This document shows positions 1-64,000 of a stretch of DNA of 64,000 nucleotides, one piece after another; the stretch's first letter is position 1, and each line of letters starts with the position of its first letter. This stretch comes from a virus. Its lineage: Duplodnaviria; Caudoviricetes. Location of the stretch: the IMG/VR virus record IMGVR_UViG_3300033072_000360, positions 129-64,128 of that record. The stretch is one strand, 5' to 3'. The notes beneath the pieces are model-generated. The model was not told where the DNA came from, searched no databases, and was given only the letters and a program-made list of their open reading frames with translations. A program made the translations under genes and the position numbers.

Positions 1-329
1 AGATGTTTAGCAAGCTCTTCACGAACTTGCTTTGTGTGCTGATGTAAATCACCAGCAACATAATTGTCTGGTGCATCAGCATCAAACTCTATGTAAACCT
101 TTTGGCTGTACGCCATATAAGGATCGTTGACGTAGCTGAATACCTTAATGGTGCGATGTTCAGCGGGGAACACCTTAATCATAAACTTTAGGTCAGCGAC
201 CTTAATGACTTTATGATTCAGGCAAACAAATGTTTGCTCCCAGTCGATTTGAGATGGAATACCATCTCCTTTGAAGTTGCATTGCATGGTGTATGTCCCA
301 TGTAACGCTGTTGTTTTCTTAACAGGCAT
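1..329 (-). CDS. hypothetical protein (3' end runs off the window)
   Basis: AAGGAGG RBS then ATG at 329; open frame MPVKKTTALHGTYTMQCNFKGDG... to the window edge; not in the supplied ORF track. Confidence 0.7.
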   Translation of the reverse strand, partial: MPVKKTTALHGTYTMQCNFKGDGIPSQIDWEQTFVCLNHKVIKVADLKFMIKVFPAEHRTIKVFSYVNDPYMAYSQKVYIEFDADAPDNYVAGDLHQHTKQVREELAKH

Positions 330-377
330 GATTGCCTCCTTGAGTTAGTGGTGTTTATGGCACACCCTAAAAGCCAA

Positions 378-420
378 TGCGAGGGGGAGGACTCGAACCT
401 CCCCAGTATGCCCTACTCGC
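378..420 (-). ncRNA. tRNA-like minihelix (acceptor stem + T arm, no D or anticodon arm)
   Basis: Minus strand GCGAG-TAGGGCATACT-GGGGAGG-TTCGAGT-CCTCCCC-CTCGC-A: 5 bp + 7 bp stems, canonical T-loop, unpaired 3' A. Confidence 0.45.
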
Positions 421-934
421 TACGCTTTTTAAGTTCGTTGGTACGAGCTATTTGAAGCTTTTGTTTAATGATCATTGCGTGTATTAGCGTCTTGTACACG
501 CTTGATGGCGTCTCAATGACTGTGCCATCTGTCTTACAGCACGATGCACCCATGATCGGTGCTTCTTGCGTAAACACAGACGCACTCGATGTACGTCTGG
601 CTTCTGCCTTATGTCCGCTTATTTTGAGATACTGTTCTGCCATCTCATTAGCGTGACCATAATCATCAAAGGTCAGAACCCATTCTTCGTCGAATTCATT
701 GCGAATTGAAACAAATTCGCCTAACTCAACGTCGCCATTTTCTGTTTCTTTTTCAATGGATGCGAATAAACAGATTGGATGCGTTGGCGGCATCATATAA
801 TCCTTCAACTTAATCTCATCGCCATCAGCTAAACGTTCGCATTGACGAACGTAAGCGCGAGCCATCAGCTTCTCTGTGTGCTTGTACAGAGCCAGTTGAA
901 ACTTTTTGTTCAAGCATTTTAATATGTTTGACAT
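413..934 (-). CDS. hypothetical early protein
   Basis: ORF 413..955; GAGGAG RBS favours the ATG at 934 (MSNILK). Confidence 0.7.
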   Translation of the reverse strand: MSNILKCLNKKFQLALYKHTEKLMARAYVRQCERLADGDEIKLKDYMMPPTHPICLFASIEKETENGDVELGEFVSIRNEFDEEWVLTFDDYGHANEMAEQYLKISGHKAEARRTSSASVFTQEAPIMGASCCKTDGTVIETPSSVYKTLIHAMIIKQKLQIARTNELKKRSE

Positions 935-937
935 ATT

Positions 938-1006
938 TCTCCTCAAGGGAGACATTATTGCCTCCCACTTAACATAAAAAAAGGGAGGCCTGAGCCTCCC
1001 TTGATT
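938..1006 (-). repeat. intergenic module copy 1: intrinsic terminator + second hairpin + RBS
   Basis: AAGGGAGGC-TCAG-GCCTCCCTT-TTTTT, then GGGAGGCA-ATAA-TGTCTCCC, then TTGAGGAG; near-identical to 1502-1570. Confidence 0.8.
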
Positions 1007-1496
1007 ATAGTTGCCTCGTTGGAACGAGCATTACTTCTTCAAAGTAGTAATGCTTTGACGTCGATCTGTTTGGCTCCCAAGTCCCACCAAAGAGCTTGTA
1101 CAATTCTTTCTTTTGGTCTTGGGTGAGCTTGGCTGCTTCCCACTCTTCCTCAGTGGGTTCGTAATCGTACATGCGATCTATCGTGTAACGATGAACCTCT
1201 GTTTCATTGCCGAGTACATTGATGTACTTGCGCGTTGTTTTGTGGACGTTCAGCCACTTACACTCATGGAGTGTAGGGTATATCCGGAGAACGTTGTCGT
1301 AGTCCTCCTGATTCCACTCGTTGTAGCGTTTGTCCCATCCCTCAATGTGAGATGGCAGTGCATTGTAGAAAGCCGTCTCAACGGCGTCTTTATCGCAGCC
1401 GACTGCGATGAGCGTTGTTGTCCGTTCATTCCAATCATCGACGTCAACTACTGTTGCCAAATAGGCAATAGAGACCTCTGCTGTTTTCATGTTCAT
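1005..1496 (-). CDS. hypothetical early protein
   Basis: ORF 1005..1532; GAGGAG RBS favours the ATG at 1496 (MNMKTAEV). Confidence 0.75.
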   Translation of the reverse strand: MNMKTAEVSIAYLATVVDVDDWNERTTTLIAVGCDKDAVETAFYNALPSHIEGWDKRYNEWNQEDYDNVLRIYPTLHECKWLNVHKTTRKYINVLGNETEVHRYTIDRMYDYEPTEEEWEAAKLTQDQKKELYKLFGGTWEPNRSTSKHYYFEEVMLVPTRQL

Positions 1497-1501
1497 GAAA
1501 C

Positions 1502-1570
1502 TCTCCTCAAAGGGAACATTATTGTCCCTCACTTAACACAAAAAAAGGGAGGCCGTAGCCTCCCTTGATT
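1502..1570 (-). repeat. intergenic module copy 2: intrinsic terminator + second hairpin + RBS
   Basis: AAGGGAGGC-TACG-GCCTCCCTT-TTTTT (UNCG loop), AGGGACA-ATAA-TGTTCCCT, TTGAGGAG. Confidence 0.8.
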
Positions 1571-2124
1571 TATTCGTTGTCGTACTTGAAGAAGTCGGCC
1601 ATCTCGGCCTCGTTCTGTGCTTTGACTGCCTTTCTCTCGGCAATCATGTGATCCCAGCATAGCTGGCGCTTCTCTAACATCTCATCAGATAAGTCATGTG
1701 CATGGCACATCATGACATATCCGACTCTGTACATCATCTTCTTACTGCCATACATGGTGTTGAACCATGTTTCAACGTAAACAGTAAATTCTCTGGATTG
1801 TGCTGTCCACTCAATGGCTACGTCGCATCCATCCATCTGGAGTACACACTCGCTGTCACCGCAAAACTCTTTATGGCCTTCCAAATACCACTTGAGGGCT
1901 TCTTCGAAAAATGCATGCTCCCAGCAGTATGTTGCTGCCCGGAAACACTTGCGAGCACGGCTATCCTTGTGCTCGTCTTCAAACTCAACGCCGTTTAGCG
2001 TCTTAATGAAGTAAGACCGCTTCTCACTCAGATCACTGAGTGCGGAAAGCACTTTTACGGTTACTTCCTGCTCACCTTCATGGGTAAGAGGGCAGTGCGG
2101 ATCGTAATTGATGTATAGACTCAT
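1570..2124 (-). CDS. hypothetical early protein
   Basis: 184-aa ORF with TGAGGA RBS. Confidence 0.75.
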   Translation of the reverse strand: MSLYINYDPHCPLTHEGEQEVTVKVLSALSDLSEKRSYFIKTLNGVEFEDEHKDSRARKCFRAATYCWEHAFFEEALKWYLEGHKEFCGDSECVLQMDGCDVAIEWTAQSREFTVYVETWFNTMYGSKKMMYRVGYVMMCHAHDLSDEMLEKRQLCWDHMIAERKAVKAQNEAEMADFFKYDNE

Positions 2125-2130
2125 TGTTTA

Positions 2131-2192
2131 TCCTCAATGACAACATGATTGTTATCATTTGTAAAAATAGAGGAGGCTTGCGCCTCCCCCTT
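2131..2192 (-). repeat. intergenic module copy 3 (diverged sequence, same architecture)
   Basis: GGGGAGGC-GCAA-GCCTCCTC-TATTTTT, ATGATAACA-ATCA-TGTTGTCAT, TGAGGA. Confidence 0.65.
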
Positions 2193-2199
2193 GTGCTAA

Positions 2200-2484
2200 C
2201 TAGTTACCCTTGAGGGCCTCGTTGTTAGCAACTGCGTTGTCGTAGGCTTCACTCGCCATGCGACTCATCTCCACACGCTGATTGCTGATGACATTGTTCA
2301 TCATCAGTAATCCCATACCCATGACGCCAATGATGGCGAACATGAATACGACAGTCCCACTGAGCTTCTTCGTTTCTGCTTGATAGAACGCAGCGCGATT
2401 GGCTGCGTTGTCACGCTCGTCAAGCAACTGCATGAAATGCTCTTGGACATACTTACTCTGGCGGTTAATCTGTTCTGGTGTCAT
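2200..2484 (-). CDS. small membrane protein (single TM helix)
   Basis: GGGAG RBS before MTPEQINRQ; hydrophobic stretch VVFMFAIIGVMGMGLLMM. Confidence 0.65.
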   Translation of the reverse strand: MTPEQINRQSKYVQEHFMQLLDERDNAANRAAFYQAETKKLSGTVVFMFAIIGVMGMGLLMMNNVISNQRVEMSRMASEAYDNAVANNEALKGN

Positions 2485-2598
2485 GATTGACTCCCTTTTT
2501 TGTTTGATTGGGTACTGACTACCCATAGAGACACGATTACTCGAATCTCTAAGGGGAGTGAATACGAACTCAATGACAACGGCTTTTGATTTTTTTTG

Positions 2599-2644
2599 AA
2601 AAATATCCCACCCACCCCGCATCGTGTGCGAGGTAGGTGGGATA
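2599..2644 (-). terminator. long-stem intrinsic terminator
   Basis: 18-bp stem TATCCCACCTACCTCGCA / TGCGGGGTGGGTGGGATA (2 G-U pairs), 5-nt loop, followed by TTTTT, right after the stop at 2648. Confidence 0.7.
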
Positions 2645-2647
2645 GAC

Positions 2648-3181
2648 TTAGCCTTCGATGAGGTCGAGGACCGCATCTCTGATGGAAGCCGCTTGCTCGT
2701 CCACCTTCGTGAACGACCGCTCTTGCTTCTCCACTATTGCCATATCTAGAATGAGCTTAGATATAGCCTGTCCGACTGCTACCGGGTCATAGCGTAGCGT
2801 ATACTTCGCAACGAGCGCAGATACACGCGTAATGCGCTGTTCCGTATCTGTTATGCTACGGGTTTTATTGTATACGTTAGATGCTACCGTGCGGGCGGTA
2901 ATGCTGTTGCATCCGCAACGCATCAATACATCCGTCAAGCCTACGCGAAAGTGTACGGGTTTGACCTCTGCTGTTGCATCGGTTGTTGCATCGGTTGTTG
3001 CATCGGTTGTTGCATCGGTTGTTGTTACCTCTGCTGTTACCTCTGCTGTTACCTCTGCTGTTACCTCTGCTGTTGCATCGGTTGTTGTTACCTCTGCTGT
3101 TACCTCTGCTGTTGCATCGGTTGTTGTTGCATCGGTTGTTGTTACCTCTGCTGTTGCATCGGTTGTTGTTGTTTTTGCCAT
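2648..3181 (-). CDS. protein with N-terminal Thr/Ala/Glu/Val/Asp tandem repeats
   Basis: MAKTTTTDATAEVTTTDAT... repeats followed by a non-repetitive domain of about 90 aa; start at 3181 is inferred. Confidence 0.7.
   Translation of the reverse strand: MAKTTTTDATAEVTTTDATTTDATAEVTAEVTTTDATAEVTAEVTAEVTAEVTTTDATTDATTDATTDATAEVKPVHFRVGLTDVLMRCGCNSITARTVASNVYNKTRSITDTEQRITRVSALVAKYTLRYDPVAVGQAISKLILDMAIVEKQERSFTKVDEQAASIRDAVLDLIEG
2964..3173. repeat. coding minisatellite of 12/15-bp units
   Basis: Mosaic of GTTACCTCTGCT and GTTGCATCGGTT(GTT) units. Confidence 0.9.
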
Positions 3182-3305
3182 TGTGTAAAACCTATCTGCT
3201 ACGATATCCGGTATGCATACCATCCGATATTGTGTATCGGTTGTTTACATCCGGTTTCGTGCCACGTATCACACCACCCAGCGGGCGGTGAATACGTATA
3301 TATAC

Positions 3306-3402
3306 GGGAGCAGGATTTAGCGGAGCAGTCGGGTGGATAAGCAGGGGCAGGGCAAGGGGGCATAGGCAAGGGGGTGGGGTAGGTCAGAGGGGAGCAGAGG
3401 GA
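3306..3402 (+). other. G-rich non-coding tract at the strand-divergence point (possible packaging/terminus region)
   Basis: Multiple GGG-GGGGG runs, very few T, no ORF; separates the minus-strand early arm from the plus-strand arm. Confidence 0.35.
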
Positions 3403-3510
3403 CTCCGACAGCTATATTCTCATCATCCTATTTTTACTATTTCTCCTTACGGAGAAGACACTCTCCAACCTCCTATAACATCCATATAATCTGGTATACT
3501 TACGGTATGT

Positions 3511-3582
3511 TCCTACTTAGCTCAGCGGTAGAGCGTCCGGCTGTTAACCGGATGGTCGCTGGTTCGATCCCAGCAGTAGGAG
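3511..3582 (+). tRNA. trnN: tRNA-Asn (GTT)
   Basis: TCCTACT/AGTAGGA acceptor, GCTC/GAGC D stem, TCCGG-CTGTTAA-CCGGA anticodon arm, GCTGG-TTCGATC-CCAGC T arm; CCA not encoded. Confidence 0.95.
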
Positions 3583-3664
3583 TCCCCCATGTATGTAAAC
3601 GCACTGGGGATAGCGTCGCACCCTGTGGACCTTTCATACTCTTTCTGCCACGGGGTGAGGCGTT

Positions 3665-3907
3665 ATGAATAAGCGTTGTAAGCTGAACGTTGATCAGGCG
3701 ATTCAAATCAAGAGGCTACATGCTTGTGGTTGGACGCAGTTAGCTATAGCGTCACGTTATGGTGTACGACAGCAACAGGTTGGTCGCATTGTACGTGGTG
3801 AGCAATGGGCTAAAGGAATACAGCGTATTGAGGATCGTGATACGCACAGAAAAATACTTGACATGTTACAGATATGCCGTAACATACCTTCAGCCACCGA
3901 GAGGTGA
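3665..3907 (+). CDS. helix-turn-helix DNA-binding protein
   Basis: KLNVDQAIQIKRLHACGWTQLAIASRYGVRQQQVGRIVRGEQW is a typical phage HTH pattern. Confidence 0.7.
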   Translation: MNKRCKLNVDQAIQIKRLHACGWTQLAIASRYGVRQQQVGRIVRGEQWAKGIQRIEDRDTHRKILDMLQICRNIPSATER

Positions 3908-3966
3908 GCTTTTGAAAGGCAGAGACCTCCTCCTCCGCCCGTCAAATTCATACTCTGCATACAAAG

Positions 3967-3995
3967 AAAGACCAGCCAGCCCCGCTGGTCTTTTT
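3967..3995 (+). terminator. intrinsic terminator
   Basis: AAAGACCAGC-CAGCCCC-GCTGGTCTTT-TT. Confidence 0.7.
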
Positions 3996-4020
3996 GTTAT
4001 AATAGGTAAGGAGATTCACC

Positions 4021-4659
4021 ATGCCACAGACGCCCAAAAAACAAAAGGATACTTATCCAATATCGCCACCGCCAACTAAGATTAATCAACGCACAGGAGA
4101 TGCTGCACCCGGACAAGGTAAATACCTTACACGTCTAGCAAACAACAGGGCATCAATTACTGTGAATCGTCTTAATGACATTGGTACATTATATGATTCA
4201 CCAAACAGGCCGTATAAAGGTTTTTATAAAAGAGACTATCTCAACGTACCGCGCACAGATGCATATTATGAAGAGATAAATCCACTACGAAAATTTAAAT
4301 TAGACTCAGAAACTCTTCAAAAAAATTTAGTGCGGAGTAATCAAGTAACTGACTCGTTAAAATTACCACAGTCCGATAAAGGTAAAGCAGCACAGATTCA
4401 ATCCAAGGCAGCACCTAAACCATCAGTCGTTGAAACTGCTGCAAAAACAGCAGCAGGTACAGGTGTTCTGGCTAGTCCACTTGCTAAAGGTGTAGGTGCA
4501 ATTGGAGTTGTTGCTGCAGCTCAAAAGGGTGCAGGGCTACCACCAAAACAAGAAAATGCAGCGGTTGACGAATGGAACAAACGCACAAATTATGGACGCA
4601 TACAAGGCCCTACATCAAAAGCTTTGGGTGTAGTAAACGTAAAACCCGGTAGTAAATAA
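4021..4659 (+). CDS. hypothetical Lys/Pro/Ala-rich protein
   Basis: 212-aa ORF, AAGGAG RBS, TG-T-TATAAT extended -10 just upstream. Confidence 0.7.
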   Translation: MPQTPKKQKDTYPISPPPTKINQRTGDAAPGQGKYLTRLANNRASITVNRLNDIGTLYDSPNRPYKGFYKRDYLNVPRTDAYYEEINPLRKFKLDSETLQKNLVRSNQVTDSLKLPQSDKGKAAQIQSKAAPKPSVVETAAKTAAGTGVLASPLAKGVGAIGVVAAAQKGAGLPPKQENAAVDEWNKRTNYGRIQGPTSKALGVVNVKPGSK

Positions 4660-5039
4660 TGTACGAATACGGAATTAAATTTAAAAGAGTTGTCGATGGA
4701 GATACTTTCGTTTGTGATATCGACCTTGGTTTTGGTGTATGGCTGCTGGATCAGCACTGTAGGTTGCATGGTCTTGATACGCCAGAAAAGGATACAGCAG
4801 AAGGCAAGAAATGCATCCTTGAAGCTAAATTCTGGTTTGACGACGCCGCAAATAGACTCGAAAAGTTCTCAATCCAAGTAGAAGTCAAGGCAGATAAGTA
4901 TGGACGCAGGTTGGTCCGCGTACGCACCGACAAGTCGCCTTGTACACTCAATGAACAATTGGTCCGTGATGGACATGCCGTCTGGTATATGGGCGGAAAT
5001 AAACAAGACGCTTGGAACAATAAAAAAGCCCCTCTGTGA
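4659..5039 (+). CDS. thermonuclease (SNase-like) family protein
   Basis: RVVDGDT, RLHGLDTPE and DKYGRRL motifs. Confidence 0.85.
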   Translation: MYEYGIKFKRVVDGDTFVCDIDLGFGVWLLDQHCRLHGLDTPEKDTAEGKKCILEAKFWFDDAANRLEKFSIQVEVKADKYGRRLVRVRTDKSPCTLNEQLVRDGHAVWYMGGNKQDAWNNKKAPL

Positions 5040-5050
5040 AGGGGCTTTTT
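5022..5050. terminator. bidirectional-type intrinsic terminator
   Basis: AAAAAAGCCCCT-CTGTGA-AGGGGCTTTTT. Confidence 0.75.
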
Positions 5051-5132
5051 ACTTCGCTCGACTTAAAATTCTCTAGGCATGATGGGCGGACTTTTAAGTT
5101 TTCATCGCGTTGTGAACACATAATACCATACT

Positions 5133-5147
5133 TACTTACGGTATAAT
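5133..5147 (+). promoter_or_regulatory. conserved phage promoter motif TACTTACGG-TATAAT
   Basis: Exact consensus, 9 nt upstream of tRNA-Leu and thyX. Confidence 0.75.
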
Positions 5148-5156
5148 TCTGCATCA

Positions 5157-5237
5157 GCCTCGGTGGTGAAATGGTAGACACGACGGACTTAAAATCCGTT
5201 GTCGCAAGACGTACGGGTTCGAATCCCGTCTGAGGCA
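5157..5237 (+). tRNA. trnL: tRNA-Leu (TAA)
   Basis: GCCTCGG/CTGAGGC acceptor, ACGGA-CTTAAAA-TCCGT anticodon arm, variable arm GTC-GCAA-GAC, ACGGG-TTCGAAT-CCCGT T arm. Confidence 0.95.
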
Positions 5238-5247
5238 TGGAGGAAAA

Positions 5248-5904
5248 ATGGCAGCCACACTTAAGTATATTCAGCCTGACGCAGAACAATTTATGATTCA
5301 CGTTGCACGTGTGTCATCCGATCGTCAAGATAATCCAGAATATGAACGACTACTGACATATTGCATGAAACATGGTCATTGGTCTGTGTTTGAAATGGTT
5401 GATGTAGTCATGGAAATCTATACTTCTAGAGCTGTATCAGCGCAGATCCTACGCCACAGAAGTTTTCACTTTCAAGAATTCAGCCAGCGTTACGCCGATC
5501 CATCTAAAATTGAAATGGATTTACCTAAAATGCGCCAACGTGGTTCATCTAACAGGCAAGGAAGTTTGCCGTATATGGATCATGAAATGCAATACACCAT
5601 GGACAACAAGGCACTTGCTCCTGTCCTGTATTCAATACGCGCATATCAAGATTTAGTAGACAGCGGAGTTGCTTTAGAGTCTGCCAGATTGATATTGCCT
5701 ATGTGTGTTGGCACTCGCTTATACATGAAAGGCACAGTGCGAGACTGGATGCACTACTGTCGAGTACGCATGACGCCACATACGCAAGTAGAACATCGTG
5801 AAATTGCTACAGATTGCTGGAATGTACTAACAGAAGTACTACCGATTACCACTGGAGCATTTAAGAAGTACCACATGGAGTCAACAGATGACATTACTGA
5901 TTGA
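5248..5904 (+). CDS. thyX: FAD-dependent thymidylate synthase
   Basis: HWSVFE and RHRSFHFQEFSQRY ThyX signature; ESARLILP. Confidence 0.95.
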   Translation: MAATLKYIQPDAEQFMIHVARVSSDRQDNPEYERLLTYCMKHGHWSVFEMVDVVMEIYTSRAVSAQILRHRSFHFQEFSQRYADPSKIEMDLPKMRQRGSSNRQGSLPYMDHEMQYTMDNKALAPVLYSIRAYQDLVDSGVALESARLILPMCVGTRLYMKGTVRDWMHYCRVRMTPHTQVEHREIATDCWNVLTEVLPITTGAFKKYHMESTDDITD

Positions 5905-6133
5905 TGCAGGGATTGATTCCGACATTAGAGTGGAAGAATTGCCGTCAGGAGCCTTCACAATCACGCTACACGGGCACAAGTACAGTAGTCCAGACATTGG
6001 GACTGCGTGTACTGTAATCTATTTAAAAATGGTGCATGGAGCCAAGGTTCCGTGTCGGTTTTTCATAGAATTTCAACAACGTGCAATAGAAGAATATTAC
6101 TTACGGTATACTAATAGGCATGAACCTAATTAA
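5888..6133 (+). CDS. hypothetical protein
   Basis: 81-aa ORF overlapping the thyX stop. Confidence 0.6.
   Translation: MTLLIDAGIDSDIRVEELPSGAFTITLHGHKYSSPDIGTACTVIYLKMVHGAKVPCRFFIEFQQRAIEEYYLRYTNRHEPN
6098..6112 (+). promoter_or_regulatory. promoter motif copy (TACTTACGG-TATACT)
   Basis: 7 nt upstream of the ATG at 6120. Confidence 0.7.
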
Positions 6134-6353
6134 ACCCGGAGTCGGATGCAATATTTCCGTAGATCAAACGTTGGATTTTACAGATGGCAACAACATCTTG
6201 TTTACGGTTTCCATGAATGACGCTGAAATTATTAGTGGAAATGTAGTTGCTGTTGCAAAATGGCTGTGCAGATCTACCGAAAACACAGATGTTAAAGTGC
6301 CAAGTAAATTTGTTATTACGTTCGCAAAGATGGCGTTGGATTCACTGTCATGA
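6120..6353 (+). CDS. hypothetical protein
   Basis: 77-aa ORF, ATGA-coupled to dut. Confidence 0.6.
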   Translation: MNLIKPGVGCNISVDQTLDFTDGNNILFTVSMNDAEIISGNVVAVAKWLCRSTENTDVKVPSKFVITFAKMALDSLS

Positions 6354-6814
6354 AATTGGAGCTTGAATGGTGCGGTAAACCAGAAGATGACTATCGCACC
6401 TTCTTGCCTGTCAGAAAGACGCCCTTGTCATCTGGCGTTGATTTAAAAGCTTATAACACTAAGCCTATTACAATTAAACCGGGTACAAATGCTCTTATTT
6501 CAACTGGATGGAAAGTAAAAATTCCTGAAGGCCATGAGGCGCAAATTAGATCTAGGTCAGGCATGGCCTACAAGCAATCCGTGTGGGTGCAGAATTGCCC
6601 CGGAACGATAGACAGAGACTATCAAGGGGAGTTACTTGTCTTACTTTACAACGGTAGTAGCGAAAACAGAGTCATTCTTCGAGGGATGGCCATTGCGCAG
6701 CTTGTCATTGCTCCTGTTGCATTACCAGAAATTGTCCCTGTAGCAGATGACGTATTGTTTGACATACCGTCAGTTCGTAAAGATGGTGGATTTGGAAGTA
6801 CTGGTGATTATTGA
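6350..6814 (+). CDS. dut: trimeric dUTP diphosphatase
   Basis: Five motifs: SSGVDL, RSRSGMA, GTIDRDYQGE, IAQLV, RKDGGFGSTG. Confidence 0.95.
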   Translation: MKLELEWCGKPEDDYRTFLPVRKTPLSSGVDLKAYNTKPITIKPGTNALISTGWKVKIPEGHEAQIRSRSGMAYKQSVWVQNCPGTIDRDYQGELLVLLYNGSSENRVILRGMAIAQLVIAPVALPEIVPVADDVLFDIPSVRKDGGFGSTGDY

Positions 6815-7119
6815 TGCGCTTTGATCATTACAGAAATAGATACCAAACGGTAGATATTGCTAAGGATTGGAATTTATCTGGCCCATTATTTAATGTGCTT
6901 AAGTATATTCAACGCAGAGGGCGTAAGGAAAACAACTCTACTGAACAAGATCTATTAAAAGCAATTTGGTATCTTGTTTATGAGTTAACATCTGATACGA
7001 ATATGTGTGAAAAAGTCGTATCAACACTTGGTATATCGTTAAAGCCAGTACGATTAACGGAAAAATGTTCATGCCCTGAGTGCGAAAACGCACGACTTGC
7101 TAGGCAAAAGCAGCTATAA
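6814..7119 (+). CDS. DUF3310-like protein (family related to T7 gp1.7 nucleotide kinase)
   Basis: DHY...NVLKYIQRRGRK...QDLLKAIWYL pattern. Confidence 0.75.
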   Translation: MRFDHYRNRYQTVDIAKDWNLSGPLFNVLKYIQRRGRKENNSTEQDLLKAIWYLVYELTSDTNMCEKVVSTLGISLKPVRLTEKCSCPECENARLARQKQL

Positions 7120-7168
7120 TAAAGCACCCTGACACCATATCAAACAGGGACAACAACAACCAAATGGT

Positions 7169-7194
7169 AAAGAGGAAGTGCAAGCTTCCTCTTT
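7169..7194. terminator. bidirectional intrinsic terminator between convergent genes
   Basis: AAAGAGGAAG-TGCAAG-CTTCCTCTTT. Confidence 0.7.
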
Positions 7195-7200
7195 ATTTGT

Positions 7201-7347
7201 TTAACACGTACACTTACTAACTGGTTTTCCGCAATCAGGACAAACATCTTCTTTAGGCGTACGGTCTTTACCTTTATAAAGACCTTGCTTCATACCAGAC
7301 TTCATTCCCTTTTTAATTCCCGGCGATGCCATTTGCTTGAGATCCAT
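7201..7347 (-). CDS. small basic protein with C-terminal Cys cluster
   Basis: GGAG RBS, MDLKQMASPGIKKGMKSGMKQG...CPDCGKPVSKCTC. Confidence 0.55.
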   Translation of the reverse strand: MDLKQMASPGIKKGMKSGMKQGLYKGKDRTPKEDVCPDCGKPVSKCTC

Positions 7348-7364
7348 TTTGCACTCCTGCCTAT

Positions 7365-7379
7365 TACCTACGGTATAAT
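7365..7379 (+). promoter_or_regulatory. promoter motif copy (TACCTACGG-TATAAT)
   Basis: Directly upstream of the GGAGG RBS of ssb. Confidence 0.7.
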
Positions 7380-7398
7380 GCACCTTGGAGGAACCGTA

Positions 7399-7785
7399 GT
7401 GCTTAATCATGTTACATTAATTGGAAGGCTTGTTGCAGATCCGGAGACACGAAATACGCCTAATGGAAAGTCTGTTTGTAGTATTCGTATTGCTGTGGAT
7501 CGCAAAGGCCGAGAGAAGGAAACTGATTTCTTTAGCTGTACAGCATTTGGTCAAACTGGTGATGCGTTGGCTACGTATGCAACTAAAGGGCGATTAGTTG
7601 CTATTACCGGAAAGATTCAACTAGATAATTACACCGATAAAGATGGCGTAAAAAAGCAATCAGTAAAAGTCCTTATTGATAACTGGACGTTGCTTGATTC
7701 ACGCAAAGAGCAAGAATCAGCACCAAACCCACGTCCAGCTGGACAACTTAAAGTAGATGATATTGACGATCCATTTGCAGATTAA
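7399..7785 (+). CDS. ssb: single-stranded DNA-binding protein
   Basis: LNHVTLIGRLVADPETR...TDFFSCTAFG...KGRLVAITGKIQ; acidic tail DDIDDPFAD; GTG start after GGAGG. Confidence 0.95.
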   Translation: MLNHVTLIGRLVADPETRNTPNGKSVCSIRIAVDRKGREKETDFFSCTAFGQTGDALATYATKGRLVAITGKIQLDNYTDKDGVKKQSVKVLIDNWTLLDSRKEQESAPNPRPAGQLKVDDIDDPFAD

Positions 7786-7988
7786 TCAATAAGGTTTAAC
7801 TTAACTGCTTCTGCATAAGCCCTTGATCTTGCACCGTACCCGGAAACACGTAGTTTAAAATAGATGTTTTCGAGGCAAGCGTGTACAGTTCGAGGGCTTA
7901 TGTTTAGTTCAAGTGCAATATCCTTGGACTTCATATGCTTTCCTATGCGCAGAAGCACGTCGCGCTCTCTATTAGACAGATGTACCAT
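7782..7988 (-). CDS. LuxR/GerE-type HTH transcription regulator (stand-alone)
   Basis: LSNRERDVLLRIGKHMKSKDIALELNISPRTVHACLENIYFKL. Confidence 0.85.
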   Translation of the reverse strand: MVHLSNRERDVLLRIGKHMKSKDIALELNISPRTVHACLENIYFKLRVSGYGARSRAYAEAVKLNLID

Positions 7989-7994
7989 AATTAC

Positions 7995-8009
7995 ATTGTA
8001 CCGTAAGTA
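7995..8009 (-). promoter_or_regulatory. promoter motif copy (TACTTACGG-TACAAT)
   Basis: 6 nt upstream of the ATG of the LuxR-type gene. Confidence 0.7.
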
Positions 8010-8055
8010 ATGTTATTGAATACTTGTTTATAGTATGATGTATCAAGGTGAAACC

Positions 8056-8307
8056 ATGGGCGTAATAAAGAAATACCAGAATCCGTCTGGGGGTTTAAAT
8101 GCAGCAGGTCGTGCGCATTACAATGCAACGACAGGATCAAATTTAAAACCTCCAGCTCCAAATCCGAAAACAAAAAAAGACGCAGGTAGAAGAGCGTCTT
8201 TTTGCGCACGTATGTCTGGTATGAAAAAAAAGCGCACATCATCGGAAACTGCAAATGATCCAAATAGCAGGATAAATAAATCCCTTCGCGCTTGGAATTG
8301 CAAATAG
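8056..8307 (+). CDS. conserved small basic phage protein (DUF6321-like)
   Basis: NPSGGLNAAGRAHYN...GSNLKPP...RRASFCARMSGMK...SLRAWNC pattern. Confidence 0.7.
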   Translation: MGVIKKYQNPSGGLNAAGRAHYNATTGSNLKPPAPNPKTKKDAGRRASFCARMSGMKKKRTSSETANDPNSRINKSLRAWNCK

Positions 8308-8317
8308 GAGAACTGTT

Positions 8318-8515
8318 ATGAGGAAGCCAACTGGAAAGTCTATGGCAGCAATGCTAGGAATGATGGGCGGTGGAAAAGCCGCACCGAAAAAGAAAGCTAG
8401 TAAGAAACCTGCGCCACGCAAAAGGGTTGTGCAGAAAGCTCCACCAATGCCACCAATGGGCGGTGGCGGTATGCCTCCAATGGGTGGTGGTATGCCACCA
8501 ATGGGAATGATGTAA
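8318..8515 (+). CDS. low-complexity Lys/Pro/Gly/Met protein
   Basis: GGAG RBS; KAAPKKKASKKPAPRKR and PPMGGG repeats. Confidence 0.65.
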   Translation: MRKPTGKSMAAMLGMMGGGKAAPKKKASKKPAPRKRVVQKAPPMPPMGGGGMPPMGGGMPPMGMM

Positions 8516-8517
8516 CT

Positions 8518-8778
8518 ATGATGGGACGAATGAACAAGCATATTAATAGGTTGTCTATGCGCGACTTGTTAAATGTGGAACGTAAAGAAGGCCACAAGGG
8601 CGTAACTGCAAAATCGCTTCCAGCCAAGGAAATGAAGGAGCATAACCTGAAAGGTGCGCCATCTATGGCTAAGATTCAACGAGCGGAAGCTTTAGAACAT
8701 CAAGGCAAAAACGGATTAGTATCTCGTCCATCAAAGAAACAACACATGGCTGCAACAAAAGCATATCGCGGAAGATAA
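8518..8778 (+). CDS. small basic hypothetical protein
   Basis: 86-aa ORF in the operon. Confidence 0.6.
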   Translation: MMGRMNKHINRLSMRDLLNVERKEGHKGVTAKSLPAKEMKEHNLKGAPSMAKIQRAEALEHQGKNGLVSRPSKKQHMAATKAYRGR

Positions 8779-8790
8779 GGGTCTAGGGGA

Positions 8791-11700
8791 ATGTCATCTT
8801 TTTTAGCTTCATTATTAGCAGGGTCAAATGCAGGTGCAGTTACACCGCAAACTGATGAATCTACAGGGACGCCATCCCCTACTCCTTCTACTCCACCTAA
8901 AAAAACTTTAAGTTTTGGTGCAAAAAAAGCCGAGCCAGCACGTAATCCACAACCACCAAGCGGTGTACCAGCAGACCCAGTAAGCATTGCAGTTGGGTTA
9001 CCCGGAGACCGACCGTTAGATGTTCGAATGCAGCCAAAAGAAAAGGCGCCAGTCATTGAAGCGCCAATGACTTTGGAAGATTGGAAAGCTGGTGGGTCTG
9101 GTTTAACATCATCTATTGGAAAATTTAATTCATTAGTTGCAGGGACGTCTGGCCAAGGTCCATTAAGCTACACTGAAGCAACAAAACGTTATTACAGTTC
9201 TTTGCCCGACGAGGAAAAAGAATCCAATCCATTTCATAGATTGCTAGGTAAAGCGCAATCGTTTGACCCAATGGATCCTACGCATGGCGTTGTACATGAT
9301 GCAATTGAACACGTTTCTAGAGCGCATGGTGTTCCAGATGGACAGGCTTTATTCAATAGTGCTGTACATCACGCTATTAGAGCATCTGCATTAAAACCTA
9401 AAACTGATCCTTTATATTGGAAAGCCACTGGGTCAAAGCTTGGTGATTATAGGTCTGAACTTCAATCATTGCGTCAGGCAATGGATCCCAATAATCCACA
9501 GGGTGAATCACAGTACGAGATACGTAAAAAAGCTAGGGAAACTGGAGTTAAAAATTTAACTGGCGCTCTTGCGAAATACATTGGTCAGTCAGTATTGGCA
9601 GATATTAGCAAGCAGGCAACTCCAGAACGAACAGGTATAACCGAAACTAAAAATATCCTTGAACATATAATGGGTAGTGGTGACGGTGATAATACACCGA
9701 TGTCACGAGTTGCTGCTTTAACTCGTGAATACGTAGAGGCATACGATTTTGACAAAACAGAACTTGGCAAAGACCTTGTTGCTAAGGCTGCAAACAATAC
9801 ATTAACAGATGAAGATATTGCGCAAGCTGCACATAAATGGAATGTAAAACAATTTATAGAGCCACGCATAAAACCTAGTGGAATAGACGATCCTGCTGCA
9901 TTTGCAAAAACACATCAAGAATACAAGGCTAATCCTACAGGTGGATTGCAAGGGATGGCACGTTATTCATCACCTGACTTTATGCGCATATACACTGGAA
10001 GTGATGACGCTGACACATTAGCTGAACAACGCGTAACAAGAGGTCATACACCTTTTGCCAATGTATCAGATCAGGAAACAGCTTCACGACTTGGCAAATC
10101 TGGATTAGATGATCGAACGTGGGGTCAGTTTGATTCACGCGCAAATATGGTTGGCGCATTGTTCAGTGGATTGTCCCTTACTGACGATCAAACAAGAACA
10201 CTAGCAGCAAAGATGGGCTTTAACACAACGGCTGAGCGCGATCAGTTTGTTATGGGCACAGGCATGGATGGTATGTCTGGTGAAGCACTGATGGCAATGG
10301 AAGGACGCGTGGGTGCTGTAACCAATGCCAACGAATCTGTTGAACAAGACAATAGCAATAACACATTAGCAAAAAAGGTAATGACTGGTGCAAGCTGGGT
10401 TAAGAACAGCAAGCATTTTACACCAGATCAAAAAGCTGCTTTTAATTCAAGGCTTTTACATATCAGTGATATTGCTACATCATTAACAGAGACAGCTACT
10501 GGTGGCAATGTTGGTAAAGGTAAAAAACAATCAATTGCGATTTATCATCCTTTTGCTTTAACGACTAAGGGTGAAGGATCATATGAAATGAAAGACCCTA
10601 TCGGGTCTTATAAATCTGGGCATTTTGATATGTACCGTCCCGCTACGGATATATCAATGGGTCCACAAACTGTGTTCCAGACAGCATTAATGTTTGAGCA
10701 TGCTGCACAAAATACTCCGTATCGTGCGCAGTTTGGATACTTGGTTAAATCAGCACAGAGCATTGCGCAGACCAAAGAGCAGCTGTCTTCATTAAATGAG
10801 CAACTGACAAAATTAAATGAGCTTGAACCTAAAAGTGGCTTTGAACCAAAATACGAAGCACGTAGAAACGAAATAAAAGCCCAGATTGCCATGCTGGACA
10901 AGTCGTTAAAAACTGTTTCAACTGCAAGTCAAATCCAAATATCACCAATTGATTTTGAAAAACGAATACGGTTAGCAGCAAATCGCGTGTATAGAGATGC
11001 GCAAGCAGATCCCTCATTTAAAGGCAAAATTGAGGGTGAGATTGGGATGAACATTGATGGTAATGCGTACGAATTTACTACAGCATTATTAAAACGTTTA
11101 CAAGATCCCGCAGCTGGACCTCGCGTTATGAGGGCAATTGGAACTGCGTTATTAGGTGCTGATGCCATTGTCAGAAACGATCAAACAAAACGATCTGGTA
11201 AAAATACAGCTAGTCCGACAGAGCGAGCTGCGCTTAAATCAATTGATGCAAAACAAAAAGCGCAAGGAGAATTTGTCACTGCACAACTTGGAATTCCACT
11301 GCAGGAATTAGTTACAAAACATAAACCAAAACCAGTAAGCGAAGTCGAAAAAGCACGTGCAGCACTAGGCGGTGATTTAACTTTAACGCAAGACGAGCAA
11401 GGTTTAAAAACACGCATTGCTGAATTAAATGCAAAGCAATTAACTACTACTGGTTTAACCGAAGATGAAGATGTTGAATTAAGCCAGAAACAAAAACAGT
11501 TGTCTGATTCTGTCGGAGCACGTTCTAATGCCGCACCACAAGGTGCAAACCGAAGTACTATTGATAATGACGTTTGGACGTTACTGAACGAGAACGCAAA
11601 ATACCTTATACCAAAATCAAATCAGGCTGAATTTATTGGACCCGATAAACAACTAACAGCTGAAGGTAAACGGTATTTACAAAGCGCTCATACTGCTCTG

Positions 11701-14700
11701 TCTTCATGGGTATATAACGCATCTAATGACAATGCGTCCCCAGAGAGTAAGCAAAGAGCTTTAAACGCAATTCAGTTCCCTGCAGATGCAATTACCAATA
11801 TTGAGGCCCGTAAAGAATCGCCAAGAACTACAAGTGGGCTTGATGCTGGATATGCATTGTTTCCAGCGTACGACCCTAGAAATAAACGAAATGTTGGTTC
11901 ACCAACAGAATGGGATCGTGTAAATGAAACAAAGAGAGACAAGTTACTAGCTGACATTGGTACAGCACACACGCGATTAACAGGTTTGCAATCTGAGGCA
12001 AAAAGTGCACAGCAAGCACTTGACACATTTACGGCTTTATCACCAGAGGGTAAAGAACAATATGTTAAAGGATTTGATGATGGTCGCACTGTAAATGAAC
12101 ATCTTGAAAAACTAACAGACACAGCGACTAAGACCGCACAGGCAGTAGAAAGTAACAAAGACGCGCAACAGCGTTTAGCATTACAACTACATGAACATCA
12201 TAATCCAGACGTTCCATTTTCGGCTGGCGGTCCAATGACCCAGAAAGATTATGAAGAACAGAAAGCGGTCAAAGTAAAGGAAACTGCCGACACAAATAAA
12301 CATATTGCAACATTAAATAATTGGAAAAAGGCAACACCGCAAGCTAAAGAAGCTGCGTACAACTGGGTTCAAAAAGCGTATCAAGAAGGTACGTTACCTC
12401 CGGGATTTGACCCGTTGCCAAGCGTAAAGAAAGGTGCGATTGGTGCAGTAACACGTATTGCCTATCCGACATTTGAGGATTCATTAGATTTTCAAAGTGG
12501 CCGTTGGACAGCTGATTATGACTATCCGCACAAACCACGCCCACATTTAGGAATGGATACAGTGCAGGGGAGGATTAAAGTACCTAATCCGCATTTATCC
12601 ATTTTAATGAAAGTGCACAAAGATACGGGTGTGCCATCATTTGAAGTTGTTGAATATAAAATTAACGGTACTAAGAAAACTGTGTTTGCACGCCAGCGAA
12701 TTCATATTGCTGGTGCTGCATCTGCTCCACATGAATCTTCATTTAAAGATGGAAATAGTTATATAACAAACAGCCAGTTTTTCTACGGAGTACATCAAAA
12801 ATTAGATCCTATTGAAGCAAAAATTGAAGACCTTGCCAAGGCAAGAAAAACGGCTTTGCAAAACGGGCAAGCCGTTGATAGTGATGCAGTTAAATCACTT
12901 GACACTCAAATTGCTGCACTTAACCAACAGGCGCAACCATTAAGGACACAGCTAGAACCAGAGCGTCAATATAAAATAATTGAACAGCAATACAAAGATC
13001 GCAAGCAAGCACAAGATGACTTGGCTGCGGTTATGAAAGCGTTGCGTAATACAAGATCTATTAATGCGCAAATTGCAGAAGTAGATAAAAAACTTACAGG
13101 CGAATTAACTGACGATGAACGCGCTAAATTAACGGCATCTAAAGCAAAATTAACTGAGGCTTTGGGGCGTACTCAGCAATCTGTATTCAGTAAATTTGGA
13201 AAAGAATTTGAAACAGCCGCATCCAGAATGACAGAAGCGGATCTCAAAAAGTTTGATTTAAATCAAGCAGATTTTAATTTACTGACAAATATCAAGACGC
13301 TTCTTACGGATGACGCAACTGCTTTTGAGGCTAATGAATCATATGACAAATTGATTCAGAAGATGTCGCAGAGCGCTAAGGGAACTCCACTCTACGATTT
13401 AATTAAACGCGTTGAAAGTTTGGGGACAGGATTTAAACGCCCAGACAAACTTACGTTTGCAGAATCTGGAGACTGGACTCTTGGCGAAACAGCAAAGCGT
13501 TACACGAAACCAGCTCGTGATTCCTTTAAAGATGTAGGTTCATTTGTAAAATTTAATGCAATTATGAACAGGCAGGCTGACAGCGCTGCAATAGTAGACG
13601 CCAAGGAGCAGGCAAAGTTATTACCAATAAAGCGAGCCGCAATTGTTCGTGGTGGTTTTGGTCCAAATGGAAAATTGCAGGCTGCAAATCTTGATGCCTT
13701 TGTCAAGAAGATGTGGCAAGTAGCAATTGATGAATCTCCAATTAATTTAAAAACGACATTTAAAAAATACACTGATGACAAACCAGTAAAGTATTCGGTT
13801 GCTCGTTTTTACAATGACGTATGGCGTTATCTACCAGATCACGTAAAAGCAAATTCTGGAGTATTACTGCAAGATATTCCAAAGCGTCAATTAGACGCAA
13901 TGTCTGCGCGTGACCGAACTAAAATCGAATCCGCATTCAAAAATAATAGTATTGTTTTACCAGCATTGCCCGGAGCAACAACAACACAGCCTAGTAACTG
14001 GGCCGAATTAACAATTCCAAATAGAGGGCAAGTACGATTTGACAGACCTATGCCAGCTTGGTGGGAAGATCAAGTTGGCCAGTTGACACCAAAAGCCCAA
14101 CGTGATGTCAGGCATGCTGTTGACGTTATGTCAGTCATTAACAGAATGGCTAAAAATCAACGATTCCCGTACAGCGTTAATTTTGATAACTCCAATATTG
14201 TAGATGCAGCAACCAGTGCCGAATCACGATATCCAAATGGAGCTACAGTACAGCCAAAAGATATACCTAACGGCCCATTAGTAAACCGTCCACCAAAATA
14301 TAAAATGGAGGAATTTGATCAAAATATTCAACGGTTAATGGGCGTTCATCCTGAATATGCACAGATGTCGCCAGCTCAAAAAAATGCAGCAACGCAACGT
14401 GCTTACAGTGACATACTTGGATTGTCTAATGTTTATGTAGCATTAAATATGGGATGGAATATTAGGCGTGATGCACCAACAACTGTTGATGCTGGTGGCA
14501 ACGCGTTAAAGATTCCGGGGCGTATTACTATGACGCCAGTGCCTAATCCGCCAGTAAAGTTTGAAGGTTCTACATACGTTGCGCCATCAGCAAAACAGGC
14601 AGATCGTTATCCAATGTTCGGAGCTGGAGAGTTAGCATCGTTTACTCAGGCGTGGTCTCGTAAACTTTATCCAACACAGACAACCGTATCACCAACAAAA

Positions 14701-16161
14701 ATTGAAACAAATGCGGTAGCTGCAGCAAGAAACAATTTAGATACGCAATTGCGATCACACGCAACTTTAGAAGCAGGATTAAAATTAGCGCAAGCAAAAT
14801 TAACCACTGCTCGATCTGAGGCCAAAACTAACCCTACACCTGAAAACATAGAAGCTGCAAAAGCAGCACAAACGGCAGTGAAACAAATTGAAGCGCAAAT
14901 TAAAGTCAGTAATGGCCCTAAGCTAAAAAGTGATTTAGGTCGCATTAATGCTGAATATAAATCGGCAGGTGTATATGGTAATAGGTTTGGAGGGACGGCT
15001 CAAGATGCACACGAATTTTTAACTCAGTTAAAACAACAACATCCAGATAAGTACAGAAAATTAGCTGGCTGGAGTAAATACCATACTCCTACTGGAGGAT
15101 TAACAATTGATGACTTTATGGGAATGGATCCGTCAAAAATTACCGGGCCAAATAAAGCCAAGGTCGGAGCATTACTTGACGGCATTTTTTCCGATCACGT
15201 GCCGCAAACTGCTAAAGCTAAAGTTGCAGCATTGGTTGACTTAAAATCCAGAGATTCACATGAATTAGAAAGACTAAGACGTAACTATAATCGCAACAAG
15301 ACCTCTAAAGATCCATCATTTGATAAATTGCTAAAACTTGAAGGGAATATATCTGATGATGAAACGGAAGCATTGACAAAAGTATTTGACAATTCATCGT
15401 GGGCTAAATCTCCGGTTGCTACATGGTTTGCGTATAAGCCGACGCGCCCAGCTGTCGAACCAGAACCAGCTGGTAGATATACTCCAAACCTTGGAGCTAG
15501 AGTGGCAGCACAATTAAAGAGAGGCTTTACACCTGTCAATGCTGCAAACCTTACGCAGGCAGAACGAGATTTTGTAGCTGCATTTGCTGATTTCCGAGTG
15601 CCAAATAAATACGAACCAGTTCGTCGTCAGGAGGCACATCGTATTGTTGGTTTAGTTATCCCTGAAGTGCGTAAAGATGGACAGCTTGTAACACCTGAAC
15701 GTACATTGCAAATTGATGGACCTGAATTTAGAACTGTATTACGCCGTATGATGGCTAATCCAGAATTGTTTAAAGATGCTCAATTCCTACAAGAATCTGG
15801 CATCAAGGTGTTCAGAATTGGTATGCGTAAATTTAATACGGCGGAAGGCTCAATAACGACCGCATACGACAGTGCAACTAGAAGGCCGGGTGCAAACGCA
15901 CAGGCTTGGTTGCAATCTGAAGGATGGCGTGATCAACAGGCTGCAGAATTACTATCTGGCGGTAAAGCTAAACAAGCGTCAGCAAGAGTTGAAATTTCAA
16001 AGGCTGCACTGCCAGTAAGTGAAAGTACAGTGCGAATTAAAAAGGTAGCTGGTAAAGCAGGAATGACACCATTGCTTGCTATTACAATGGCACTGATGGA
16101 CGGAGTAATTAAAGGTGTCACGGACATTGACCCAAAACTTGTAGTAAAGGGAAATAAATAA
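8791..16161 (+). CDS. giant hypothetical protein (2456 aa), possibly virion-internal
   Basis: Uninterrupted 7.4-kb ORF; disordered Pro-rich N-terminus, coiled-coil-like segments; no recognised catalytic motif. Confidence 0.85.
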   Translation: MSSFLASLLAGSNAGAVTPQTDESTGTPSPTPSTPPKKTLSFGAKKAEPARNPQPPSGVPADPVSIAVGLPGDRPLDVRMQPKEKAPVIEAPMTLEDWKAGGSGLTSSIGKFNSLVAGTSGQGPLSYTEATKRYYSSLPDEEKESNPFHRLLGKAQSFDPMDPTHGVVHDAIEHVSRAHGVPDGQALFNSAVHHAIRASALKPKTDPLYWKATGSKLGDYRSELQSLRQAMDPNNPQGESQYEIRKKARETGVKNLTGALAKYIGQSVLADISKQATPERTGITETKNILEHIMGSGDGDNTPMSRVAALTREYVEAYDFDKTELGKDLVAKAANNTLTDEDIAQAAHKWNVKQFIEPRIKPSGIDDPAAFAKTHQEYKANPTGGLQGMARYSSPDFMRIYTGSDDADTLAEQRVTRGHTPFANVSDQETASRLGKSGLDDRTWGQFDSRANMVGALFSGLSLTDDQTRTLAAKMGFNTTAERDQFVMGTGMDGMSGEALMAMEGRVGAVTNANESVEQDNSNNTLAKKVMTGASWVKNSKHFTPDQKAAFNSRLLHISDIATSLTETATGGNVGKGKKQSIAIYHPFALTTKGEGSYEMKDPIGSYKSGHFDMYRPATDISMGPQTVFQTALMFEHAAQNTPYRAQFGYLVKSAQSIAQTKEQLSSLNEQLTKLNELEPKSGFEPKYEARRNEIKAQIAMLDKSLKTVSTASQIQISPIDFEKRIRLAANRVYRDAQADPSFKGKIEGEIGMNIDGNAYEFTTALLKRLQDPAAGPRVMRAIGTALLGADAIVRNDQTKRSGKNTASPTERAALKSIDAKQKAQGEFVTAQLGIPLQELVTKHKPKPVSEVEKARAALGGDLTLTQDEQGLKTRIAELNAKQLTTTGLTEDEDVELSQKQKQLSDSVGARSNAAPQGANRSTIDNDVWTLLNENAKYLIPKSNQAEFIGPDKQLTAEGKRYLQSAHTALSSWVYNASNDNASPESKQRALNAIQFPADAITNIEARKESPRTTSGLDAGYALFPAYDPRNKRNVGSPTEWDRVNETKRDKLLADIGTAHTRLTGLQSEAKSAQQALDTFTALSPEGKEQYVKGFDDGRTVNEHLEKLTDTATKTAQAVESNKDAQQRLALQLHEHHNPDVPFSAGGPMTQKDYEEQKAVKVKETADTNKHIATLNNWKKATPQAKEAAYNWVQKAYQEGTLPPGFDPLPSVKKGAIGAVTRIAYPTFEDSLDFQSGRWTADYDYPHKPRPHLGMDTVQGRIKVPNPHLSILMKVHKDTGVPSFEVVEYKINGTKKTVFARQRIHIAGAASAPHESSFKDGNSYITNSQFFYGVHQKLDPIEAKIEDLAKARKTALQNGQAVDSDAVKSLDTQIAALNQQAQPLRTQLEPERQYKIIEQQYKDRKQAQDDLAAVMKALRNTRSINAQIAEVDKKLTGELTDDERAKLTASKAKLTEALGRTQQSVFSKFGKEFETAASRMTEADLKKFDLNQADFNLLTNIKTLLTDDATAFEANESYDKLIQKMSQSAKGTPLYDLIKRVESLGTGFKRPDKLTFAESGDWTLGETAKRYTKPARDSFKDVGSFVKFNAIMNRQADSAAIVDAKEQAKLLPIKRAAIVRGGFGPNGKLQAANLDAFVKKMWQVAIDESPINLKTTFKKYTDDKPVKYSVARFYNDVWRYLPDHVKANSGVLLQDIPKRQLDAMSARDRTKIESAFKNNSIVLPALPGATTTQPSNWAELTIPNRGQVRFDRPMPAWWEDQVGQLTPKAQRDVRHAVDVMSVINRMAKNQRFPYSVNFDNSNIVDAATSAESRYPNGATVQPKDIPNGPLVNRPPKYKMEEFDQNIQRLMGVHPEYAQMSPAQKNAATQRAYSDILGLSNVYVALNMGWNIRRDAPTTVDAGGNALKIPGRITMTPVPNPPVKFEGSTYVAPSAKQADRYPMFGAGELASFTQAWSRKLYPTQTTVSPTKIETNAVAAARNNLDTQLRSHATLEAGLKLAQAKLTTARSEAKTNPTPENIEAAKAAQTAVKQIEAQIKVSNGPKLKSDLGRINAEYKSAGVYGNRFGGTAQDAHEFLTQLKQQHPDKYRKLAGWSKYHTPTGGLTIDDFMGMDPSKITGPNKAKVGALLDGIFSDHVPQTAKAKVAALVDLKSRDSHELERLRRNYNRNKTSKDPSFDKLLKLEGNISDDETEALTKVFDNSSWAKSPVATWFAYKPTRPAVEPEPAGRYTPNLGARVAAQLKRGFTPVNAANLTQAERDFVAAFADFRVPNKYEPVRRQEAHRIVGLVIPEVRKDGQLVTPERTLQIDGPEFRTVLRRMMANPELFKDAQFLQESGIKVFRIGMRKFNTAEGSITTAYDSATRRPGANAQAWLQSEGWRDQQAAELLSGGKAKQASARVEISKAALPVSESTVRIKKVAGKAGMTPLLAITMALMDGVIKGVTDIDPKLVVKGNK

Positions 16162-16754
16162 TGGATCCAGTTGAATTGTTAATGTTTTTAACTCAGCGAA
16201 GCCCAAACTATACCAGAGCATTAGCTCAGCCGGGATTAGCCAATAAAGTAAATGGCATAGCAGGTTTAGCACATGAAGAACTAAATAATTTTCTTACAGA
16301 TATTCCAGCAAGAGCAGGCGGACGACTTGGCGGAGCTGCAATAGGTGGAGGTATTGGTTCATTGTTTGGACCTGCAGGTACAGCAACTGGCGCAACTTTA
16401 GGATCCGTTGTTGGGCCACATGCAGTAAACGCAATGAAAGATACTATGTGGAATAATTTTGTTACTCCTCATGTATTAAATGGATGGCACGCAATTAACC
16501 CTGCTGAAAAAATGGGGTTAGATAATAATCCCGGTGAGCTAGATACAATGCTTACGCAAGCATTTAAGTACTTGGATGACAGGCACCCAATGCATAAAAT
16601 GAATCAAGCAATTTATGACAATGTACAGCCAGCTTCCAGAAAGGCTACTAAGCAAACAGCAAGTAATATTTTAGGGCTATTGAATTCTAAATCAACAAAT
16701 AAAGAAGGCTATGTTTCTCGACAGTCTTTGCGAGAAATAGGTATGCAAAAATAA
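16161..16754 (+). CDS. glycine-zipper-containing protein
   Basis: GGRLGGAAIGGGIGSLFGPAGTATGATLGSVVG; TAATG-coupled on both sides. Confidence 0.65.
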   Translation: MDPVELLMFLTQRSPNYTRALAQPGLANKVNGIAGLAHEELNNFLTDIPARAGGRLGGAAIGGGIGSLFGPAGTATGATLGSVVGPHAVNAMKDTMWNNFVTPHVLNGWHAINPAEKMGLDNNPGELDTMLTQAFKYLDDRHPMHKMNQAIYDNVQPASRKATKQTASNILGLLNSKSTNKEGYVSRQSLREIGMQK

Positions 16755-17491
16755 TGACAGAGGAAAGGTATCGCGTAGGCGTTGCAGGGGGGAAGTCATT
16801 ATTGTGCCAAGCACAAATTGCCAATGACAAGCTATGCAATAATATTGCAATTAAAGGGCGCAAGTACTGTAAGCATCACGGCGGAAAATTACCAGTTGCA
16901 CAAGAAAGCGCTCTGTTTAAAACGGGATTGTGGTCCGCGCAACGCCGTAGGTTTGCCAACGTTGCACCAAAATTATTAACACGTATCAACGAGTTGCGTG
17001 AGGACCCTGAGCTATTTAGTTTAAAAGATGATGCTGCATACATTACAGCATTGATGGACACGCGAGCCGAAGCTGCCTCGGCAGGTGTAAGTTTAGAACA
17101 TTACGAAAGCATACGTGATCAATACAACGTATGTAAACATGCACTTGGCAGCGATAGCTTTGATGACGCATTTAAATATTTGGGTAAACAAATCAGAGAT
17201 GGCATAGATGAATACAAGGCTTCTAATGATGTTGTAGACCTAATTAAAAAGCGCACAGAAGTAATCGAGGCAGAACAAAAAATTATGCAAGCAAAAGCAT
17301 ATACGCTTGAAGTTGATCAGGCGTATAGTTTAATTATGCAGATTTTAAAAGTAGTGCAAGCTAACGTAAAAGACCCGCAAGAAATGTCAGCGATAAAAGA
17401 TGGGTTCTCTAAATTATTGCGAGTGTACCAAGAAGAAGAAATTCAAGACGCAGAAATTATAGAAGATGATCAAGCAACACAGTGCAGCTAG
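16754..17491 (+). CDS. probable terminase small subunit (N-terminal HGGxSTG-like Zn motif)
   Basis: LCQAQ...LCNNIAIKGRKYCKHHGG; position directly before TerL. Confidence 0.65.
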   Translation: MTEERYRVGVAGGKSLLCQAQIANDKLCNNIAIKGRKYCKHHGGKLPVAQESALFKTGLWSAQRRRFANVAPKLLTRINELREDPELFSLKDDAAYITALMDTRAEAASAGVSLEHYESIRDQYNVCKHALGSDSFDDAFKYLGKQIRDGIDEYKASNDVVDLIKKRTEVIEAEQKIMQAKAYTLEVDQAYSLIMQILKVVQANVKDPQEMSAIKDGFSKLLRVYQEEEIQDAEIIEDDQATQCS

Positions 17492-19214
17492 GTTAACTCC
17501 AAAGAACTTCAAGAAGCATGTAAGGCCATCGAAATCATTGTCATTAGCCTTACTTGAAGCAATGAACGAAGAGCTTGGCGTTATTATTGCAACTGGAGAT
17601 TATGATAGCGGTAAAGCTGTGGCTCTCCCGGGATCCGAATTAAATTATGAGGATTGGTTAAGGAAGGCAGCGCCCCATGCAACGTCAAGCAAAATGGGTG
17701 ACCACCACGTACGTGCGTGGAAATGGGCTGAATCTCTAGAACCGGGTGTCGCTCCACCTGCGTTGATTGAATGTTGGTTTCGCGGTGGCGGTAAATCAAC
17801 AACAATGGAATTGATATCTAGTCGCGTTGCAGTTAAAGCTACGCGCAGGTTTTTGTTATACGTATGTGCTACACAGGATGCAGCAAACAGACACGTCGGT
17901 GACATCGCGGGAGTTATGGAACGCTGTGGTATTGAACGAGCAGTCAATCAGTATGGTTTTTCAAAAGGTTGGAATGCTAGTAAATTGCGTACTGCTAATG
18001 GGTTTAATGTCCTTGCTTTCGGTCTTGATACTGGTGCTCGTGGCGTTAAGCTTGACCATCTTAGACCTGACATGATTATCTTAGACGACATTGACGAGTT
18101 AGACGACTCGGTAAATAGAGTTGAAAAGAAAATACAGACAATTACTCAGACGATTCTGCCAGCTAAAAGTAATGACTGCGCAATTGTATTTGTGCAAAAC
18201 AGAATCCACTCTAACTCTGTTATGTCACGCGTACTTAGCGGTGACATAGACATGTTGCAAAACAGAATTCAAAGTCCTATTGTTCCAGCGGTTGATGGCC
18301 TTGAATATATGCCGGTGGAAAAAGAAGATGGTCGTACTGGATGGAAAATTATTGCTGGAACAGCAACGTGGGCACATAAAAATATTGACGTTTGTCAACG
18401 CGAGATTGATGACTTTGGTTTGATTCCGTTCTTACGTGAATGTCAGCATGACGTTGGTGTTGGAGGCAGGTTCTTTCCAGACTTTAAAGAGTATGGGTCT
18501 GATGGCAATCCATGGCATGTTGTAGATTCTGTTGATGTTCAACCATGGTGGAGGTTTTGGGCAAGCCACGACTATGGGACTGGCGCACCCGCGTGTTTCT
18601 TGCTATACGCTAGTGATGAACGGGAAAACGTTTATGTGTTAGGTGAGTGGTATCAAGCAGGAAAAGTTTCATCTGATCAAGCACAAGGCGTTTGTGAATT
18701 CATGGAAAAACACAAAGTAGCACAGCCAGTAAATCCACAGCGTAGAAGTGGACAGTGGAACACAAAGATTGAGGCGATTGCATTTGACTGGGCAAATACT
18801 TTTCCTCCAAAAAACGTTGAGGAACGTATTGGTGAATATCCAGTAGAGTGTTGGTGGGAAAAGAAACTACCAGCAGTTCGTGCAGTGAAAGACAGAAAAG
18901 CTGGTTGGGCAAGAGTAAAAGAATGGTTAGCGGCTACAGAATTCGTTGGCGGTGAGATCCGACCTAAGTTGCGGCTAGTTCGAGGTGGTTGTCCAAATTT
19001 GATAAAGCAATTAACAGATACAATGAGCCATACAAAAGACGCTGATGAAATTGACAATGGTACTAAGAACGATCACGCCATAGATAGTTTTAGGTATGGA
19101 ATGATGTGGCGCGAATATCCTGTTAAGTGTCCAGAAGTTAGTTCATCGGAAGCCTTAGAGAACTCTCGTGTTCCATTATGGTTACGCAAGGATGACAAAA
19201 AAGAATGGTTGTAA
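17466..19214 (+). CDS. terL: terminase large subunit
   Basis: Walker A FRGGGKST, Walker B IILDDID, RNase H-like nuclease residues SHDYG and DHAIDSFRYG. Confidence 0.92.
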   Translation: MIKQHSAARLTPKNFKKHVRPSKSLSLALLEAMNEELGVIIATGDYDSGKAVALPGSELNYEDWLRKAAPHATSSKMGDHHVRAWKWAESLEPGVAPPALIECWFRGGGKSTTMELISSRVAVKATRRFLLYVCATQDAANRHVGDIAGVMERCGIERAVNQYGFSKGWNASKLRTANGFNVLAFGLDTGARGVKLDHLRPDMIILDDIDELDDSVNRVEKKIQTITQTILPAKSNDCAIVFVQNRIHSNSVMSRVLSGDIDMLQNRIQSPIVPAVDGLEYMPVEKEDGRTGWKIIAGTATWAHKNIDVCQREIDDFGLIPFLRECQHDVGVGGRFFPDFKEYGSDGNPWHVVDSVDVQPWWRFWASHDYGTGAPACFLLYASDERENVYVLGEWYQAGKVSSDQAQGVCEFMEKHKVAQPVNPQRRSGQWNTKIEAIAFDWANTFPPKNVEERIGEYPVECWWEKKLPAVRAVKDRKAGWARVKEWLAATEFVGGEIRPKLRLVRGGCPNLIKQLTDTMSHTKDADEIDNGTKNDHAIDSFRYGMMWREYPVKCPEVSSSEALENSRVPLWLRKDDKKEWL

Positions 19215-19345
19215 TGTGCTGGCTAGTTACAATTATTGGATTGCTGCAACTAGCGGGAATAGCTGTAATCGTTAAGGTGTTATATGCAATACTTGAGACT
19301 AAAGTTTACATCGAACGATTAGTTAACGAGGAGAAGTGGGTCTAA
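19214..19345 (+). CDS. 43-aa membrane peptide
   Basis: MCWLVTIIGLLQLAGIAVIVKVLYAILETKVYIERLVNEEKWV; TAATG overlaps with the terL stop and the portal start. Confidence 0.6.
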   Translation: MCWLVTIIGLLQLAGIAVIVKVLYAILETKVYIERLVNEEKWV

Positions 19346-21534
19346 TGGCTGATTTAACTGATTTACTTACTGGTGGCATGCAGCCAAAGATGAGCGCATT
19401 CAAGAAGCCATCATCAGTTCCGACTGTCGGTTCCTTTCCTGCTGGTAATTTAGCGCTAGTAAAAAAAGATGACTTAACGCTTGACCATGAACCAAACCAT
19501 TGGAAAGTAGATCCAAAAAAACAGCCCGAAGAAGCAAAGAAAGTAATAGCTTTTATTTCAGATCAGTTCCAATCAGCACAAAGATCACGACAGGAAATGG
19601 AACTGGAATGGGCGTTGGCAACTTCATTTTTTGAGGGACGGCAATGGTATCGCATCAGTAGTCAGGCCCGTAATTTAATTAACCTGCAGAATCCTAATGA
19701 GCCAAATCGTTACATGACGATCAATAAAATTCGTCCATTAATTGACGGCGTTATTGGCAAATTAACACAATGTAGTCCAGATGCATCATCAGTTCCTCTA
19801 TCTGAATCAGATCATGATAGAGCTGCCTCAGATGAAGCAAATTATATTGTCAAGCATTACAACCGTAAGTTTCATCGCGAGACGCAAACTAAAGAACGAG
19901 TAAGATGGGCTTGCGTATGTGGCACATCGTATTTGAAGATTTTCTGGGATTCATCTAAAGAACAAGTTGTTCCTCAAATGGGTTTAGATGGAATGACTGT
20001 GCTTGGTCATACAACAATGAGAGTCGGAGATATTGTTGAGCAGATTTTGCCAGCGTTTGACGTGTACCTTGACCCAAGTGCAAAACGAGATGAGGATGTT
20101 CGGTGGTTAATACATGCAATGATTAAGCCATTGTCATGGTTTGTAGACAGTTACGGCGAAGCTGGTAAAGGCGTACGGGCTGACGCCAACATGGGGCATA
20201 ACGCTGGTTATATAGATGCATACCTAGATAGTTCTAAAGGTTCTGGTGGAGGATGGATACCGCCATCGTCAACGCACGTAAACAACACAGAAAAGAATAA
20301 AAATGCTGCAGTTGTTTACGAGTATTGGGAAAAGCCATCAATTCAATATCCAGATGGTAGATACATTGTGTGTACAAGTACTGCTCTTCTTTACGCTGGC
20401 GTATGGCCATACAAGAAAAAGGATAGCTTTCCATTTGTTCCATTACGATGGCAACCTCGCGCAGGAACGCCATATGGTTACAGTCTAAGTTACGATCTTG
20501 TCAGCCTGCAGACAACATACAACAGGATTTACTCACGTTTACTTGAACAGTTTGAAGGCCAAAAAGATTACATAATGGTCGAGCGTTTAAGTAATGTGGG
20601 AGCAGATGCATACGATAGGCAGAGCGACACGGTTGAGGATAAGAACCGTGTGTACCGAAAAATATATTATGATCGCGGTGCGCATCCACCAGTAATTCAA
20701 CGTGCTCCGGGAATTGGCTCGGATTTATTTCCGTTACTACAGTTTCTAGAAAAGGACATGTCTGACATTGCTGGATTACACGATGTGAGTCAAGGCATGG
20801 CACAAGCTGGTACACCAGCTGAATCTGTTCGATTGTTACAGAAAGCCGATAACACACAACACAGTTATATTAGGGCTGATATTGAAATAAGTAATGCAAG
20901 AATTAAGGAATGGGAAGTTGAATTAATTGAGCAATTTGCCATTGTTCCATTTATCGGAAACGTTGAGGGAGGCATGCTTCCCAAAGACCAAATACAGCAA
21001 GGTGTAATGCGTTTTGACGCTATCCGAAACGGAGGCAAGTACCGCATTGTTTACATACCGGGTTCTACTATGGATGATGGACCAGAGGCTAGACTTCAAA
21101 AATATGCAGCCCTGCGTCAAATGGGTGTTTTTGGTGACCCGATGGATCCAGACACAAATAAGTTATTTGTTGAATTAGTAAACATGACGGAAACATCAAA
21201 AATTTTAGAGCACTTGGATATACAGGCTCAAAAGATGGCTGCTGCTCAGCAGCAACAACTTGAAATGCAGCAACAAGCAGCTGCTGCTCAAGCTCAGCAA
21301 CAGGATCAATATAATCCACAAGCTGAAGAACATAAAACAATGCTTGAGATTGAAAAAGCCAAAGCCGAAATTGCAGCAAAACTTGCAGCGGATATTCAGT
21401 TGGCAACAGCCAAGGCTGGATTGGAAGCGCAACAAAACGAAGATTACGCTATGGTTGATTTAGGCAAACAACACGTCATGAATACGATGCAGCCAGACAC
21501 TGGCGAACAAGGAAAAAGTGAGGGTACAATTTAA
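19345..21534 (+). CDS. portal protein (P22-like)
   Basis: Size and position after TerL; FFEGRQW, INKIRPLID, YEYWEKP; Gln-rich C-terminal barrel. Confidence 0.85.
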   Translation: MADLTDLLTGGMQPKMSAFKKPSSVPTVGSFPAGNLALVKKDDLTLDHEPNHWKVDPKKQPEEAKKVIAFISDQFQSAQRSRQEMELEWALATSFFEGRQWYRISSQARNLINLQNPNEPNRYMTINKIRPLIDGVIGKLTQCSPDASSVPLSESDHDRAASDEANYIVKHYNRKFHRETQTKERVRWACVCGTSYLKIFWDSSKEQVVPQMGLDGMTVLGHTTMRVGDIVEQILPAFDVYLDPSAKRDEDVRWLIHAMIKPLSWFVDSYGEAGKGVRADANMGHNAGYIDAYLDSSKGSGGGWIPPSSTHVNNTEKNKNAAVVYEYWEKPSIQYPDGRYIVCTSTALLYAGVWPYKKKDSFPFVPLRWQPRAGTPYGYSLSYDLVSLQTTYNRIYSRLLEQFEGQKDYIMVERLSNVGADAYDRQSDTVEDKNRVYRKIYYDRGAHPPVIQRAPGIGSDLFPLLQFLEKDMSDIAGLHDVSQGMAQAGTPAESVRLLQKADNTQHSYIRADIEISNARIKEWEVELIEQFAIVPFIGNVEGGMLPKDQIQQGVMRFDAIRNGGKYRIVYIPGSTMDDGPEARLQKYAALRQMGVFGDPMDPDTNKLFVELVNMTETSKILEHLDIQAQKMAAAQQQQLEMQQQAAAAQAQQQDQYNPQAEEHKTMLEIEKAKAEIAAKLAADIQLATAKAGLEAQQNEDYAMVDLGKQHVMNTMQPDTGEQGKSEGTI

Positions 21535-22424
21535 TGTCCGATGAGATGGTGATGCGGACCGCTGATTCACCAGCAGCGGCAACGGATTTTGGAGGGATGT
21601 CAGCAGCTTTATTTGGTAGTCAGCAAGTCGCCGATGCTGATAGTGGGGGTGAGGCGTTAAATTCCACATACAACCAAACTAGCGACGACTCCGTAGATGT
21701 TGATGATCTGAGCTGGCTCACCGAAGAAGAACCTTCAAGTGAAGATGCAGTTCGACAAACAATTTATGATGCGTTAAGTAATGGCGATCAACCCAAGAGT
21801 GTTCCATATGAACGCTTTCGCGAGGTTAATGAGCAAGCCAAACAGGCAAAGGCAGCGTCCGACAACTACAGTCAGTGGTCCGACGTTATATCAATGCTTG
21901 AACAAAACGGATACAAAAGCGGCAAAGACGTACAAGCAGCTTTAGCCGCACAAGCCGCAGCGCAGCAAGAAAACGAGATTAGACAACGTTATGCTGGAAT
22001 GGCGAATAATAATATTATTAGCCACGAAGTAGCAGACGCACAGGCTGAATCAGAAATCCTGCGTTTAAAGAATGAGCAACTTGTCAACACCATGTCAAAT
22101 TACATGGTCCAACAGCAAAAAGCGCAAGCATATGAACAGTTTCCATATGCTCGACGTGCTGAATCAGTAGTTGAAAGTTTAGTTCAAAGCGGTATCAATC
22201 CATTGCAAGCAGCTGAAATGGTTCACGGACAAATTAGTAATTTGGCCGAGACATTAATTCCAGAAATCACCGCAATGGTTGCCAGCCAACGAAATGTGCC
22301 AACACCTATTGACACATCAAGTTCAGCACAACCCCTAGTTCCACAACAAGCCCCACCTCGCGGAATGAATTTAAGTTCAATCACTCGACTGTTGGGTATT
22401 GGTAGGAACCCTAACACCATCTAA
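21534..22424 (+). CDS. capsid scaffolding protein
   Basis: Acidic N-terminus, VPYERFREVNEQ motif, located between portal and capsid. Confidence 0.75.
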   Translation: MSDEMVMRTADSPAAATDFGGMSAALFGSQQVADADSGGEALNSTYNQTSDDSVDVDDLSWLTEEEPSSEDAVRQTIYDALSNGDQPKSVPYERFREVNEQAKQAKAASDNYSQWSDVISMLEQNGYKSGKDVQAALAAQAAAQQENEIRQRYAGMANNNIISHEVADAQAESEILRLKNEQLVNTMSNYMVQQQKAQAYEQFPYARRAESVVESLVQSGINPLQAAEMVHGQISNLAETLIPEITAMVASQRNVPTPIDTSSSAQPLVPQQAPPRGMNLSSITRLLGIGRNPNTI

Positions 22425-22435
22425 GGAGAAAGCCA

Positions 22436-23479
22436 ATGGCTATCGATTTTAACGGAGCGCTTACATTAGCGGATCAGGCGATTCTTTCCAATGATCCACT
22501 TGTCAAGGAAATCACCAAGAGTTTGCATAAGACGTGGAATGCGATTAAAGATATTCCATTTACTACCTCCCCGACGTTGCGTCAGGTTGGACAGCGTTAT
22601 GTCAACAGTGGCATCCCAACGCCAAACTGGACAGGTATCAACTCCGAGCCAGTTGCAGTAAAGGGTAAGCCAAAGTCGTACGAAGAGCAGATGTATTTGC
22701 TCCGCAACAAGATTACTGTTGATCACGTACTACTTGATCAACCAAATAACATCATTGACCCTGTTGAAGCGCAGGTGCAGATGTATCTTGAAGGCTTTGC
22801 TTATGACTTCAATGATAAGTTCATTAACAACGACCCAACATCCAACGTTGCTGGTAATAGTATTGATGCATTCCCCGGATTGAAGTATCGCCTTGATAAC
22901 TACAGCCAGTACGATATTCCATCGGAAATGAATATTGTGTCTTCTGCAGATATCTCGCTTGCAAACCTTTTAGCAACATCCTCTTCAACTGCTGGTTCTG
23001 GTGCTGCAAACCGTATGATTGCAGATATTCAGACATTGCTTGACAACATGAATACGCCGGATGGCGATGGTGTTGTCTTCTATTGTTCTGAACAAGCAAA
23101 ACGTCAGCTTGAAATGGCTATTCGTGTAATGGGCATTGGTGCTGGTTTTGATATCACTCAGGACAGCTTCCAACGTCCAGTTGAAAAGTACAAGAATGCT
23201 ACGATTCGAGTTGTTGGACGTAAAGCTGATGGTACTACTCCAGTTATTGGTAACACGCAAACTGTCAGTGGTATTTCTGGTGCAACCGCAACTGGTATTT
23301 ACGCTGTTCGTTATGGACAGGGTTATGTATCCGGATGGCAGTCTGGGCCATTTAAGCCAACATACCTTGGCTTAAGCAAGGAAAACGGAATCATGCACAA
23401 CATCCTGTTTGACTGGGGTTGTGGTCTTTGGATCCCACACGTACGTGCAATCGGACGTATTTACGCTAAGGTCAATTAA
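22436..23479 (+). CDS. major capsid protein
   Basis: 347 aa, strong AAGGAG RBS, LTLADQA N-terminus, follows the scaffold, codon usage typical of a highly expressed gene. Confidence 0.8.
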   Translation: MAIDFNGALTLADQAILSNDPLVKEITKSLHKTWNAIKDIPFTTSPTLRQVGQRYVNSGIPTPNWTGINSEPVAVKGKPKSYEEQMYLLRNKITVDHVLLDQPNNIIDPVEAQVQMYLEGFAYDFNDKFINNDPTSNVAGNSIDAFPGLKYRLDNYSQYDIPSEMNIVSSADISLANLLATSSSTAGSGAANRMIADIQTLLDNMNTPDGDGVVFYCSEQAKRQLEMAIRVMGIGAGFDITQDSFQRPVEKYKNATIRVVGRKADGTTPVIGNTQTVSGISGATATGIYAVRYGQGYVSGWQSGPFKPTYLGLSKENGIMHNILFDWGCGLWIPHVRAIGRIYAKVN

Positions 23480-23490
23480 GGAGAAATAAA

Positions 23491-24333
23491 ATGCGTGACG
23501 CTAAACTTCAGTTTCGCTTTGGTCAAGGCTCTGGAAGTTCGTTAAAGGTCGGCTTTAATGATACATCTGTGGGAACGACTATTGCGGGTATCGTCGGTGC
23601 ATCGTCTACTACTGGATTCAGTGCTCCTTTGCTGCTTGGTGGTTACACCAATGTAGTTGCGGACACAACTCAGTACATTGGCAATGCTGTTGGTGATCAG
23701 CCAGCTCCAAACGGGCAGTTGCTTTGGGGCCACAATAACCGAAATCAGATGTATGTACATTCTGCCGTGCAAATCGCTGTGGCATCTTCTTCAACCGTCA
23801 CTATGGTTGTTGAGGCCTCCGCCGATAATAGTACGTGGGCACAAGTTGGAGCATCTGAGGCATCGTTAAGTGCAGTTACTGGCACAATGTCAACAATTAC
23901 ACTTAACGCAGCAGCAGCTACTGGTGTATTGACCGCAACGGCAAGCCATGGATTACAAGTTGGTGATGTTCTGATTGTAAACGCTCCCGGTGCAACTGCA
24001 TTAACCGTTGGTCCGGTTGGTGCTACTGCAGCTCCTGTAGTAGCAGGACAGGTTTACACCGTAACCTCTGTTCCATCGGCTACAACATTTACAATTGGTT
24101 TAGGGCCAGCTGCGTCTTATAATGGTGTTTACACTGCAGCATCGTTAGTTGCAACTGCTAATGCTGCAGCTGCTGTATTCCATAAGTGTTCAGCTGGCGC
24201 TATGTTGCAAGCATCAATTGCGCCAACATTACGTTCGTACTATCGTGTACGCTATGTAACTACGGGGTCAACAACTGAACTGATTGTTCTTAATGCATAC
24301 GTTAAGAATGGTCGTGATGGGGCTTCCTTCTAG
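23491..24333 (+). CDS. capsid decoration/cement-like protein with inserted beta-sandwich module
   Basis: Follows MCP with AAGGAG RBS; MRDAKLQF start reminiscent of Bbp16-type cement; SHGLQVGD...YTVTSVPSATTFTI module. Confidence 0.5.
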   Translation: MRDAKLQFRFGQGSGSSLKVGFNDTSVGTTIAGIVGASSTTGFSAPLLLGGYTNVVADTTQYIGNAVGDQPAPNGQLLWGHNNRNQMYVHSAVQIAVASSSTVTMVVEASADNSTWAQVGASEASLSAVTGTMSTITLNAAAATGVLTATASHGLQVGDVLIVNAPGATALTVGPVGATAAPVVAGQVYTVTSVPSATTFTIGLGPAASYNGVYTAASLVATANAAAAVFHKCSAGAMLQASIAPTLRSYYRVRYVTTGSTTELIVLNAYVKNGRDGASF

Positions 24334-24341
24334 GAGTTGAC

Positions 24342-24989
24342 ATGAATCTAGGTCAAATAAAACAAAAGGTTCGTATGATGGGTCGGCATTATTTCGGCTC
24401 TGATTCAGACCGTGATCCATTTGGCCTAGATTACATAATCATCGAATCGGCCAACGAGATAGCCAGAAAAACTGACTGTCTTGTTGGCCGTCGGTATTTA
24501 TCTTTAGTGGCTGGAACATCTGATTACTGTGCGCCAGACATTTACAAAATTAGAGTATTAAAAGTTTTGGATGAATCTTCCGAATATTGGCAATGCAGGA
24601 TAATTAATTACAGTGATCAAATAGTTGACAGATATAGGCATCAACCAGCGAAATCTGTGCCGGATGCAGCTGTAATTAGAGGTATGAATGGCATTACCTT
24701 ATATCCCGTTCCGTCTACAGATGTGACAAACGGATTACTTGTTGAGGGATATGCGCAACCCGGTGATTACTGGGCGTATGACACAACTGGAGCAGCATTG
24801 ACTAATACTGACGCAACTGAGTGTCCGCTACCTACTGTTGCGCACGACTGTCTTGTGTACGGCGTTTTATCTATGAGAGCTATGCAAATGCGCGATAAAG
24901 ACGGCATGGCAATTTTTAAACAAGAATACTTAAATCGTTTAGGCGAAGTTGAGTCGTATGCAGCAATGTATGCAAGGAGAACCGTCTAA
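24342..24989 (+). CDS. head-tail adaptor-like protein 1
   Basis: MNLGQIKQKVR N-terminal helix, ITLYPVPS, HDCLVYG; position. Confidence 0.6.
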   Translation: MNLGQIKQKVRMMGRHYFGSDSDRDPFGLDYIIIESANEIARKTDCLVGRRYLSLVAGTSDYCAPDIYKIRVLKVLDESSEYWQCRIINYSDQIVDRYRHQPAKSVPDAAVIRGMNGITLYPVPSTDVTNGLLVEGYAQPGDYWAYDTTGAALTNTDATECPLPTVAHDCLVYGVLSMRAMQMRDKDGMAIFKQEYLNRLGEVESYAAMYARRTV

Positions 24990-25681
24990 TGGCTTTAGGA
25001 TTTACTGTATTACGCAATGAGGCATTGAAGCTTTTAAATGAAACAAACACATCTGTAGTTGGTGAGCTTGCTACTGGCATTGGTGGAACTGCTACAGTGG
25101 CATCTGACGACACTATTGCAGATTACATCAATGAAGCAGCTAAAGAGATGTGTCGCACCTGCATATATGAGCAGGCTACTATCAGTATTGGATCAACAGC
25201 GTCACGTCTAAATGCAATTTACGCAACTGCTGTTTGGCATCCGGTAACGGTGTCTGTGTCTGGGTCTGCACTCATTCATTGCGGTGAACCAGAATTACGC
25301 GTTTATGATTTAAATTACGTTACAACCTCCGGTATTCCTACTCATTGGTACAGGGCTGGTGAGTGGAACGTCGGTATTTACCCAGCGCCTTCTCCTGCGG
25401 TGACTTTATCTATTACCGGAGCGTCTACGCCAGCTGCAATTTCATCTGTATCTGGCACAATAAGTTTTGCGCCAGACGATGTGTTACTTAAAGCAATACC
25501 AGCGTATGTTGCCGGCAAGCTTGCGTTAAAGAATTTTGATGACCCGTCTTTGATTGGTAGATCATTTTGGAAAGATTGGTATGACTTAGCGCGAATGAAT
25601 CTGTGGATGCAATTAGATCCAAGTCTACGTGCACCCGGAGGTCCATATGCTAACCCACCAGTAATGGCATCAGGTAAATGA
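24989..25681 (+). CDS. head-tail adaptor-like protein 2
   Basis: DYINEAAKEMCR, VGIYPAPS; similar layout to the preceding gene. Confidence 0.55.
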   Translation: MALGFTVLRNEALKLLNETNTSVVGELATGIGGTATVASDDTIADYINEAAKEMCRTCIYEQATISIGSTASRLNAIYATAVWHPVTVSVSGSALIHCGEPELRVYDLNYVTTSGIPTHWYRAGEWNVGIYPAPSPAVTLSITGASTPAAISSVSGTISFAPDDVLLKAIPAYVAGKLALKNFDDPSLIGRSFWKDWYDLARMNLWMQLDPSLRAPGGPYANPPVMASGK

Positions 25682-25974
25682 AGATTGCATACGGGCGATT
25701 AATTTTAATTTCACTAGCCGCATTCTTAACAAGTGCTGTTCCTGAGTTTGACGCTGCATGGAAATCTTTTCATATATCAGATAATGCAAATTATGGAACG
25801 GTGACTAAGGCGCTACTTATTTCTGGCATTGAAGGTATCCGTGCTGGTATACCTGCTATGGCAACTGCGTTGATTGCTTTTTTTATGAGGCAGGATACTA
25901 CATTGCCAGTGTTTTCATTATCATTGCCGGAGGTGAAAAAAGTCAGTGAAACGACGAGGAACATCGATGGATAA
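25678..25974 (+). CDS. membrane protein (holin/antiholin candidate)
   Basis: Two hydrophobic segments in 98 aa. Confidence 0.45.
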   Translation: MKIAYGRLILISLAAFLTSAVPEFDAAWKSFHISDNANYGTVTKALLISGIEGIRAGIPAMATALIAFFMRQDTTLPVFSLSLPEVKKVSETTRNIDG

Positions 25975-26251
25975 GTTGCATATCGACTGGAATCAACTTC
26001 TTGCAGGATTTATTGGAGCAATCATTGGTACTGACTGGCCAAAAATTAAATCACTAATGCAAGGCATTATCACTGTCCTTTCCGGTACTGCATCAGCAAT
26101 ATATTTAACGCCTTTAGTTGCTAAACAAATTGGCTGGGATAAGCCACACGAAATGATTGGTTTATCATTTTTACTTGGAACATTAGGGTTGAGGACTGTT
26201 CAGGCGTTCAATATATTGATAGAGAAAACACTGACAAAGGTTAGTCAGTAA
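25967..26251 (+). CDS. holin-like membrane protein
   Basis: Three hydrophobic helices (LLAGFIGAIIG; IITVLSGTASAIYLTPLV; IGLSFLLGTLGL), charged C-terminus. Confidence 0.6.
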   Translation: MDKLHIDWNQLLAGFIGAIIGTDWPKIKSLMQGIITVLSGTASAIYLTPLVAKQIGWDKPHEMIGLSFLLGTLGLRTVQAFNILIEKTLTKVSQ

Positions 26252-26517
26252 TGGACGCAATTACTGCAACAGAAGAATTGCGAACCATAGAATATGGGCC
26301 GGATGGATCTGTCACGTTTAGGTTTGTAAGCGGTGATATGGGTGCAAGGTCAGATGATGACATCATTGAATTTTGCAACGCAAATTTCCGTGAAATCAAT
26401 CTTCTTCTACGTTGCCTGTTGATATTGAATTACTATCAAAACGCTGAAGTTGAAAAATCAGCAGTTGCAGTGAGTATTACTACTGACAGTTGGGTGACAA
26501 AAAATGGCTCAACTTGA
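26251..26517 (+). CDS. small protein A1 of duplicated tail cassette
   Basis: 88 aa, same position and size as 28497-28754. Confidence 0.6.
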   Translation: MDAITATEELRTIEYGPDGSVTFRFVSGDMGARSDDDIIEFCNANFREINLLLRCLLILNYYQNAEVEKSAVAVSITTDSWVTKNGST

Positions 26518-27601
26518 TGCTGTATTCCCAGCTAGGCTGCCTATAACTAACTCAGTAAACACTGCTGCGCAGACAACATTGCAAGCAATAGGTGATTACG
26601 TTGCTGTTATCAGACAGGCCGAGGAAGCTGCAACGATTACTGGTGTAAGTATTTTTGTTGACGTTCATTCTGGTGGAACAGGAAGTTTTGTCCGTGTAGG
26701 GCTGCAATCTGTTGGATCAAATGGGCACCCTTCTGGTACATGGCTTGGGTTTGTAGACAAGGAGAGAACAAATGCCAACTTTCCCTTGTTCGGCCCAACT
26801 ACACATACGCTAGGGTCATCTGTTACTTTGACACGCGGACAGCTGTACGCAATTGTCGCTGAGGCATTATCAGGTACGTGGTCCAGTGGTACAAACTTTC
26901 GCACTAACGATAACTATTACGTCAGCGTCGAAAACGACTTAGCCTTTCCATATCTTGCTAACAAAGTCGCTGGCGTTACTGCTAAGTCAAATGGATCAGG
27001 AGCTTATACGCATGCATGTGTTTCATCCACACGTATGTACGGGACACCTCACAATCCGCAAAACGTTGCGTCAATAAGTAGCGCATCAACGCCTAATGAA
27101 ATTGGTAATTACTTCAGATTGCCAACAGGCATCGGTTCTAGCTACGCTGTAGTTGGCGTGCGTTTATTTATTGCTATGACGGATAGTGCTGGGACATTCG
27201 ACATAACTTTGTATGACAGCACTAGTACAGTTCTGCAGCAAGTATCGTTTACTTGTAGTAATGTTGTTGGAGGAGCAACATCTATATATCAAAGAGACTT
27301 CTATTTTGATGAATCGTCTCTTACTGCTTTGACTCCAGGTTCTTATTACAGGATCGCTATCAAGGCCACCAATGCAACCGCCATTGGAGGTATGGGTAGC
27401 ATAGTAGTACCAACGTCTCTAGGCATGACAGCATATACTGGAGCGAGTGGTACTTTTGTATACACATCTCGCACTGGAAGTGGTTCGTGGACAGATGTTT
27501 CTGGGCAGATCCATTTAATGCGTTTACTTCTTAGTGATGTTACTGGTAGCGCTGGTTCATCTGGTGGTGGGCCACTTGTTGGTGGGAGGTTAGTGAATTG
27601 A
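26504..27601 (+). CDS. virion beta-sandwich protein B1 (receptor-binding candidate)
   Basis: Ser/Thr/Gly-rich; aligns along its length with 28757-29887. Confidence 0.65.
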   Translation: MAQLDAVFPARLPITNSVNTAAQTTLQAIGDYVAVIRQAEEAATITGVSIFVDVHSGGTGSFVRVGLQSVGSNGHPSGTWLGFVDKERTNANFPLFGPTTHTLGSSVTLTRGQLYAIVAEALSGTWSSGTNFRTNDNYYVSVENDLAFPYLANKVAGVTAKSNGSGAYTHACVSSTRMYGTPHNPQNVASISSASTPNEIGNYFRLPTGIGSSYAVVGVRLFIAMTDSAGTFDITLYDSTSTVLQQVSFTCSNVVGGATSIYQRDFYFDESSLTALTPGSYYRIAIKATNATAIGGMGSIVVPTSLGMTAYTGASGTFVYTSRTGSGSWTDVSGQIHLMRLLLSDVTGSAGSSGGGPLVGGRLVN

Positions 27602-28497
27602 TTCCTTACATAGGTGACTTCCACGACGGTAGGATTGTCCGGTACATGTTCAATACAACCGGATCTAATGGTGCGTCAATAGCTCCGACAACGCTTGGTA
27701 CTGTCAAATGCTATAAGGATAACACTGCTGGATCTGTCAATACTAGTGGTATTACAACTGCGCAATTCAACTCACTTACAGGTGTTTACTCTGTATCTAT
27801 CGATACAACGAATGCATTTTATGTAGAAGGCGCTGATTACACGGTTATCCTTGAAGGATCAACAATTGACGGACAGTCAGTTACGACTCCGTTATTCCAG
27901 TTCAGTATTGCCAACCGCTACGATGCTATAGCCGATGCAGTGTGGCTTGCCACTAGAACTCTTTATGGCACTGGTAATACGATGGGCCACACTATGGAGC
28001 AGTTACGTAAGGCAAACTATATTACAGAAGGCATAGTAACGTCAACACTTACTGCTACAAACTACACATTTTCAACAACCTTGACAAATGAAAATGGATC
28101 ATTAGATCACCAAACATTATTATTTATAACGGGTAACCATATTGGTACATCTATCCCAATAATGAGTTACAGCCTAACCAATGGTGCAGTGACACTAGAA
28201 GAGCCGTTGCATCAACCACCGGGTACTGGAGACGAATTTGTCATACTTCCACAACACGTCCATGCTGTAATCGATATTGCAGACGGCTTACTTAATAGGT
28301 TATTGGATAGTTCTGATTCAAGCGTAGATGCATTCAATGAGCGAACAGTGAGATCAGCTTTGCGGGCAATGCGAAATAAAGTCTCGGTTGCATCTGGAAC
28401 AATGGTTGTTTATAAAGAGAATGACACCGATGCAGCTTGGGAAGGCACAGTAAGTAATACTGCTAATGTCACAGTCAACCCTGATGGAGGTAATTAA
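27598..28497 (+). CDS. virion protein C1
   Basis: C-terminus IADGLLNRLLDSS...RTVRSALRAMRNKV shared with 29880-30695. Confidence 0.65.
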   Translation: MIPYIGDFHDGRIVRYMFNTTGSNGASIAPTTLGTVKCYKDNTAGSVNTSGITTAQFNSLTGVYSVSIDTTNAFYVEGADYTVILEGSTIDGQSVTTPLFQFSIANRYDAIADAVWLATRTLYGTGNTMGHTMEQLRKANYITEGIVTSTLTATNYTFSTTLTNENGSLDHQTLLFITGNHIGTSIPIMSYSLTNGAVTLEEPLHQPPGTGDEFVILPQHVHAVIDIADGLLNRLLDSSDSSVDAFNERTVRSALRAMRNKVSVASGTMVVYKENDTDAAWEGTVSNTANVTVNPDGGN

Positions 28498-28754
28498 TGT
28501 TTTCTTTGTGTGTTACCAGTGTTGGCATAAATGATTCAGGTAGATGGTATGTATCCTTTAGTGATGACACATCTATAGAGTTTTCATCAGAGGAAGATTA
28601 CGTCGCCTACTGCACAGGTAGTACGCTTGCATCTGCTGCATCTGAGTCTGTTCGTCGCTTAGCAGCATCTCTTGTTTTTAACTCATCTACTAATATTGGG
28701 CGCGTGATCACATTTGACCCAAATAACACTGATGGCAATTTTGTAAAAGGCTAA
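28497..28754 (+). CDS. small protein A2 of duplicated tail cassette
   Basis: 85 aa, TAATG-coupled. Confidence 0.6.
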   Translation: MFSLCVTSVGINDSGRWYVSFSDDTSIEFSSEEDYVAYCTGSTLASAASESVRRLAASLVFNSSTNIGRVITFDPNNTDGNFVKG

Positions 28755-28756
28755 TC

Positions 28757-29887
28757 ATGGCAGGTATTTATTTTGCATACCCAGACATTCTGATGCCATC
28801 AAGTGCAGCTGTAGCATTTAGTGCCGTTGCTGTAAACGGCACAAGTGACTTTCAGGGCATGGCTTGTGCAGCTGAGGAAGATATGACTATTACAAAAGTA
28901 GGAGTCATTCCATCTGGACGAACAGGATCACCGGGAAACGTTGCCAACGGCTGCAGGCTTGGCATTGTGTATATTGATGCAACAACGGGATTCCCTGCTG
29001 TGCCTCCCGTGTGGGCAGATGCGACATTCTCTGGGGCTGCCGGAACTGCATATCAAGACTTTAATGCAACTACAGGTATTACTACAGGTGTATTTCTAGA
29101 GGCAACTCTAACAACACCCGTTGCGGTCACTAAAGGCGAAATATTCGGAATACTTTTTGATCCTGTTGCTGGAACGTGGGACACAACCAATTTAATAAAC
29201 ATTGTCCGTGGCGTAAATACTGCTTATCCATATAAGCGATTCCCATATGGATATGAGGTCACTGGTGCCGGATTTGCTATGGCAAACACAGCTCATCCAA
29301 TATTTATGTATAAGTCTTCTACTAAAACATATGGGTTTCCATACCAGTCGTTTACGGGTGTGAACGTTTCTAATACATCAACTCCTGATGAATTTGGAAT
29401 GTATTTCCGTATACCGACTGGAACATGCAGCACATATAAAGTTGCTGGATTGCGATTGGGTTTTGTTCCGGGTTCTGCTAATTTTGATGTTTTGTTATAT
29501 GACACCGATGGAACAACTGTTTTACATAGTGTTGCTGTTGATGGAAATATAATGCACACAATTAACGGAGCTGCGTTTGATTTTGAATTTACATCAACAA
29601 CATTAGCTACGTTGAATGCTGGTAGTTATTACAGATTAGTAGTCAGGCCATCAACTGGTACAAATATGGGTTCAGTTCAGTATGCTACATTTCCTGTAGC
29701 TGCCGACAAAGAAGCTATCCTTCCAGTCGCTGCTGACGTACAGTACACATCTAGAGTTAATGCTGGTGCATGGACAGAAGTGACTAACCAATTATGGACA
29801 ATGCAAGCGTTAATAGTTGACATGACAGCATCTACTGGCGGCGGCATGTTAGTCCATCCGGGGATGACAGGAGGAATACGTGGCTAA
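28757..29887 (+). CDS. virion beta-sandwich protein B2 (paralog of B1)
   Basis: STPDEFGMYFRIPTG vs STPNEIGNYFRLPTG; LNAGSYYRL vs LTPGSYYRI. Confidence 0.65.
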   Translation: MAGIYFAYPDILMPSSAAVAFSAVAVNGTSDFQGMACAAEEDMTITKVGVIPSGRTGSPGNVANGCRLGIVYIDATTGFPAVPPVWADATFSGAAGTAYQDFNATTGITTGVFLEATLTTPVAVTKGEIFGILFDPVAGTWDTTNLINIVRGVNTAYPYKRFPYGYEVTGAGFAMANTAHPIFMYKSSTKTYGFPYQSFTGVNVSNTSTPDEFGMYFRIPTGTCSTYKVAGLRLGFVPGSANFDVLLYDTDGTTVLHSVAVDGNIMHTINGAAFDFEFTSTTLATLNAGSYYRLVVRPSTGTNMGSVQYATFPVAADKEAILPVAADVQYTSRVNAGAWTEVTNQLWTMQALIVDMTASTGGGMLVHPGMTGGIRG

Positions 29888-30695
29888 GCAATTAGTACAA
29901 CTAAATAACACTAGTCGCAGTGAGTATGTATTTATACAGAACTCGTCTAGTACTACTGGTGCAGGATTAACTGGACTTACGTATTTATCTGCTGGTATGT
30001 CTGCAACGTACGTAGTAGAACGTGGCACTCCCGGATCATTGAGTTTTGCATCACTTACGAACGCTAATGATCCTTGGGTGTCAGGTGGTTTCATTGAGGT
30101 TAGTGCAGCATTACTCCCCGGTGTATATCGATACGATGTACCAAACATAGTATTTCAGACTGCCGACAAAGCAGTGCTCATGATAAAGGGAGCAACTAAT
30201 ATGGCTCCTGTAGTTCTTGAATATCAGATCGTAGCATTTAATCCAGATGATTCTGTTCGGCTTGGCCTTACAGCTTTGCCAAACGCATCCGCAGGAGCGG
30301 CTGGTGGATTACCAACTGGTAACGCATCTGGACAGGTTACAGTCGCAGGAACGGCAACGGGTGCCATTACTAGTTCATCTTTCACTGCTGGTGCTATTGA
30401 TGCAAATGCCATTGCGACTGATGCAATCACAAGTGCTGAGTTGTCAGCTACAGCTGTTGCTGAAATAGCTGATGGCATACTAGCTCGCAAGTTAGACAGT
30501 TCGGGTAACGAAACCTCCATCACTGCAACAGAACAACGCACGGTGCGAGCTGCTCTTCGTTATTTGAGAAACAAAGTGGCAGCAAACACTGCTACAATGA
30601 CCGTATATCAGGAAGACGATACGACGCAGGCGTGGACGTCGGCAATTACTGCTGATGCTACAGCTGCGCCTATTACTATTAGTGATCCAACTTAG
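29880..30695 (+). CDS. virion protein C2 (paralog of C1 at the C-terminus)
   Basis: IADGILARKLDSS...RTVRAALRYLRNKV. Confidence 0.65.
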   Translation: MAKQLVQLNNTSRSEYVFIQNSSSTTGAGLTGLTYLSAGMSATYVVERGTPGSLSFASLTNANDPWVSGGFIEVSAALLPGVYRYDVPNIVFQTADKAVLMIKGATNMAPVVLEYQIVAFNPDDSVRLGLTALPNASAGAAGGLPTGNASGQVTVAGTATGAITSSSFTAGAIDANAIATDAITSAELSATAVAEIADGILARKLDSSGNETSITATEQRTVRAALRYLRNKVAANTATMTVYQEDDTTQAWTSAITADATAAPITISDPT

Positions 30696-30704
30696 GAGTG
30701 AATT

Positions 30705-31187
30705 ATGGCAGCAAACGTAGCATTTTCAGAGTGGAGTAGTAGACTTGTGTTGAACACACTGAGTCAATCAACTGGCACAATCACCAAGGGCACATTTGTT
30801 GCCGGAGGTACAGTTATTCCCACTACATTGTATTTGGCAATTTTAACAGGTGTTCCATCGACCGACACTGGTACAGGGCTTGTTGAATTTACTGGATATT
30901 CGGGAGGTCGTCCGAGTATTGCATTTAATGTTGCAGCTACTGGCACGGCGACTACAGCGCAAAAAATTACCGCCCCATCATCTGGCACAATTACGTACAC
31001 CATTACTGCCGCTGGGCCAACGTCTATTACAGGCATTGCAGTTTGCTGTCATCCTAGTGCGACGCTAGACATGACTGCAGCCACAGGCAATGTTTTGTGG
31101 TATGGCGATTTATCTTCATCAGTAAGTGTTGTTGCTACGGATGTACTTACTTTCAATACAACTAGCATAACAATCGATCTGTACTAA
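30705..31187 (+). CDS. tail fibre-associated protein (Gp80-like)
   Basis: LYLAILTGVP...ITGIAV...GNVLWYGDL...DVLTFNTTSITI pattern. Confidence 0.55.
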   Translation: MAANVAFSEWSSRLVLNTLSQSTGTITKGTFVAGGTVIPTTLYLAILTGVPSTDTGTGLVEFTGYSGGRPSIAFNVAATGTATTAQKITAPSSGTITYTITAAGPTSITGIAVCCHPSATLDMTAATGNVLWYGDLSSSVSVVATDVLTFNTTSITIDLY

Positions 31188-31194
31188 GGACTAA

Positions 31195-32601
31195 ATGGCC
31201 ACACCTCCCGGTGGGCGAGCCAGAATTGGTATTCTCGGTAGGCCTTATGGTTTTACTACAACGGCACTTACCGGGACAGCTGGATTATCGTCAAGAGCAC
31301 AAGTTACTGCAGCTGCGAATAACGTAAAATTTGCGGCTGCTGCTCTTTCGTCTAATGCCGTAACTACTGCGGTAGCAATTACTGTTACTCCCGCATCCTC
31401 ATTAATTAGTGGTAATGGTTCAGTAACAGCAACTGCTGTTGTTTTTACACCAGTAATAAAGTTTGCTGACGCATTGTCGTCAGGTCGCGGTCAAATTACT
31501 GCAAACCCACCAGCGCGTACGAGATTAGCATCTGCTGGACTTGAGGGTAGAGCAGTAATAACGGCGTTAGCGATTAAGGTAAAAAATGCGGCAGCCAGTA
31601 TTTCTGGTAATACAGCAGTAGCCGCTACTGGCTTTGCTGTATCAATTGCTAGTGCCGGGTTGTCATCAAGAGCACAAGTCACAGTAATTGCATATAACAA
31701 AAAACAATCTACTGTTGCGCTGTCTGGAAGTGCTGTAGTTTCCGCTACTGGAAACAAAAACGGAACGCAGTCAGCATTAAGCACGCTGTCTGGAAACGCA
31801 GCCATTACAGCAACAGCTGTCGTTGTAAGTCCCGCAAGTTCAGTAATATCCGGCAATGCCATTTTAATTGCCACAGGCACACGCAGTAAAAGTGCAGTGT
31901 CAACTATCTCTGGCAGAGCGACAATTACTGCTATTGCAGTCAAAGTAACAACAAAACTTGCCACCGCAAACATCTCTGGTAATGCGGTAATTACTGCCAC
32001 AGGCATAAAGTCGTCAGGTAAAAATGCATCGTCAAACCTATCCTGTCGCGCACAGATTGTAGCCACTGGATCACGCCAAGTATTTGCCAATATATCTGCG
32101 CGGTCTGTTATTACTGCGGTTGCGTCAAACAGCAATGCTAGATCCGCTATTTCTGGTTTTGCAAATGTAAATGCTCAGGCTTCATCTGCAACTGCTCGCA
32201 CGTCAATTTCCTGTAACGCAACACTTACAGCTACTGTAATACGCAGTAGAAATTATTCGGTAGCGGCTTTACTGGAATGTCGAGCTGTACTACTTGCTAA
32301 TGCAACTCCACCTCCACAAGCTTGTGAGTGCCCGCCATGGATTGTTGATGACAACACAACATGTGGTTGGACCGCACCCGGTATGTGCGTCAGCCAAGTT
32401 GATGCTGATTTGCCTTACACTCTGCCCATATTTAGGATACATATGCTATCCCGTTTGCCGTCTGATCAATTAGTATGCGCATGTGGATACGCAAGGCAAC
32501 AGGAATCAACTGCAGCATACACAGTCGAACTGCCAACTCAAAATGTGTACAATGTTTTTGCTAGTGCAGCAGGTACATATGTACGTAAAGGATGCGAATA
32601 A
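31195..32601 (+). CDS. Ala/Ser/Thr-rich repeat virion protein
   Basis: Repeats of about 21 aa (A/S)xx(L/I)SG(N/R/S)A x (I/V)TATA; Cys-rich C-terminal region. Confidence 0.65.
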   Translation: MATPPGGRARIGILGRPYGFTTTALTGTAGLSSRAQVTAAANNVKFAAAALSSNAVTTAVAITVTPASSLISGNGSVTATAVVFTPVIKFADALSSGRGQITANPPARTRLASAGLEGRAVITALAIKVKNAAASISGNTAVAATGFAVSIASAGLSSRAQVTVIAYNKKQSTVALSGSAVVSATGNKNGTQSALSTLSGNAAITATAVVVSPASSVISGNAILIATGTRSKSAVSTISGRATITAIAVKVTTKLATANISGNAVITATGIKSSGKNASSNLSCRAQIVATGSRQVFANISARSVITAVASNSNARSAISGFANVNAQASSATARTSISCNATLTATVIRSRNYSVAALLECRAVLLANATPPPQACECPPWIVDDNTTCGWTAPGMCVSQVDADLPYTLPIFRIHMLSRLPSDQLVCACGYARQQESTAAYTVELPTQNVYNVFASAAGTYVRKGCE

Positions 32602-35600
32602 TGCCTACACGCAAATCATCTACGGGACAACAGCCATTTCAATTAGGGGATCGAAACTTTATTGGTATCGATACATACACAGCTGCCAATAGATTACAGG
32701 ATGGATATTTTCAAGACCTTCAAAACATGATGGTTTATGGAAATGCACTACAACCACGAAACGGCTGGGCTACGTGTTGGCATTCCTCTACTGGTGACTT
32801 TAATCCCGGAACTGGTTATCCAATTTACGAATTGACAACATTGAAAAACAAAGGGACCAAAAGTAAACTTTTGTTCGCGTCTTACAACGGAACCACACAT
32901 GGACTGTATTACTACGACACAGTTAATTATGGTCAACTAAACAATACATACACGCAACTGACTGACCGTCGTACTGGATCTAACTTTTCATTTTTAGACA
33001 GCAAAAACGTACGCATGACACAATATGGTAAATACGTTTATGGGGTTGACGGCAAAAACAATATGTTTCGCGTCAAGATGAATGGGCAGATACCGGAAGC
33101 GGAAACAATACCTGTCCTTGACGACATGACGAAATATAAACCTAAAGCTACGGCTTCACCTATTAATGTAATGCCGGGCAATCAACTTAGCCGATCATAT
33201 ACAACTCCTATTGACACGAGTGGCTTTAGTTCTGCGCCATACACGTTGACTAACCTTATAGTAAATGGCACTTTCTCCTCTGCTACAGCAAGCGGATTTG
33301 GAGAGTGGAACTATGCAACTGCCGACTTGCAAAGAGTAAGCAGTGGAACAAAGGTTGTTTCTGGAATTACATATAACGTCTTTGCTCCTGTTACTGGAAC
33401 AACACCTAACGTCAAAAATGTAAACAACATGATTTTGACTAGAGATGGTACAGGTAGTCAATTCTGTATGAAGTTTGACCACATACAAGATTTTATGTAT
33501 CAAGACATTGACGTCCGGGCAAACACAGTCACTTATGACGAACAACCAATTACATTTACTGCATGGAATACTGACTCTACAGTTACAGTTACACTAGGCA
33601 ATGTATCTATTGTCGGCGCAAATACATTTGCAGCTGGTGACAGAATAGCGTTTAAAACATCTACAGTTACAAATATTACTGCTGGTACAACTTACTTTGT
33701 TAGTGCTACTGGATTGTCAACTAGTGCTTTTCAGATATCTGCTACATCTGGAGGAGCATCAATTACGCCAACTGGTGGCACTGGTGGGAGTTTTGCAGTT
33801 ACCTTAAACACCGTAATTACTACAACTGTAAATCACAATCTTGTTGTTGGACAAGCAATTAAGTTTAGTACCGCTACTGGTGGTCCTACTGTAGGTACAT
33901 TTTATTATGTAACCTCCGTGCCAGCAGCAAATAAATTAACGGTTACTGCAACGTCAGTTATTACTGGTGCAACACCATTTGCTTTTACGTCAGCAGTAGC
34001 ATTAAACGCAAACACAATGACTATTCAACACAATGCGGGCATGTACGTGTTGACATTTTATGTGTACAACCAAGACGACCTTACAAACTTTGTCAGCAAC
34101 AACACATTGGATGTATATGTGCGAGGATACAAAAACACTGGGACAACAGCTTATTCATCGAGTGACATGATTACCGGGGCAGAGGTGTATTACAGCGCAC
34201 AGGCAGCCACCGCACAGACATCAAGCGACTGGCAGAAATTTCAGATTTTAGTAGATTTTAGAGAGTTCGACAAATTATTAACTGGACTACAGGTTAGAAT
34301 TGCTGCTGCATTTGACAGGGGCGGAGATTCATTTGTTTTTGTTGACGACGTCTCTTTATATGCTGTCAATTCTGCCTTAAAAATTGCATCTGTTCAAGAT
34401 GATTCCAAGAACCTGTTAAAGTTTAGTGCGTCTCAGTCCAATACAGTATTCGTATCTAACACAACCCCAACAAATGCATTTGCTAATTACTTACAAAATG
34501 AATATATAAAAATAAACTTATCCACCCCCGTGACGTTTACGACAGTTAATGGACAGCCAACCATAACTACAAGCTCTGCTCACAACTTAAATGTTGGTGA
34601 CATTGTTTACTTTACTAATACAACTGGAGGAGTAGCTACATCGACTAGTTATTACGTTCTAACAGTGCCGACGACAACTACTTTTACAATTACGACAAAC
34701 AGTGCTGTTACGGGTACACCGTTTTTATTTACTGCAACGATGATTGCAACGCAGAATTACTACACGCAAAAATTTGATTTACGCACTACTCAGTCATTAA
34801 GCATAAGGGCAAATTTATCCGACAGGCTAGATCAATCTGTGCCGCCGTTCAGCCTTGGAATAAGGACGGATAATACTACTGAATTTACTGGTCAGTGCAG
34901 ATTTGATAAGTCGCTTGGGTATCTAACGTTTGAATTGTTTCCCATTAGCGCATCAACACGTAGTGCTGTGTCAACAATATATTTGAAATTTGATACAGAC
35001 CTTGTGGACATTTACGATAATGAATGGGTGTTAAGCCTAGGTGAAATTACAAAGCAAGGAGCTTTGACACCACAAACAAAATACGCATATTCATTCACGT
35101 TATGGACGCCGTATACATTACCTACAAGTGGAACATCACCATATTGGAGTTCGGTTAACTTTACTGCATCTAATGGCAACGCGACTATTACTACGTCAAC
35201 AGCGCATAAATTAGGTGTTGGTTCTAAATTAACATTTACTGGAACAACTGGCGGTGTTGCAACTGGAACAACGTATTACATTTTAGATGTGCCAACCACA
35301 ACAACATTTACCATAACAACCGACGCAAGCTTGACGTCATCGGCGTTTTTATTTACAGCTAATGTCACCCTTGGGGCAAATCAATTTACGCCTACACCAG
35401 ATCTCCCTAGCGGAGATGGGCTTGAAACTTCTGCAACTGGTTATTCAACAGATGTCGTGATTACGGAAGCGATAAACAAGGTCAGCATTGAACTTGCTAC
35501 TACTGACTTACGTATTACGACGACTAGCAGTGGTCATTACTACAAGTACGCGTGTGTATACAGAAAGAATCTTTTAACTGGAGACAATGTAGCTAGGCTT

Positions 35601-37010
35601 ATTGGCATTGTAGATTTAGACACAGGCTCAGCATATTCTGATGGTACTAAGTGGGAAGGATTTAGTTCGTCAATGTCCGGCTCTACCATAACCGTAGTAG
35701 ACCAAGTACCAGACACACATCTATTATTTGACAACGGTCCCGGAGTACGAGGTTATAGATTACGTGTTGGTAAAGATCAATTTCCTTCTGGATGCGATTG
35801 CATAGGCGTATATAACATGCGTTTATTTGCATCAAAAAAGAATACTATTTATTGCAGTTGGTTACTAAACACAAGTAATGAATACGGCATATACACAACG
35901 TTAATCAGCGATGCAACCGACCCTGAGGTAGCGATTAAAGGAGCTGCATTTACACTGAGTAATCAAATTGATCAAGAACAAGTTATGGGCATGATTGCAA
36001 TTCAAGGTGACGGATTGATGCGAGACAACAGTACGTCAGCTGCGTTAGTTATTATGAGGGAAAGTGCAACTTATCTCCTTACGGGAGATAGTCCTCATAA
36101 CTTTGCTAATCAGGGATTTTTACAATCAAATGGTTCAGGACTTGTTGCCAAAAGAGGTTACGCCATGTTTATGGGTCAACTTGTCTTGACAACACCTAAC
36201 GGAATAATGGAAATGAAGTCAACAAGTTTGATACCAAAAGGTCAACAACTTGAAGGAGTTTTAAATCCACGAAGTCAAGATTATAACAATGGAACCGGAT
36301 CTTACGGTTATATACCAGCTTCTGCATATGCCGACATAACGATGTGTGTGCACGATAGAAAATTAGTTGTATTGGCTCCAACGTCGGCTGATACGTCATC
36401 AACAACTAATAGTGTTATCTATGTATACGACTCACGCCTTGGGACTCCTGACCCACGTGCAGCACAACAAGGCATTGACCTACGCAGCGGTGGTTGGGTT
36501 AACTGGACAAATCCCACGGGCGTAAAGTTTACATCCGCAATTGCTGTAGAAACATCTGACGATACGCAAGACTTGTACGCAGGTTCACGTGCGGGAAAAT
36601 TATACAAGTTTGACAAGCATGTTGATCAAACGTATTCAAGCGCAAGTCCATCTACTCGAAACAATTTGCCAATTCAGTGGTCAATTAAGACGCGCAAGTA
36701 TGGTCAATCATATGCAGAAAGTGGCATTTATTACAGTGCAAATAAATTACACAGTTTAAATTTCCACATCGACAATCAAGACACAACAGCGTTAAATACG
36801 CAATGGTTTATTACGGGCCAAAAAGGATATGCTACAAGTGGGTACTTTACGTTTCCTGCTAATACCGACAAAGTTATTTCTATCCGCAGCATTAGTAGGA
36901 CAGCTGACCAGCAAACGTTCGATATAAAATTAACGGGAACATCTATTGGTAAATGGAAGTTGTATGGTGTTCATGCATTAACGACAGAAGGTAACACACC
37001 AAGGAGTTAA
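32601..37010 (+). CDS. tail nozzle/hub protein (P22 gp10 / T7 gp12-like) with inserted modules
   Basis: About 1470 aa; N- and C-terminal propeller-like segments (FIGIDT...LQNM; YNMRLFAS; WSIKTRKY) around Thr-rich repeated modules; precedes the ejection genes. Confidence 0.6.
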   Translation: MPTRKSSTGQQPFQLGDRNFIGIDTYTAANRLQDGYFQDLQNMMVYGNALQPRNGWATCWHSSTGDFNPGTGYPIYELTTLKNKGTKSKLLFASYNGTTHGLYYYDTVNYGQLNNTYTQLTDRRTGSNFSFLDSKNVRMTQYGKYVYGVDGKNNMFRVKMNGQIPEAETIPVLDDMTKYKPKATASPINVMPGNQLSRSYTTPIDTSGFSSAPYTLTNLIVNGTFSSATASGFGEWNYATADLQRVSSGTKVVSGITYNVFAPVTGTTPNVKNVNNMILTRDGTGSQFCMKFDHIQDFMYQDIDVRANTVTYDEQPITFTAWNTDSTVTVTLGNVSIVGANTFAAGDRIAFKTSTVTNITAGTTYFVSATGLSTSAFQISATSGGASITPTGGTGGSFAVTLNTVITTTVNHNLVVGQAIKFSTATGGPTVGTFYYVTSVPAANKLTVTATSVITGATPFAFTSAVALNANTMTIQHNAGMYVLTFYVYNQDDLTNFVSNNTLDVYVRGYKNTGTTAYSSSDMITGAEVYYSAQAATAQTSSDWQKFQILVDFREFDKLLTGLQVRIAAAFDRGGDSFVFVDDVSLYAVNSALKIASVQDDSKNLLKFSASQSNTVFVSNTTPTNAFANYLQNEYIKINLSTPVTFTTVNGQPTITTSSAHNLNVGDIVYFTNTTGGVATSTSYYVLTVPTTTTFTITTNSAVTGTPFLFTATMIATQNYYTQKFDLRTTQSLSIRANLSDRLDQSVPPFSLGIRTDNTTEFTGQCRFDKSLGYLTFELFPISASTRSAVSTIYLKFDTDLVDIYDNEWVLSLGEITKQGALTPQTKYAYSFTLWTPYTLPTSGTSPYWSSVNFTASNGNATITTSTAHKLGVGSKLTFTGTTGGVATGTTYYILDVPTTTTFTITTDASLTSSAFLFTANVTLGANQFTPTPDLPSGDGLETSATGYSTDVVITEAINKVSIELATTDLRITTTSSGHYYKYACVYRKNLLTGDNVARLIGIVDLDTGSAYSDGTKWEGFSSSMSGSTITVVDQVPDTHLLFDNGPGVRGYRLRVGKDQFPSGCDCIGVYNMRLFASKKNTIYCSWLLNTSNEYGIYTTLISDATDPEVAIKGAAFTLSNQIDQEQVMGMIAIQGDGLMRDNSTSAALVIMRESATYLLTGDSPHNFANQGFLQSNGSGLVAKRGYAMFMGQLVLTTPNGIMEMKSTSLIPKGQQLEGVLNPRSQDYNNGTGSYGYIPASAYADITMCVHDRKLVVLAPTSADTSSTTNSVIYVYDSRLGTPDPRAAQQGIDLRSGGWVNWTNPTGVKFTSAIAVETSDDTQDLYAGSRAGKLYKFDKHVDQTYSSASPSTRNNLPIQWSIKTRKYGQSYAESGIYYSANKLHSLNFHIDNQDTTALNTQWFITGQKGYATSGYFTFPANTDKVISIRSISRTADQQTFDIKLTGTSIGKWKLYGVHALTTEGNTPRS

Positions 37011-37013
37011 CGT

Positions 37014-37469
37014 ATGCCTACATTTGGAACTCCGGTAACTATTGATCCTCGCAGAGGCGTACCCAGCAATAGGTTAGGTCCGGGACAAACGTCTGTTGTT
37101 TTAAAAGAAAACAATTATGTTGGAATGCCGTCAGTTCCTTACAAGGCATCAACAACTCAGATTGAATTAGTCGATGCAAGTAGGACGTTGGAATATTCAC
37201 CAAACATATTGGTGTGTGACGTAACAACAGCATCAATTACATTGACCTTGCCAAATGCAGCAGGATTCATTGGCACAGTTATAAGGGTAGTGAAATTTGA
37301 CGCAGGTACTAATACAATTAGTTTTGCAGTTCAGGGAACCGATACGCTTTGGATCAACTCAGGTTTGACTAGTTTGTCTAAGCAATACGAAAGTATAGAC
37401 TTGATGTCAATATTTACGTCAACTGGTGCATACGGATGGATAGCACTAATGAATAAGGTAGTTGTGTAG
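37014..37469 (+). CDS. small tail/fibre beta-sandwich protein
   Basis: DVTTASITLTLPNAA...IRVVKFDAGTNTISFAVQGTDTL motif common in phage tail proteins. Confidence 0.55.
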   Translation: MPTFGTPVTIDPRRGVPSNRLGPGQTSVVLKENNYVGMPSVPYKASTTQIELVDASRTLEYSPNILVCDVTTASITLTLPNAAGFIGTVIRVVKFDAGTNTISFAVQGTDTLWINSGLTSLSKQYESIDLMSIFTSTGAYGWIALMNKVVV

Positions 37470-37484
37470 TAAACTGGAGATATT

Positions 37485-38273
37485 ATGGACCCAATCACAG
37501 CAGGTTTAATCACCAACGTAGTAGGTTCTGCGTTTAAGCCAAAAGCGCAATACAACCCAATGATGCAGCATCAAATGGCTGCAATGAATGCTAAAAAGAG
37601 TTACATACCCTATTTTAATGATTTGATTAAACAGGGTAGCGGCTTGCAGAAGTCCTATATGCCGAAGGCTCAGAAGATGGCGGATATGAGCATTGAGAAT
37701 GCTAATAAGCCATTATCTGACACGGATTTATTTAAAGGTATTGGGCCAATGGCATCCGTGTTGCAAAGACAGGGTGATGCAGTAACATCTAATGCAACAA
37801 ACATCGGGTCTCAACGCGGATTATATAACCCAATGGGTGGATGGCTTGGTTCCGGAATGGATCCAAATGCTGGCACTAACGCGGCTATTGCAGGAGCAGG
37901 TGCTCAGTTTGCTAATCAATATGAATTGGGCAAACAAGACAGATTAAACAACGCATTTGGAATCGCCAACAGTATGGCCGGACAAGGTACAAACATGATG
38001 CAAGGTGGCATCAACGGTGCGCAGGGCGCATGGAGCGACTTTGGTCAAGAGGCGGGAAACATTGGAGCACAACAGCTTCAGGCACAGCAGGCAGCTCAAG
38101 CTCAACATGCTCAGTTAATGAACATGCTTGGGACTTATTGGGGCAATCAATATGCCAACAATCAGTTTAATAAACAACTTGGATTACAACGTGAGGCAAA
38201 TGCTATTGCAAAGGCCGGAGCTGGCGGTGGATTCAAGGGGCCAACTGCACCAGACGGAACCCCGTTAGCATAA
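37485..38273 (+). CDS. DNA pilot/ejection protein 1
   Basis: Gly/Gln/Met/Ala-rich, MDPITAGLI start; first of three genes of increasing size after the nozzle. Confidence 0.6.
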   Translation: MDPITAGLITNVVGSAFKPKAQYNPMMQHQMAAMNAKKSYIPYFNDLIKQGSGLQKSYMPKAQKMADMSIENANKPLSDTDLFKGIGPMASVLQRQGDAVTSNATNIGSQRGLYNPMGGWLGSGMDPNAGTNAAIAGAGAQFANQYELGKQDRLNNAFGIANSMAGQGTNMMQGGINGAQGAWSDFGQEAGNIGAQQLQAQQAAQAQHAQLMNMLGTYWGNQYANNQFNKQLGLQREANAIAKAGAGGGFKGPTAPDGTPLA

Positions 38274-38287
38274 TAGAGGATAAATAA

Positions 38288-40057
38288 ATGGCTTTTAATC
38301 CAGACGCGTTTAATGCTGGACTTGGTGGAATTCTCCAGCAAATACTATCAAGTCGTCAACAAACACAGGCAATGCAACAGAAGCGAGCCGATGAAGAAAT
38401 TCCTCTGTTTAATCAGCAGCGAGCTTGGACGCGTGAAAATGCCGCCGACAAGTTTACAGAAGATGAACGCAATAACCAACGTCTATTGTGGCCGGGACAA
38501 AAAACTATACAAGAAAAACAAATTGAAGGCATGGGTATTGCTAATGAAGGCGGCAAAATTGGCAATGAGACCGCAGTAATTAATAAAGATACCGCTGGCA
38601 TCAATAGGGATGTTGCTAGAGAAACTAAACCTGACGTTATTGCGACTGCTAAAAATACTGCAATGACATCTGGTAGTCAGGCAAGACTTGCAGGTAATCA
38701 AGCTACTGTAAGTGATGCTGCATTACCCGGCGCGACAACTGAGGCTCAAGCAGCTACACCTTTAAAAGCAGCCGAAATACTAGAGAGACAAATCACAAAA
38801 AGGGACGCTGCGCTTGGCACAATGGCGCAGGCTAGAAAAATTATTGGCAATCCAGCATATACCCGTGAACAACAAGAAGGTGCAATTCGTGAATACATAA
38901 CCGCAAATATAGCATTGAAGGGAGCGTATGGTCCATCTGCACTTAGTAACTATAAGTTACTTGGCGGAAAAGAAAGTGAATATTGGGGTGGCCTTGGAGT
39001 TGATAAAAAACATTATGACCCAACAGGCATGGGGACATTCCGTATTCCATTACCCACCGACATTCATCCTGATTTAGTAGTTGACCCAGCACTGTTACGG
39101 GCAAGAGTATCTTCTACAGGAGCTGATGCAAAAACAGTACTGAAGGATGTGACTGATGCAATACGCGGCAATTACACTCCAAAAGACTTTGTTGGTAAGA
39201 TGCCCGGTTTTGTATTAGGGCAAATGCCTAATTTTAACAATTTACAAGCGTCTTGGAATAAAGGACAACAAGTTGAGCGGTGGGTTGCTGGTGGTGGCTT
39301 TCGCGCATTAAATGAACGACTTAGAGAATCTGGCATAGAGCCACAGCAATTTTATAAAAATAATTTTGGTGTTGATGTAGCATTAACAGAATTAGCAAGT
39401 GGCAAGTTAAGTAAAGCAACGCTATCTGCATTAAAACAACGCGTTAACTTTCAACAACCTGAGGGTTGGGAGAAAGACAGAAATGCGTATATTGATGGAG
39501 TTAAAGTAGCAGCTAGTGTATTTAATGATTTAAATACATCGACGGCTACACGAGGCGTGTCAAGAGACAATTTAATGCAAGCGGCTTTAGGAGCATTTGG
39601 TCAAACTGCAAAAAGTGCAATGGCAATGGTTAGCGAGACTGGAACTAATCTAAGGTCACTTATATCAAGTTACGCAAAGACAGTGGGCACCTCCTCAACA
39701 GAGTTCATGCAAACACTTAGCATGATGAAAAAAAACACTGATCCAAAAATAAAACAACAAGGAGAAGTGCTTGACAAGGCATACAACCAATACTTGGATG
39801 CACAAACGCTTCTTCTTAAAGCTACGGCAAAAGGCCCAAGAGCATTCACGTCAGATAACGCAGAAGCGCAAAAAGCCGTTGAAGACGCATTTACCGCAGT
39901 TACAAATGCTTTACCAAGAGGGTTTTACACGCCATTTGGTCAATCCTCTGTTCCTACTCCTGCTCCTGCTCCTGCAACAGGGGGTACGCGACAAGGTGGA
40001 GGTCGCCCTGCCGTCAATAATGGTGGTGCGCAAGTGGAAGAAGTTATCGTTCCGTAG
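38288..40057 (+). CDS. ejection protein 2 (putative)
   Basis: GLGGILQQI N-terminus, heptad-like NxxxQ repeats, position. Confidence 0.55.
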   Translation: MAFNPDAFNAGLGGILQQILSSRQQTQAMQQKRADEEIPLFNQQRAWTRENAADKFTEDERNNQRLLWPGQKTIQEKQIEGMGIANEGGKIGNETAVINKDTAGINRDVARETKPDVIATAKNTAMTSGSQARLAGNQATVSDAALPGATTEAQAATPLKAAEILERQITKRDAALGTMAQARKIIGNPAYTREQQEGAIREYITANIALKGAYGPSALSNYKLLGGKESEYWGGLGVDKKHYDPTGMGTFRIPLPTDIHPDLVVDPALLRARVSSTGADAKTVLKDVTDAIRGNYTPKDFVGKMPGFVLGQMPNFNNLQASWNKGQQVERWVAGGGFRALNERLRESGIEPQQFYKNNFGVDVALTELASGKLSKATLSALKQRVNFQQPEGWEKDRNAYIDGVKVAASVFNDLNTSTATRGVSRDNLMQAALGAFGQTAKSAMAMVSETGTNLRSLISSYAKTVGTSSTEFMQTLSMMKKNTDPKIKQQGEVLDKAYNQYLDAQTLLLKATAKGPRAFTSDNAEAQKAVEDAFTAVTNALPRGFYTPFGQSSVPTPAPAPATGGTRQGGGRPAVNNGGAQVEEVIVP

Positions 40058-40086
40058 CTTACTGTTTGATAAAAGGTGTTGCTTAC

Positions 40087-43000
40087 ATGCCAGTACAAGA
40101 TCCAAAGAAAAAGAAGAAACAATTTGGCCCTCCAACAGAATTGCAGTGGTTGCAGTCCGTGCGGGGAAAAGCATTAAAGTCATATCAAGACACCGTAAAA
40201 ACAGCTACGCAAAATAATGCACAACGAACAAGTAGCGGATTGGTTCAATGGGATGATCCAAAATCTATTGCACCTAACATAAAACAATACCAAGCCGAGG
40301 TTGTGACTCCGTTAAAGCAAGCAATTGCTGCGGGTAATCCATCGGTAATAAACAAACAAACATACGACTTAATACATTCTGGTGTAGCGCAAAAATTTCT
40401 TTCCCCTAAAGACAGAGATGATCTGCTTGATCAGATTCAAACCATGCGCGATAAGTTATCTAAAAAGCCAATAGTGTTTAATGAAAACGGCAAACGAACT
40501 GGTTTAATGTTTTCGCCATCCGGCTCTGGTAACGATCGAAGATTAGCAACTCATGGCGATTTAATTACTGGTCAAACGTACAACAAGCAGGATACAAAGC
40601 AAGGCGTTTCTGATTTTTTATATGATCGAGTTGATAATCGAACCGCATCAATTGCAAAGCTTGATAAATATCAACCTTACACTGGCGACGGAAATGCGTT
40701 AGGTAAAACAGGAATAACGGCAGCTGCTAGTGCGCTTGGCATTGTAAATAATGTTGTTGACCCAGCAGGTGTTTCGCGAGGATTATTGCAACTTGGGGCA
40801 GATAAAATCCCCGCTTTGCGACCGTTACAGGAAACAATAGCCCCAACAATCAAGCAGATTGACGAGTACAGAAATGCTTCAGATGAGGGGCAAGCAGATT
40901 TTAATCCGCGATTAGAAGCTGGTTCCTATGTAGAAGGTTTAAAAGGCGGTTTGCGATCTGTAGTAGGCGGTTTATACACTGGAACATCAAACGCAATTTA
41001 CGGTCCAGATGTACAGGGCGCATTGCGAAATGAAGGATTGTCAGCCGTTGACATTATGAATGAGGATGCGCAACGTGCGGCTAGAAATCCAAATTCATTA
41101 TTTACATATCAACTTGGACAAAGTCTTCCTGCGCTTGCAATGAGTTTGCCGTTGGTAGGCGCACAATTAAATGCTGCTAGAACTTTAGGCCAAGCTTTAC
41201 TTGCACCAATGGGTCGGGCCTCCCTTGGCGGAGCAATTGGCACTGGCGTTGGCATAGCTGCCCCAGCTGCTATTGGCGCGGCTACTCCATTCATGCCTGA
41301 GCCGTTAGCTGCAGCAACTCGTCAGATACTGAGTCCTACCGATGCGTTATGGAGAGGTGGCATTCCAGAGGAAGCAAACGCAGCAGTTGCTGCTGGTGAC
41401 CCAACTGGAGAAATTCAACGCAATGCATCATTAGCTGCTGGTGTTTTAATGATGGGTGGGCCATCCGTCGCAATGTGGAAGGATGTTAAAACAACTGCAG
41501 AAAGAGGAATGGCGTATTACAAGCACCAACTTGGTAAAGGCGTTATGCCGCGTCAAGCTTTAGCCAAAACGCTTGACACGTATGGTAAAAGCCGTATTGC
41601 AACATCTCTCGGTACTGAATTTGCGTTCGGCGGTGGAACGCCAGCGTTACATAGTATTGGTCAGGCAGTGGCAAACGTCAATAAGGATAAGGCTCAGCGT
41701 CCCGGTGAAATTGAACACTTTGACGCAGGTCATGCATTATCAAGCACAATTCTAGGACTGTTATTTCAAACGCGCGTTCCGCACATGTTCCAAAAATCGT
41801 TTGAATATAACCCATTGCGAAAAATGGAAGCACGATCTTTGGCTCGTGATTACGCAGTAAATGCAATGAAGGGTCCAAATAAACAAGTTGAAAAAATACG
41901 AACTTGGTTTCGCGATAATAAAGGTTACGATCCTAATGTGGAAGACATTTATCGGCTGACCTCAGCAATAAAGATTTCAAATGATGAAGCGCTTCATGGA
42001 TTAATGCAGAATGCAGACGCGCCGGAAGTACCTCGCCGAAACGCATACGCAACCTTAGATGAAGCTATTGATGCATACATCAATAACGACGCAAATTTTG
42101 ACCCTGAAACCAGAGGTCAACTTGATCAATTATCTGGTGAAGTGCGAAACGCAGAAACTACTGGCGACGAAACTGACTTTAGCGATTCAGCATTAGGCAA
42201 AATTAATATTGACGATCAACTTGGTTATGATGCGGTTGCTCGCCATCAAGAAATTCAACGAATTACAGATGCAGTAACACCGCATTTTGAACAACTTTTA
42301 AATTCACACGGTAACGCTGTAAAAGAAACTGAATCACAATACTGGGGCATCAAATTAAATGATGGCCGAACAATGGTTGTGAGTAAGCGCAGTGGTAATA
42401 GGCGCATTGTTACTGGCGATGCAATTAAAGACGTTGACTACATTGATCCGTTTGCTGCTCGTCCAACTACATCTCATAACGCTGGAATCGCTAACGCTTT
42501 AAAATACGCAAGCAGTGTCATCGCTTCAATGAAAGAAGCGTACTTGCATGAGATTAAAGATAATGACAGAGAACACACTGGTATTCCCGTTGGCGTACTG
42601 AATGATGGAACCATTGTCGTAGTTTCTAAACGTCGCGGACTTAATCGTGGCGGACAGATGGGTTTTGTCCGACCGGATCGAGCAGTTGCAACAGATCCAG
42701 ACATAGGTACTGCAAATCCTATACGCGAAGTAGTTAACTGGGTACGCCAAAACATACCAAGTTATCGCACATCAGGCGAGGCTGTTACATTTCGTCCAGA
42801 CAGGCCTGTATCAGAAGAGTTTCCAACAAAATTACAAGTGGGAGATTCGCACGTTGCATCTCGTTTGGTGCATCTTGAAAATGGCGTTGGTGTTTATCAA
42901 ACTCCAGATGGTGGCTTATTCTTTATCCCCGGTGCTCGTGGGGAGGTATTGCCACCTATTGAATCAACTACTCATTTATCACCAAGTGATGAAGTTAAAC

Positions 43001-46000
43001 AACAACTTGGATCTTCTAACTTAACAGCAAAATCTTTAGGCGCTAGTCTTATGGTCGGTGGTGTTTCTGTTCAGTTGCGCATACCGGACTTAGCAAGTTT
43101 ATTGGGTATGCGTGATCTAACTACTGGTGCTATTGATGCGACTAGGTTAGCAGGATTACAAGGTATGTTCCGAAATGATCCAGACCTAGTTGTGCAGCAA
43201 ATATGGAATACGTTTGCAAAACGTGTAGCAACAGCACAGGAAACAGCGTTACTTAATCCCGTTCCAGATGTGGGACAAATAGTAACTTTTGACGGCGAAT
43301 CCGGTCAACACATTGTCGTGCACAGCAACAAGGAAAGTGGCGTGTTTTTAGCAAGGCCATTGCGCGATTTAAATGGCGAAACAATGATCGGGATGTCATA
43401 TGACCCTGAGCAAGGATATAAGCCATGGGTTGCTAATTCGGTCATGTCACGTGATGCATTAGAGCGTTTGCATGCAAATGCTTCAGCAATACATGGTCTC
43501 TCACCAGAGGCAATGTTCCCAAGTGACAGCATCATTGACGTCGAGCATCTAGACATGGCAGCCGCAATGTCAAATACAGGCAAGGTAGCTGGTTTACTTC
43601 CAACGATTCTAAATGCTACACCTGAAACGTTACGGCAATCTGTATTGGATGTAGTTGACGCCGCTAATGACTTAGCGTCTCATCCTGATTTGGCACAATA
43701 CGATATCTACAAAAGCCTAGAGTACACACTTAACGAGTGGATGAAGGCAAATAGAGGCAATGCAGACATTGTGCAATCAATGATGCATGACATGTACTAT
43801 CAGTTTTCTAAGCAAACAGTAGACTCTAAAAAGGCACTTGCGTTTTGGCGGTTATTACGATCGGACAATCTGTCAGAAACATACAACGCAATAATCATGT
43901 CGGACAATGGAGCTATTGCTACAGCGTCTGACACGACTATGAATAGCGCAATGCCGGGGGCTACTAATTTCCCAAGTTTGTTGTCGATGGCAATGCGTGT
44001 CAACCATCTTGTGTTTGAATCTGGTTCTACCGAACGTCGTTTGGAAACACACATTCGGAACATGGTTGGCAAATTAGGTTTAGAAAAAGAACAAGAAGAA
44101 GATGTCTTCAAAAAAGTAAGATCACTTGCTTATGCATTACGTGGTGTGTTACCAGCGTTGCAATCCAAGTTTCTTGTGTTGCCATCTAAGCAGTGGTTAG
44201 TACATAAGTTTAGTGGATTACCACAGGAAATACAGGCATTTGCTTACGATATGCCCATTGAGCCACGAGGTGATAGTGTTGACCCAATCATCTCGAATTG
44301 GCATAAATCTGAGGCTAAATACAATGAAGCTGTCACTCACGCCGAACAACAATTGGCAGGTCCAAATGCCGAAGCGTTTAAGCGATCATTGATTGATAAT
44401 GGATATGAATACTTTATTGCTTTAGCTGAAAACACCGCAGCGCGATCTGAGCAGACGGCTGTAAGACGTGCGTTACGTCACGATGTCGGGGCTGCAAAAA
44501 CATGGATTGCGCGTACCGATGAATTTTTCCGTAAGCGAATGGTGGCGCAGCAGACAAAGGCTGTTGTTGAGGCTGCCGTATTGCTACATAGCAATAGAAC
44601 GACTGGAACAAATTATGTAGTTGGATTACGTCAGACGCAAGCTGCACTAGCGCATTTTGATCAATCAATGGTTGAGAGCACATTGCGTGAAATCTCACCT
44701 GACGGATCACTGGTTCGCATTGGGACCAGAAGCATTGACGTTGCAATGCCTTCATATGATGAGATTGTTTCCATTATTAGCGAGTTGCAAACTAAATATA
44801 GTGAGCATGACTTAGCACACATTGCTGCTAATGACACAGATTCATTGATGAATGGGTCTGAGATGTACGTTGTTGAAGCTCCTGATGGACGTGATGCTGC
44901 TGTTGCATTTGAATCAATGCAGAAAGCTCGCCAAGTTAATGCAACTATGCAGGAGTATTACGACAACATTCCATTAGAGGATAAGCAAAAGCTTGCTGTC
45001 ATGCTTGGTCCTTGGGACACTGTTAAACGATATCTAAACCAAATGGTATTAAGTCGTCCCGGTGAAATTGCTGATCGTGATGCGCTTGAGCACATTGTGT
45101 ATGGATTAATGAGGGCCAGCGAGAATCAAGCTTGGTCTTTGAAAACTCTGTTTACTAAAGCTGGTGATTACGACAAGTTTATTAATGCAGCAACAATTGT
45201 TCGTGAGAAAATGGACTTACGCGAACGGCAAAACAATGTTTACTCAGACGAGGTGACAGACGGATTAACTGGAAGAATTAATTTAAATTTTGATACGGAA
45301 TTAGACACAGCTGTTAAAGAGCTAGTAAAAGTATTACGCGCTGAAGACCCCGCCGACAGATCTAATCCTGAAGAGTTTGCAAACCTTGCCGGGTTATCGT
45401 TCGTATTAATGCCAGAATTTTTAGCGCAAACACCTACACTTATTCGCACAAAGCAAGGCAAAGAATTAGCAGCGCGTCAATTACTGCGCGAGCAAGAAAT
45501 TATTGCACGTAATTTAAAGTCAGACGTACAAATGTCTCGTCAGTATAAAGCGGACGTGTTGGATGTGGTCAATGCGCGACAAGAAATTAACGGACGCGTT
45601 TCCAAATTCATGGGCATGGATACTGCTTTATATGACCCAGACTCACATACGTTAATTTCTGATGCAATGGAGCATGTTCTTCATGGTCGTCAAGATAGAG
45701 TGCTGACAAATGCAGATATTGAAGCAATTGTTGCTGAGGCGAATAGACTACAAGTTGCATTTGCAAGATTGGATCGCGATGTAGATTCATTTGCTGAAAA
45801 CCCAAATGCTGCTTTAACCGCGCCTATTTCTATTGAGTTTGATGGTGATGGTTCTGATAGTTATCAAGACGCAGATACGTTAACTAAAGCAAAGCGAATT
45901 ACAGCATATAAGGTTTACACAAAAGCCGGACTTGAAGCATTGTTATTAGCAGCAATGAAAAACGAGTTAAAGCTTGGTGAGGATGTAACGTTACGTGATT

Positions 46001-49000
46001 TTGTTGAGGCGAGAACAACTGCAGACGAGCAATTGAAAACACTGTACAGGACCACCACTGCTGTTCGTGATTATTTAAACCGTCTTGTGTTTCAACGCGG
46101 TAATAGTAAAACGCTTTCTGCTTATTATTTACCATGGGAATCCAATGTAATTGACAATGTAAATTTAAACGCTGGTGCTTTAGACGGGCAGGTATTTTTT
46201 GATGCGTTTGTGAATTCAGTTGAAAAGAATTTAACAGCACAACAAAAAACTGTATTTAGGCAATCAATTGTTGAGTATGTAAATAAAAACAAAGCGGATG
46301 ATGGAACATTTACATTTGAGGTTAATAAGTTAGCGCAATTGGTCAATCCGTTTGGTATAGCGTTGCAGGATGTGATGCCGCGTTCATTTGATGGCAATAG
46401 GGTTGGCGCACCATTCTCTACTTCTGACGGCATGTCAATTGCGTATCGCATTACTGGTCGCATGGCTGCAATGGAAGTGCATGCTGGCGTGAGGTTTAGT
46501 AGGTCTGAAAACGCGGTTGGAAATAAGTTGCGTGAGCGTTTGCTTGGATACAAAAATACATCCGTAGCTGACACGGCATCACAACTGGATATATCCTCTC
46601 GTCCAGATTTTCCGGCGCAGCTTACAGCAAACGACTTAGATTTAATTATCGACGACTTTCAGGACCTGCATACACAACTGGCAAAATTAAAAACGAGTAA
46701 TCAACTGCATGATGATTCTGTTCTAGACACAGTGATTGATCAATTATCGTATTACAGAGGACTGCGACAGGGCTATCAGGGCAATGATGCAATCACTAAC
46801 TTGCAGACCAAAGTTACTGATGTTGTTGCGCAATATAAAGATGCAACAAAACTTGCAAAATACGTTTCAGAATTTCACGATATGTTTGCGACTAAGTCGG
46901 CAATCAATCAGCTGTCTTACGAATTAAATGCATCTGGAGCATCATTAAATGAATATGTTGCTTTGGGGATTGCTGCAAAAATAAGTCCTGATATTTTACG
47001 TGATGCCGTTCGTAGTAACTTAACTGTTGGGCAGTTACTTGGGAAAGAAGGCATTGAATTAGGCTTAACGGAAGTTGATCAAGCTAAACTCAAGCACTTG
47101 CGTATTGCTCAGATGAAACAGGATTTTTACAAATCAAATCACCAGCTATTAATTACTACTGGTGATTTGTTGCGCGAGCAACATAATGTGGCTTTGATGA
47201 ATGGCGCAGCAGGAGAGCCGTACGGACAACTTAAGCTGCTACAAATGGAACGTCAAAATAATACAATGTCGCATTTATTATTCTTGGCTTCCCAAAAGGG
47301 TCCTGAGCGTACAGCATTTACCATTGCTCATGAAATGGGACACTTTATTTTTGAGTCTCTTCCTGATTACTTGCAAGTTCAATATTTGGCTGCAGTCATT
47401 CCGGACAAGGGAACATACGGCCAGAAGCAAACAACATTACAGGCCTCGCACACGGCTGCATACGATTTAGTCAATATGGCAAAAGCAGCACTGCATGATT
47501 GGACTGAAGTTCAGAAAAATAATCCGGCTGATTTTAGATTGACTGACATTGAAGGTTGGGAAGGATGGATAGTCAAGGGTGACAATGTTGCTGAAAACAA
47601 TAGAGGTTATTTGAAAGAACTCAGCACAGTAGCATTAACAAACTTTATTCTTAGCGATGGCGTGGTAATGGATGACACCAACCGCAATACACGTAGTGAG
47701 CATGCAATTGGTGTGTTGCAGGGATATGGGCAAGTACTACGCAATTTACATCAACGCATTGCAAGTAAAGCTCACGACTTAATTACAATTGACGGAAAAC
47801 CGTACAATGGATTCTTTGTTGACCCAAACGTGAATAAATTTCGCTATCGCGCCAATCAATTAGATTTTGTGTCATTGCGACACGGTAGTAATCTTCATTT
47901 TATTGTTCCGCATTTACGTGGATCAACTGGCTCGTTGCTAGTTCGTACCCCCGGAGACATGATGGAGCTATCGTCAAGTCTTCCTGATCCAACTACATCG
48001 CAGTTTGTGCAATATATGCTTGGCGCGGACAGTACTGCACAGGAAGTACAAGCTGCAGTTGATGGCGGATATTCCTTTATGGCATCTTCCGTGCAATCGG
48101 GTCCATTTTTTAGGGCAAATGCAGAGACCGCAAAGTTTGGTTATGGGCGTAGGGTTACAGGAAAAGTAGTAGGTATTGTTAGAGCCACGAATTTTACTAC
48201 ACCTGAAGCAGCAAAAGAAGCTGGATATAACCCAGCATTCATGGGTATTAATGGAAATAACAAGAAAGTTGTTTGGATTCATGAATCCAATAGAGAAAAT
48301 CAAAACAACAAATGGTATTCCACAACTACACGAAGTGCATTGCAGCCGGGTACTGATGAAGGAACAGCGTCTAACGCACGTGTTGGCAACGTAGGGCGCG
48401 ATTACGCATACGTAGTCGAAAGCACTGGTTCAATTAAATTATTTAAACGACGTACTGGTGAAAATGAAATTGGGTACGAAACAAAAAGCTGGGACAATGT
48501 AACTACAAGACATCTAGTCGGGCACGATGCGTTTGCATTAGACGAAACGCAACGTCCATATATTGTAGAAACTGGAAAAATTGGCAATCCAAAGTTTAAT
48601 CACGTTGTGTATTCTATGTTGTCGCGTGTAGATCAACGCATGCGTGAACTTGGAGGTGATTTAAATTATGCTACACAAGTTGAAAGTCAAAAGGCATTAG
48701 CTCGCGAATACAGCGGTCAGGAAAATGGATTTACCGATGTATACACTGATGCAGTAGCTGTTGACTTGGCTAAATCTAGTGGTGACATCGGAGAACAATT
48801 ATTAAACCGTGACGAAAAAGATTTAAAGGCTATTCAACTTGCTAAGGTTGGTGACTGGGCGCGATTAAAAGCTAAGGCTATGTCATTTACTCAGTGGATG
48901 ACTAGAAATAAAGGCGCTGTGCCAGAATCAGTCAATGAAAAAATTAATGAAGCCACTGACAGCATGTCGTTGTTTAGAAATAAACAGAATCCAGATGGCA

Positions 49001-52000
49001 CATACTCACGAGCTGACGATCCAGAATTATCTGACTGGTATTCCGGTTTAAAAACTAAAGTGTCATTCGGAGGTAAATCGTTTGATGGTCAAACGATGGC
49101 CTTGTGGTTGTCACAATTTGCTGGTGAAAATTTCCAAGAAACTCTTGGTCGGATTTATGAGGCATGGCAGGATCACGCTAATTCAGGTACAGAAGAGCCT
49201 TTCGACTTTAATGCATTAGGTTTAAACACTGAAATTATGTATGGCGGACGATTGTTTGACATGGCTCCACGATTAAACGAGATATTTTCTGACGTGACTC
49301 GCGACCCAGAAGCAGTCGGCAGTATGTTGGAAGAAATGTATCACGGCACAATGAACGAGATGTGGTATCGATGGCTAAATGACGTTATGCCATCTACTGA
49401 TTCTGCTGAAAATGGAATACCAATTGTTGTTGAACAGTTATTAAAACGTGGAGTTCCAGTAGAAAATACTAGTTTAAATCCAAAGGTCACCTTTTACGGC
49501 CAAGAACATGACGCACAGCCAGTTATTGATTGGGCTATTGATACGTATGGGCATTTAGATAACGCCGAATTAAATCAGGTTACTAAGGCGGCTAGATTAG
49601 ATGCACCACGGCCACGCATCATCTTAAATGACTCCGCTCCACTGCAGGCTGTATCTAAAGCTGCATTAAACTGGGTGCGCACTACGGTGTTTCGCGGGGA
49701 TGACGGAAGCTTTGCTGAATATTTGCGTGATTATTCGGGAGAAAATGGTCCACTAAAACAGGCTAGGGCAACAAACATCTTTAATTCGGTTAGGTTTGTG
49801 CAAAACATTGACAGCCGCATGCGCAGGAATGCATTAAGGAACTGGCAATCTTGGAATATACATGACACGTCTGGCGATTCTGTAATTTTGCGAGCACCAG
49901 ATAAACAGGTTGGAAGACGTTTATATAACGACAGTAAGTATGGAAGTTTAATATCCGTCAATTTAGTAACTGGTGAAACAGCCTACGTTTCTGAAAACAT
50001 TGAATATAGAGCAGATGGAACGCGTAAATCATATAAACCTATTAAAACGTTTGATCAATTTTTAGCGTATCAAAATACTCATTCAGACTTTAGACATCAG
50101 GCAGCGCCTAATTCACAGTGGCAATCACCAGAAGATGTTTTTGGAACATATGCCAGCACAATGCTGGCTACTGTAACCTCTGACCCACAATATTTAGCTA
50201 CAGGAAAAACATATGTAGCAGCGCCATCAAAATCTTGGTTTAAAGGACCACAACATAACGATGGCGGAGTGATGTATCAAGTTACACAACAAGGTGGTCA
50301 GTTTAAAGTACGTGAATTGTCTAGCTGGTGGCATCAACCAAATGACGTTGAGCAAAAAGATTTTGGAACAATGTTGACTGCTGCAATACAGCACCTTCCA
50401 TTAGAACAGCGCAATGCAATCATGAAAAACCAGATACTTTCTGAGGAATATCACATTGCTCGACTGCTACTTGCAAAAGACAAATTAACCGATCAAACAC
50501 ATTCGCAATCTTTAGCTCGTACATCTACAGACAAAAATGTTTTTGGTGTTACTGAAGGCAAATTGCAAATGCGGGAAACATCAGATAACACGTGGTACAG
50601 CCAAGATCCAACATCGCACTCTATAACTCCCGATGAAGATGTTCCGTATCGTTGGTCAAGTTTAGAGCCACCAATTGGTTTTGATAGAAATTATGACCTT
50701 GCAGAAGCTTATTATTTAGCAAGGCACGTTGATCAAACATCAGCCATTAGTGAAGCTGCATCTGAATTGCCAATTACGTTGTTTAATGACCCAACATTAA
50801 AAGCACCTATTGCAACAACTACGCAGAATGGTGAATTTGTTGTGCGGATTAACAGCAAAAACTGGGACGAAATTGTAGAACCAATGAACTCGTTGGTTCC
50901 GGGCGGAGGTCGCAAAAAATTAACAGCAAAACCTGGCACATCTATAACCATCAATACTCCTGTTAGTAAAACATCAGCAGGCAAGCCATTTAAAAATGGC
51001 ATATTGAGAATGCTAGGCAATGACTTTAGATACATTTTGTCAAATGACTTAAGTGCATTTGCAGTCCAGTCATTTAAGGCAATATCGGGAGACCCTACAT
51101 TGTTGTTTCCCGCGTTACTAGCATTGCCAAGCTTAGTAATGCCTAACTGGCGTGATTTACCTTTCTTTGTTGGGCCGTTGTTAGAGAAGTTGATTCACGA
51201 AAAACATGGTATGTCAGCTGGCTTTGGCGATAAGTATTACGACGTGTTGATGAATAAATTACTACGACGTTATAACCGCATTGCAATGGCAAGAAATCCT
51301 TCAGCTGAAGAAATTACGTGGGAGCAGTTGATTAAATCTGGATATCACTCCAACTACAAAGACTGGATGACAGACTTTGAGTCTAGACAAGCTCTTAACC
51401 CAAGCCGATATCAGAAATTAACGGATACGTCTTTTGTCCCCGTTGATGAAAACGTTAATCAAGGTGTGCTTCAAGAATTGCAACCATTATTTGTAGGAAT
51501 GGGGGCGTGGTATTCACCAATGTTCTGGTTCCCAAAACGATGGGATCAAACACGACTACTGATGCGCGACGCAATGCATCTTAAGCATGCACTAGACGTA
51601 ATGCACTCATCACACGATTTATATGAGCCAAGTCCTGATAACGAACAGGCAGATGCGTATAGCAGAGCTAGACAAGCATCAAATAGGCGTCAAGCCATGC
51701 GCCAAGTTAATCTGGATTTTGGATTGCAGAAATTTACAGCAAACGACACGCAATCTCCATTAGCAAAGAATATCAATGCTGGATTTAATTACATGCAAAC
51801 TGCTCCTGCATATCATAGGAACTTTTTAAATTCAGTTCCTTTGTTAGGAGAATGGTCATATGTCATACGTAATAAGGTCAATGAGGTTGGAAATAAAATT
51901 CCATCCGGTGTAACGCCACTACATGGTGATGTATTTGATCTAACGTGGGAGAAAACCTTTTACGAAAATTCAAGAACAAATGCATGGGCAAGAAGCCGTA

Positions 52001-53055
52001 ATAACAAACGCAACTTACAGCAGATTGTGGGCATGTTTGGTTTTAGTGCAATAGCGTTTATGGCTGGATGGTTAGATCATAAATTTAACGAACGTGGCAT
52101 TCCATTTGACGGAATGGATGTTTTAAATCCCGGAAGTAAAAAGTTTGGATTTATCCGTACATCTAACAACTACCTGCTTGCAATCCCTCCGTTGCAACGT
52201 ATGTCTAGAATATTAAAACCTATTCAAGCGTTTACTGGTTCTACGGAATACACGCCTACACGTGCATTACAAGCAGCTACTGACGCAGCAATAAAGTCAT
52301 ATGCAGCCTCTAAGTTTCAGAACCTGTATCACATTGTTGGGTCTGCAATAACTGGACATGAGTATATGGGAGAGCCGTCGTTTGAACCATCAGCTGGTTA
52401 TCTTATTGCACAGAAAAATGGTATTTACACTCCATGGACAGGCGGGACTCAGCGATTTATGCCGAGCCAAAGCAACTGGGCTATGAACCACATGAATCTT
52501 GTTCTTGCTCAACAAGCATTTGAGGATTACGCTAAGTTGGGCATTATTGCTGCGCAAGATCAACAGGATTATCAAGCAAGGGGATTATTAGGCGCATTTA
52601 CTGAATCAGGCGTTCCAACAATTGACGCTAATGAAGCACGAGCAATCACAAATAAGACATTAATACCCAGATTGTTAGGATTTGGTATTCATTACGAACC
52701 ACTTAACTGGCGTCTTGTAATGAAGAATAAGGTAAAGCTTGGAGATTCGAGTACAACATTGGCCAGATTAATATGGTTGGCACAACACGACTGGTACGAT
52801 TTCCCTAGTGCTAGTGCTATTGCTAGAGACAAGGGTTTAAATGCTTTGCTTTACGGATATAAAACTGGTGATGTATCTAGTGGTGCACTTGGACTTCCTA
52901 CAGAAGCAACGATGAACATGAGCACCGTTAACCCTAATATGAATATACCAATGAGTAAGGTTCAGACAGAAATAATGGAAGATGAAGCACCTGAACCAGA
53001 AGTTCCAGAACCAACATTAATGCAACGTGCATATGGACCAGAAGAAAATGACTAA
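40087..53055 (+). CDS. giant ejection/polyvalent protein (about 4322 aa) with HExxH metallopeptidase-like motif
   Basis: 13-kb ORF (track start 40066 TTG; ATG at 40087); TIAHEMGHFIF at 47329-47343; hydrophobic Gly/Ala helices near the N-terminus and a TM-like segment near the C-terminus. Confidence 0.8.
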   Translation: MPVQDPKKKKKQFGPPTELQWLQSVRGKALKSYQDTVKTATQNNAQRTSSGLVQWDDPKSIAPNIKQYQAEVVTPLKQAIAAGNPSVINKQTYDLIHSGVAQKFLSPKDRDDLLDQIQTMRDKLSKKPIVFNENGKRTGLMFSPSGSGNDRRLATHGDLITGQTYNKQDTKQGVSDFLYDRVDNRTASIAKLDKYQPYTGDGNALGKTGITAAASALGIVNNVVDPAGVSRGLLQLGADKIPALRPLQETIAPTIKQIDEYRNASDEGQADFNPRLEAGSYVEGLKGGLRSVVGGLYTGTSNAIYGPDVQGALRNEGLSAVDIMNEDAQRAARNPNSLFTYQLGQSLPALAMSLPLVGAQLNAARTLGQALLAPMGRASLGGAIGTGVGIAAPAAIGAATPFMPEPLAAATRQILSPTDALWRGGIPEEANAAVAAGDPTGEIQRNASLAAGVLMMGGPSVAMWKDVKTTAERGMAYYKHQLGKGVMPRQALAKTLDTYGKSRIATSLGTEFAFGGGTPALHSIGQAVANVNKDKAQRPGEIEHFDAGHALSSTILGLLFQTRVPHMFQKSFEYNPLRKMEARSLARDYAVNAMKGPNKQVEKIRTWFRDNKGYDPNVEDIYRLTSAIKISNDEALHGLMQNADAPEVPRRNAYATLDEAIDAYINNDANFDPETRGQLDQLSGEVRNAETTGDETDFSDSALGKINIDDQLGYDAVARHQEIQRITDAVTPHFEQLLNSHGNAVKETESQYWGIKLNDGRTMVVSKRSGNRRIVTGDAIKDVDYIDPFAARPTTSHNAGIANALKYASSVIASMKEAYLHEIKDNDREHTGIPVGVLNDGTIVVVSKRRGLNRGGQMGFVRPDRAVATDPDIGTANPIREVVNWVRQNIPSYRTSGEAVTFRPDRPVSEEFPTKLQVGDSHVASRLVHLENGVGVYQTPDGGLFFIPGARGEVLPPIESTTHLSPSDEVKQQLGSSNLTAKSLGASLMVGGVSVQLRIPDLASLLGMRDLTTGAIDATRLAGLQGMFRNDPDLVVQQIWNTFAKRVATAQETALLNPVPDVGQIVTFDGESGQHIVVHSNKESGVFLARPLRDLNGETMIGMSYDPEQGYKPWVANSVMSRDALERLHANASAIHGLSPEAMFPSDSIIDVEHLDMAAAMSNTGKVAGLLPTILNATPETLRQSVLDVVDAANDLASHPDLAQYDIYKSLEYTLNEWMKANRGNADIVQSMMHDMYYQFSKQTVDSKKALAFWRLLRSDNLSETYNAIIMSDNGAIATASDTTMNSAMPGATNFPSLLSMAMRVNHLVFESGSTERRLETHIRNMVGKLGLEKEQEEDVFKKVRSLAYALRGVLPALQSKFLVLPSKQWLVHKFSGLPQEIQAFAYDMPIEPRGDSVDPIISNWHKSEAKYNEAVTHAEQQLAGPNAEAFKRSLIDNGYEYFIALAENTAARSEQTAVRRALRHDVGAAKTWIARTDEFFRKRMVAQQTKAVVEAAVLLHSNRTTGTNYVVGLRQTQAALAHFDQSMVESTLREISPDGSLVRIGTRSIDVAMPSYDEIVSIISELQTKYSEHDLAHIAANDTDSLMNGSEMYVVEAPDGRDAAVAFESMQKARQVNATMQEYYDNIPLEDKQKLAVMLGPWDTVKRYLNQMVLSRPGEIADRDALEHIVYGLMRASENQAWSLKTLFTKAGDYDKFINAATIVREKMDLRERQNNVYSDEVTDGLTGRINLNFDTELDTAVKELVKVLRAEDPADRSNPEEFANLAGLSFVLMPEFLAQTPTLIRTKQGKELAARQLLREQEIIARNLKSDVQMSRQYKADVLDVVNARQEINGRVSKFMGMDTALYDPDSHTLISDAMEHVLHGRQDRVLTNADIEAIVAEANRLQVAFARLDRDVDSFAENPNAALTAPISIEFDGDGSDSYQDADTLTKAKRITAYKVYTKAGLEALLLAAMKNELKLGEDVTLRDFVEARTTADEQLKTLYRTTTAVRDYLNRLVFQRGNSKTLSAYYLPWESNVIDNVNLNAGALDGQVFFDAFVNSVEKNLTAQQKTVFRQSIVEYVNKNKADDGTFTFEVNKLAQLVNPFGIALQDVMPRSFDGNRVGAPFSTSDGMSIAYRITGRMAAMEVHAGVRFSRSENAVGNKLRERLLGYKNTSVADTASQLDISSRPDFPAQLTANDLDLIIDDFQDLHTQLAKLKTSNQLHDDSVLDTVIDQLSYYRGLRQGYQGNDAITNLQTKVTDVVAQYKDATKLAKYVSEFHDMFATKSAINQLSYELNASGASLNEYVALGIAAKISPDILRDAVRSNLTVGQLLGKEGIELGLTEVDQAKLKHLRIAQMKQDFYKSNHQLLITTGDLLREQHNVALMNGAAGEPYGQLKLLQMERQNNTMSHLLFLASQKGPERTAFTIAHEMGHFIFESLPDYLQVQYLAAVIPDKGTYGQKQTTLQASHTAAYDLVNMAKAALHDWTEVQKNNPADFRLTDIEGWEGWIVKGDNVAENNRGYLKELSTVALTNFILSDGVVMDDTNRNTRSEHAIGVLQGYGQVLRNLHQRIASKAHDLITIDGKPYNGFFVDPNVNKFRYRANQLDFVSLRHGSNLHFIVPHLRGSTGSLLVRTPGDMMELSSSLPDPTTSQFVQYMLGADSTAQEVQAAVDGGYSFMASSVQSGPFFRANAETAKFGYGRRVTGKVVGIVRATNFTTPEAAKEAGYNPAFMGINGNNKKVVWIHESNRENQNNKWYSTTTRSALQPGTDEGTASNARVGNVGRDYAYVVESTGSIKLFKRRTGENEIGYETKSWDNVTTRHLVGHDAFALDETQRPYIVETGKIGNPKFNHVVYSMLSRVDQRMRELGGDLNYATQVESQKALAREYSGQENGFTDVYTDAVAVDLAKSSGDIGEQLLNRDEKDLKAIQLAKVGDWARLKAKAMSFTQWMTRNKGAVPESVNEKINEATDSMSLFRNKQNPDGTYSRADDPELSDWYSGLKTKVSFGGKSFDGQTMALWLSQFAGENFQETLGRIYEAWQDHANSGTEEPFDFNALGLNTEIMYGGRLFDMAPRLNEIFSDVTRDPEAVGSMLEEMYHGTMNEMWYRWLNDVMPSTDSAENGIPIVVEQLLKRGVPVENTSLNPKVTFYGQEHDAQPVIDWAIDTYGHLDNAELNQVTKAARLDAPRPRIILNDSAPLQAVSKAALNWVRTTVFRGDDGSFAEYLRDYSGENGPLKQARATNIFNSVRFVQNIDSRMRRNALRNWQSWNIHDTSGDSVILRAPDKQVGRRLYNDSKYGSLISVNLVTGETAYVSENIEYRADGTRKSYKPIKTFDQFLAYQNTHSDFRHQAAPNSQWQSPEDVFGTYASTMLATVTSDPQYLATGKTYVAAPSKSWFKGPQHNDGGVMYQVTQQGGQFKVRELSSWWHQPNDVEQKDFGTMLTAAIQHLPLEQRNAIMKNQILSEEYHIARLLLAKDKLTDQTHSQSLARTSTDKNVFGVTEGKLQMRETSDNTWYSQDPTSHSITPDEDVPYRWSSLEPPIGFDRNYDLAEAYYLARHVDQTSAISEAASELPITLFNDPTLKAPIATTTQNGEFVVRINSKNWDEIVEPMNSLVPGGGRKKLTAKPGTSITINTPVSKTSAGKPFKNGILRMLGNDFRYILSNDLSAFAVQSFKAISGDPTLLFPALLALPSLVMPNWRDLPFFVGPLLEKLIHEKHGMSAGFGDKYYDVLMNKLLRRYNRIAMARNPSAEEITWEQLIKSGYHSNYKDWMTDFESRQALNPSRYQKLTDTSFVPVDENVNQGVLQELQPLFVGMGAWYSPMFWFPKRWDQTRLLMRDAMHLKHALDVMHSSHDLYEPSPDNEQADAYSRARQASNRRQAMRQVNLDFGLQKFTANDTQSPLAKNINAGFNYMQTAPAYHRNFLNSVPLLGEWSYVIRNKVNEVGNKIPSGVTPLHGDVFDLTWEKTFYENSRTNAWARSRNNKRNLQQIVGMFGFSAIAFMAGWLDHKFNERGIPFDGMDVLNPGSKKFGFIRTSNNYLLAIPPLQRMSRILKPIQAFTGSTEYTPTRALQAATDAAIKSYAASKFQNLYHIVGSAITGHEYMGEPSFEPSAGYLIAQKNGIYTPWTGGTQRFMPSQSNWAMNHMNLVLAQQAFEDYAKLGIIAAQDQQDYQARGLLGAFTESGVPTIDANEARAITNKTLIPRLLGFGIHYEPLNWRLVMKNKVKLGDSSTTLARLIWLAQHDWYDFPSASAIARDKGLNALLYGYKTGDVSSGALGLPTEATMNMSTVNPNMNIPMSKVQTEIMEDEAPEPEVPEPTLMQRAYGPEEND

Positions 53056-53827
53056 TGTAATCAATACGTTTATTTCTATTGCTGAAAAATACGTTGGTGT
53101 TTCAGAATCACCAGTTGGGTCTAATCGTGGGCCACTGATAGATAGATGGAACACAAATGCGCATGCGCCAGTTGGAAGCTTTTGGTGTGCGTCATTTGTT
53201 AGTGCCATAGCAATGGAATGGGAGATGCAAAGTGGAAAAGATTGGCCCTTATGCATTAGCGCTGACTGTGATGTATGGCTTGCTAATGCACGAAAAAACA
53301 AATGTATTTCGGCGAAAGGTAGACCGGGTGACATTCTTCTTCTGGTATCTGGTAATGATGCTTACCATATCGGTATTGTCTCAGGTTACTCTGAATCCGG
53401 AACATTAATGTCAATTGAAGGAAATAGCAACAATGATGGTAGCCGAAATGGCTATATGGTTGCTAAACGGAATAACCTTTATTCCGGGCGTAATAAAGAT
53501 AACGTTTTCTTTATTCACCCGTGGGGGTTAATTGAAGAAGGTGACAATTGGAAAATTGTATATGGAGACAACCACATTGTTGCCTTGTTGCATAACAGTA
53601 AAACCTACGCGCCTGTGCGTGATTTTGTTAAGCTAGTTGTTGGGAGTGATGTTTTACTCAGTTGGGAAGACGGGCCAGTGTTTGATAACAAGCCACTGGC
53701 CGTTCAGTGTATTATGCGCGATGGTAAATCGTATGCATCAATTAGAGATCTTGCTAACAGTTTTAATCTTGATTGCATTGTCAGCAGCGATCAAAAGAAA
53801 GTCTATCTAAAGGTCAAAAGCACCTAA
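53048..53827 (+). CDS. endolysin: CHAP amidase + C-terminal copper-amine-oxidase-N-like domain
   Basis: FWCASFVS catalytic Cys, YHIGIV His, IEGNSN; KTYAPVRD and KSYASIRDLANSF repeats. Confidence 0.8.
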   Translation: MTNVINTFISIAEKYVGVSESPVGSNRGPLIDRWNTNAHAPVGSFWCASFVSAIAMEWEMQSGKDWPLCISADCDVWLANARKNKCISAKGRPGDILLLVSGNDAYHIGIVSGYSESGTLMSIEGNSNNDGSRNGYMVAKRNNLYSGRNKDNVFFIHPWGLIEEGDNWKIVYGDNHIVALLHNSKTYAPVRDFVKLVVGSDVLLSWEDGPVFDNKPLAVQCIMRDGKSYASIRDLANSFNLDCIVSSDQKKVYLKVKST

Positions 53828-55189
53828 GCTGAACTCATTAAATCTGGCGTACCGAGATTCAAACTCCAGTAATGAAACCCCGGTACGCCCGTTTCTGTTT
53901 TTAGCAGTAATGATTTCAGCCTTATCAGTCTCATCTGATTCATCACCTGTGTCTTTGCGTTCATAGTATCCAGCCCTATATATAAACTGAATAACATCTG
54001 CATCTGATTCAATGTCGCCAGATTCTCTTAGGTCAGACATCATTGGGCGCTTATCCTGTCGCTGCTCAACAGCACGTGATAAAGACGACAAAGCAATTAA
54101 CGGGCATCCAAACTCACGAGTTATGTCTTTTAACCCACGACTAATCACGCCGATGTCACGGGTTCTATTCTCCGACTTAACATTAGATGGCATTGCAATC
54201 ATCTGTAAGTAATCAACGACAACCAGTCCAACCTTACATGTCTTCTGCATATTCTTGATTGCATCACGTATAGATTGCAGAGTAACGGACTGATCTGCCA
54301 TAACCCGTATGTTTAATGTCTTTGATGTGCGTGTTGCCTCAGATAGCATGTCTTTTTCATAGGATGACAGCTTCCTATTCTGTATCTTCTGACTATCCAC
54401 CTTACTGTAGATGCTCAACATCCTAGCTGTCACCATTGCTTTAGACATTTCTGCACTTACAATTAACACACCTGTCTTTTCCTGTAAGGTGCGCATGTGT
54501 AGGGCTGCATTCCACGCATACTGTAAACCAAGACTCGACTTACCCATCGACGGTCGTCCGCCAACAATGATTAGTTCTCCGTCTCTCCATCCGCCTGTCA
54601 TCTGATCGATGTCAGTAAAACCGCTGGATACACTAAAATCAATTTCATCTTCCACGCGATTAATAGCGGCAACCGATGCGGCTGAAATTAATTCAGATAA
54701 ATCATCAGTAGTGTTTCCGGTACTAGTAAACGAAACAGAGTTATTTAAATCACTTATAATTTTGTCAATGTCTGTGTCGCAATCAGATGCTTTCTTGCTT
54801 GCTAGTTCGGATGAAAAGATTATCTCCCGACGCCTATGATAATCAATAACCAGCTTTGCATAACTCTCATAATTGGACGTTGTGGGCAACAACTCAGCAC
54901 ATTGCATGATGTATCCAAGCCCGCCACATGCTTCTAGTGCATTACGCTTTGTTAGTTCCTCATTTACAGTCACAATGTCAATGTCTTGCCCAGATGCATC
55001 GATAGCAGTGTAAGCGTCCCATATAAGGCTATGTGAGACCCTGTAGAACATCCCTTTATTGATGTGTGTTAGATTCCTAAATAACCTGCGACCACCAAGA
55101 AGAACAGATGCTATGAGTGATTGCTCACTCATAACATCCGATGGAATCTCAATATTAAAGCCTAAGCTTCTACTTGTTTCGTTGTTCAT
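53807..55189 (-). CDS. dnaB: replicative DNA helicase
   Basis: GGRPSMGKSS Walker A, SAEMS, VVVDYLQMI Walker B, SDLRESGDIESDADVIQFIYR, AKNRNG. Confidence 0.95.
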   Translation of the reverse strand: MNNETSRSLGFNIEIPSDVMSEQSLIASVLLGGRRLFRNLTHINKGMFYRVSHSLIWDAYTAIDASGQDIDIVTVNEELTKRNALEACGGLGYIMQCAELLPTTSNYESYAKLVIDYHRRREIIFSSELASKKASDCDTDIDKIISDLNNSVSFTSTGNTTDDLSELISAASVAAINRVEDEIDFSVSSGFTDIDQMTGGWRDGELIIVGGRPSMGKSSLGLQYAWNAALHMRTLQEKTGVLIVSAEMSKAMVTARMLSIYSKVDSQKIQNRKLSSYEKDMLSEATRTSKTLNIRVMADQSVTLQSIRDAIKNMQKTCKVGLVVVDYLQMIAMPSNVKSENRTRDIGVISRGLKDITREFGCPLIALSSLSRAVEQRQDKRPMMSDLRESGDIESDADVIQFIYRAGYYERKDTGDESDETDKAEIITAKNRNGRTGVSLLEFESRYARFNEFSLGAFDL

Positions 55190-55604
55190 TAATATATTCC
55201 GTTAGCCGAACAATGTGTACTTCATTAATTACGTCTTGTAACTGCTGACCTTTTAGCGGTGGCTCCACTCGCCACGCCTTGTAGCCACCAGTCTTCTTTA
55301 AAACTAACACGACTGTAGGATGAAGCTTATTGGGGTCAGAACCTATCCTTATAGCCTCACTAATATCGTGTGTAACCATGTGTGGTTGAGCATCGCCATA
55401 CTTCTCTATGGCAACGTAATTCAAAACCTCAGATGGTGTTGGCCTAAACTTGCACCGAGTAAGAATGCGCTGCGCCCCAGCAAGTATGTCTTCATCGGTA
55501 AGCCCGTTAATCGCCACTCTGTATACGGTCTCGCTTGTGCTGTTCCAAGATATGGAACTAGGAAGCTGAGAAAGAATCGCTAATAATTTATCCGTTGTTG
55601 TCAT
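55170..55604 (-). CDS. helicase loader/inhibitor-like protein (G39P/lambda P position)
   Basis: CKFRPTPSEV motif; lies between the initiator and dnaB. Confidence 0.55.
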   Translation of the reverse strand: MTTTDKLLAILSQLPSSISWNSTSETVYRVAINGLTDEDILAGAQRILTRCKFRPTPSEVLNYVAIEKYGDAQPHMVTHDISEAIRIGSDPNKLHPTVVLVLKKTGGYKAWRVEPPLKGQQLQDVINEVHIVRLTEYINEQRNK

Positions 55605-56304
55605 TGAACCAATCCTCCACGTTTACTGATGTTGTTGTATTTGCATACGATGGTGATGCATATGTATCCCAGTGTTTCCACAAAGAACGCACAGTTACCA
55701 TTTCTGGCTTCCACTTGCCTAGTAACTCTTTCGTGCGTACATATACATCGTCACTAGTCACTCCTGCCTTATGCATTTGCCAGATAGTAAGTCGCACATC
55801 TTTCCATTCTTTATCAGTGATGTTTAGCAACTCAAGTGTCGGCAACTTATATCTAGCAATTTTAAACTGCTTGTATAAGATAAACGCAGGATCATCATCT
55901 GGCCGCTCCTCTCTCTTCTGTGGTTTAACTGATGTTACTTTTGTCTCAGGGTTATGATCAACTGAATCAGGGAATAACTTATACCCATTGCTTGTTGTTC
56001 TCCCGCTAGGAGAAGTTCTCCCATTGATTTCAAGTAATCGTTTTCCATTAATCTTCATGCCTGTCAAATAATGTAATGCGTTTCTAACTGTTGCCTCAGA
56101 CAAGCCAGTACATTCAGTAAGTCTCTTGATACTTGGCCAGCAGTATCCTTCATTATCAACATGCATAACGATGGCCATAAAAACAACGAATCCTGATGGT
56201 GTAAATTCGGTTATGTGGTTAACCAATAATCTGTCTATCTGTACAAATCCAGATGACTTATCGCCAGACAAGCCAAAAGACCTGCCATTAAATACCGTTA
56301 TCAT
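55588..56304 (-). CDS. replication initiator/organiser with winged HTH
   Basis: YCWPSIKRLTECTGLSEATVRNALHYL HTH_36-type motif; GAGGAGG RBS. Confidence 0.8.
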   Translation of the reverse strand: MITVFNGRSFGLSGDKSSGFVQIDRLLVNHITEFTPSGFVVFMAIVMHVDNEGYCWPSIKRLTECTGLSEATVRNALHYLTGMKINGKRLLEINGRTSPSGRTTSNGYKLFPDSVDHNPETKVTSVKPQKREERPDDDPAFILYKQFKIARYKLPTLELLNITDKEWKDVRLTIWQMHKAGVTSDDVYVRTKELLGKWKPEMVTVRSLWKHWDTYASPSYANTTTSVNVEDWFNDNNG

Positions 56305-56319
56305 TTTGTCCTCCTCAAC

Positions 56320-56345
56320 AAAAAAGGTCCCGCTTTCACGGGACC
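56320..56345 (-). terminator. intrinsic terminator immediately before the initiator RBS
   Basis: GGTCCCG-TGAAAG-CGGGACC-TTTTTT, then GTTGAGGAGG. Confidence 0.7.
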
Positions 56346-56351
56346 CTATTA

Positions 56352-56915
56352 TTACTCAAAACTGTGTCTACATTCAGGGCATCTCTGAAAAATTACAGTA
56401 GGATTTTCAGCAGGACATTGCAATCTTTCAATTGCTTCCTCTACCGTCATACCTGACGGCACTGTTACCATCGGTAATTTCTCTGGAACTGTATCCGGCT
56501 CGCCTTTGATTAACCTAGTCAAGTCAGCTACTGTCATCTGTTTAGCTAATGCTTCATTCAACACACGCCGTTGTTGATCGACGGGTAATGAAGCAGCCAC
56601 CCTGTGATGCGTCCATGACAGCCCCTCAACTCTATTCTCAATGGGAACAGCGTTTGCGACCCACGAGTAGTTAGCCAAGCTTTGATACGCTGAGTTTGTA
56701 GAGTCTAATGCTTGCGCATATTTCTCACCATGTTTCATTTCTCCGTAATTCAATACGTCGCCAAGCCCAAATTGAAATGACGTATACAAACGTTGCATAG
56801 TAACCATCAACCTTGACCACTCATCGTAGTCAAGGTCTCCGGTAAATGTAATGCCTGTTGTGCTTACAACAATGCTGTCAGGCAGGCTACTAAAGCGCAC
56901 AAGCTCATCACTCAT
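56352..56915 (-). CDS. LmbU-like DNA-binding protein
   Basis: FGLGDVLNYGE...YAQA...YQSLANYSWVA...RVEGLSWTHHRVAASLP pattern. Confidence 0.6.
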   Translation of the reverse strand: MSDELVRFSSLPDSIVVSTTGITFTGDLDYDEWSRLMVTMQRLYTSFQFGLGDVLNYGEMKHGEKYAQALDSTNSAYQSLANYSWVANAVPIENRVEGLSWTHHRVAASLPVDQQRRVLNEALAKQMTVADLTRLIKGEPDTVPEKLPMVTVPSGMTVEEAIERLQCPAENPTVIFQRCPECRHSFE

Positions 56916-57474
56916 TTGTTACCTCATTTGCTGTCAATGCTTTGATAGTGATATTTTCAGTTGGTTGAGAAACACAGAATACGTCTGGGTATTCTTCTAC
57001 TAAAGTAAGTTGAACTTCTTTAGGAATTTTGCTTTTGTACACCTTGTACTGCTGAACTACTGCGTCGCAAGACGACGGTATAAGCATAGCTGCTTTTTGC
57101 TCATCCATAATAGTAAATGATGGTGGAACGGTGCGGAAAGCAACTTGGCCCCATGGGCATTTCCATGTTTTGGCTTTGCCAGTTAGTTGTTTTTCTGCAA
57201 AGTCTGCTATCTGATCACCGTATCGACTTTTAAGCCATTGAACTTTGCGCTCTTTCTCTTTGACGAGTTGCTTGCATCTGTCAATTACAGATTGCATAGC
57301 CAGCTCTTCAGCCTTAAGTTCGGTCTCGTATTTTAGTAAACGCTGCATTGCTAAAAGAACGTCGTCTTCTGTTTTAAGTTCATCGCCAAGCCAGCCGTCA
57401 ACTGGTCCAGCGTACTCACCTGTTTCAATGTCGTAATATGCGTCGCCAATAATATCAAACTTAGATTTGTCCAT
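56908..57474 (-). CDS. Mu Gam-like DNA end-protection protein
   Basis: Coiled coil followed by KTWKCPWGQVAFRTVPPS. Confidence 0.65.
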   Translation of the reverse strand: MDKSKFDIIGDAYYDIETGEYAGPVDGWLGDELKTEDDVLLAMQRLLKYETELKAEELAMQSVIDRCKQLVKEKERKVQWLKSRYGDQIADFAEKQLTGKAKTWKCPWGQVAFRTVPPSFTIMDEQKAAMLIPSSCDAVVQQYKVYKSKIPKEVQLTLVEEYPDVFCVSQPTENITIKALTANEVTNE

Positions 57475-58081
57475 TAAGTCCCTCATCTTCTACTGCTAAA
57501 AATACTGCTTCCGCTTCTTCTGGTGTGTTAAATCCTTGCAATACTTCTATTACAAGTCGTAGGTTTTCGTCTGTTGTATTGTTGTGTCCAGCAAGGCGTG
57601 TAAATACACGCTTTACGTCTGATGGTGTAATATCTGCACCCCAGATGCGTTTACACTCTAAGCCAAACCGTTTACCCGGAGTAAGCACAGTTGCAGTTGC
57701 TGTAAGTTTTGGTTGCTGTGGTGCGTCAACAATACGCATGTCACCAGTTGGTGTAATCGGTTCTTCTAGTTCCTGAGCAAACAACGTACCGTATCCACAT
57801 AGTGCAAGAGCACGTCCAATGGCACCTGTTTCTGCCTTCTCTCGGAAGTCAGGAAAATGTTTTTCGTGCTCAGTCTTGTGAGCTGTTGCAATTACTATAT
57901 GATTCCTATCGCATATTTGTGCATGGAACGTACAGTAGTCAGCACCGGATAATTCCGGTACTGGCTTTGTTGTAATACTCCAATCTGCATGATCCTCTCG
58001 GAACCATGCAATACGTGGAGCTACAGGCAAGTATTGCTTGCCTTTAAGATTTAAAAAATGATCTTTAGGATTAAACGACAT
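57461..58081 (-). CDS. ssDNA annealing protein (Rad52/Sak-like)
   Basis: LKGKQYLPVAPRIAWFR and EKAETGAIGRALALCGYG. Confidence 0.65.
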   Translation of the reverse strand: MSFNPKDHFLNLKGKQYLPVAPRIAWFREDHADWSITTKPVPELSGADYCTFHAQICDRNHIVIATAHKTEHEKHFPDFREKAETGAIGRALALCGYGTLFAQELEEPITPTGDMRIVDAPQQPKLTATATVLTPGKRFGLECKRIWGADITPSDVKRVFTRLAGHNNTTDENLRLVIEVLQGFNTPEEAEAVFLAVEDEGLNGQI

Positions 58082-58793
58082 CTTCTTTACCTTCTTTTAT
58101 TTGTGCAATGAATTCATCTGACATTAATGACAGAGAGTGTGACGTTAAGCTAAGAAATGTTTCTAAGTCGTAGTATGAGTTTTCAAATAACACACCTTTG
58201 TACTTAGAACAGATTGTTTGAATTGGAATATATGCTAATAAGTAACTACCTTTATCTTTTGCGTATGTTTGCTCATTTGATATTTGCGCAATAAGTGAGA
58301 ACAATGAATCCGCCACATAAACTGCATCCTGCACATCTGAGTGTGTGCATGTAAGCAACTTAAGTTCGCGTTTAGACCAAGCAACTGTGTCAATTGCAAC
58401 CAATACCATCAAGGACGTCGATGGATACAATGGACCTCCATAATGCGTTTGTATATTTGAGGGAAGATAATCTTTGGTGCTGCCTACAAATATTAGTTCG
58501 CCATCTAGTGACCACGACCGAAACGTATGCAATAGCTCATAAACTGAAACTGCATCTGGCGTGAGGTTATCTATATTGCATGAATCAATGTGTTTTTGAG
58601 CATCATCCTTGTTTGTAAAAACACTGATAAACGACCACATTCCTATGTCGCATGTCAGGAACGTTGTTTTTTCATCTGTGATGTGCCTACAGATGTAAAC
58701 TTTGTCATATGAAAATAACGGTAGCGCGTAATCGTATTTATTTAGTGGCACTGGAAACAGTGCGGTAAATCTATCAACGGGTTCTGAATTCAT
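58071..58793 (-). CDS. hypothetical protein
   Basis: 240-aa ORF in the operon. Confidence 0.6.
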   Translation of the reverse strand: MNSEPVDRFTALFPVPLNKYDYALPLFSYDKVYICRHITDEKTTFLTCDIGMWSFISVFTNKDDAQKHIDSCNIDNLTPDAVSVYELLHTFRSWSLDGELIFVGSTKDYLPSNIQTHYGGPLYPSTSLMVLVAIDTVAWSKRELKLLTCTHSDVQDAVYVADSLFSLIAQISNEQTYAKDKGSYLLAYIPIQTICSKYKGVLFENSYYDLETFLSLTSHSLSLMSDEFIAQIKEGKEDVV

Positions 58794-59172
58794 TATTAAA
58801 AAACCTTTTTATCTTTTCTTTAGTTGTGTCGGTGCCAATTAAGTCTTCGGCATCCATTAATACAAGTAATACGTCATCTAATGATCGACATATTTTTGTC
58901 ATACTTTCATCTGCTAAATCCTGCTGTGCTTTACGCACAGATCCTTTCTCTGTTTTAAGTTCAATACCAATGCCAATCGGCATCTTCCAATTGGCATTGT
59001 GTATATATAGGTCTGGCAAGCCAACAGTGTTACCTTGCCATCCCTTTGGGTAAAACCACGACTTGCAATTCATGCATTGTGTTTTACTTCTAGCTTTGCC
59101 GCTTTCTAAAACGGTATAGCCAAGAATGCGCAATGCGCACACAATTTGATTTTGCAATTCTTTTTCAGTCAT
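58774..59172 (-). CDS. VRR-NUC family nuclease
   Basis: MTEKELQNQI...GLPDL...IELKTEKGSVRKAQ PD-(D/E)xK motif. Confidence 0.85.
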   Translation of the reverse strand: MTEKELQNQIVCALRILGYTVLESGKARSKTQCMNCKSWFYPKGWQGNTVGLPDLYIHNANWKMPIGIGIELKTEKGSVRKAQQDLADESMTKICRSLDDVLLVLMDAEDLIGTDTTKEKIKRFFNNEFRTR

Positions 59173-59247
59173 AGTTTTTTTGTTACTAGTAAATACACTA
59201 CAAAGATAATCCAACTGACTACAAAAGCCATTACTTCGGACACTGGC

Positions 59248-59805
59248 TTATTTTTTTGATTCATATTTTAAGTACTTCCACACAGAGGTGATGTACTTAG
59301 TGGCCGATGTTCCATCTGGGAAATAACTAGCATTTTCTATCTCTAAAGCTGTTCTTGCAGCCATCGGAGATGGAGATCGCAATATTAGTTCTAATACAGA
59401 TGGATAGAGTAATGTGTTGTGTAAAGCAACACGTTCAGATGTTGTCATTTTTGAATGCAATATCTTTGCGTGTTGCTCATAGTTGTCAGCACGAAAAACG
59501 GATTTGGTTTTATCAACAAGAGTTACAGGCTGTCCGGATTCATATACTCCGTAAGCTATTCTTACTTTTTTCCAACATCCGTTAAGTAAAGCAATGATGT
59601 GTGTCCTACTCCACGTTGGCCATGGAGTAGGAGGCATAATTGCATATACGCTAATTTTTGTAGACAGCTGAGATTCAATTATCTTTTGCGTCCATAGCTC
59701 GTACATTAAGATTGCAGTGTATTTATTGCTTACATAAATGAATGAGTCATTCATTGACAGTAAGTAAGCCACAGGTGCATCGTATTTTTTACGAGATTGA
59801 CTCAT
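59248..59805 (-). CDS. hypothetical protein
   Basis: 185-aa ORF, TAATG-coupled. Confidence 0.6.
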   Translation of the reverse strand: MSQSRKKYDAPVAYLLSMNDSFIYVSNKYTAILMYELWTQKIIESQLSTKISVYAIMPPTPWPTWSRTHIIALLNGCWKKVRIAYGVYESGQPVTLVDKTKSVFRADNYEQHAKILHSKMTTSERVALHNTLLYPSVLELILRSPSPMAARTALEIENASYFPDGTSATKYITSVWKYLKYESKK

Positions 59806-60215
59806 TAAAATTTAGGATGATATTTACCAGCTGCTCGCGCAACGCAATGACCACACTTCCACGGCGGAGTCCACGCTCCTTCTAAAAAGGCGTCAACGAC
59901 ATCAACAACTTTAGCTCGTTTTTCTTTGTCCCAATTCTTGTCATCAGCGTTTTTATTGGTACGCCACACAAATGTATCTCCATTTTCATATAACGTGTCT
60001 AATGTTTCAAGATCCATTGCCAATCCAGCAATGTGTTCAGCTGTCAAAATTGCTGCTGGATTAACTCTAAAAGAACATATTTTTAATTTCCATGCTGGCC
60101 AGCTAAGAGTAACTATTTTGTTTGGACCAACTGTAATCTCTATTTTGTCCCAACCATTTTTAAATTCACTTGTAGATGCCATCTCATCAATGATGGTGCT
60201 AATATCGCCTAACAT
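59805..60215 (-). CDS. hypothetical protein
   Basis: 136-aa ORF, AAGGAG RBS. Confidence 0.65.
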   Translation of the reverse strand: MLGDISTIIDEMASTSEFKNGWDKIEITVGPNKIVTLSWPAWKLKICSFRVNPAAILTAEHIAGLAMDLETLDTLYENGDTFVWRTNKNADDKNWDKEKRAKVVDVVDAFLEGAWTPPWKCGHCVARAAGKYHPKF

Positions 60216-60291
60216 ATTTCTCCTTTGTAAAAAACTTTGTGGAGCCTAGATTGCGTTTTAGGCTCCACAAAATGTGATAAATCCCGCGTGC

Positions 60292-60306
60292 ATTATACCG
60301 TAAGTA
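60292..60306 (-). promoter_or_regulatory. promoter motif copy (TACTTACGG-TATAAT) heading the replication operon
   Basis: Exact consensus, in the gap between 60309 and 60215. Confidence 0.75.
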
Positions 60307-60308
60307 AT

Positions 60309-60806
60309 TTACTCACAAGTACACTTGTGTTCCCAGTTCTGGCAATCATTGCACGTTTCAAAGCCCATGAGATAGTAGTCGTCATTTAGAAGGTCATCAC
60401 CTGAACGTTGCTCATGACTGTAACCTTTGGGACCTGCATAGATATCACCAGCAAACATCATGCCGGGTTCTGCGTAACGACAGTGAAACGCAAGATCGGG
60501 AAACATATCAGACATAGTGTGTATCCATGTGTCAGCTGGACCCCACGCAGTATCAAAAGCAATGACGACATGGCCTTCTTTGAAGTCTATGTAGGATGTA
60601 TCACACGCTCCCCATTTAGTACCCCAGTTATCATATTGCCAGTTGACGTTACCAAAACCATTTTCATCTAATGGTTCTGGCACAGACTTATTAAAGTCCA
60701 ATACTGATGTGCTTGTCTCATATTTAGTTGTGTGTAACTCAGCCCAAGCAGACACTTTGTCTGCTGGGCCAGTGATTGTCAGTTCATTCATACACCAATT
60801 AGGCAT
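60309..60806 (-). CDS. DUF1281/YubB (Api92)-like ferredoxin-fold protein
   Basis: MPNWCMNELTITG...LDFN...NWGTKWGA...FDTAWGP...YAEPGMMFAG. Confidence 0.8.
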   Translation of the reverse strand: MPNWCMNELTITGPADKVSAWAELHTTKYETSTSVLDFNKSVPEPLDENGFGNVNWQYDNWGTKWGACDTSYIDFKEGHVVIAFDTAWGPADTWIHTMSDMFPDLAFHCRYAEPGMMFAGDIYAGPKGYSHEQRSGDDLLNDDYYLMGFETCNDCQNWEHKCTCE

Positions 60807-60817
60807 TGTGTTATTCC

Positions 60818-61147
60818 TTATCCGTAAACTAATTCACCAAAACATATTTCTTGTAGCATTGTGTCAATAACGTCTTGATCTACATCTTGCTCCTCCTCAA
60901 ACGAGCGATCTCCAAGCATCCACGCTTTTCGCAACCACAACAATACATCTACTGACGAAACGCAGTGCATTTTGCCTTCATCATCTTGAATGTCAACATG
61001 GAAGTAATCTTTTGCGTTGCCAAGCCAATTGATATTCCAACTATTAATCCATTCGCAATGACGTGCACCTTCATAAATCTGGTCATACCAAAACTCTCGA
61101 TTAATATCGCCTACTATCCACTTAATGTGTGTATCACTTGCTTGCAT
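60818..61147 (-). CDS. hypothetical protein
   Basis: 109-aa ORF, GGAG RBS. Confidence 0.65.
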   Translation of the reverse strand: MQASDTHIKWIVGDINREFWYDQIYEGARHCEWINSWNINWLGNAKDYFHVDIQDDEGKMHCVSSVDVLLWLRKAWMLGDRSFEEEQDVDQDVIDTMLQEICFGELVYG

Positions 61148-61427
61148 TTTTTAACTCCTGTAATGTGTTCCAAATCCTGTCCCAGTTTGTACCAAAGTTA
61201 GCATCAAAGCCTTCGTGTAGTTCATTTACTACGTCAGGCCATTTGTCAATACGTTTGGTTATTTGACGTACTATTTCGTCGTATGAAGGCATGTGATCTC
61301 GTGCTTCACCAACCACAAAATCCCATGGCCCCCATACTTCAATGTAAAACTCCGGGTATTTATTCCGGAGTTCACGCAGCTCTTTGTCAAACGCATTGTC
61401 GCGTTCTGTCCATTGTTCTTCTGTCAT
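61134..61427 (-). CDS. hypothetical protein
   Basis: MTEEQWTER start is TAATG-coupled to the upstream gene. Confidence 0.6.
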   Translation of the reverse strand: MTEEQWTERDNAFDKELRELRNKYPEFYIEVWGPWDFVVGEARDHMPSYDEIVRQITKRIDKWPDVVNELHEGFDANFGTNWDRIWNTLQELKNASK

Positions 61428-61849
61428 TAGTCTTCTCCCCATCCATCTGGCTGTAGTAGTGATGCGTCTGTATACAAGTCTTGACCACTGTACATATCTG
61501 TCCACTCGTTGTATGTACAGTCGTAGATGTACTCAAACATTGCATCATTAAACTCATCAATGTTTGACTCGTGATATGTAGATGCAACAAGCGCACAGAA
61601 CCTCTCGATCTCATCACTTGTTGGTCTGTCAATCTTCATCTGTTTGACAGCCTCGTCAATAAACTCAATGACACGTCGGTCTTCGTAAACAACGCTGACA
61701 TCTGTGAATATCATTTTGCCCACACGTGACATTAACTCTACACCAATGCACGGGGAGAGAAACTCCCCGTCTTCTGTGTAGTGCTGATCACGTGCATAAT
61801 CGTAGTGATCAGTTGACCATTCTTCGTACTCGCATACTGAATAAAACAT
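61427..61849 (-). CDS. acidic hypothetical protein
   Basis: 140-aa ORF, GAGG RBS. Confidence 0.65.
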   Translation of the reverse strand: MFYSVCEYEEWSTDHYDYARDQHYTEDGEFLSPCIGVELMSRVGKMIFTDVSVVYEDRRVIEFIDEAVKQMKIDRPTSDEIERFCALVASTYHESNIDEFNDAMFEYIYDCTYNEWTDMYSGQDLYTDASLLQPDGWGED

Positions 61850-61882
61850 ATTGTGTTACCTCGTGTTTATTTGTTTGTTTAA

Positions 61883-62776
61883 TTAAACCCACTTAGCTGC
61901 AGGGCCGTGGGCGCGGATGACGACATGACTGTCGCCATCACATTGGAGAGATGCAGGACAACCAACACAGGTTGTGTGCATCGGTAGCATATTGCGATAC
62001 GCTCGCATCTCATTGATGAATGGGTCGCTAGGACATTGCTTCATACCCTTGCTGTAAGCTACGTGCCGTCGATTGACGTAGTCATGCTCAGGCAGAACGG
62101 TAAATGTACCCCAACCAGCTTGCTCTGCCTCATACTGGTCGGTGTAGTTATCGCACGACGCTTGCAAAATACCCTTGAATGGTGCAGCAAGTTTGTCACG
62201 CCATTGATGGGTGTAGCCACGATGACCGAGACTGTAACGCAGTAGATCGCCCCACACAGGGAATGGTACTGCTACAGGATCACCATATGACCCAATGCGG
62301 GTCGGTTTGCCAGCAACGACTTGTATGGTTGCAGCAACAGTACTAGACACAATTGGCATTTTGCCTCGCTGGAATGACTCCCATATTGCAGTAACACCTT
62401 TGCCAATGTTGACGTAACAAGTACGCACAAGCTTGCGCTTACCATTGACAATATGTACCTTCCAACCTTTACGGTGTACGCATTTACCACAGATACAGTC
62501 GTCAATCATAAAGTCAATGGCATGTTGCGGATGAATGTCACGCATGATGATGTAGGTCTGCAACATATCACCAGTCTTAATGTTGTAGTCCTCTGGGTTA
62601 TATTGACAGTTGGACATAACAGCAATGATAGGATGGCGCCTGTCAAGCTGTGATGGACCGTTATAGAAACAGTACGAGTTGTACTTTGGTTTCATATGCT
62701 TGCCGTTAGTTACGTTAGTGAAAAGGGCTGGATTTGCATCCAGCCCAAACTTATTTAGGTATTCTCTTGCTGTCAT
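61883..62776 (-). CDS. Cys-rich putative Fe-S protein (GP88/DUF7227-like)
   Basis: NIKTGDMLQTYI, ICGKCVH...TCYV, RIGSYGDP, GYTHQW, CP...TCVGC...C...VIRAHG. Confidence 0.55.
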   Translation of the reverse strand: MTAREYLNKFGLDANPALFTNVTNGKHMKPKYNSYCFYNGPSQLDRRHPIIAVMSNCQYNPEDYNIKTGDMLQTYIIMRDIHPQHAIDFMIDDCICGKCVHRKGWKVHIVNGKRKLVRTCYVNIGKGVTAIWESFQRGKMPIVSSTVAATIQVVAGKPTRIGSYGDPVAVPFPVWGDLLRYSLGHRGYTHQWRDKLAAPFKGILQASCDNYTDQYEAEQAGWGTFTVLPEHDYVNRRHVAYSKGMKQCPSDPFINEMRAYRNMLPMHTTCVGCPASLQCDGDSHVVIRAHGPAAKWV

Positions 62777-63153
62777 TTTGTTACTCCGTCATTCCAAAAC
62801 CAATATTTACTGTATTTGTTGTCGTCTTTCTCAATGATTTCACATATGTAATGTGCCTCCTCCTCACTAATACCATCCCAGCCAATGTTTACACCGACAG
62901 TGCTAAGGTCATCGCATTCGCCTTTGCATTTCTTGCCTCTGCAATCTAGTGCAAAGCCACACTCAATGCGAAACGTCCACGTGTAGTGTGGATCTACTTC
63001 GTCAAGTACGTCGATGCTATATGTTCTGTGTGCGTTGACTGGACAGTCTTTCCACTCGCTGTTGTGCCACTGCAATTCCCAGATGGTTGCTGCAGTTTGC
63101 ATAATCATCTCAGCTGCTGCATGGTAATACTCTTCTTTGTATCTTTTATTCAT
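62773..63153 (-). CDS. hypothetical protein
   Basis: ORF 62773..63183; ATG at 63153 overlaps the upstream stop region. Confidence 0.55.
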   Translation of the reverse strand: MNKRYKEEYYHAAAEMIMQTAATIWELQWHNSEWKDCPVNAHRTYSIDVLDEVDPHYTWTFRIECGFALDCRGKKCKGECDDLSTVGVNIGWDGISEEEAHYICEIIEKDDNKYSKYWFWNDGVTK

Positions 63154-63544
63154 AATGACTCTTTGTTGTGTTTTGATTCTCACCCGGCACCGATTCGATC
63201 GTCATGTAGTATGTCGATGGTCCGTCATATCCGTCATCACTAACGTCTTCACCACGCCGATCAGCGCGTTCCATGTGACGCAGACAATCTTTTCCATCAG
63301 CTATTTTTGATTCGTTATTTAATTGCTTACAACGCTCCTGTAGTTTTTCCATTAGCATTTCTGCTGCCTCACGAGACGAGCATTTGCAATACTCTTTTAG
63401 TATGTGTAAGTATCCCCACCACCCTCCTTCTTCTGGCCCACCGTAATATGATTCGCATTGATAAAGAGAAAGGTAGCACTCTTGTGCTACCTCACGGTCT
63501 TCAATAATCTCATTCCATGCTTGCAGGAATATGCTGTCACTCAT
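63146..63544 (-). CDS. hypothetical protein (YGGPEEGGW family)
   Basis: YLSLYQCESYYGGPEEGGWWGY, a motif I recall from small phage proteins. Confidence 0.6.
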   Translation of the reverse strand: MSDSIFLQAWNEIIEDREVAQECYLSLYQCESYYGGPEEGGWWGYLHILKEYCKCSSREAAEMLMEKLQERCKQLNNESKIADGKDCLRHMERADRRGEDVSDDGYDGPSTYYMTIESVPGENQNTTKSHYE

Positions 63545-63920
63545 CGTTATCATCCTCTTTAGGTTCTATGTATATTTCCTCTCCATGCTTGACTGGCATG
63601 ACTCTATTGCCGTGGCATTTGTAGCACTGCACGTCGTACACGCCTTCAAAATAATCTTCTTCGTAACCGCCATAATACATATCCTCAGCTGTTAGACCAT
63701 CACAATCAACAGAAGGATTAACGTGATGGCCTTTACCATTACATGTATCGCAGGCTTCATATTTAAACCTGTACCAAACTTGTTTATTGTCTTCACTGTC
63801 ATACTTGTGCCTCACTAGCATCTTGCGTTCATCAATATCAATCCACCAACGATCACGACCACCGCGTACACGGTGGTCGTTTTGATAGTTGCGGTCTTCT
63901 AGACTGAACCATTCACTCAT
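63537..63920 (-). CDS. DnaJ-type zinc-finger protein
   Basis: CDTCNGKG...VNPSVD...CYKCHG. Confidence 0.65.
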   Translation of the reverse strand: MSEWFSLEDRNYQNDHRVRGGRDRWWIDIDERKMLVRHKYDSEDNKQVWYRFKYEACDTCNGKGHHVNPSVDCDGLTAEDMYYGGYEEDYFEGVYDVQCYKCHGNRVMPVKHGEEIYIEPKEDDNDE

Positions 63921-64000
63921 TGTTTTAACTCCATTTGTGCACAGATATCCTGTGCTTGTTTCTTAGATTCAACAGTTATTGGCGCAAGCACCTCAGCAAA
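63917..64000 (-). CDS. hypothetical protein (5' end outside the window)
   Basis: ...AEVLAPITVESKKQAQDICAQMELKQ* with ATGA overlap into the next gene. Confidence 0.45.
   Translation of the reverse strand, partial: FAEVLAPITVESKKQAQDICAQMELKQ

What the first reader, a model, noticed from the sequence alone, without database searches (positions are those of the whole stretch)
8791..16754. Giant 2456-aa orphan plus glycine-zipper partner placed upstream of the terminase
Seen: a 7.4-kb ORF with no motif I recognise, translationally coupled (TAATG) to a 197-aa glycine-zipper protein and then to TerS-TerL. The genome already has the usual three ejection-type genes at 37.5-53 kb. Known: in podoviruses very large proteins normally sit in the ejection cluster after the tail genes, and glycine zippers mediate membrane helix packing or pore formation. 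Inference: this may be a second, independent injected module (cargo plus membrane partner) for host takeover or anti-defence, or a large non-virion assembly scaffold. It is the best candidate here for an undescribed protein system.
Basis: partly seen in the sequence, partly recalled or inferred. Interest (0 to 1): 0.72.

Follow-up and report, generated by a model that had tools for sequence, protein, structure and literature searches.

The report
Giant cysteine-free orphan phage protein pair
An uncultured freshwater phage encodes, just before its DNA-packaging genes, a real 2456-residue protein with no detectable relatives or known fold plus a small glycine-zipper partner; their composition matches proteins that model phages pack in the head and inject, but this is untested.

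Summary
ORF 8791-16161 (2456 aa) and ORF 16161-16754 (197 aa) exist and are joined by TAATG overlaps to each other and to the putative TerS-TerL-portal genes. The giant is under strong purifying selection (pN 0.20, pS 0.73 against a 70% relative). The gene order recurs in the one relative whose DNA I could fetch.

The giant is an orphan. Pfam, PHROGs, NCBIfam, PADLOC, PDB sequences, INPHARED tblastn and Foldseek against the PDB gave no specific match. An exhaustive HMMER scan of 1.84 billion representatives with its C-terminal half found only its own family. AlphaFold2 models are almost all helical, with low to moderate confidence.

New here: the giant, its partner and all their homologues contain no cysteine (P about 5e-10). 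The phage's putative ejection trio (262/589/4329 aa) and the scaffold-position ORF share this. In T7, P22 and N4 controls, ejected proteins have 2 Cys in 8051 aa; other proteins have 0.81%.

Best reading (about 0.5): a late-made, low-copy, capsid-internal and ejected protein pair, the partner supplying a membrane-inserting segment. Rivals are an assembly scaffold or core, and a non-packaged intracellular protein. The biochemical function is unknown. This fits a known kind (packaged phage cargo) in a new, enzyme-less form. Interest is moderate.

The parts
8791..16161 (+). Giant orphan gene. It encodes 2456 aa with no Cys and net charge +41, and is predicted to be almost entirely helical.
8791..9057 (+). 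N-terminal 89 residues of the giant. A conserved amphipathic start (MSSFLASLLAG) is followed by a Pro-rich region predicted disordered. The disordered region carries invariant short motifs (KKTLxFGAKK, VGxPGDRPxDxR).
   Evidence: pLDDT below 50 for residues 1-89
15508..16158 (+). C-terminal region of the giant, about residues 2240-2456. It is the best-conserved part (50-58% identity to the 34% homologue), basic, and ends in a conserved hydrophobic helix (GMTPLLAITMALMDGV). AlphaFold2 does not fold it with confidence.
16159..16163 (+). TAATG overlap between the stop of the giant and the start of the partner.
   Evidence: same 1-nt overlap in L004
16161..16754 (+). 197-aa Cys-free partner protein. 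Its flanks are invariant (residues 13-49 and C-terminal LREIGMQK).
16308..16418 (+). Glycine-zipper segment of the partner, residues 50-86. The GxxxG periodicity is kept in all homologues while the sequence varies. Kyte-Doolittle hydropathy is about 1.0-1.5. It gives sub-threshold matches to the Gly-zipper part of DUF6861.
16752..16756 (+). TAATG overlap between the stop of the partner and the start of the 245-aa putative TerS.
8035..8778 (+). Three small basic ORFs upstream: DUF6321 (90 aa), a 65-aa low-complexity protein and an 86-aa protein. They precede the giant in the same order in L004 and probably form the head of the same late unit.
16754..21534 (+). Downstream packaging genes in the same unit: putative TerS (245 aa), TerL and a P22-type portal.

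Best explanation
The 2456-aa protein and its 197-aa partner are late-expressed, low-copy internal proteins of the phage head. They are made from the same transcription unit as terminase and portal and loaded into the procapsid. At infection they are expelled through the portal-tail channel in an extended state, as with T7 gp14-16, P22 gp7/20/16 and N4 gp50-52. The partner's glycine-zipper segment inserts into the host envelope. The giant has no enzymatic signature, is all-helical and is basic, most strongly in its C-terminal third. It therefore probably acts structurally or by binding (a conduit extension, or a DNA or host-factor binder) rather than catalytically. Shown: the gene pair is real, constrained, conserved and coupled to the packaging genes; it is an orphan; it has the composition of channel-transiting proteins. 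Inferred: packaging, ejection, membrane insertion and any activity in the host.
For: 1. Context. There are only 12 nt between the upstream ORF and the giant's start. TAATG overlaps link giant, partner and putative TerS. No convincing + strand terminator lies between about 8.0 and 22 kb. The block DUF6321-65aa-86aa-giant-partner-242aa-TerL is kept in L004 at 70% identity.
2. Composition. The giant has 0 Cys in 2456 aa, where other ORFs of the genome average 0.87% (P about 5e-10). All ten homologues of the giant, including the 34% one, have 0 Cys, as do the four homologues of the partner. The 262/589/4329-aa proteins in the ejection-gene position and the 296-aa scaffold-position ORF are also Cys-free, with similar low hydrophobicity (about 25%) and high Ala.
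3. Controls. T7 gp6.7/7.3/14/15/16, P22 gp7/20/16 and N4 gp50 (3500 aa)/51/52 total 8051 aa with 2 Cys (0.025%). Thirty other proteins of those phages have 111 Cys in 13654 aa (0.81%). The scaffolds T7 gp9 and P22 gp8 have 0 Cys.
4. Fold class. The predictions are almost entirely helical, with long hairpins and an 89-residue disordered N-terminus. The best BFVD Foldseek rows are uncharacterised phage proteins, tape measures, LPD-domain proteins and a Cellulophaga phage structural protein. This resemblance is generic.
5. Partner. It gives weak PHROG matches to the Gly-rich parts of tape measure, tail lysin and internal virion proteins. Its Gly-zipper aligns to positions 23-84 of DUF6861 (P0016 27.8 bits, cut-off 28). 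A preprint describes DUF6861 as the N-terminal membrane domain of polymorphic toxins (10.1101/2022.08.23.504947).
6. Copy number. The SD-like sequence is weak (AGGGG, 1 nt from the ATG) compared with AAGGAG for the capsid gene. This suggests few copies (inference).
Against: No homology to any known ejection, internal virion or polyvalent protein was found. The position upstream of TerS is unusual for large internal proteins. The phage already has a candidate ejection set at 37.5-53 kb. The Cys-free, Ala-rich, helical composition is also typical of scaffolds and of long coiled-coil proteins in general, so it does not single out ejection. The AlphaFold2 models have low confidence (pLDDT 64.5 and 52), so a hidden catalytic domain is not excluded. 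The glycine-rich stretch is only marginally hydrophobic and is the least conserved part of the partner. There are no proteomic or expression data. Synteny was checked directly in only one relative, at 70% identity.
Confidence: 0.5

Rival explanations
1. The giant is an assembly-only factor: a core, ruler or scaffold that helps build or size the large procapsid, or recruits portal and terminase, and leaves before or during DNA packaging. It would be absent from mature virions. The small partner would be its chaperone or anchor.
For: Its composition equals that of the T7 and P22 scaffolds: 0 Cys, Ala-rich, about 25% hydrophobic, helical. It is translationally coupled to the packaging genes. The termini are conserved and could dock on portal or coat.
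Against: A 296-aa acidic, Cys-free ORF already occupies the canonical scaffold position between portal and capsid genes. Scaffolds are needed in hundreds of copies, whereas this gene has a weak SD-like sequence and encodes 270 kDa. A glycine-zipper membrane-type partner has no evident role in scaffolding.
Confidence: 0.15
2. The giant is a non-packaged intracellular protein made in the middle-to-late period. It would be a cytoplasmic or membrane-associated organiser of replication or assembly, or a host-takeover or anti-defence binder. The partner would tether it to the inner membrane from inside.
For: The gene lies at the border between the DNA-metabolism genes (thyX, dut, ssb) and the late genes, not within the tail or ejection cluster. 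It is net basic (+41), with a strongly basic C-terminal third that could bind nucleic acid. No virion-protein homology was found.
Against: Most cytoplasm-type ORFs of this genome contain Cys; only two of those tabulated, 158 and 212 aa long, lack it. A complete absence over 2456 aa, kept across the family, is hard to explain for a purely cytoplasmic protein. There is no terminator or promoter-like break separating the gene from the packaging genes. PADLOC and Pfam show no defence or anti-defence domain.
Confidence: 0.2
3. The giant is a tail or appendage structural protein, tape-measure-like or a long fibre shaft, encoded away from the tail genes.
For: Foldseek BFVD rows include tape measure and minor tail proteins (E from 5.7e-4 to about 0.06). 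The partner's Gly-rich part matches PHROG 167 (tape measure) at 1.3e-5.
Against: The TM-scores are about 0.06-0.14, which indicates generic helical similarity. The giant itself gives no PHROG tape-measure hit. No tail-tube or sheath gene was recognised in the structural block. Tape measures are encoded next to tail chaperones.
Confidence: 0.05

Closest known systems
Ejection / internal virion proteins of podoviruses (T7 gp14-gp15-gp16; P22 gp7-gp20-gp16; N4 gp50-52)
   Same: Both are late genes of a phage with a portal-terminase system. Both are Cys-free, Ala-rich, low in hydrophobic residues and predicted helical. Both include a small membrane-active member alongside large members. Sizes up to 3500 aa are known (N4 gp50).
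   Different: There is no sequence or fold match. The pair is encoded upstream of TerS rather than after the tail genes. It lacks the lytic transglycosylase of gp16 and the polymerase of gp50. It would be a second set beside the 262/589/4329-aa genes.
Phage polyvalent proteins (Iyer, Burroughs, Anand, de Souza, Aravind 2017, PMC5512222), including P1 DarB/DdrB
   Same: Both are giant proteins of terminase-portal phages. Polyvalent proteins are predicted, and for DarB shown, to be packed in the head and delivered with the DNA. They are often encoded beside virion genes.
   Different: Polyvalent proteins are defined by strings of recognisable effector domains (metallopeptidase, ADP-ribosyltransferase, methylase-helicase, LPD1-40). 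Pfam finds none of these in the giant. That description fits the neighbouring 4329-aa protein with its weak M78/HExxH hit better.
DUF6861 (PF21724), N-terminal glycine-zipper membrane domain of polymorphic toxins
   Same: The partner's GxxxG stretch and the residues just before it align to profile positions 23-84. The preprint describes DUF6861 as an N-terminal integral membrane domain with a glycine-zipper motif, found fused to several toxin domains.
   Different: The scores lie below the gathering cut-off (20.8 and 27.8 against 28 bits). Only a third of the profile is covered. The partner carries no toxin domain and is a separate 197-aa phage protein.
T7 gp6.7 and gp7.3
   Same: These are small virion or injected proteins encoded upstream of the portal and outside the gp14-16 cluster (annotation). 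This is a precedent for ejected proteins encoded ahead of the head genes.
   Different: They are tiny (88 and 99 aa) and unrelated in sequence. There is no giant companion.

Membership tests
Phage polyvalent proteins (PMC5512222) | Two or more recognisable effector or LPD domains in one polypeptide | tested here: not met
   Pfam-A, which holds the LPD and MPTase models, gave 0 families at E <= 0.01 for P0001 and P0006.
Phage polyvalent proteins (PMC5512222) | Encoded by a phage with a portal-terminase packaging system, near virion genes | tested here: met
   TerL and a P22-type portal lie directly downstream.
T7/P22-type ejection (internal virion) proteins | Sequence or profile homology to gp14/15/16 or gp7/20/16 families | tested here: not met
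   The giant gave no PHROG or Pfam hit. The partner gave only a weak Gly-rich match to PHROG 6056 'internal virion protein' (E 0.006).
T7/P22-type ejection (internal virion) proteins | Gene position after the tail genes, at the end of the structural module | tested here: not met
   The pair lies upstream of TerS. The 262/589/4329-aa genes occupy that position.
T7/P22-type ejection (internal virion) proteins | Composition of channel-transiting proteins (Cys-free, Ala-rich, low hydrophobicity). This is my own criterion, calibrated on T7, P22 and N4. | tested here: met
   The giant has 0 Cys in 2456 aa and the partner 0 in 197 aa, as do all homologues. Controls: 0.025% against 0.81% Cys.
T7/P22-type ejection (internal virion) proteins | Presence in virions and release on infection | not testable with these tools
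   The phage is uncultured and no proteomic data are held.
N4-like virion RNA polymerase | Match to RNA polymerase families | tested here: not met
   No Pfam or PHROG polymerase hit was found. No D.D.D or DxDGD string is present. The prediction is all-helical.
Tape measure proteins | Profile match to tape-measure families and linkage to tail tube and chaperone genes | tested here: inconclusive
   The giant gave no PHROG tape-measure hit. The BFVD tape-measure rows have TM-scores below 0.11. No tail-tube gene was recognised, but most structural ORFs here are unannotatable.
DUF6861 (PF21724), for the 197-aa partner | Score at or above the Pfam gathering cut-off (28 bits) over the domain | tested here: not met
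   P0002 scored 20.8 bits, P0013 20.7 and P0016 27.8. P0014 and P0015 gave no hit. Only profile positions 23-84 of 194 are covered.
Procapsid scaffolding proteins | Gene between portal and major capsid genes, with a C-terminal coat-binding helix-turn-helix | tested here: inconclusive
   The position criterion is not met: a 296-aa ORF holds that slot. The composition criterion is met. Coat binding is not testable here.

The most novel reading that the evidence does not exclude
The pair is a second, self-contained injected module. A 270-kDa non-enzymatic helical protein is delivered with, or ahead of, the genome through its own glycine-zipper membrane partner. In the cell it acts as a structural device, for example coating or escorting the incoming DNA or building an intracellular platform. 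This would be a kind of packaged phage cargo with no catalytic domain and no relatives outside one small freshwater phage lineage.
Probability: 0.2. Interest if true: 0.7.

Novelty: new variant of a known kind. Interest (0 to 1): 0.42.

Why it matters
If the pair is packaged and injected, phages would be shown to carry very large cargo that is not an enzyme array, encoded and co-translated with the packaging machinery rather than with the tail. The calibration done here also matters more widely. Complete absence of cysteine separated the known ejected and scaffold proteins from other proteins in T7, P22 and N4. That gives a cheap, sequence-only predictor that could flag capsid-internal proteins among the many unannotatable ORFs of uncultured phages. 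The family itself is very rare: two clusters at 50% identity among 1.84 billion representatives. Its direct biological reach is therefore small.

Tried and rejected
Family and sequence searches with no hit:
- Pfam, PHROGs, NCBIfam and PADLOC on the giant gave nothing.
- megablast and tblastn of the giant, and tblastn of the partner, against INPHARED phages gave no match.
- A PDB sequence profile search with A1 gave only chance coiled-coil rows (E >= 0.35).
- The ESM Atlas gave no usable hit for residues 1-2040. For residues 2040-2456 the best score was 0.81, below the lead level.

Structure searches:
- Foldseek against the PDB gave no match at E <= 0.001 for either half.
- VIA-align wide on both halves gave only generic helical hairpins (Z <= 10, within the range expected for helical models).

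Homologue searches:
- The search for homologous proteins found four clusters in the 'near' length range, none 'shorter', and five for the partner.
- The HMMER representative search failed twice, uncounted, because full-length P0006 pushed the profile above 1200 positions. The third try, with window and L004 pieces, found only P0005 and P0006. The N-terminal half was not searched this way.
- The search for related loci returned two 100%-identical fragments from viral contigs, nothing from genome contigs, and L004 only from metagenome contigs.

Tools and tests that gave no answer:
The contigs of P0005, P0006 and P0016 could not be read, so synteny in the most distant relative is unknown.
- Complex prediction (giant 2200-2456 with the partner) returned no answer, score 0.00. 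This is not evidence either way.
- No RNA holder was listed among the sequencing runs.

Comparisons that led nowhere:
- Paralogy with the 4329-, 1472-, 589- and 262-aa proteins is absent (blastp E >= 0.19).
- No N- or C-terminal motif is shared with the putative ejection proteins.
- Distant relatives by portal or TerL (Microbacterium phage Shocker, Sinorhizobium phage phiM6) have no giant gene near the terminase.
Full report
**What is there.** The window is almost the whole of a 64,128-bp IMG/VR virus record that CheckV rates complete. On the + strand an ORF runs from ATG 8791 to TAA 16161 (2456 aa), followed by ORFs at 16161-16754 (197 aa), 16754-17491 (245 aa), 17466-19214 and 19336-21534. 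The two junctions read TAATG. The last two ORFs are TerL (PHROG 38, 1.8e-25) and a P22-type portal (PF16510, 1.6e-29). The 245-aa ORF is TerS only by position, a weak PHROG hit and a sub-threshold HGGxSTG match.

Upstream lie thyX, dut, DUF3310 and ssb. A divergent small gene follows, then three small basic ORFs: DUF6321, a 65-aa low-complexity protein and an 86-aa protein. Only 12 nt separate the last of these from the giant's start. The pattern scan finds no convincing + strand terminator between about 8 and 22 kb. The minus-strand genes at both ends of the window include DnaB, an HTH initiator-like protein and Mu Gam. The giant therefore sits at the head of the late, packaging-plus-structural unit.

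**Is it real?** Yes. A 2456-codon open frame at 42% G+C cannot arise by chance. The protein database holds a 99% copy, two copies at about 70% and one 34% homologue of 2565 aa. All are collinear from the first Met to the last residues. Against the 70% relative recovered as DNA (L004), pN is 0.195 and pS 0.733, with every 200-codon block constrained. L004 keeps the whole block: DUF6321, 67 aa, 86 aa, giant, 198 aa, 242 aa and TerL, with the same one-base overlaps. Two further relatives of the partner sit on contigs whose lengths equal those of giant homologues (11,626 and 13,542 bp). This suggests linkage there too.

**Orphan status.** Pfam, PHROGs, NCBIfam and PADLOC give nothing for the giant. 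Neither do megablast or tblastn against 50,697 phage records, a profile search of PDB sequences or the ESM Atlas. A word-indexed search of 5.8 billion proteins finds only the four clusters, and no shorter fragments as separate clusters. An exhaustive HMMER scan of 1.84 billion representatives with a profile of residues 1307-2456 finds only the family's two representatives. The N-terminal half was not searched in that way.

AlphaFold2 with a six-row alignment gives an all-helical N-terminal half (pLDDT 64.5). Residues 1-89 are disordered and residues 90-400 are the best defined. The C-terminal half is weaker (pLDDT 52), mainly helical, with small strand patches. The very conserved last 240 residues are not folded with confidence. 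Foldseek against the PDB gives no match at E <= 0.001. VIA-align finds only generic helical hairpins at Z <= 10. Foldseek against BFVD gives three rows at E <= 0.001, the best at 4.7e-7 but with a TM-score of 0.14. Below them is a list dominated by tape measures, LPD-domain proteins and phage structural proteins. I read this as 'long helical phage protein', not as homology. No Walker A, HExxH, DxDxD or CxxC string is present.

**The partner.** The 197-aa protein has five family members, down to 49% identity. Residues 13-49, 93-145 and the C-terminal LREIGMQK are invariant. The glycine-rich stretch (residues 50-86) varies and has indels, but keeps the [GAS]xxx[GAS] register in every member. Its hydropathy (Kyte-Doolittle 19-residue mean 0.9-1.5) is marginal for a membrane helix. 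It gives sub-threshold matches to the Gly-zipper part of DUF6861 (20.8 bits; 27.8 bits for the 49% homologue; cut-off 28; profile positions 23-84 of 194 only). A preprint describes DUF6861 as the N-terminal membrane domain of polymorphic toxins (10.1101/2022.08.23.504947). Weak PHROG matches fall on the Gly-rich parts of tape measure, tail lysin and internal virion proteins. The invariant last residues overlap the ribosome-binding region of the next gene, which may add to their conservation.

**The new clue: no cysteine.** The giant has none in 2456 residues. The other ORFs of the genome average 0.87%, which gives P about 5e-10. The partner has none, and neither do any of the ten giant or four partner homologues. 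In this genome the other long Cys-free proteins are the 262-, 589- and 4329-aa products in the usual ejection-gene position and the 296-aa acidic ORF in the scaffold position. These share the giant's low hydrophobic fraction (about 25%) and high alanine.

To see whether this means anything, I counted cysteines in three model podoviruses taken from the annotated records. The set T7 gp6.7, gp7.3, gp14, gp15, gp16; P22 gp7, gp20, gp16; and N4 gp50 (3500 aa), gp51, gp52 totals 8051 aa with 2 Cys (0.025%). Thirty other proteins of these phages have 111 Cys in 13,654 aa (0.81%). The two scaffolds also have none. The signature thus marks proteins that must leave the capsid through a narrow channel. 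It also marks scaffolds, and perhaps long helical proteins in general. I did not measure its false-positive rate.

**Best explanation (confidence about 0.5).** The pair is made late and in few copies; the weak SD-like sequence supports low copy number by inference. It is loaded into the procapsid and expelled through the portal-tail channel at infection. The partner provides a membrane-inserting segment. The giant acts by structure or binding rather than catalysis. The conserved N-terminal helix with short motifs in a disordered linker, and the conserved C-terminal region, are candidates for the loading or docking signals. T7 gp6.7 and gp7.3 show that ejected proteins can be encoded ahead of the head genes. 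Everything after 'made late' is inference.

**Rivals.**
- An assembly-only core or scaffold (0.15). It has the same composition, but a scaffold-position ORF already exists and the predicted copy number looks low.
- A non-packaged intracellular organiser or host-directed binder (0.2). This fits the border position and the basic charge, but not the total lack of cysteine or the coupling to packaging genes.
- A tail or tape-measure-like part (0.05).

**Comparison with known systems.** The pair works most like podovirus ejection proteins and N4-type packaged cargo, but it fails the homology and position tests for those families. It is not a polyvalent protein in the sense of PMC5512222, because none of that class's domains is present. 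The neighbouring 4329-aa protein, with its weak M78/HExxH hit, fits that label better. I file it as a new, enzyme-less variant of packaged phage cargo, with function unproven.

**Habitat.** Near-identical sequence occurs in freshwater, riverine and estuary metagenomes from several studies. No RNA holder was listed.

**Verdict.** Interest is moderate (0.42): a truly isolated giant protein family with a testable prediction, but rare and without a demonstrated function.

Noticed in passing
window 21534-22424, 37485-53055 (and T7, P22, N4 loci L007, L008, L009): Complete absence of cysteine marks the 296-aa scaffold-position ORF and the 262/589/4329-aa proteins (5180 aa together). In T7, P22 and N4 it marks the known ejected proteins and scaffolds (2 Cys in 8051 aa against 0.81% elsewhere). 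This may be a usable sequence-only predictor of capsid-internal proteins.
   Followed up: partly
window 8318-8515: This is a 65-aa, Cys-free, very basic (+13) low-complexity ORF that is 20% Met. It ends in MPPMGGGGMPPMGGGMPPMGMM. It lies just upstream of the giant and is kept as a 67-aa ORF at the same place in L004. Its neighbour at 8518-8778 (86 aa, +13) is also Cys-free.
   Followed up: partly
window 8035-8307: A DUF6321 protein (PF19846, 1.4e-24) opens the block that leads into the giant and the packaging genes. No paper in the library mentions this family.
   Followed up: partly
window 40066-53055: The listed TTG start of the 4329-aa ORF has no SD-like sequence, so the true start is probably a few codons downstream. 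The only family hit is a weak Peptidase_M78 match at residues 2396-2434 (E 4.5e-4, below the cut-off).
   Followed up: partly
window 16754-17491: The putative TerS has only weak support: PHROG 10899 at 7e-4 over residues 16-50, and the NCBIfam HGGxSTG domain at 22.5 bits against a cut-off of 29.
   Followed up: no
window 17466-21534: TerL and the portal are very distant from those of cultured phages. The best tblastn matches are 25-31% identity over about 35-40% of TerL, and 22-24% identity for the portal (Microbacterium and Arthrobacter phages). The phage has no close cultured relative.
   Followed up: partly
window 4021-4659: The first + strand gene encodes a 212-aa Cys-free, strongly basic (+18) protein with low hydrophobicity and no Pfam hit.
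   Followed up: no
L002, L003 (IMGVR_UViG_3300033073_001121 and _001342): Two 10.7-kb IMG/VR contigs from one sample are 100% identical, over the matched coding segments, to the window. They look like fragments of the same phage filed as separate viral genomes.
   Followed up: no
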